NCBI GenBank assembly: GCA_965649765.1
Contig: OZ287750.1
Coordinates: 78,926,001 to 78,990,000, forward strand
Origin: Bispira polyomma
Lineage: Eukaryota
Length of the DNA: 64,000 nucleotides
Reading direction: 5' to 3'
Translations under genes and position numbers: made by a program
Notes under the pieces: model-generated
What the model saw: only the letters and a program-made list of their open reading frames with translations
Databases searched by the model: none
What the model was told of the DNA's origin: nothing
Part shown: positions 1 to 64,000 of the stretch, piece after piece
How the letters are laid out: every line of letters starts with the position of its first letter
Numbering within the stretch: the first letter of the stretch is position 1

Positions 1-584
1 TAGGAATAAAAACTTTTATTGCAATCGCAAATATTACAGTTGGTTTGTGTGTGTGTTTGGAGACAGTTGCATATAACTTATAAGGAGGAAACAAATCACA
101 ATCGCAAATCGTACCGGTACATGGTACTGCGAAAATAGTACTTGTGGAGACGTACAGTAATGGTAGTAACAAACAATCAAACCAACAGACACGGGTGTAA
201 AAACCTCCCTTTTTGTATGTAAATCTGACATAATGAACAGAAAGTTTGTTATTTCAAAAATATTTGATCATAAATAGGGAAAGGATTTTTAAAGGTGGCA
301 TATTAATTTTTTATTATAAAATAATTTTTATTTTGTTATTTACAGTCCAAATCCCTGACAATGTAATAAAAAGAAACCTTACAACAGTAAATTCAGTAAA
401 ATATCCCTGGATATATGTAGGTTGTGACAATTGTATTAACATGTCTTTGCCAATTTTATTGTACCAGTTTTGTGTTGTATAGAAATGATATATTTTTGGG
501 TTGGAAGTTAATTGTCATCATGCTGGCAAAAGGTTAAACACAGTTAAACCCTCGATTGTCTGTGCATCTGTTTTCTAAAAATTA

Positions 585-774
585 CAGTCAAACTCCTTCA
601 GCAAAACTCTGGTATTTTGTAAATTTCCCTTTTTATGTCAAGAAATATCGAGGTAGTCTCCGACGACGAAGGCCTTTTCCTTCAAAAGTCTACCCTGTTA
701 ATTGGAAATCTCTACTTGAGTAGAGGTATTTTTCATGCTCCAAGAGGGTCAACTTAAAGGGGGGGGTACAACTG
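585..774. mobile_element. TA-flanked pogo-type MITE family A (CAGT...ACTG, ~180 bp)
   Basis: Shared core GTCTACCCTGTTAA.TGGAAAT...AGTAGAGGTA. Other copies at 15455-15644, 44189-44306, 48300-48472, 51245-51595, 52530-52709 and 56923-57103. Confidence 0.7.
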
Positions 775-3236
775 TAATCAAGTGTATGTGCAGCTTTTAA
801 CTAAATGACTTCTTTTTTTTTAACAAAATTTTGCTTCTTTCTAATAGATTCTGTGTTTGCTGGCTAATGGACTTTTTTCCCAAAGGTCAACAAGTAAATT
901 TTATGGTATATAAGTCCTTTTTTTTGACAGCTACACCTTTCATAACTTAACCAGATAAAGATAAGTTTAATAAAGGTCAAAAAGTAGTAAAAATACAATT
1001 TGAAAAAGTTTTACTACTTTCTAGTCAAAAGGTGACTGTCTGGTTTCAAGGCCTCCCATACAATAAAGCAAATCGTCTATATTTGTTCAAACTTTTTTTA
1101 AATGGTAAATGTGACATTTTAAAGTCCAAAGACAAATTTGTGTACCATACTCATTTCTTACAGCAGCTTCTGTTACTTTTCCCAGACTAACTCTGAAATC
1201 ATTGAATTTTCAAAGAACATTGATGATGTATTGATTAGTTCCTCTCTTTCTCAGGTTGAAAATCTGTTCTTTTCTTTATTTGCAGTAAAGCTTTAAATAA
1301 ATTTTTGAAATTGTTTTTAACTCTCTCTAAAATAAATCTAGATCTAGAGTGCTATAAATTGAGGCTGCATCTTGTTATTGACTTTAAAAAATTGGGGGTT
1401 TCAACTAGTGTTAAAATAGTATGCATTGCATTACATGTCATGGGTCGACAACCAATGCCATTTTCAGTTTTGTTCTATCTTTTTCTTTTCTTTTTTCTAC
1501 CTGATAGAAATAAAAACAACAACAAAAAAACAAGTAAAAATAAGAAACTTGAGAATGATGTAAATTGTCACTACCAGTAGCAGGTCCAGCCAACATGCAG
1601 TGGTTTTTAAGGCTGGCCTTCGTTTAACCATCTCACTTCTTCCCCCATTTTGTCTTGGAACTGCTATTTCACACACACGTGTACAAAACTTCTTATTTGA
1701 ATGATTTCATAAATTAAAATTGACAAATTAAATTTTAAATTTCTTTTTGCAGTTTTACAGCGTCTATCAATGTATAATGTAACCTGTTAAGATATAGGGA
1801 TTAAATTGCAAGTTGTCTTTAACTGTCTTTAAGTAACCAGTTTCAAACTCGTCAAGAAACATTCTCCCAAGTGCTGACATATTTTCTCACGTGATGAGAG
1901 GTGTTTTTTCCTGCTACTTTATTTCTTTTGTCTTTTTATACTCCCCTGGAACAAAAAGTTGAGGTGGTGGTATACTAGAATTAGATTTTTTTTTCGGTCT
2001 GTCCGTCCGTGGATACAGTCTTTCATGGACCACTATTGACAGAGTATGTCCACAGGTGAAATTAAAACCCAAGCTGATTTTAAATCAAATTTTCAGTCCC
2101 GCCAAGGCAGATTTTCAGTCCGTCTTGGTAAGATGAAAATTTCAATTTTGACTGGGCAGATTTGAAATCCGCCTGGATTTTCTCCTGTGACATATACATA
2201 TTACAATACATTTCCATAATTCCACAGCTACTTGGCAAAGCTTGGTTATGCCCTTCAGATGTTGTCAATATCAGACAAAGTTCAATAAGTACAAAAGCAA
2301 AATCATTAGCAGATACATGGTAATTACAATCTTTACCCACCAGGAACAAAACGAATGAAATTCAATGGTCACTGTGAACTCTTTCTTATCATTCAGGTAC
2401 AAATAAACTTGAATAGTGAAAATGATGTCTCCATAAAACTGTGAAAATGTGTGTATCTTTTTGTAATGGAAAAAATCGCCAATGTACAGTATTAATCACT
2501 GAATTGGCATTATAACAACACTTTTGACTTTGATCTTTCGAAATTTCAGGTTCTTACATACATCATCCTTGGCTCTTTGAATTTTGTCTGATGCAGATGT
2601 ATATTGCTGGTTTGCTGCATTACGACCTTTACCAACATTTTTCAACAATAATTTTGACATAAATTGGTTGGTATAATATTGGAAAACCACAAGGCCTAAT
2701 CAATGCCAACATTCATCTAGAAAAATCAGAAAAATCAGACATAAATACTGCTGTAGTCAAACATACCTATACCAGCTGATCCAGGCAGTTCGGAGTATTA
2801 TTCAATGTATGTTGCTTGTACTGCCACTATTGTGGGGAATTGGTCTGTATTTTGTGGGTTGATTAATGGAGTACTACAGACGATTAATCGAGCCACGTCC
2901 AATTGTCCACCAACTAACTGCTACCATATATGGCTTAGCTCCCAGAGATGAAAGCAGGTAGTACAAATTGTCTGCAGGTGACAACAGGTTAGAACGGTTA
3001 CAACTCTAATACTCTACAAAACAGTATAAGTGTTTTATCACCATACGTGCGTCCTCGCCATTGTCTCGGAAATGATTCTCCATACACTTCTATGCCTATA
3101 TTGCGCCCCTATGCCCACAAGATGCAGCGTAGCAGTATAATAAAGTTGTACATATGTTTGATTTTGAGTGGACTTTCTGTAATATATTTTTGAATTTATC
3201 ATACCAAATATATCTTCTTTTTTTTCTGTTTTATAG

Positions 3237-3324
3237 GAAAGTTATTGGCAAGATTGACCAGTCAGAATTTGAAGGCTTTGAGTATGTAAATCCACTGCTG
3301 ATGTCACAGGAGGACTGTGTCTGA
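3237..3324 (+). CDS. aPKC: Terminal coding exon of atypical protein kinase C (PKC iota/zeta family); upstream exons lie outside the window
   Basis: Polypyrimidine tract and AG acceptor at 3235-3236. Translation [28 protein letters not shown], stop TGA 3322-3324. FEGFEY is the aPKC hydrophobic motif with Glu in place of phospho-Ser/Thr; the C-terminal xCV resembles the aPKC PDZ ligand. Confidence 0.93.
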
Positions 3325-6043
3325 GCCAATGACATTGCAGCATTCATTAAAGCAGCTTGCCAACCTGATTTAGTTAAACCAGTTTCATCAGAATACTGTT
3401 TTATAACTGGAGTACTATTTGCATGAAATAGTGTTTTTTTATTGTTTCAAGATCTGTATAAAAGTGACTTTTAAGTTATTTTGTGATGGTGATTTAATGT
3501 GAAGGAAGGTGAAATTGGTATGTGCATTGATACATAGATGAAATTATATGATGAAAAAACAAATACTTTAAAATAAGTTTTACACAAAATGTATTACTCA
3601 CTAGTGATTGTGGACATTTATTGTTAGGCAGACTTTAAAAGCACACCGTCCCTTTTTAAAATGTATTTATGAAAAGATTGGAAGTCAATTATCCACCTAA
3701 TAGTTTATGAACCGCTTCTTTGTGATCTCGAGGAATATTGAAAAGCTAAGCTTACTTGTTGGCATTCAAAGCACTAGATATATATGAAAAATTACCTTTT
3801 GCTTGAAACTGGAGGAGGTTACAGCAGGAGTTTATAGGAGTTTTTCCATATTTATCCAAGTAAACTTCACAGGGGCGATAGTTTTTTTGTTTTTTTTTTC
3901 AAATTTACCTGCTTAGTTGGTATAGCTCAAATTGCCAGCAATAGATACTAAAACATAGAACACCCAAAAGTCAGTCCGAAACAGTTCACAACTTATCCAA
4001 ATGTAATATTTGTTAAAAAAAAATTTACGACCTAGAAGTGGATGGCATTTATTATGAAGGACACTTTTGTTTGAATAAATACGGTAAAGTTGACCACGTG
4101 GTACTTATATGATTGGGCTTAGGAGCTTAAATGCTGTTTCGCAATACTTCAAATTTATAAAAAACGTTAAATTTCTCAATGTTAAGTACCCGGGTATGTA
4201 TGTATATATAAGTGGACCTTTCTATGTCTGCATCTTGTGGTTGTAAAATGGATGTTTCCATCAAAACGGCTTCCGGTTACGGCTTGCCATTTGTGTTAAT
4301 ACGAATTTTGCCTCATCCGCTTGCCTGGAAGTACTCTCAAAAACACCCATGTGCAATAATAATAGGTGGTAACAAGTGGTAATAAGGTTATATTCAGAAT
4401 AAGATGTCGTATTTGATAAACCACATCTCTCCCGCCCGCCCCCCCCCCCCCCCATACTGAAATGAAACTACAAGCCCACACAAAGAAACATCCACTTATA
4501 CAACAGAGTATGTTACCGAGTACAAAAAATTTTAAAAAATTTATTACGTACTGCATGATAGCTTAGTACTGCATGATAGCTTAGTGTAAATTTTTGATTT
4601 TACGGAAAATAAGTCTTTTGTATCAGCATACTGCATTTAGTTTTCCAGTTGTATTGATCTTTATCAGCAGTTGTCTTTAATTTAAAGCTTTACTATTGTA
4701 ACGATTACCCGATATTATGTAACAGATACTTAAAGTTTACATTGAAATACTTGTTTTCTGTGTATATATCCTGTTCAAATACACCAAAATGCACCCCATT
4801 TTCCTAAATTTCACAGAACTGCCACTTTATATCCTCGAACGTCGAATGATCATCTTTAGTATAGGTATATATTAAGACAGAAATATAATGAGAAAACTAT
4901 TAATACTATTGAATACAGAGAAGCACATCATAATTTAATGACCCTTGTCATTTAACTGGACTTTCCCTATTTTTGGAGACTCGGTGCCTTAGAAGACAGG
5001 TGTCAGTTATGTGCTATCTATACATGCTTCCATAATGATAATAATGTGAGGCAGTATAGACAAACTCTATTTGGAACCCTTTTTAGGTCAGCAAATGAAG
5101 CTGTGGTATGTATGTGTTCACATGAACCTCTTCATATCTCAAATAGGACATTCTGTACAACTATTTGTTGTAATTTGTGACATCATCCGATCCCAGAAAC
5201 AAGATATGGCGCGATCTATCGCTCGACTATTGCTGAATCGATTGAATCTAGAAACCTTTGTTTTTTGAGACTGCAATCTGTTGGTACATGTATATATGTA
5301 TACTGTTTCCATTGGTAACTGAGTACTTCATTTTCATTTTCCAATTTGAAACACTGCATGCATCATATACTTAGAAGCTTTAAAAGGAGATGTGGTGTCC
5401 TACCGATTAGAAGCAGTAACTATTTTATATTGTCATTAGCCAGCTTATCAATGTGGGTTCAAATCCTGTTCATTCATGTGGGAAAGTTTGGCACCAGGTG
5501 GTTTACAGTGCCTTAGCACTAGTTTCCATCACTGTTAAATCTGGCCGCCATGATACGATTTAAGCTGTTGAAAGGGACGAAAGTCAGAAGTTTCTATCCC
5601 AATCCCTGGTTTTGTGATAAGGACCGCATGCCTTCACGGAGTTGAGAGAAAGTGACTTCAGGGTACTTGCTGTAAGCTCTTGGTTTACACAGTGGCTTCA
5701 GTACTGGTGGTGGTTTTTCCACCAATAAATCTGGCTGTCCTGTATATGACATAGAGTTGTTGTGAAAGCGGTGTATATCTCCAACTAAATCTATGTCCAC
5801 GGGTTTTCAAGTGTACTGTTTCTTTGTACTCAATCTGCATGAAATAAAATTACATACATAAGTTTAGGGATATATAGGTACATTGAAACCAGTTCTTACC
5901 AGTAAAAAATATTTACTTTTCACATTTATTATGATGATTATGATGTCTTTCAACTTGTAACTTATATAAATATATATCTAGGTTCGGCATATTTTATAAT
6001 GTTTCATGTACAAACTATTTACTTTAATTCTGTAAATAATAAA

Positions 6044-6080
<37 letters not shown>

Positions 6081-6255
6081 TCATGTATATATTTTCACAC
6101 ATTGCCATGTATGTCTTAGTATGTCAAATAGACTTTTCCCAACAAAAAAAAACCCATAGTGTTTGTTACATAACCTTTTTTGTATTGTCAGTGATATAGT
6201 TAATATAATCTTGTAGTCAATGGTATTAATAAAGAAACATCAATGAAATAAACTT
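3325..6255 (+). other. Probable aPKC 3' UTR (end uncertain)
   Basis: AT-rich sequence after the stop, with AATAAA hexamers at about 4074, 5843, 6038, 6228 and 6247. The true cleavage site cannot be read from sequence. Confidence 0.35.
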
Positions 6256-6319
6256 ATATACGCTCCATATTCTTGTTTATGTTTATTCAGTAGAACCTCT
6301 ATTTTACAGACATCTTGGG

Positions 6320-6710
6320 AGTAAAGTATTGCAACCATCATCACTAAATTTGTTGTGGAGGTGTATCATGTCAATAGCTTGGTTGGGATTGTATTTGGGC
6401 CCATTCTGAAAAACAAGATGGCTGCCATCTTGAAAACGGTTTCCGGACATTTAAAGGAAAAGTATTGCAGCTATCATCACCAAATTTGTTGTGAGGGTGT
6501 ATCATGTCAGTAGCTTGGTTGGGAATGTATTTGGGCCCATTCCGAAAAACAAGTGGCCGCCAAGTTTTGTGGTCTATAGAACCGTTTGCGGTAAAATAAC
6601 TATAAATCTGTACAAACAAATAACAAACTTGAAAATGTGTTGCTGGACCCTATCCCTGATACTAATTGCGCAACTTTCCTTTTTGGGGTCTCTAACCCCA
6701 CTTGTTAGTA
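6320..6710 (+). repeat. HINE-like 3' remnant with two ~135 bp units and a terminal hairpin
   Basis: AAATTTGTTGTG...GTATCATGTCA.TAGCTTGGTTGGGA.TGTATTTGGGCCCATT occurs twice. Hairpin TGGGGTCTCTAACCCCA followed by CTTGTT at about 6684-6706. Confidence 0.55.
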
Positions 6711-6954
6711 GGCTTTCATGACTTAATTTAACTTCAATTTTAACTACGATACATTTTAATCAAAAGACGGATTTACTTCATTTGGGGTATTCCAAGGACG
6801 AAAATGCAAAGGTAAAAATATTGTGAGAAAAAAATGTAAGAGGCAAGTGTGAATTTTATTCTGGTCTCATTTTGGCCTCATGGGGAGTTGTGATCTTAAC
6901 CTTGAAAATCTATATTTGTACCTCAAGTATCTACTAATAATAAGTGCATATGAA

Positions 6955-7650
6955 AACACTCGTATTGCAAACATCTGTCGCTGCTGCTATTACCATATAC
7001 GCAACCTCAAAAGAAACTGAAACCACCTGTCCATGGACACAGCGATAACTGTGGCTAATGCCCTTGTGAGCAGCCGCCTTGACTACTGCAACTCTCCTCT
7101 GTACGGAGCAAACAAGTCCCACATTAAAAAGCTCCAGTCCATCCAAAACTACTTATGCAGGGTTATTTTTCGCCTGGGTTGTCGCACAGATGTTACTCCT
7201 TACCTTAAAAAATTACACTGGCCCCACTCGCCCATTCTTTCTCGTATTTTGTTCAAGATTTACGTTGCCACTTTTAAGGCTGTAGTCACTCAACAGCCCC
7301 CTACCTTGTTTCCCTTCTCTCCTTCAGTAACCATAAGAGAGGCAACAGACTCTGTTTTTTTCGGTCAGACCCATCAGGAAGGCAGGATCCAGAGCGTTTT
7401 CTACTGCAGCTCCATTGTTAAGGAACAGTCTCCCAGTTGACCTTAGTTGACACACTTATTGGTTTTAGGAAAAAGCTTCTATCTTTTTAAGCTTGCCGTC
7501 CCACCTTAGCTTCCCTTGTGCACGCTCCCACTTTCTTCTTTATAACTTTGCTATGCCCATGGACTTAATGATTGGATCAATGATTCTGCTGTTGCGCTTT
7601 GGAAGATGTCTAGCATCAATAAAGCGTGTTAAAAATTCGTAATAATAATA
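6955..7650 (+). mobile_element. Decayed 3' fragment of a related L2/CR1 LINE
   Basis: TAITVANALVSSRLDYCNSPL...LQSIQN..LCR...VTPYLKKLHW resembles the C-terminus of the 17.6-19.2 kb ORF; ends in an (AAT)n tail. Confidence 0.8.
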
Positions 7651-9614
7651 TGCTAGCTGCCCTTCAATTGACCTTGGGGATACAATAGAGAACCTCTATT
7701 ATTAGGGGTGTGGATGTACAACATCTGTGAATCATTTGAATCGCTTGACTTTATAGTACTAACCTGACCTGAAACAATCTGTTTGACCCCTTTCACCATC
7801 GATTGAGACTAATTCTACTATACAGAGGGAAAATACTTTAAAACCACTTTCTTTTATGATGTCGCCTATGACTTTTTCACAAATTAAAGAATATATATTT
7901 TATCGTTATGTTAAAAGCAGTAGTACATAGATTGCATTCCTGTGTGCTGAGGAAGTTGACGTACAATAATATTATAGACCGTATTATAGACCGTCCACTG
8001 CAGGCCAACAGACATGGTAATAGAAATGACAAGGTTGATAAGGTCGTCGAGGAGTTAAGAAATAACATCTAGATTACAGTTTGTGTTCTTCACAAGAAGT
8101 TCATCGTTGATACTAGTATTCACAATGGGCCCCTATAAAGATGACCACCATGGTTTGCCCTGATGTTGACAAAATAACCTTGACCAAAAACGTCTATCGC
8201 AGTAGCTACTTTTGACAGCAAGTTTAAATGTGGTACAACTATTTGTTACAGAGTCCAGATGTGCAACCTATACAGGTCTGACATAATTTTGATATTTAAT
8301 GGTAAATTAAATCGCCTTCTAAATACATTAGGATGACTTTTTACAGAAATATTTTTCAGTTCATATTTGGGGTTCAGGTTTCAGATTTTCCTCCTTGCTT
8401 AATTATAGAACGACTTATTTTCCACCTTCGCAGCGGCGTGTCTACAGGATACATTCTACTATGGCTTAAGTTTATAGAAGATTAATTAATAATTCAATTT
8501 GCGAAGGCCAAAGATAATAGAATTTTAGACAAAGACAAATTGTACAACGACGAATACATCATAAAAAAACACTGTAAAAGGCTGATGATTTAATAAGGTC
8601 TACATCAATTCTGCATCAAGGGAAACTTTACAAAGAATTATTTTACACAGACCTATTAAACAGATCTATTTTTCTTTGTCACTACAGACGCAGCAGCTTC
8701 ATTGATTTGTGGCCACAATGCTTTAAATTTCCTCCTATTATAAAAATTTTAATATAGAACCGAAAAAAATTTGCACTTGGAGGTTGAATTACTTTGATAT
8801 TTCTTCTTGTAGTTTCAAATGGAATCTTTGCAAAGCTGCCTTTTATAATTCCAAGTGTCTAAAGATGGAGGTCAATACATTTAGACCAAACCCTTTAGAC
8901 CATAGTTATAAAAAGTATTTGGCAGTAGACTTTCTGCTGAAGGCCAGTGGTTTGCAAAGCAGAAAACCTTGACCAACTGTTTTTGATTTGCTCCTGCAGT
9001 AAATTGTCAGTTGTGATAGAACATGTTGAAAACAATGTTTATGTCCCCACCAATGGTATCTTTACTCACTTAGTATTGTAGTATCATTTGGGTGATGATA
9101 ATTATAATATTCTAAACCCTCGGCAAGGCAATAATAGCACTGTTAGACTAGTTGTGAGGAACACAGTGAACTGCCTCTCATGATATGACATGTAGGTGTC
9201 ATGTAAGTGACCTGCAAAACCCAAAATAAACTAATAATATAATCTTAAACTGTCTGTCTTTGTAGAGACAACAAATGTATCTTCAGGTATAACTGTATGT
9301 CTTGAGTTCCTTGCTGAAAGTTCTCTTAAAATCTCTTAAAAGTAATAAATGCCCAGGTCTTTTGCATTTTTATAAAAGGTGGACTATTATTAAAGAAAAC
9401 TGGAGATCTATGACGGTGTAAGATATTGTTAAAAAAAAATTATTAGTAATTTGTATAAAACATTTTAACTGTCCAAAGAATATCCGGATTTTTAACCATA
9501 GGTCAATGCAATTTACATGCTGACGCTGCATTTTCATACAATTACCTAATAAAATTCACCATACTATTTTAACAATTTCAACACTGATTGAAGTGATGAT
9601 TTCCCATAATATTT

Positions 9615-12312
9615 TAAAAGGGGTGAGGGCTATAATTAGAAAGGGGCCTTTATTATGTAGAATACGGTATGCCATTTCATTTCTGAAAATCTGAGCTTTA
9701 CAGATTTCATTTTTATTATTACAGTTAAAATACAAATAGTTAATTAGTTTTATTGATCATTACGAGAAGAACAATAAAGTCAATCAGCCAATAAAATATG
9801 ATATTTATTGTCTGACAGGTGGCTGTCCCTGATGAAAGGACACAGTTTTAAGGTTAACTCACTTCAAATTAACTTTTTTCAAGTTCATTTAACTGGGGTT
9901 TCATGTTGCTTTTAATGCGTCTTGTGTCATTTCAGGACAGGCAGCTCATTGGTGAAGGAGCTGCATATAGTATGCAAAGGTTTTCTGCAAACCACCGGCC
10001 TTCAGCAAGTCAACTGCCAACTTATGACCAGAGTGAGATTTTAACCCACCAATGCAGAGGTGGGAGCTGAATGTGTTATCACTACACAACAGAGGTTGGA
10101 GCTAAGTGTGTAACCACTACACTAAGAGGTGGGAGCTGAGTGTGTTACCACTACACAACTGAGGACCATCCTAAACATTTTTATTGTCAGGCACAGCCTG
10201 ATGTTATTTTTCATTCTGGAACGGGCGCCGGCATTGAAAAGGGCGCCACCATCTTGGAAATAATATCCAAGGTGTTTATGGATTGGTTGGAATCAATAAA
10301 GCTGCCCAAACTCAGCGAAGTCAGATTTTCCTGACATTGATACACAATTTTGTACTGTCCACATGTATTACATAAACAAGGATTAAACTGGGCCACAAAG
10401 ACCTAAATCAAGGAGAAAAACAAAATCCCTACTCAAACTAAACCCTTACTGGAATAAACCCCTCCCTGTATTACATCTAAAAATCTGTGAAAAGGGAAGG
10501 GTGTTGCTATAATTACAGAGGGGCCTTTATTATAAAGAATATGGCATGCTATTTTATTTCTGAATATCTGAGCTTTACAGATTTCATTTTTATTATTCTA
10601 CTTAAAATAGAAATAGCTAATTAGTTCTATTGATCATTACGAGAAGTACAATGAAGTCAATAAGCCAATAAAATATGATATTTATTGTTTGACAGGTGGC
10701 CGTCCCTAAAATAACACAGCTTTAATATTACTTCACTTCAATTTAATTTTTTTAATTCATTTTACGTGGGTTTCATGTTGCTTTCAACGCGTCTTGTGTC
10801 ATATCTCATCAGGCAGCTCACAAGTGTAGGAGCTGCATATAGTATGCAAAGGTTTTCTGCTTTGAAAACCACTGGCCTTCAGCAAGTCAACTGCCAACTT
10901 TCCCGCATATATGGCTGAATATTTTTTATTATCAGTCACAGCCTAATGTTGTTTTTATTCTAAAACAGGCATCGCCATTGAAAAGGGCACCGTCATCTTG
11001 AAAATAATATACAAGGCCTTCAGGAATCGGTTGGAAGCAAAATCGAGCCGTCCAAACTGAGTACGCTGCCTAAGTATAAAACTCGAGCCCTTATCATCTG
11101 CATTTTAAATAAAGTGAGTTTGTTGCTCACTAGACCACAGTCACAAATATTGTGTAATGTAGAAAGTTTGACGTTTTTGTATATGACAGAATAGGAAAAG
11201 TGATCAAATCCTTCTCCTGGGACATGTGGTGTACAATAAGGAACTAGCTAGTTAGTGTGCCTATATTTCCCTTTTGCTCACCTAGTAGAGTGTGGACCTC
11301 GTGGTCTACAGGTGGTGGACATTTGCACTCATGGTAGCAGCCCCAGAAGCTGGATATTGTCTAATCCTTCTAAGATCCTTTAGTTGAACAAAAGAGGCCT
11401 TGCACACTGCCCTGGACATGGTGTGCAAATGAGAAATCAGAGTGCCCAAGGTTCTGTACAACTTCAGCAGGATATAGCAGATAGCAGGTTATATGTTCAC
11501 TGGAAACTTATCCCTCAGTTTAACAAGCTGTGACTTAGAGCCAGACACAATGAATCCAGACTTGTCTGGATTTAATTTGAGCAATAATTGCAGTAGTTCT
11601 GGTTGGTTCTGATTGTGTAAACCAATAAGACCCTGGGACAGGGTCCCTGGGACACAGTTCATGTGTTTGACGGGTGAATGTGACAGAAAACCATAAAGTG
11701 ATATTCTAACATGACACGGCTGTGTCAACGATTCTGATTGGCTCAACTCTATGTTAAAAATACCGTACATGTACGAACGGAAGTAGACTAATTTTGTCTC
11801 CAGTTTAGTTGATATCCAAATGGATATAGTTACTTTAATAACGTAATTATTAAGTAAAACAGCTGGAATCAGCTAATAATTTATATTTGTTATGCTAGAA
11901 TAGAGATAACACATTCCAAAGCATGCTATACGGTAATTTTTAGCACTCTTGGGTTTAGAAAGACTTGGGCTTCGCATTTGTGTTACTACACCTCCAATCG
12001 TGCTAAAAATTACCATATAGTATGCTTTGTCCCGTGTTATCCCTTAAATATCACTACTACTGGTCACCAAATTTTCTTACCCTGTTGTTTTATACTAAAA
12101 TTCATTTACTATTTCATGAACATCTTATCATTGAAACACAATTTAGTACTCCCAACCTGTATTACATAACAGAGTATAAAACTGGGCCACAAAGACATTA
12201 ATTAAGGAGGAAAACAGTCTAGGCTGTTGAAGTATCAATATGTGTTGGTCGGTGTACAGACAAAATCCCTACTAGAATAAACCTGGACTGGAATAAACCT
12301 CTTCCCTATATT
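9615..12312 (+). repeat. Interrupted tandem duplication of a ~0.88 kb segment
   Basis: 9617-10320 matches 10490-11060 (e.g. ATCTGAGCTTTACAGATTTCATTTTTATTATT; GCCAATAAAATATGATATTTATTG; GGAGCTGCATATAGTATGCAAAGGTTTTCTGC). 10363-10473 matches 12158-12312. Confidence 0.85.
11490..11600 (-). mobile_element. Short L2/CR1 RT fragment
   Basis: LKLNPDKSGFIVSGSKSQLVKLRDKFPVNI aligns with KLNPDKTEFILFGSKLQREKLSSCFPVDI of the larger copy. Confidence 0.65.
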
Positions 12313-13221
12313 AATGTTTTTTTAAATAACAATTAGCAGTTCCGTCTAGACTCTAATTTTTTTTAGATAACTTGTAAATTAAGTTAACAGAGTTATTTAT
12401 GTAACAGTATGTGTATGGACAGGTGCTTTTAATTGAACTGTTGTACATTTACAATATTTTACAGCCCACATTTTGTATCAGAAATTGAGTGATTTTAGTA
12501 TTTCCGTCTTCCTGGTTACAAAGTCTTTAAGGCAGAAACGAAAATGAATGGGTAGGGTTGTTCATACAATTAAAATTCATACAATTAGTAAACAATTATA
12601 AGTGGTGAATATTCACAGATAATAAAGGGGAATGACTACTTATTAATTTCAAATACATTCCAAAAGCTAATTCACCAAGATAAATTTTCAGAAGCTATTT
12701 GTTTACAGGTTTTGTTTAATGTTCAGCTATCTGGGATTTGACAGGAAATCACCTAGTTCTATATTTTTCAAGATATCTCAAAAAATCAACAGTTCAGAGC
12801 TGTTTTCATTTATATTGTAATGTCATTCTCTGTGTGATGTTTAATTTGATATATGATTTTTGGGCCAGCACTTCGCCAAAATTCAGTATGTATAGTGCAA
12901 AAGGCTGTGAGATAACATATAATAAAATTAATAGTGTACTAACCTAACCCCAAATGAGACCTCCCCCCCCCCCCCCCCCCCCCCCCCCCCCGACTACACA
13001 AACTGCACCCTTGTGATACTTTTGTCTCAGTCACTGATAACTTTTGAGCCTCTAGTCCAAGACTAAGACTGTACTGGTCAAAAGCTTCTATGCAAGGTGC
13101 AAAAAGGGAGCGTATAGACAAGTGTAGCCTGGCTCAAGGCTTGATTGAGTTTCCTATACAATAATAAAATTAATAAAATTGCAGTTATGTCAATTGATTT
13201 GAATTTAGATATTTAACATCC

Positions 13222-13448
13222 ACCCCAGTACCTTTTAGTAGGTTATATTGGGATGGGTAGTTGGAAACGCTGGAGGAAACACTGCATACAGTCGGTCAAG
13301 GTTCTGCACTGAAACCAGCGGCCCACAGTAAGGAACCACCACCTTTCCCACATAGGCATCGACGGGATTCGAACTCATGCCGCCCAGAGGTGAGAGACCA
13401 GTGATTGTGAAGCGCAATGCTTGCTAACCACTAGGCCACCGCGGCCCC
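13222..13448 (-). mobile_element. tRNA-derived SINE (family 1)
   Basis: On the - strand GGGGCCGCGGTGGCCTAGTGGTTAG (A box) ... GAGTTCGAATCCC (B box). Related copy at 23817-24030 (+); decayed relatives near 5390-5820, 8920-9030, 9890-10170, 10760-10910, 20760-20980 and 55990-56145. Confidence 0.8.
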
Positions 13449-13861
13449 GTTATGTCAATGGACTCAATGCACACCTGAATAACATAATGTGCTCTTATCA
13501 TTCTTGTATTGCCACAATGACTCTTTTGACAGCACCAGTGGTCAACTATGGTCCAGTGGTAAAGGAGTTGATCTGGTGATTGAAAGGGCTTCAATTTGAC
13601 TCCCGGTAATGCCATAATGCTTGGGATAAGATCCTTGGACAAGATGTGAATATGCTTGTCCTCATTTTACCGTAATATATCGTTTTTTGGCCCTGAACAA
13701 AAAATGGCTGTATATATGTGCAATTTATGATCTGTAAGGTCTGCTGTTAAAATTAGGAAAAATTATTATACTACATTACGGTACAAAAACCATATGTGAT
13801 TAATATTTATTAAAAATCTAGAATTGCTGACCTACTGTTCAAAATTGCTGACGACTATGTA

Positions 13862-14208
13862 GTAGTGTCTGTGGCCTAGCAGTTAGAGTGTTCGACTTTG
13901 AATCAGAGGCTCCCACAGGGTACTAGGTTCAATTTTGGCTGTAAGCCGAAAGATTGTACCCATGGACAAGGTACTTTACACAAAGTTGTTCTTTTCCACC
14001 CAGGTGTATAACTAGGCACTTGGCTGCTAATTGGTGTTATAATCTCTGCGTCATATGTGGCGGCACTGCTAGTATATGCTCCTTCGTGGAGCTAAGAGTG
14101 AACAATTGGTTGACAAGTGGAAGAACCCAAGCTGAGGTTTGTAAACTGTGTACAGTGCTTTGAGCTACCAAGAGAAAAAGCTATATAAATGCATCACATT
14201 TACATTTA
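13862..14208 (+). mobile_element. tRNA-derived SINE (family 2) with L2-like 3' tail
   Basis: A-box TGGCCTAGCAG and degenerate B-box GGTTCAATT. Central CAAGGTACTTTAC...TCCACCCAGGTGTATAA block. Tail GTGCTTTGAG...AAAGCTATATAAAT...(ACATTT)2. Confidence 0.65.
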
Positions 14209-39395: not shown

Positions 39396-41524
39396 TATAT
39401 ATGACGTCCTGAGCTATTGACCAGAAATAAGACTAACGTCTGCAAAGCATGTCAGAGCTAGACATTGATAAAAACAGATGTTTCTGTAACCGTAAGTCGA
39501 GTTTCAGAAAAAACTTAATTTGCCAACATTCTCTGAAAATGAAATACCTTCTTAGTAACCTGCAAGATATCTTGTTGTATACAGCTTGATAAAATTGCTG
39601 AAACTTAAAGAGCTGTGTAGTTTTATTGTGTGAATGTTTATTTATTTATATCTTTGTTTCATTTGATTTTTGAAATGCAACTTTGAACTGACTTTAATAG
39701 ATATCTTGTCATGTCAGTTCCGTTTTTTGGGTTAAGTGTATGACTTAAGGGCTGTGTGTGTCTGATGCTCAGACAGGAAAAAGAAACCAAAAAAACAGAA
39801 AATGTAAAGAGAAAGAGAAAAACAGGAATATATTAGAATAGAGACAAAGCAGTGTCTAGGCATAGTGTCTACTTTTTCATCATCATCTTGTGGCTGAGAC
39901 ACTCAGGAGACAGTCTTCTTGTCTACACAGGATTTGTCTTTAAGTGCACTCCAACACCTTCGTGTTTTACATAAGGTCTGTCAGTGAGCTGGTGGCCTAG
40001 AGCCTTGTATATATTCAAAAGGGTTTTCCTTAACTTTAAATGCTTAAACCAATTCTTCCTTATACTCTAATGGGTACAACTGTGACCATGTTACCAATTC
40101 AATTTAATATACATAGCTTTCAGCAAGGAAATCAAATTTGTGTAGATTTTGGGATATATCCCCCCCCCCCCCTCCCAGTACAGGAAATGTCTGGAAGATA
40201 TGATTTTGAGATAAGTTGTGAGTTTAAGTTGAAGGACACGAGAGGATAAATCTGTTGTAAATTTAGTCTCTGATGTGAAGTAGGTGGATCAATATAACAC
40301 ATGGCTGTGATGTAGTGGTGAGCCAAGTATATTGTGAAACAAATCTCAGCCTAGCATCCTAAATATGTGGCTGACTTCACGCTGAGGAGATAAAAATGCA
40401 GTGATCAATATTTTTATGATTTTATTTTTCAGTCTTTGATAACAGTAAATTTTCATAAGAAGATCATAAACTTTTCTTTTTTCACTTTTGAAGTACGGAT
40501 TGTTATTGTCTAGGTTATAGACCTCTTTATTAAAAGTTACTGTTTCTGAACTCTTGAATCAATTCTGCCAAGTACATTTTAAGTCAAATAAGTTTTTAGG
40601 CCGTCTATGGAACCTGATAGTCGGATACATTTGTTTGTTTGAAGTAAAGTTAATTAGATTGGTAAATAAGGATTGGGCTATTAGTTCCCTAATTCTCTCA
40701 TTTGAACTGGAAATCTTTATTCCTTGGGCCAGTATCTTAAGTATATCTTAAGTCAATGTATCCATTAAATGGGGTCCTGTCCAGAAAGGAAAGAAGACGA
40801 GACAATTCTTAGGTAGCAAGCTAATTGGATGGCTTTGTGTATAAAGCTGACAAGCTTTGTGACCATTTATAATAGCAACAAACAATGAGACATTTTCTCT
40901 TTGGCCTGTTTTAGATGTGATGTTTCAAGGACTTTTTATATATAGAAAGATCAACAACATTATTTAACAACCTATTGTTGTAAGTTTTAAGTATCATGGC
41001 CAGTTTCAGAAAAGTGATTTTGATATTTGAAGGGAGGTAAAAGGGTAGGTTTATCTTAATTTTGGTGGTCTATGGTTAAGGCATAAAGTAGCTCCATAAC
41101 ATGGATGCCTAATTACTTAAAAATGGACCTGATTTGTTGAGAAAAAGATGCAAAAGAGATTTTCCAGGTTTCATCAAAATTTGTGGTGAAACTGTTGTAT
41201 TATTGCCTGCAACAGTAGTTAGTCTGTTGTTTTGGCCTAACAATTCTACCTTCATTTTCTTGATAATTTTCCATATTTCCTATACACTTCACTTGTCTAT
41301 TTATCTTTAACATATTTGTATAGATCAGCTGCCATGTCACTAAATTGGTTTATACTAAATGTGGCGCATTGTGTGGTCGGTAGTCTGGTGCCATGGCATT
41401 TACAATTACTGAACACTGATTTTATAGTTGTCCCAGGCCAGTATGACATATGGTTTATTTCTCTGAATGTTTTAACTTTACTACTACATTCTCTTAAAAT
41501 CAATTATTGAGATATAACACATAG

Positions 41525-41570
<46 letters not shown>

Positions 41571-44346
41571 AAAAAAAAACCCCCAAAAAAACCACCCAGT
41601 TTATGTACGAGAACAAATGCTAAATATTGCAAAATATAATGTGTAACTAAGTTGAACATCAACACGTGGATATTAAGAAGTTGTGTGAACTTGAAACCTG
41701 TACATTAATACTGGAATACGGTTTGCCTCAATCATTTTGAGTTTTAAAACTGCTATTACAAACTAGCAGCTGTGACTGATATCTGAAATATGAGCCAATG
41801 TGTATTTTTTTTCTGTCCAAACATTAATGTTTCTGTCTCTAGTTTTTCCCCCATATTGTGTTTGATTAATGTGCCATACATGTTTTGCATTAATACCTTT
41901 GTTCATTCACAGTTATCTATCCTTTTACAACATTATTACATGTACATACAGTTTACCTGAAAACTACTTTGATGATGGTCTTAAATGTTACAATTGCATG
42001 TGAACAATAGATGTCCACATCGAAAACCGTAAAGGTATTCAACAAGTATATTATATTATTAACACACATCTTTTATAATTTTTAACTAGTTTGCACATTG
42101 CGCAAGTCTGCGCATATGCAAACTAGTTCATAGCAGGACTTGAAAAGATGGAAAAAGTGTACAAGACGTGTCGACAAGCAAATCTTGAAACTGGTAGGGA
42201 GTTATGGTCTGAAATTCGCATAGAATCTTAAGTTCAATCTCTTGTGCTTACAGGTTTTTTTGGGGATCGATTCAAATAACGAATCCGCGAATATTGGGCT
42301 TTTTATAACATGAAAGTTGGGATATCCCTTGCGTTATACAACCTCATTTTGAAGTATTCTGTTTATGACGTCAGTTTCAGTTAAACTCTAGGATACAATT
42401 TTGCAAAATAATTCGAAATGATAAGATAACGGAAATCTCAATGCGTTTCCGGAAGTCTGCTGTGTCTGTATATTCTAGTACTTACCTGTAGCGAGATCGT
42501 TCAAAATTTTTATTGACAACATACAGCCGACAACAAGGGAACCGAAATTTTAAAAGCCCCGGTTTCGGTTCCTTCTAAAAATCGTAAGCTAACATCGCCT
42601 AAATCCAGGGAGGTAGCTCTAAAATTACATAATCTTGTTTTAAATATCTCTTAAACTTTTAATGGTCACATTGTCAAAATGTGTGTTTACAGAGAAACTC
42701 TCAGTAAAACAAAAACAATTGATACTTGCGAGTCACACTTAAATATTCAGACATCAGGGATTGCAATTTAAGTTTCCTTGAAACATTTACAGGCTCATTG
42801 TTTGGAGCCAGTTCAGTGTGAACATGGCGGAGGCTAATCAATTTGTGGTGCCAGTGAATACCTTTCCAGACTGTTCTTTTTTATGTTTTATGTAATCTGA
42901 ACGAGCAAGGGTGGAATGACCTTGAGTTGTCCTGTCTGATAGAGTGAAAAGCTGTGCAAACAGTGGCCATGCTGTTTCAGTGTAAAGTTTCCAAATTAAG
43001 ATTGATTCCTTGCTTAAAGGTTGTAAGCTGAGGAGTTATTTGTAGGCCAAGCACACTCTGTGTTTGATTAGAAGGCTGTATATATAATTTATCTTTTAGA
43101 GGAAGTTTTTAAAAAAAAAAAACAAACTGAAAATATAAGTGAAAATTGAATGGTACTTCAGGTATTAGTTTTAGACACAAATCTGATTTATATTTCTTTT
43201 TAATATTCTAGCCCACCACAAAATTGATCAACCACAGAGAAAACACAAATTTTCTTAAGCTATCAAGTAAATTTGGTTAAAACTAATACCATGTGCTATA
43301 TGGGATTTACTTGAACTGACGAACCAAGATACACACTTAGATACTGATAAATATTTTGTGATGTCATGCTATTGATTTGTGGTCTTTGCTGGCCCCCCCT
43401 GTGGTTTGAAAATCTGTCAAGTCAATCTGTTTTTTTTAATGCCAGTACATATTGGAGACACTGACACTGTGGAGAGAGAGATAGAGAGTACTATGTGTAT
43501 GTATGTGTTGAAGTATGGCTGAATGACTGTGTGCGGGGCTGAGACACAAATTGGACAGAGCTCTCTCTTCCCAGTCTCTGCAGTGTAATGTTTACCGAAG
43601 TAGATAGGACACAGACATTATTGACACGATGACGTAGAACTGTACTTTGGAACTGTATCAAGTGGGGGGGGGGGGGGGGGGGGAGGCTATATATATTGAT
43701 AGATAAAGATTGAAACATTGTTTTAAAAAACTCAATAGAACCTGGCAGCCATTGGCGCTATTGTTATTGATTCATTTGTCAGTCGCTTTTTCAGCAAAAT
43801 TAAATTTTTTTTTTTTTTTTTTTGTCAAAAATAATGAATTGATGTTGCAGGCATCCTCTTACAAATGTGTAGTAAATAGTAACTTACGAGTAAGAAATAT
43901 CTAAAAGGCCCAATGAGACTTTGAATACACAAATGATATAATGTTAAAAAATATATCTAAGCTTACTGTGTTGTAGAAGAAGTATTACATTAGGTGTGTA
44001 AACATTCCACTTGACCTGGATTCTCTGTTACTATTGACATCGTCCGTTCATCCCAGGCTGTAGAGTGTGTATTATTGTCCATGTGCCAAACAATTAATAG
44101 AGTTTATATGTTTTAGTAACAGCCCAGAATATTGACTAGACTGCCATAATGCCATTTAGATGCAATAAAGGTTTTCTATTAAAATATACAGTAAAACCCT
44201 GTTGAGTCAAATGTTTAGGGACCTTAAAAATTGGTTCTACTTAAAAATAACTTTTACTCAACAGGTAATTTCACTTATTAGAGTTCTACTTTAAGCGTTT
44301 GACTGTATAGCCATTTAAGAAAAAAAAATTTGTACAAGCCTTTATA

Positions 44347-44568
44347 CAGTGGAACCTCTATTATCCGAACTTCTATTACCCCAATATTTTATGAACATAT
44401 TATGTTTGCAAGAGCTTGATTTTGTTTGGATAATAGAAGGTTCGTAAAATAGAAGAGGCAGTTTAATATAAAACAATAGGAAGGCTAAATTTGGAAGAGT
44501 AAAAACAAGTTCATGGAAGTTAAATATTTGGATAACAGAAGTTTTGGATAGAATAGAGGCTCAACTGT
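44347..44568. mobile_element. pogo-type MITE family B (CAGTGGAACCTCTATTATCC...GGATA..ATAGAGG.TCAACTG)
   Basis: Terminal inverted repeats. Related pieces at about 35243-35405, 44905-45047, 49840-50011 and 60680-60855. Confidence 0.65.
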
Positions 44569-44612
44569 TGTTCTTAGTACTTTTCTATTTTCTTCCAAAT
44601 TCTCTTTTGTAG

Positions 44613-44807
44613 GAATTAGAATTCGTGAAGTTTGCGAAAAAGCAGAAAATTCAGGAATTAACGGAGGCAAAGAAAACACTGAAAAGAGAAGTAGAACGCC
44701 TGCGGATTGAGAGAGATGTCAAAACGCACGAGCTAGTCGATGAACGTAAGCTGAGCAAGCAACAGATGGACTCTGCACTATCCTCCAAAATGCCAAATGT
44801 CTTAAAG
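44613..44807 (+). CDS. Ski: Ski/SnoN coding exon 5 (coiled coil)
   Basis: Acceptor TCTCTTTTGTAG. ELEFVKFAKKQKIQELTEAKKTLKREVERLR parallels Ski [31 protein letters not shown]. 65 codons, donor GTAAGC. Confidence 0.92.
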
Positions 44808-45045
44808 GTAAGCTAGAAAGTAGGCTGGCAACATTCCGAAATAGTTGGTCACTTGTAAACACCCACGGAATAGCTTCTCTGTTAAGAGTGTGAGGGATCA
44901 TAATACAGTGGAACTTCTCTATCCAATTATTTGATTTTATGAACACAGTTTCACTCTCCTAAATTTTCATTTTCCCATTGATTTATGTTAAATGTCAGTT
45001 CTATTTTATTAACATTCTATTATCCAAACAAAATCTTGCTCTCCC

Positions 45046-45473
45046 CAATCGGACGAATAGACGTGCGGTCGATAAATCGTTGGTGATACTGCATGATTGT
45101 GGTTGATCAGTCCTTATTTTATATAATCAATTATTCACCAAATACTGTTCCTAACTACAACTAATAAGATATTTTGACGTTTAAACGTCATTTTATATAG
45201 TTTTTATGTCAAAAAAAAGCAATTTTTGGCCCCTTTTGTTTTCATTTACCGCCATGTTTATCGGAAGTTATATAGCTTAACAGGAGATTTTAAATGTCAA
45301 ACGTCTGAATCTAACTAAATTCTTATCGGATCACAGTATATTCTGCCCAGGATGGCATGAGAAATGCCTTGATATATTTTAAGCAATAAAAGTAGATGGA
45401 TAATCGATTACAGGTCGGTCAGATCATCAAGCAATTAATCAACCTGTAAAATATAGACCAATTCCCAAGACTA
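45046..45473 (-). mobile_element. Inverted copy of the 34771-35213 hAT-like family
   Basis: The reverse complement shares GAATTGGTCT...CAGGTTGATTAATTGCTT, CGACCTGTAATCGATTAT, TGTGATCCG.TAAGAATTT, CAGACGTTTGACATTTA and ACTTCCG.TAAACATGGCG. Another fragment starts near 2830. Confidence 0.75.
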
Positions 45474-46723
45474 ACTTCTATATCAAGCAATAAGAAAACA
45501 GAAATTTCGGAGAATTTGGAAACGAGTTCATGCAATCAAATATTTATACATAGAAGTACAGACAGGAAGTAGTTGCTCTCTAGCTGTTCCTGAAACTAAT
45601 GGGACTACATAGTAAGTTGACCCAGATCTTGTTAGTTATTACATCACAGAAGATCTTGATTCCTGAAAGATTGCCTTTTTTTTCTCTAGGCCTCTTGACT
45701 CCGGTAGACCTAAACAGAAGATGTAGTACAAACAAACAATGCCTGATACATGGATAAGCTGTTCTTATATTATTATTTATAGCTTTGTTGGTTGTTTTTT
45801 TTTTATGCATCAAAACTAAAAAGTGTAGCAAAGGCGGGGCTACGGCGGCGGTGGTGGGCCACACCAACACTACCAAGAGAGAAATTTTGTTCTCTTTTAT
45901 ACTGGCAAGGATTTAATCAGCTCTAGCACAGATAACTACTATTGACTTGGGTAATATGCCTGCTGAATAAATATTTGTACTTTGGTCATTGTAGTGGAAA
46001 ACAATCATTGTGTACTGGGTAGTCTCCTGTTTATTCCTCTCTGGCTCTCTCTCCTAGACAGGCCGACCTTGTGTTTACTCTTAGCCTTGCTAAAGGCCGT
46101 GTAGAACAATATTTTTTTGGTCACGGGTCGATGGATGTTTTGGTATGGGTAACATTTTGACTTAATAAGAACTAAGCCTGCGACGATTAATTGTTTAGTC
46201 GATGCATTCAGTGACTATGCAAATATAACTATTGAGTACTTTCCAGGAGTTTATGCCAAAATCATCAATTCAATTTAGTCCATCACTCAAGTACTTGTAT
46301 AGGTGGATTCCAAATTTCAGCAAGACTAAAATGGATGAAATGGGAATCTTAAAGCAAAAATTGCTGTTTGACAGTCAGCCGAGACACTGATGATTGATAC
46401 ATAAAACTACAGAGAAAAGCTTAGTCCACCAACAAGTATGATTGAAAAATCTACTTCTAAACATTGACTGTGTAATTTAGGTACATCAAAAGAAAAAAAT
46501 GTTTTTATTAAAGAGATTTAAGATGGAGGATATAAAAAGTAAGAGAAACATCATCAGGATGGTTAAAAATGCTTTATATTCATTATACATTAGCTCATCA
46601 GTATATGTAAAAAAAATCCAAGGTAACTTATTCTCCAAAAGAACTCCCAAGTCAACTCAATTAACAGCTACATATAACTCCTCTATATGGAAATAACCTA
46701 GACCTTTGACCATTCACTTTTAA

Positions 46724-46941
46724 GGGGAGAATATACCTGTCCAATTTTACTTCCGAATCCGTCATCCGACGTCTGTTTCCGTCTGTATTTATATTTAAAA
46801 AAAATTGGCACCCGTATCTGAGGTGGCATTGGCAAGGTGTATTCTACTTCTCTAATTCTTGATATTTCAATTTTTTTGGATGACGGAAACGAACGTCGGA
46901 TAACTGGTTCGGAGGCAAAATCGGCCAGGTATATTCATTCC
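46724..46941. mobile_element. TTAA-flanked foldback MITE (Kolobok-like GG...CC termini)
   Basis: TTAA|GGGGAGAATATACCTG...CAGGTATATTCATTCC|TTAA, with ~60 bp imperfect TIRs. Confidence 0.65.
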
Positions 46942-48299
46942 TTAATAGAGCTTTCCAAACAAAATTCAAATAAGCACTCCTATTAGTAGCATTTTGCTTA
47001 ATTTTATTCTAACCAGGAATATTGAGACTTTCAGATTTAAGCTTCAGATTTTCTTAAAACATGGCCACAAAAATTGAAGACTTGGGCAAGGCTACATTAA
47101 CACCAAGTGGAGATTTGGACGTAACTTTAGCTAAGACATTTCTATTGACTTATTGAAGTGTGGTTTCCCAATCGGAGAACTACAGGAGCAGTGAAATTCC
47201 CCCACAGAACAGACCGCTACTTTTAATTTCTACAACTTTGTCTGACAGGTTTCTTAAAACAGCAAAGTTACAGTTTTATGTAATTTAGTACAACATTAAC
47301 AGTTTTGTTAAATTCACCTAATTAAAGTTATTCTTTATGATATAAAATTCAGTCTTCCAACAGTATGTTAATAAAACAATATATAATCAATTTGTTTGAA
47401 TTTTCATAAAGTCTGATACACGTTTTTTTGTTTACACAAGCTGCAACAATGCTTAGAACAAGTATGGTATCTATCAGTTCAGGGTTATATTTTCTTTAAT
47501 TCTGTATTTCTTTGGATCCATGAACATGCAATTTTTAACAAGCCGAATACCAAAGAAAATATAAGCTTAACCAGTTTATTAAAATATTTTGACGAATATA
47601 CACAGTACTTAAGCCATAGACACAGTTTCAAGACCATAACAGAAAACTACCTGTGGGGAATTGTAACACTGGTACAATTACTGCAGTGTTTGTCGATATA
47701 AGGCATAAAGGTTATTAACTATTCACTTATCGAGCACAAAAATATATGAGCAATAACTGTGAAAGTAATCCAGACATAATAACTGTGTACCCAAACAGGG
47801 TTACCTAGTGCTACTAAATCTGGGGTTATTATCGTGAAAAAAATGCCGGCACTCAGATAAATTAATACAGAAGTAATAATCCGAAGTGCTGTAATACAAA
47901 GAGATGTTTATGGTGACCTAGTTTTGTTGGTGAAGTTTTGGACAGTTTGAAAAGGTTAAATTCAAAGTGTTTTTCCATGTTCGGCAGCTTTATCAAAATA
48001 TCTGTACTTTTTACAACTTTAGGCCAAATGTTTTGAGGATATCCGTCAATACATACAACTCCAATTACCGGTATTTGGTAATACTGCTTACTGTTTAACC
48101 ATAAAAACTGACTTTTGATCTGTTTTTTGCCACTTTTGTAGTGAGGTTTTCTTGGAAAAAAAAAATGAAAAATCGAAATAATTATATGTAGGTTGTTTCT
48201 GTATTGTATTAAACCCACAACAAAACTACAGAATATTCAAATATGATAAGAACACTTACCCTAATTTGAAATGTCCAAGTTAGGTCATAGTAGTATCTA

Positions 48300-48472
48300 C
48301 AGAATCCCTTTTAGGTAGAACTCTGTTAACTCAATTTCCCTTGTTATGTAGAGCATAATTTATTGTCCAACAGAGGTTTTTTCTTTGAAAGTCTACCCTG
48401 TTAAGTGGAAATCCTGCTTAGTAGATGAATTTCTGTTGGTCCCTTGAAGTTTCACATAGAGATGTTTAACTG
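48300..48472. mobile_element. MITE family A copy
   Basis: GTAGAACTCTGTTAAC...GTCTACCCTGTTAAGTGGAAATCCTGCTTAAGTAGA...AACTG|TA. Confidence 0.7.
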
Positions 48473-48483
48473 TAGTACACTAA

Positions 48484-48915
48484 GTGAGCGTTTCTATGCA
48501 AGCAACTTTTTGAGGCCACCAGCCGACAGCGATTCTGTTAGTTTCATTGATTTATAACCAAGTGTGTCCCTGTGGGCAACGCAGACGGGCGGCGGACAAT
48601 GCTAGGTGATTTTTTTTCGGTACCAGGAGCGAAAAAAAAAACGCCTGGCGTCGCATCTTGCATTGCTGATTCTATATTAATAACTCCGAAATTACCAAAG
48701 GTAAAAATTTCTCGAAAATATGGCGAGAAAGCTTATTTTGTCGGATATATTGTGCTTTTTGTTGCATCAAAATCGGTTAGAAATGACTAAAATATTCAAG
48801 TTTAAATACAGGTTTCTATTTTTGTCAAATAATTGTATGGAAACATAAAAATTGCAGATTGCCCGTTGGACGTCAGCTGGTCGCCTCAGAAAGTTGCCTG
48901 CATGGAAATGCTCAC
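48484..48915 (+). mobile_element. MITE with ~44 bp TIRs, TAA-flanked (possibly PIF/Harbinger-type)
   Basis: GTGAGCGTTTCTATGCAAGCAACTTT... / ...AAAGTTGCCTGCATGGAAATGCTCAC, with TAA on both sides. Confidence 0.75.
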
Positions 48916-50407
48916 TAAAGTTTTGTCTTATCAGTCAAGCTTGAGTGAGATTTGCGTTTGTCACCAATATGATTACCATGTATCATTGAACACAACTTGA
49001 ATACGGACAATTCCAACACTAGATATGACACAGCACTTTCATGCATAAGAAACAAGTATGAGAAACCTTGAGGTCACCATAAATTAAGTTACCCTCTGTG
49101 ATGTACCCGTACAACATGTCTTCTAACACAATTAAAAGTGTTTGAAGTTGAGAACATAATTGTAAAGTCAATTTGAATTTCTCTATGAATGGAATAATTG
49201 GATTTTGTGTTAATCGTATTAAATTACATTGTTGTTTTTGACTGAGATAAAGTCAATATTAGTGCACTAGGTGACTGGAAAGCCTGTTCTGCTTGTTCAG
49301 GGGTTGTAATGCTGTAGTAGGAAGACAAGGTCAATTATTAATGTTCTCTGTCTATGGGTCTGTCATAAAAGATAACAAACCTCTGGCTGTCATAGTAGGT
49401 CACATGATCTACATGTTTACCTTGGTTTTGTTTTTGGTTCCTGCCATTGATTTGTTTATTTGTCACCATGATTACACACACAAAAAAAACACCCACTGAA
49501 CTGATTTACTCGAAATTTAGTACAGGGATGGGAACACATGGGCGAAGGAAATATCAACTAAAATGACAGATCCTGGAATTTTTTCACTTTTTTGCCACTG
49601 TGGCTCGCCTTTGCGGTAGTGGTATCCACTCTTCTGAGTGTCTGTCTAGTTGTGAATGCATTTACAAGTGGTACTTGAATGCATTTATAAGTGGACTTGA
49701 ATCCCTGTATAAAGTGGACTTGACAGAGTAAAACATCTTGAAAAGCTTGGCTCTTTTGGAGGGACTATAGATATTGCTCTCTCAAACTGTTTGTACACTT
49801 TAGTAGTATATATAATCCAATCTTCTAGTTTCTGATAAGAGTAAAAAAGCTCTGTTATCCAAACAGGTTGGGAGAACAATGTTTTCTTCCGATAAATAGA
49901 AGGTTTATAAAACAAAACGGGCAATTTTGTAAGCAACAGTAGGGAAATGTTAATTTGAGAGAGTGCAAGTTTGTTCACAATCTCAAATGTTTGGATAATA
50001 GAGGTTCTACTATATTTGATTCTATAAGGATAAGTTTACTCTCCCTAATTTTACATATTCCTATCATTTTACACTAAACTGCCAATAGAAGGTTTCACAA
50101 AGAGGTCTTAGTATTAACTTAGTCTTAAGCTTAACATTTATATGTCTAAAATATTTAAAGACTGCCTACTGTTAATCTTAGTGTTAAGTGCCAAGTCAAC
50201 ACACTAAGCAAAGATCTTTTTCTTAATGTCACTGGCTCTTAACACCGAAATCCTAAACATTTTCGGCCAAAAGCCTGAGACTAATACGACCTTTTGTGAA
50301 TACTGCCACTGTAAAGAACCTTATATTATCTATAAAAGAAATTCCCCAACAATGTGTTTTAAGTTAAGAATATTCTGCAAGTGTGCTTCTTATTCTTGTA
50401 TTTATAG

Positions 50408-50890
50408 CTGAAGGCATACTACAAAAGCAGACTCGATTGTCAGAAGACCAAGTTGAACCAACACGAGCAGATGCACATTCAGATGTGTGAAGAGCTCGAC
50501 TTGCTCCGTGAACAGTTAAGGTGTTTCGGCAAGGATGTCCCGGATATCAGATATGAAATCGCCGCAGACGACCCTTCACTTATGGCTGCTCTAAACTCTC
50601 CCATAGAACCTAAAGCCGAAAATTGTTTCCGATTCATTGTCAGGGTAGATGAACCGGCGGCGGCGGTTGAGTCGAGCAGCAAAGCAGTCACTCCAAAAGA
50701 GGAGAGAGTAGATGCTATGGAGGAACAAGAAAAGAGGGAGAATGACGACGAACGGAAAATTCCAAAGGAGACTGGAAATTCCCCTATGAAGACGGAACGG
50801 AAAATTACAGTTAAAATAGAAGAAACTGAGTTGCCAGAGGGGAAGGAACTGTCCTCATTGGATGGTGACAGTGTCATTTCAAGGTCATAG
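50408..50890 (+). CDS. Ski: Ski/SnoN coding exon 6 (terminal)
   Basis: Acceptor TTGTATTTATAG, phase 0. LKAYYKSRLDCQKTKLNQHEQMHIQMCEELDLLREQL is Ski leucine-zipper-like, followed by an acidic tail and stop TAG 50888-50890. Confidence 0.85.
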   Translation: MKAYYKSRLDCQKTKLNQHEQMHIQMCEELDLLREQLRCFGKDVPDIRYEIAADDPSLMAALNSPIEPKAENCFRFIVRVDEPAAAVESSSKAVTPKEERVDAMEEQEKRENDDERKIPKETGNSPMKTERKITVKIEETELPEGKELSSLDGDSVISRS

Positions 50891-51244
50891 TTTCCCCTCC
50901 CAAACAGATGCTGGTAACCAGCCCTTGTTAGTATTAATCCCATACGGTGAGTTTTGAGCTTTGGAAAACAGACCGAAAGCCTAGTGTGTTTGACAGATGG
51001 GGAAGGTGTCTACACAGTGTGTGGTGAGCTTGAGTTGATGTAATATAGTCGTGGTTCACTTAATTGTGAAGCATATTTCTATGTGTATCACCTTATACAT
51101 AGATAATAGATATACATATTATATGATGATGATGGTATATATATATATATATATATTTCGTTTTGCGGATATTTATATTGGTCAAATGGAGCTTTGTATC
51201 CTTGCAGTGTGACTGACGGTAGAGACATATATATGATAAAAAAA

Positions 51245-51595
51245 CAGTCAAACCCCTTTAAGTGGACATCTGATAAGTGGAATTGCCTGTTAAGTAGAAG
51301 TTATTTTAGGGACCAATTGCTATATTTATAAATTAAAATTTACCCTTTTAAGTTGAATTTTTGTTCAGTAGAACAAAATATCATGGTCGCTTAGATTCAA
51401 CTTGACAGGGTTGTATTGTATTGTTCGACCCCCCCCCCTTTAAGTCCAACCCTGAACGGACCAGGACAAATACCTCTACTTAAAGCAGAATCTCCACTCA
51501 ACAGCATAGGTTTTAACAGAGACTTGGCTTTTGTGCAACTACAAATTGTTCTCCCCAAGTAACTCAACAGAGTTCTACTTAAAAGGGTTTGACTG
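51245..51595. mobile_element. MITE family A, compound or double copy in the putative Ski 3' UTR
   Basis: CAGTCAAACCCCTTTAAGT ... ACTTAAAAGGGTTTGACTG, with an internal second start near 51420. Confidence 0.7.
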
Positions 51596-51596
51596 A

Positions 51597-51642
<46 letters not shown>

Positions 51643-52529
51643 AAATCGGTATACACTAGTCAACAGAATTTCAGCCCCTGATGGGGGGAGGAATAGTGTG
51701 TTCTTTTTGTGTTTGTTAATTTGGACTATTGTGAAATGACTTGTTGATGATGAATTAATGAATGGCAATGGCACAGTTGATAGAGAATGACCAGACAAAC
51801 ACAAAGAATGAACAAAGATTATTATTTTTTTAAACTGTCAAAAAATAACATTTGTGGTTTATAAGATGTGTTACAGTATGAATGGTGTGTTTAGTAAGTG
51901 TATTGTTATAACTATATTACATGTTGTTCAAAAAAAAAAAAGATTTGTTATTGTTTTAACTATTATTATTATTAATTAGTGTTGCCTACAGGGATCCTAG
52001 AGAATATAGTGCTATACTAAAACTATTGTATATTACCGGTTACACATAACCAAGACTATAACAGTGCTAAGTATGTGATTGTGCCATTAGTGCGTATTTA
52101 AGTCGGTCTATTTCTTCTCTTTTATTGTTTGTATTGTGTTGTGTTTACAAAGTATACAAGTATTTGCCTGGGCGTTTTGTTTCTTTTTTTTTTTTTGTGG
52201 AGGGTGATAGTACGAGAAAGAAAAAAAATAAAGGGATTTTAATGTTTTTGTTGCATAATATAATATTAACAATTTAACATGCAGTGATATGTTAGAATTC
52301 GCCAGAGAAAAAGAAAGAAAAAGGTGAGTGAATAATAATAATAATATGAAACAACCGGTGTGATTATGATGACTACTTTGTTATAAATTTATTTAATTTT
52401 TTTTTTGTGTAATATGCCGGTGTTATTTTTAAAATACCCATACATTTGTATGTGTAGTACTGTGTGCATATGACAAATGTTGACAGTAAATATGCGAAAA
52501 TCCGTAAAATATGTGTCATGTATATTATA

Positions 52530-52709
52530 CAGTCGAACCCCTAGTGGAAAGTAGAACTCTGTTAAGTCATTTTCCTGTTATGTGGAGACAAATTTGAAGT
52601 CGCATGAAGGCCTTTTTCCTTTCAAATCTACCCTGTTAAGTGGAAATCCTGCTTAAGTAGAGGTATTATTCCTTGTTCCTTTGAGGTTCGACTTAAAGGG
52701 ATTCAACTG
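52530..52709. mobile_element. MITE family A copy
   Basis: TA|CAGTCGAACCCC...GGGATTCAACTG|TA with the family core. Confidence 0.72.
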
Positions 52710-54036
52710 TATATAGATATGTGCGTAGCATATTCGATAACATACACGTATACACGCACACAAAAAAGGTAAATAATATGTAACAAAAAGAAAAATGAGA
52801 GAAGACATCTAAAGATATATGCCAGATTGAATCATTCATATTTTGTACATTATTATGTAGACACATATACATCTATACACACTACTGGTGTATATAATAT
52901 AGTGGGTCTGTGTATATAGAAGAGATAGAGAGACTGTACCTGAGTGTGTGTCTGTGTTCTGGCGTCATACCCATTGATAGGGTTTCATTTGAGCCCCAGA
53001 GAGAGAAGACCGCACTTTAGGTTCCTTATATATTTCTCATTCACTGCCTTTAGGTATTTGTCGTGTGTGGAAATAAAATGGGGATAGTGAGAGGGAGGGG
53101 GGGGAGAGGGGAACGTAGAAAGTTTTACCCATAAACTGAAAATTTGCTGCATTATATGTGTAAAAAAAAATCATCCAATTAAAAAAAAGAAGTCTCATTG
53201 CAATTATTGTGTGTATTAAAAACAACGCAGCATTTAATGTTTACTACAGGGTTAAATGCTGACTTTAATGGTTTAATATAATGGTTTTTGTATGGTCTTT
53301 ACAATTTTGACATTGTGGTGGAATCAGTTTTCTCCATAGTGGAGGGGTAAAAGTTTAAGGTGTTTACTGTAGTAATGGAAGGGTTATTGAAGGGGGGAGG
53401 TGGGGCTTTATAATAGAGTAGTATAATTTCTGAGCCTGATTATTTGTCCTGTCTATGTGTGCACAGTAACCTTGCTTAAGACTGGAGGGTTTTTTGTCAG
53501 TGACTTTGATTGGGACAGATTTCCAGCTATTATATAATCCTGTACAAGTTTAGGATTTTGTACAAGTTATAACTTGTTGCAGTTTTCTGTTGGTCTAAGT
53601 TGTACAAGTTGTAACTTGTGATTACAACTTTTAGGCTTGCAAAAGATAAAATTAATATATACTGTATTAAATAATAAGATATTCTGATAAACGTAACAAG
53701 GATTTTTCTTGCCTTAAGGTAGCCTTCTCCTTGTCCACTAAGAAAAGATGTGTTGAAAGTGTAAAAAATTTTAGTTATTCGGGTGTATAAATTTGTGCAA
53801 TAGAATTGCTAAAGAGTGTACTGTGTCACACTTTATTTGTCATTATACTTTGTTTTTTTTTTAAGTTTTAAATATTTCATGAAATTCCTAACTAAAATTA
53901 AAAACTAGTAATTTCCTATAAAATCTTTGAAAATTTTGTACGGATTTTGTGAAATAAGAGATTTATGAAAACCAATGATGTACGGTTGAAAGAGAAAACT
54001 AAACTATTTGGTATTCCATTCAGATAAATAAAATAG

Positions 54037-54449
54037 AGGGCCTTACAGGCCGCCGGCTACACGATCAGACTGCCGGCTACACGGCACTATAATTAGACCG
54101 CCGGCGACGCGACACTACAATCAGACCGCCGGCTACACGACATGACAATCAGACTGCTGGCTACACGACATGACAATCAGACTGCCGGCTACATGACACG
54201 ACAATAAAATAGACGTAATATATAGAGGATATTTAGAATGCTCACTACAACCCACGGCCATTTGTATTGATTAATTCTCTTATTGTCTTGTACTTATCCC
54301 TTGATCCCCACTTGTCTGTGGAGATGTACTTTATATGGATATTATGTAGAGTGGTGTTTGGTGTGTATATGAATGTCGTGCAGTGGCGTGGTGTCCCCTG
54401 TACTGCAGTGTCATGTCGGGTTGTGTAGTCAGCGGTTATGTAAGGCCCT
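54037..54449. mobile_element. TIR element (AGGGCCTTACA/TGTAAGGCCCT) with subterminal ~28 bp tandem repeats
   Basis: About 6 units of CCGGCTACACGACATGACAATCAGACTG at 54050-54205. Related decayed copy at about 19640-19868. Confidence 0.7.
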
Positions 54450-55480
54450 TTCTAGAATAGATATATTGCTACATGTATTTAGTTTTGGTCAACATGATAT
54501 CACTGTTTCAAATTTATATACTTTCTTCATAGAATATTGCTCTTAATTTTTGAGAAACGTATCCAAATTGTAACAATTTTTTTTTCAAATTATCACTAAA
54601 AAAAATATTCGATTATTTCTTTCGGAACGCTTTTTAACTACCATTCAAAATAGTCAGATTGCCATTCGGTTTCCGGCTCTACTCCCTGATTACACCAGTT
54701 CAGTACAGAACATTTACAGAAGACTGGAGCCGTCTTAACTGAGGTTATGTGCACACACCCTGTTGTGGTCCCGTGTATAAAGAGTATGGAATGTGTTATG
54801 TATAGACTTATTAAAGATATATATTTAAGTATTAGTAGTTTGTAGAATTTGTGTATATGTATGTTGTATCAAGTTAGAGAAGAGCCGTCGTCCTCCCCGC
54901 AGTTATTATTAGAAAGGAGCCACCCGAGAAAAAAGCCGAGTGTCCACTTTTCACCAGTGAGGCATACATGTAGAAAAACATGTCGAAGAGCTAGAGAGAC
55001 ACCTATATTATTTAGAAAGAAACACTTATATGTATAAGAGGGAAAGCCCGGAAAGCTAGCATTGACATGTCACCAATTTACATCTAAGTCATTGCCCTAT
55101 ACTGTGTTTCTGCTCTTTCCCGGCAGATATTTATTTTTTTTTTTCAAAGGCTAAGAAGTTCGTTCATGACATTTTTTTTTTTTTTTTCAGGGTGAATTTA
55201 AGGCATTTTACAAATTGAGATATTCACTTTTAAGTCTTTAATGGAAATATTTTGGTTTTGTTGTCTTTTCTTTAAGTATTTGACTTAATATTGCAGGGGA
55301 CAAACACTGTTATAATATATATGAAGCCTATATACAACAAGAAACCCTCTGTGAAGGTTGATAGATTAAAGGTGACTTCTCTTGTGGTTTCTACTCTGAA
55401 ATATCAACCAGTAAACACTTGGGTTGACATGCAAAATATAAGCCATTAGTAGTAGACTGACTTGTGGGCCTGTGTAGATA

Positions 55481-55705
55481 CAGTAAGGAATCTAAAATTC
55501 ACCACTGTATCTGACATTTGCCACCCCTAAAATTGAAGCGAAATCAATAAAGACAGACGAAAAATAACTGGAATTGATGTAAGTATGGCAAAATGGTCAC
55601 CAAACATTTCAATATCAGCAAATATTACCCACAATTCTACCCATAACACAACATTCTCTAGGTGGTGAATTGCAGATACAGTGGCGAATTTCAGAGTCTT
55701 TACTG
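55481..55705. mobile_element. TA-flanked foldback MITE
   Basis: TA|CAGTAAGGAATCTAAAATTCACCACTGTATCTG ... CAGATACAGTGGCGAATTTCAGAGTCTTTACTG|TA. Confidence 0.7.
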
Positions 55706-56922
55706 TACACACTTATGTCAGGGTATAGAGCATTTATTCAAACGCATTCTCATGGAAAATTTGGGTTTTGTGTATGTCCCAAAGAGTTTTTGGCATTGAA
55801 TTATAATATTTACTAGTCCTTAGTGGAATATATTTGTCTGTAAACCCCCACATACCCTCACCCTCACTCCACCGCTTTCATCTTAAGAGACAGTTTGCTT
55901 TCCACACTTTAAAGTTTATCAAAATTTAAATTTTAAGATTTTAAGAATGCATAAGCTATAGCTGTATTTACAAAAGACTCTTCTTTTTTTGTCATTGCAT
56001 GTATGTGGAATAATTGTTGGTAGAAGATTTTCTGAAGGTCGGTGGTTTGCGGAACAGAAAACCCGTCACCAACTGCCCTGTTTTGGATTACCTCCAGCAG
56101 TGATAGGACACAAAACACGTTAAAAGCGACGTTGAACCCAAAGTAAACAGAATTTTTTATCATGTTTTTTTTGGGTGGGTGTGAAATAAGAAACAAATAT
56201 GAACTTATTAATATGACTAAGGGAAAGATATAAATTATATATATAATGTAGTATATCTGAAGAGATTAATTAAATGTGATGATAAATGGTCCAAACTACC
56301 TCAGCAGAATTCCACCAATTTAGGCGGAATCTCTTAAGTCTTGCCACTTCAATATTTACAAAAGCTTTTAAGGAAAAAAAAAACATTTTGTAATTTGTTG
56401 TATATATGTCATATTCTAGTTAAACTTGCTCAAAAATTCATAAAAAAATTTATATGTACCAAGGAACGAAAGTTAAAAGAAAAATAATTAGATGTATCAA
56501 GGAGCGGGATCTACATCTGAGATTAGTTCTAATTAAGTCGGGATATTGTCGATTATTATAGGCATGTATAGGCAGTCATTGTCTGAAATAGATCCCTGGA
56601 ACTAAACATTACAGGAAGATCATATTTGTTAAAAGTATCCTTTAGGGCATAATGTAGGGGTACAGCTGGCCTCATCCCTCACTAACCTTATTTTGGCCTT
56701 TGGAGTAATGACCTTGACTTATAATTATTTTTTTATTCAATGCTTCATTATAACTTCTTATTATAGGAAGTTCATATTTGGCATGAATATTTTTTTTTTT
56801 TTTTTTTGTTCTGGGGGGTGGGGGTGGGGGGGGGGTTTGGTGTGTTGAATAAGTGTTTTTCGCTAAGAACACCTATGTGTTGCAGTCATGTTTTAGCTAT
56901 GTTTTAGGAAAAGCGCTATATA

Positions 56923-57103
56923 CAGTTAAACCCCTTTAAGTTGAACCTCAAGGGACCAGGAGAAATAACTCTACTTAAGCAGGATTTCCACTTAACAGGG
57001 TTGTTGATTTTTGAAAGAAAATGCCTTTTGTGGTAGTAAAAGATTCTTCTCGACATAACAGGGAAATTGAGTGAACAGAGTTCTACTTAAAGGGTTTTGA
57101 CTG
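56923..57103. mobile_element. MITE family A copy (opposite orientation to 52530)
   Basis: TA|CAGTTAAACCCCTTTAAG...CTTAAAGGGTTTTGACTG|TA. Confidence 0.75.
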
Positions 57104-58626
57104 TAATAACAAATTGACATTATTATTTTTCACATTTACTTTAAGATTCTTGACATACCAGATATTACACAAACACACAGTCCCTCTGTGTGTCGTGTCT
57201 TCTATTTGTGTCACTGCTACGACAAGTGCTTCTTCCCAAGCTCACAATGTGGCTCACGAGTAGCTTTTTGCATGTACTGCGAGTAGAGCCGCTCCAAAAC
57301 TCACGTTGATGTCACATGAATTTTTTTTTGTAAAAAAAAGAACAAGACAAAGCACAATTTACTTGTATTGTAAATTTGAGTGGGTGTATTTTGCCTGGCG
57401 GAAAAAAAAAAAATAAGGGGTATGGTGGTTGTCGCTCATGTATTTTCTTCTAACAAAAAAACTGAAAGAAGCCCCCTATATAATGACTTGTGTAGATGTT
57501 GTTTGTTTTTTTCATCTCCCAAGAAAGTAAGAGTGAAATTGCACTGCTGCACATTGATCCAGTGTCTTTGAACTGTGAGAGGCTTCGTTTTTCAAAAGAA
57601 AGAAGAAAAAAAATATATAGCCTCGTACATTAACCCTGCAGTAGGGTTCTATGTTTGATATCACATAGAATGTGCGGTCACAAAGATATAGGGTGTATTC
57701 TAGGAGAGAATTCTAAACCAAGGGCTTAATGGGGAAAAAAGTGCAAACTCAGTCCCACCAAGTTGGGTCTAGTTAGGTCGGAGCATAGTTGTATGATGAA
57801 GTTTTTTTGTCACAAGTCCGTAACTCTTAGAGAAGATTTATATAAATGGTTAGCTTGGAATTGTAGTAAACTGCTGCATAGGTAGAAATGATTGGGGAAA
57901 AAAAAAATTAGGTTCGATATTTAAGTAAATCTAGTTTTAACCATTTCCCATTTGTGTTTATTTAAGCCAAGAAATATATTTACAGGCAAAGTAGTTGTTT
58001 CTAAAAATTTCGCAGAAAGTAGTGGGTAACAAGCAGTATGTCTGCAAGCGGGTGTGTTTAAACTTCTGTGTTTGTTGGGGAAAAAAAGACTATTGTAAAC
58101 ATCCTTTGTGACAACAGATTTCACTGGCTACTCAAAACAGAATGAAACAGTCAAAATGGCAGTCAGCGGTTAAAGCCATGAATTTCCAAAAATTGCAGTA
58201 TAAGAATGTTTTTGAAATATGGCTCCTGAGACTTTTGATTTTTTTGTTCCAAAAGAACTTGCCGAGAATTTTTGTTGATGGAGCAGCTTGAACTCAGGCT
58301 CTTGGTAAAGAAGTGATACCCACAAGCTGGGTTCTGATAGATCTTTCTTCAGTAGTGGGCTAGTTTGTGTGCATTTAGTACAACAACAGAAATATGGATA
58401 TCATGACATTGTTAATGCAAAACGTAGCTGACAAGGAAAGAAAAGATAACAGCAGGTCAATGCCTGTATTCTCCTAAAATCTCAAGCTTGTCTCAAATCT
58501 AAGATTTCCCACAGCTCTAGCTAGGGTTAGGTTCAATGAAATCTGACTGGATATTTGAATTCAGTACTAAAAGCTCTTCTAAAATGAGTGGTTACAAGTA
58601 CCAGTTATGTCCTTGTACAGTGACTA

Positions 58627-58841
58627 CACAGGCGGCCACAATAGTGATCGGGTCACAATATTGGTCGACGCACATTTCAATGTCTAAAACGTAGATTTCC
58701 TAAAAATAAAATATAGTATTCTGTACTTTAATTCATATACCTAAAATAGCATGTGCTTTCAATATTTATTTCCATCTATAAGTTTGTTAAAAATGCAACG
58801 GACAACATTTTGACCCGGCCAACATTGCTACCGCCCGTGTG
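58627..58841. mobile_element. TA-flanked Tc1/mariner-type MITE nested in an older repeat
   Basis: TA|CACAGGCGGCCACAAT...CGGGTCA and TGACCCGG...ATTGCTACCGCCCGTGTG|TA. The host repeat is homologous to about 20200-20385. Confidence 0.6.
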
Positions 58842-60944
58842 TACTTCCGCAATGCATAATAGTCTTCACTTAAGTTGGGTCTTGAGTCTAAACTTTTGAA
58901 GGGAGTTTCTCTTTGAAAATACAGACTCGGTCAGCTCTTAACTTCCTTTGATGGTCTTTAGAAGAAGCTACATTAGTGCAAATGTGTTATTTTAGTCGGG
59001 TTCACAATCTATTTTACTTCAGCTTAAATTAAAAGGCCCCGGTGCTAATTGGTATAAACATGTGTAGTTGCACAATGAAGATTGGGAGCAAAAAGCAGTT
59101 GTGTGTATTATGTCTGAAAGTTAGGGGGTGAGACAGTACTTTTGGTATCTCCTGGTTAGTAGCATTTTAGTTGCCAGACTTTGACTTATTCTTCTGTTTT
59201 ACTCTTCTGTCATACCTACCAAAAGGGCTGGATCTAGAGCTTTCTCAAATCGTTGCCCCCTATAGTTATGGAATAGTCAGTCACCCAGTTGAGCTTGGAT
59301 CACTAGAAACACTTTTTGGGTTTAGAGGATAAACTCGAAACCTATCTTTTCAAACTTGCTTACCCTCCTTTAGTTTTCCCCTCCCTGTACACCACCCAGA
59401 TCCTTCCTTACGAAGGTGCCTCACATCAATAGGGCGCGTTCAAAATGCAAAATACAATCGTAATATTAAAACTTTAGGTGTATTCAAATAAAACACTTCA
59501 TAATTGATCCTTTCTAATTGCTGTCTAATCGATACTAGTGAGCATACACAAAAATACATTTTGATATGGTTTCATTTTGAAGGCCTGTTTGGTCACAGTT
59601 TGGTGTTGTTTGTAGATAATATCCACAAATTGTAATGGATTTGACGTACAGATTCATAAAAGAACTGTTTCAGTTTACATTTTTTAAGTTTCAGAAAACA
59701 AAATATAAATGGCTGATAATATATGTAAATTTCTAACTTGTCAACATGATTTTGAAATATCAGAACCCAAGTTTGTTTTTGTGCACCCCAAGTAACCCTC
59801 AAAGCAGGTTTTTATGCCATAGTTTTGGGGTGGTGTTCTTAAAGAAAAGGTTCAGTGAATTTGACAGTAGGATAATATTTCCATTTATATATCAAGCATA
59901 GATATAGCTGTGTAAGGATTCTTGTTTATGGCTGTCAAGTGAAATCCTACCCATGCTAAATAGAAAAATAAATGTCAAGTTAGAGGAGTACCGGTATAAT
60001 ACAACAAAGTATGATAGTAGTGTACATGCAATGTTTGTGGACATTTATATGTTGCAGTTCTGTTGAAGTAACATAAACTCTGCATTAAAGATGAAGTCAG
60101 GTTTTTAACCAAAAAGAAGAGATCTATTTGCACTGCTGGTGTATGCAGGAAAGTAGTGGTTTATTTGGTATAAGGCTCAGACTTCTTTGTTGTAGATTAA
60201 ATTTCAAGTTTGTTGTCCCTTTTGTGGTAACAATTGAATGTTAACAATCAACACACAGGTGTGTTCCCCTTGCTTCTCATCCTAGCCTTTCCAAGGCTTG
60301 GTGGTATTCACAAAGATTTTTATCTCTCTAAATTGTTGAATGAAGACATCTGATTGTCTCATCAAAATGTCTGAAGCAAGATAAGATTCAGCTGCAACTA
60401 AGAAAATTCTAAGAGAATGACCAGTTTTAAGAAGGTTTGGTGAATATGGCCCTTTTTGTGGCATTCGTTCTCACACTTAGAATTCTCTCTAGACTAGTTT
60501 ATTTATTGTAATATTTGAAACTAGAGTCTTTTAGCAAGACTCTTTATCCCGTTATTTAAAATCACTGCAGGTGTGGGATTTTTCAAGTTTGTTGAACACA
60601 ATATAAAACTGTAGACGCAGGGTTATAGGTGTCAACTGTATACATCAGTGAATTTGTTGGAAAATATACACACACAGGAGAACCTCAATTATCCAAACAT
60701 ATTTGGAGACCAGGAGTTTGTTTTAGATAGTAGAAGACACTCATTAAACAAAAGGAGCATTTACGGTAAGCATAAGAAGAAACGATAGGAAAATTCAAAT
60801 ATGGAAGCCTAGAAATGAGTTAATAAAATTGAATTTCCAAATAATTGAAGTTCTGCTAACAAACGTTCGACTACCGGCGGTCTGGTGGTACATGTTTTCA
60901 GTCTGTAAGCAGAGGGAATTCTGTGGGTTACAGACTGACTTTGA

Positions 60945-61053
60945 CACTCAAGAGGCCTTGGGTACGATCTCTATTAAAACCTCTATTACCATATACATGG
61001 CACTCAAGAGGCCTTGGGTACGATCCCCATTAAAACCTCTATTACCATATACA
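60945..61053 (+). repeat. 56-bp tandem duplication
   Basis: CACTCAAGAGGCCTTGGGTACGATC...ATTAAAACCTCTATTACCATATACA occurs twice. Confidence 0.88.
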
Positions 61054-61485
61054 AACTTCCATTCGTATATTAAATTACGTTCTCCCAAATTTACACTTAC
61101 CTATGGCCTCTGTACTTTAAATATGGTTTTAATTTATGGCAAAAATTGAGAGAAATAACGAATCGAATTACGTTTGAGTCTACTGTTGGTCAAAAATGAC
61201 ACTATTTTGAACATTCTGTTATCGGAAAGGCTAATATTTGAGGGTCTAATATATGTCAGGAGTAGAAATAACTACTTTATTGTCTTTTATACCTCTCCAC
61301 TACTCATTTCTTTCACCTTTGAAATGTGACCGTCATGATAATGACCTCCGCTGTTGAAAGCGATGTAAATCCAACTAAATTGAAACATATAGCCCTTTTC
61401 TAGTAGCTGGAAGTAGAAATTGTAACGGTAAAAAAATTTGTAATGTAAACATTTTGTTCCTGGGCAGATATTGTCACTCGTATTA

Positions 61486-61927
61486 GTGAATGTTTCCATG
61501 CAGGCAACTTTCTGAGGCGACCAGCCGACGTATAACAGGCAATTTTCAATTTTTATGTTTCTATACAATATTTGAGAAAAATAGATACCTGTATTCAAAC
61601 CTGAATATCTTCGCCATTTCTCAACCGATTTTGATGCAACAAAAAGCACAATATACCCGATAAAATAAGCTTTCTCACCATATTTTCATTAAATTTATAC
61701 CTTTAGTAATTTTTGAGTTATTTAAAAAAACGGCAATGTTTACAAGGCGACGGGCAATGCCAGGCGATTTTTTTCGCTCCTAGTACCGAAAAAATCGCCT
61801 GGCATTGCCTGTCGCCTAACGGCGTTGCTCACATGGAAACACTTGGTTATAAATCAATGAAATTGGTAGAATCGCCATCAGCCGTCGCCTGATCGCGTCA
61901 GAAAGTTGCCTGCATGGAAACGCACAC
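61486..61927 (-). mobile_element. Second, inverted copy of the same TWA-flanked MITE
   Basis: Same TIRs with TTA on both sides; the interior is the reverse complement of 48484-48915 (e.g. ATTGTGCTTTTTGTTGCATCAAAATCGGTT). Confidence 0.78.
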
Positions 61928-64000
61928 TTAGTGTATAAATTGTTTTTTTGTGGGGTTTTTTTTTCATATGATTGGGGAGTAGAATGTAGATAAGTTAAAA
62001 TAATAGGTATAGATAGCATCAGTAAAATCGTTTTAAATGTATGTTTAGGTAGAAGGCTGGTTATGATTCTCATTGAAAAAGTACTTCCTAGGTTTTTGTG
62101 AACTACTAAAAATGTTCTAGAGAAGTATTGCAAGTCGGGTTTTTCAAAGGGAAGAAAGTGGTAGTTATTAATAAGGGATTTGATAAAATAACCAAACTCG
62201 TAGCATTATCACAACATTTAATGAAAGAAAAAATAACTTTCAATTTTTTTTTTAAAATAAAATAAATTATTTTTGTTTATGTGGCAAAGTAATGTAAATG
62301 GTGAATACTGTGAAACTAATTTACACTACATTTACCAATCTTAAGTTAAGATCATCTGATAATAGACTAATTAAATACTGGTGAATAGTATGTAGATACC
62401 TATTGCTTTTCTTCAGAATTCGATGGACCATATTTAATTCTGAAAATAATGCCCTCTGCCCCCAGATCTTGTAGACAACGGACCAGAAATGGAACTCACT
62501 ATAAAAGATTAAGGTTAACCCAATCAAGCTTGTACTGTTTTAGCCTTGAATGCATCACTTTGCCTTTCAGTCTCGAGAAAAAGGGGGGCAGAAAAATCAA
62601 TCATTGTGAAGTTATAATACACTGTCATAAGGCAGCAGAAAAGCTGGCTCTATGCAATTAAAAATTGATATTCTCAACATTGTTCAGATTCCTATTGATA
62701 GCATTTGCACAGTATAAATTATCCTGTTTTATCGGGATATTTTTTCTGTTTTAAAAGAAACTCAACTACCTCACTTTGCTGTGTAAATGTCACACATGCA
62801 TTGAAAAACTTGTTCAATGTCTTTTTATTACCGGGGATATTAAAAAAAAAAATAAAAAAAACTTCAAAAATTTTTATGTCAGTTTATTATTGTATTTATA
62901 CTCCTATAAAAAAAATATGAAAGTTACATTTTGTATAGCGAAATATGTGTACATGTATTTACATTTTTAAAAGTAATGTGTAGTAAAAAAAAAAATCTAC
63001 CTCAAATACCCTATATTATTAGTAGTCTCTTGAAGGCTCAAACTAAACAATAGAAAAGGCTGGACAAGCATAATATAGACTCTCCACTATCAGGTGGTCC
63101 CTACTGTTTTGACAAGTCAATGAACTTCCTTGATACAAATATGGATAAATAAAATGTTTGTGAATAGTTGAAGCATAATCTTGCCCAAGTATAAGTATGT
63201 TGCTGGTAGACTATTGCAGGGACGATGCTGGCTTCAGCCTCCTAATAAAATCAATAGAAAGTCAATTTTTTGGTGGCTAAGGGTAGAGGGGGCTCGGGCC
63301 AATGCCACTTACGTAACCAGGTCCCAAAGTTCCTCTATTTTCCAAATCATGAAATGTCATTTTCCAAAAAGTTTCACTGTTCTGAAATTCTTGGCAACTC
63401 TCATGGATAGTTTCCTCTATATTTTTCCCCCATTGATTGAATCCATTTGATTCTTGCTGTGTAAATATTTGTTTGTAATGAATCATCTTGGTATTTGACC
63501 CATTTTCTGCCTGTTCAAAGTTGTTACAGCTCTACAGAATACGGCAATTAAAGGAGGTGGTGTTAGGCTAGTTCCGATTTAGTACTTTAACAAACAATTT
63601 TAATTGGTACATTCATTTGATTAAAACTAAGGTTATCGAAAGATGGCTTCTCTTTTTTTTATGCGAAGTTTTTATCAGACACACAAAAGGGAAATGACGT
63701 ATAACCTATATATGTCAGTCACAGTTTTTACCGTAGTAATCAGTCTCCTCTTCTATGGCGCCTGTACTAGCTAACCTGGTGAAAAGTGAACTGATACCAA
63801 TAATAAGGCGTTCATTCTTTGGCCTGTTGTTTAGTGAAGATTCTGAGTTGTGTTGTTGGCATTTGGATGTTAATAAGAAACGTTTAAAAAAAAAAACACA
63901 CCTTCCTGCATTGAACCCTTTTTGTGTGTGTAGTGTGTAGTCTATCAGTAATCTACAGTATATAGTTTGTATAGTCTATAAATATACATACGATGTTTGT

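Follow-up and report, generated by a model that had tools for sequence, protein, structure and literature searches.

An annelid aPKC-Ski neighbourhood with tandem Ski genes: an already described bilaterian linkage and putative regulatory block

aPKC is a cell-polarity kinase and Ski is a developmental repressor gene. Searches of main-text literature for the two as a pair returned nothing, and the pair surfaced in supplements alone (PMC7530604, PMC8851819); its gene names are absent from the supplements of PMC5585340. Touceda-Suárez et al. (2020, PMC7530604, Table S1), whose list draws on Irimia et al. (2012, PMC3514665), give SKI/SKIL=PRKCZ/PRKCI as pair 8 of the ancient putative genomic regulatory blocks (GRBs). 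It is linked in each of the two human copies and, among non-vertebrates, in 3 of 8 species, and only 14 of the 131 ancient putative GRB pairs keep more than one linked human copy. Block 6515 of Robert et al. (2022, PMC8851819, supplementary file 4), labelled "Bilateria novel", joins aPKC, Ski and CAPZB in Capitella, Branchiostoma lanceolatum and Daphnia, where the pair has consecutive accessions; CAPZB is present in all five species, with Ski and without aPKC in Acanthaster, and with aPKC and without Ski in Ptychodera. In Irimia et al. (PMC3514665), pairs shared by four lineages have a false-discovery rate below 0.0002, shuffled genomes give almost none, and 593 of 595 pairs are assigned to the origin of Bilateria. 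Islet-Scaper and Otx-Ehbp1 resemble aPKC-Ski in placing a developmental regulator beside an unrelated gene with long introns, linked across phyla, but both have 4C contacts and reporter-tested enhancers (PMC3514665, PMC7530604), for which literature searches on aPKC-Ski gave no counterpart, and they are retained in 8 of 8 and 6 of 8 species, respectively, against 3 of 8 for aPKC-Ski (PMC7530604).

We analyzed a window of 64,000 nucleotides from the annelid Bispira polyomma (contig OZ287750.1, positions 78,926,001 to 78,990,000), together with its surroundings on the same contig (G000:C3). The gene order is CAPZB(-), aPKC(+), SkiA(+), SkiB(+), and 21,778 bp separate the aPKC stop codon from the SkiA ATG on the same strand. 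Human PRKCZ-SKI and PRKCI-SKIL have the same order and strand, and human FAAP20, which lies between PRKCZ and SKI, has no recognized counterpart here. Compared with GRB pair 8, the two neighboring families are the same, with human gaps of 53,642 bp (PRKCI-SKIL) and 43,300 bp (PRKCZ-SKI; PMC7530604 Table S3) that are measured differently from our stop-to-ATG distance of 21,778 bp, but the human pairs are two whole-genome-duplication copies, whereas here a single aPKC, adjoined by CAPZB, precedes two tandem Ski genes. CAPZB, aPKC and Ski occur together as in the B. lanceolatum, Capitella and Daphnia entries of block 6515; the amphioxus rows have the order seen here, and the Capitella rows place CAPZB between SKI and aPKC, although row order need not be positional. 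A second Ski copy is unlisted for any species of that block.

Only the end of aPKC falls inside the window. Its last coding exon (3237..3324, + strand) starts directly after an AG acceptor, and 3238-3324 encode 28 residues and the stop, including a hydrophobic motif in which an acidic residue replaces the phospho-site. PDB matches of this exon are led by PKC iota (E 6e-10), followed by PKC alpha (2e-4) and beta (0.01), and the probe exon gave one aPKC-grade match in the genome. The 15 other mapped exons lie in order upstream of the window on the same strand (G000:C3:78799828-78902387), up to 126 kb away. Spliced, ten kinase-half exons give a single open frame that terminates at the window stop, so the last exon is neither stray nor broken; this intact frame and the PKC iota match rule out a pseudogene or a non-aPKC kinase. 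The kinase half is 81-91% identical to 20 named aPKCs, the top four being from annelids, and the kinase domain matches PKC iota in the PDB with an E of 5e-20, the next kinase following at 9e-9. Alanine in the glycine-rich loop is diagnostic of atypical PKC; the alanine is present, and the kinase domain is nearest PKC iota/zeta. The gene has an N-terminal PB1 domain, judging by the alignment of its N-terminal exons with the corresponding ends of aPKCs that carry one; the two split PB1 exons, each scanned alone, had no Pfam match. The C1 domain is clear (C1_1, E 3e-14), and the exons are colinear with those of single-C1 aPKCs. The gene thus has the pseudosubstrate, single C1 and acidic C-terminal hydrophobic motif of an atypical PKC in an intact frame, and appears to lack C2, judging from colinearity with the hinge exons unmapped.

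SkiA has seven coding exons on the + strand, with GT-AG boundaries at every intron and an intact frame of 772 aa ending at 50890. Coding exon 1 (25103..25981) encodes an N-terminal conserved stretch, the Dachshund-homology domain (DHD) and the Smad4-binding domain. Exon 2 (31174..31280), with weak homology, is the sole candidate compatible in splice sites and phase; it is followed by exon 3 (33026..33127), exon 4 (34349..34668), exon 5 (35605..35837), where a likely coiled-coil region begins, exon 6 (44613..44807) and the last exon with the stop (50408..50890), and exons 5-7 show weak alignment with the C-terminal regions of Ski proteins. Two Pfam domains expected of Ski/Sno are recognized, DHD at E 3e-39 and c-SKI_SMAD_bind at E 2e-39. 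PDB matches to Ski/SnoN (E 1e-30 to 1e-39) exceed those to Dachshund (9e-7), and SkiA groups with Ski/SnoN in trees, which places it in Ski/Sno and not in SKOR/Fussel or Dachshund. The second Ski gene, SkiB (G000:C3:79002124-79054347, + strand), lies 25 kb downstream of SkiA and starts 12 kb past the window end; it was absent from the first-pass annotation. The tree rules out SkiA and SkiB as counterparts of vertebrate SKI and SKIL; SkiB arose later as a tandem copy restricted to one lineage, separately from the vertebrate SKI/SKIL duplication. Two further Ski-like loci on another contig (C2) are only 37% identical and are presumably of the SKOR type.

Between the two genes, the aPKC 3′ flank up to the Ski start codon (3325..25102, 21,778 bp) is rich in repeats. 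It contains AATAAA signals at 4074, 5724 and 5843 and, shortly 5′ of the SkiA ATG, an acceptor-like site at 24905 that points to a further Ski 5′ exon, non-coding and not yet mapped. Among 159 stop-to-stop frames of at least 45 aa, 150 were scanned with Pfam; one passed the cut-off (RVT_1, a LINE), and two had weak matches below it. Only retroelement debris was thus recognized in these 150 of 159 frames, in a scan that genes with short or divergent exons escape. The RVT_1 frame is a high-copy LINE-type reverse transcriptase (17650..19302, - strand; E 6e-33), and a likely LINE C-terminal fragment (7021..7437, + strand) is high-copy in contigs and has no Pfam match; a broken pogo/Tigger-like DDE transposase (CENP-B_N, HTH_Tnp_Tc5, DDE_1) occupies SkiA intron 5 (37533..39018, + strand). 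The first-pass annotation had read an aPKC terminal exon followed on the same strand by a Ski/Sno gene, with no other recognizable host gene between them; gene models, Pfam and PDB matches agree on the former, and the single above-cut-off match bears out the latter.

With no gene recognized between its members and the same pair in human, amphioxus, Capitella and Daphnia, aPKC-Ski is a conserved ancestral microsyntenic pair in the sense of Irimia et al. (2012). In B. lanceolatum, the accessions are near-consecutive (SKI CAH1239349/50, PRKCI CAH1239352). Common ancestry of the arrangement is almost certain, and the bilaterian age proposed in the first-pass annotation is upheld by Table S1 of PMC7530604, by block 6515 of PMC8851819 and by CAPZB as the upstream neighbor here. 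The pair is not a new candidate, as it is already printed in both papers, and the annotation's "possibly a genomic regulatory block" agrees with the published label of putative GRB. Linkage, bilaterian age and putative-GRB status are all already known, annelid included; what this locus adds is the tandem Ski duplication and the likely mutually exclusive aPKC activation-loop exons described below, along with one more chromosome-level example in which the CAPZB-aPKC-Ski order is kept. With pair, age and block status in supplementary tables, little is added as discovery.

Retention elsewhere is patchy. aPKC and Ski share a contig in 15 of 24 invertebrate assemblies, and in ten RefSeq assemblies their accession offsets range from 26 to 4563; these offsets were left out of the comparison, since they need not follow position. 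The pair is apparently broken in Biomphalaria glabrata, where two annotations separate the genes by 177 and 192 GenBank accessions, and in Pinctada, where they are on different chromosomes; in eight further assemblies, including Acanthaster, they are on different scaffolds. The expectation that the pair recurs in other invertebrates therefore stands for amphioxus, Capitella and Daphnia, while in several others (Biomphalaria, Pinctada, Acanthaster) it is absent or doubtful, which weakens a strict constraint, yet does not reduce the linkage to chance. None of 80 Ski-bearing metagenome loci had an aPKC match, but these contigs are mostly short, so this has no bearing on linkage. Of ten Ski-like representatives examined for annelid locus tags, two could be named, and both come from horseshoe crabs.

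We lean towards an enhancer mechanism for the persistence of the pair, in which the aPKC gene would house control elements of Ski and would itself be a bystander in the block. A break between the two would sever Ski from its control elements and hence be selected against, which is likely why they stay together. Ski and aPKC are classed as developmental regulator and non-developmental bystander in PMC7530604, and the locus is consistent with the first two GRB predictions of Irimia et al., with a regulator beside a non-developmental gene and long aPKC gaps nearest Ski, while the mapped exons of CAPZB span ~15 kb. Gaps between mapped aPKC exons (n = 15) have a mean absolute length of 8.5 kb, 4 of 15 exceeding 10 kb, and the last two, closest to Ski, are among the largest (20.9 and 26.8 kb); one gap of 18.6 kb may hold unmapped hinge exons and so may not be one true intron. 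Long 3′ introns of aPKC would fit enhancers located there.

A possible but less probable explanation is that ancestral linkage survived by inertia, through slow rearrangement and random loss with no regulatory reason. The patchy retention, with different sub-pairs left in different lineages, is consistent with this, and 15 of 24 assemblies with one contig is what chromosome-scale synteny alone yields. Further human neighbors or block members, RER1 (51.1 Mb) and an Ack-type domain (50.3 Mb), share the contig with aPKC-Ski and are far off; in contrast to block 6515, neprilysin/ECE, Ack and eIF5A had no match near the locus, eIF5A being unmatched anywhere and hence uninformative. Local repeats make up 0.33 of the aPKC body and 0.38 of the gap, with no depletion found relative to the flanks (0.26 and 0.32); this, like the patchy retention, also speaks against the enhancer mechanism. 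Against inertia, both human ohnolog pairs remain linked, as did just 14 of 131, and the pair persists in Daphnia as consecutive accessions; the near absence of four-lineage pairs from shuffled genomes in Irimia et al. also counts against it, although that tests chance rather than inertia.

It is unlikely that the block is held together by co-regulation, in which CAPZB and aPKC would share a control region and Ski would either be co-expressed with them or be a passenger. CAPZB (about G000:C3:78775980-78791103, - strand) lies outside the window, head-to-head with aPKC; its mapped exons cover about 15 kb, its start is 8.7 kb from that of aPKC, and a CpG-richer kilobase (o/e 0.94) is close to its 5′ end. 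Ancient pairs are mostly head-to-head in PMC3514665, and CAPZB is in 5 of 5 species of block 6515. However, 8.7 kb is a long distance compared with the bidirectional promoters of that paper (<1 kb), Acanthaster retains CAPZB with Ski rather than aPKC, and co-regulation would leave unexplained the two human pairs, PRKCZ-SKI and PRKCI-SKIL, for which just one bystander family is listed. Chance, misassembly or a pseudogene remnant is highly improbable and already largely refuted, since, although among three runs whose contigs behave as DNA no single contig bridges the gap (contigs end at repeats and may derive from the assembled sample itself), unique gap segments match such contigs with 0 differing letters in 24 pieces among the matches listed, the whole of aPKC lies upstream with an open kinase frame and one aPKC-grade genome match, and the three genes reproduce block 6515.

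A demonstration of the enhancer mechanism would raise the importance of the locus, because literature searches turned up no enhancer test of this pair and both human copies have been kept. Tandem SkiB offers an internal comparison with SkiA. Non-coding comparison of their surroundings gave 437 matches, which outside local repeats were scattered or exonic, and no colinear non-coding likeness was found between the two sides in this paralogue comparison within one genome. It is a rather doubtful proposal that aPKC enhancers drive both Ski copies, or the proximal one alone with the distal copy under its own control; if true, the locus would be a natural test of how a ~600-million-year-old regulatory block fares when duplication is tandem and not genome-wide, in a clade that has kept both Ski copies.

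Separately, the aPKC activation loop is likely encoded by a mutually exclusive pair of 88-base exons, mirrored by isoforms of Mytilus and Biomphalaria, and these alternative exons may interest researchers working on kinases and memory in molluscs and annelids.

The first-pass annotation had placed the terminal exon of an atypical PKC (aPKC) gene upstream of a Ski/Sno gene on the same strand, and the ranking of that exon, the aPKC exons found upstream and the frame of the Ski/Sno gene (SkiA) all confirmed this arrangement. The last coding exon of aPKC (3237-3324, + strand) has an AG acceptor directly before 3237 and a stop at 3324, and PKC iota came top in its PDB ranking (E 6e-10; alpha, 2e-4). 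Using tblastn with five named aPKCs against the 200 kb upstream of the window, we recovered exons for PB1, pseudosubstrate, C1, and kinase, colinear and on the + strand, the first coding exon lying 126 kb before the window begins. The mapped set excludes the hinge exons between C1 and kinase, and its introns are GT-AG throughout. When spliced, the kinase-half exons form a single open frame reaching the stop at 3324, and this half is best matched by four proteins from annelids (87-91% identity). Probing the genome with a single kinase exon returned three matches among 31 candidates, one of aPKC grade and two weak (42-45%).

The assembly (G000, 1.035 Gb) consists of 75 contigs, and the window corresponds to G000:C3:78926001-78990000. 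The order on the 104-Mb contig C3 is CAPZB (-), aPKC (+), SkiA (+), and SkiB (+), a second Ski/Sno gene. The aPKC stop and the SkiA start codon are separated by 21,778 bp. A Pfam scan of 150 of the 159 open frames in this gap, each of at least 45 residues, gave one frame above the cut-off, a LINE reverse transcriptase, in line with the earlier statement that no other recognisable host gene lies between the two. The first recognised gene past SkiB, ~115 kb on (76 frames scanned), is a long frame of ankyrin repeats that includes a weak SOCS box (sequence pieces L040:9012 to L041:2494), followed by two glycosyltransferase-8 frames (L042:3214-3957 and 8727-9725).

SkiA encodes 772 residues in seven coding exons with one stop, at 50890, and its best named Ski match is that of Owenia (62%). 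Exon 1 (25103-25981, + strand) carries the Dachshund-homology and Smad4-binding domains, and exon 2 was assigned by splice signals and phase more than by homology. A pyrimidine tract and AG are present at 24905, ~200 bases upstream of the start codon; the promoter, together with a first exon that is non-coding, may be located beyond this site, closer to aPKC. Intron 5 holds a broken pogo/Tigger-like DDE transposon (37533-39018). The tandem SkiB (G000:C3:79002124-79054347, L024-L029, + strand) starts at 79002124, 25.2 kb beyond SkiA, and is known from six located exons whose layout matches SkiA, with 62% identity over the domains and 52% over exon 1. A careful tree was built from 37 exon-1 sequences, leaving out 80 rows of a 117-row quick tree, among them a long SKOR-like outgroup. 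In it, SkiA, SkiB, and three further proteins form one clade (98/98) within a lophotrochozoan group, separate from vertebrates; the quick tree agrees. SkiB groups with two of those three proteins, P0433 and P0439, from other data sets (99/98), so the duplication likely predates Bispira polyomma, and it may mark a clade. Two distant Ski-family loci on contig C2 (G000:C2:8712299-8712871, L045, and C2:79267581-79267955, L046) are likely of SKOR/Fussel type.

The aPKC-Ski linkage is already published and is not a new pair. The part of PMC7530604 that deals with it gives regulatory-block (GRB) pair 8 as SKIL,SKI=PRKCZ,PRKCI, drawn from Irimia 2012, with two linked copies in human and conservation in 3/8 non-vertebrates, and the relevant part of PMC3514665 assigns 593 of 595 ancient pairs to the origin of Bilateria. 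Block 6515 in the material of PMC8851819, labelled "Bilateria novel," unites aPKC, Ski, and CAPZB in three of the species listed (Capitella, B. lanceolatum, and Daphnia); Acanthaster has CAPZB, Ski, and ECE2, and Ptychodera has CAPZB, a tyrosine kinase, and aPKC. Capitella was assigned there by an accession that is a known Capitella protein, its species cell being mislabelled, and the three species with all three genes are likely the three non-vertebrates of pair 8. CAPZB, aPKC, and Ski of this block are the same three families that neighbour each other in Bispira polyomma, and pair 8 and block 6515, as far as these sources describe them, support the bilaterian age proposed at first pass. Contig C3 also holds every neprilysin-family match (26), as well as RER1 and an Ack-type domain, each distant from the locus, which fits chromosome-scale retention of block members.

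Among 24 invertebrate assemblies with both genes named, where one-contig status was judged by same-length contigs, aPKC and Ski share such a contig in 15, which is not equivalent to adjacency, and are apart in nine (Pinctada at chromosome scale, eight at scaffold scale); Haliotis, oysters, Ylistrum, and Lymnaea, without a same-assembly pair, stand outside this count. If GenBank accession numbers are taken to follow genomic position, aPKC and Ski are close neighbours in B. lanceolatum, where their numbers are near-consecutive, but not in B. glabrata, where they differ by 177-192. We conclude that the pair is old but was apparently lost more than once.

That the arrangement was inherited from a common ancestor is nearly certain. 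To explain its persistence, we lean modestly toward a putative regulatory block, with Ski control elements inside a bystander aPKC, that would hold the genes together, because both human duplicates kept the pair, as in 14 of 131 pairs, and because the two aPKC introns closest to Ski are among the longest of that gene. Counted against this model are the repeated loss of the pair, the lack of repeat depletion at the locus, and the lack of non-coding sequence common to the SkiA and SkiB regions. Persistence by inertia is possible, though less probable than the regulatory block. CAPZB is a multi-exon gene (G000:C3:78775980-78791103, L016-L018, - strand) head-to-head with aPKC, with 8.7 kb between its likely start and the aPKC start and a CpG-richer stretch near its 5′ end; co-regulation through CAPZB-aPKC seems an improbable cause of the linkage. 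In a comparison with DNA contigs, much of the aPKC-SkiA gap is high-copy repeat, its unique parts agree with the assembly, and no single contig reaches across the gap. Adjacency by chance or misassembly is very unlikely. An intronless, divergent CAPZB-like open frame (G000:C3:73411932-73412630, L133; 44-57% to the spliced CAPZB exons) is likely an old retrogene.

Upstream of the window, aPKC has two tandem 88-base activation-loop exons (G000:C3:78863223-78863310, L009, and G000:C3:78866733-78866820, L008), both with GT-AG ends. The frame is open with either one and shifted with both, so the two are likely mutually exclusive. A targeted, non-exhaustive literature search found no published account of this exon pair, and the snail aPKC splice events described in the relevant parts of 10.1101/620633 and PMC6539039 are other ones. 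Deuterostome and arthropod aPKCs have one activation-loop form per species among the matches listed. Annotated aPKC isoforms of three Mytilus species and Biomphalaria vary in the same segment, which suggests a splice choice common to annelids and molluscs.
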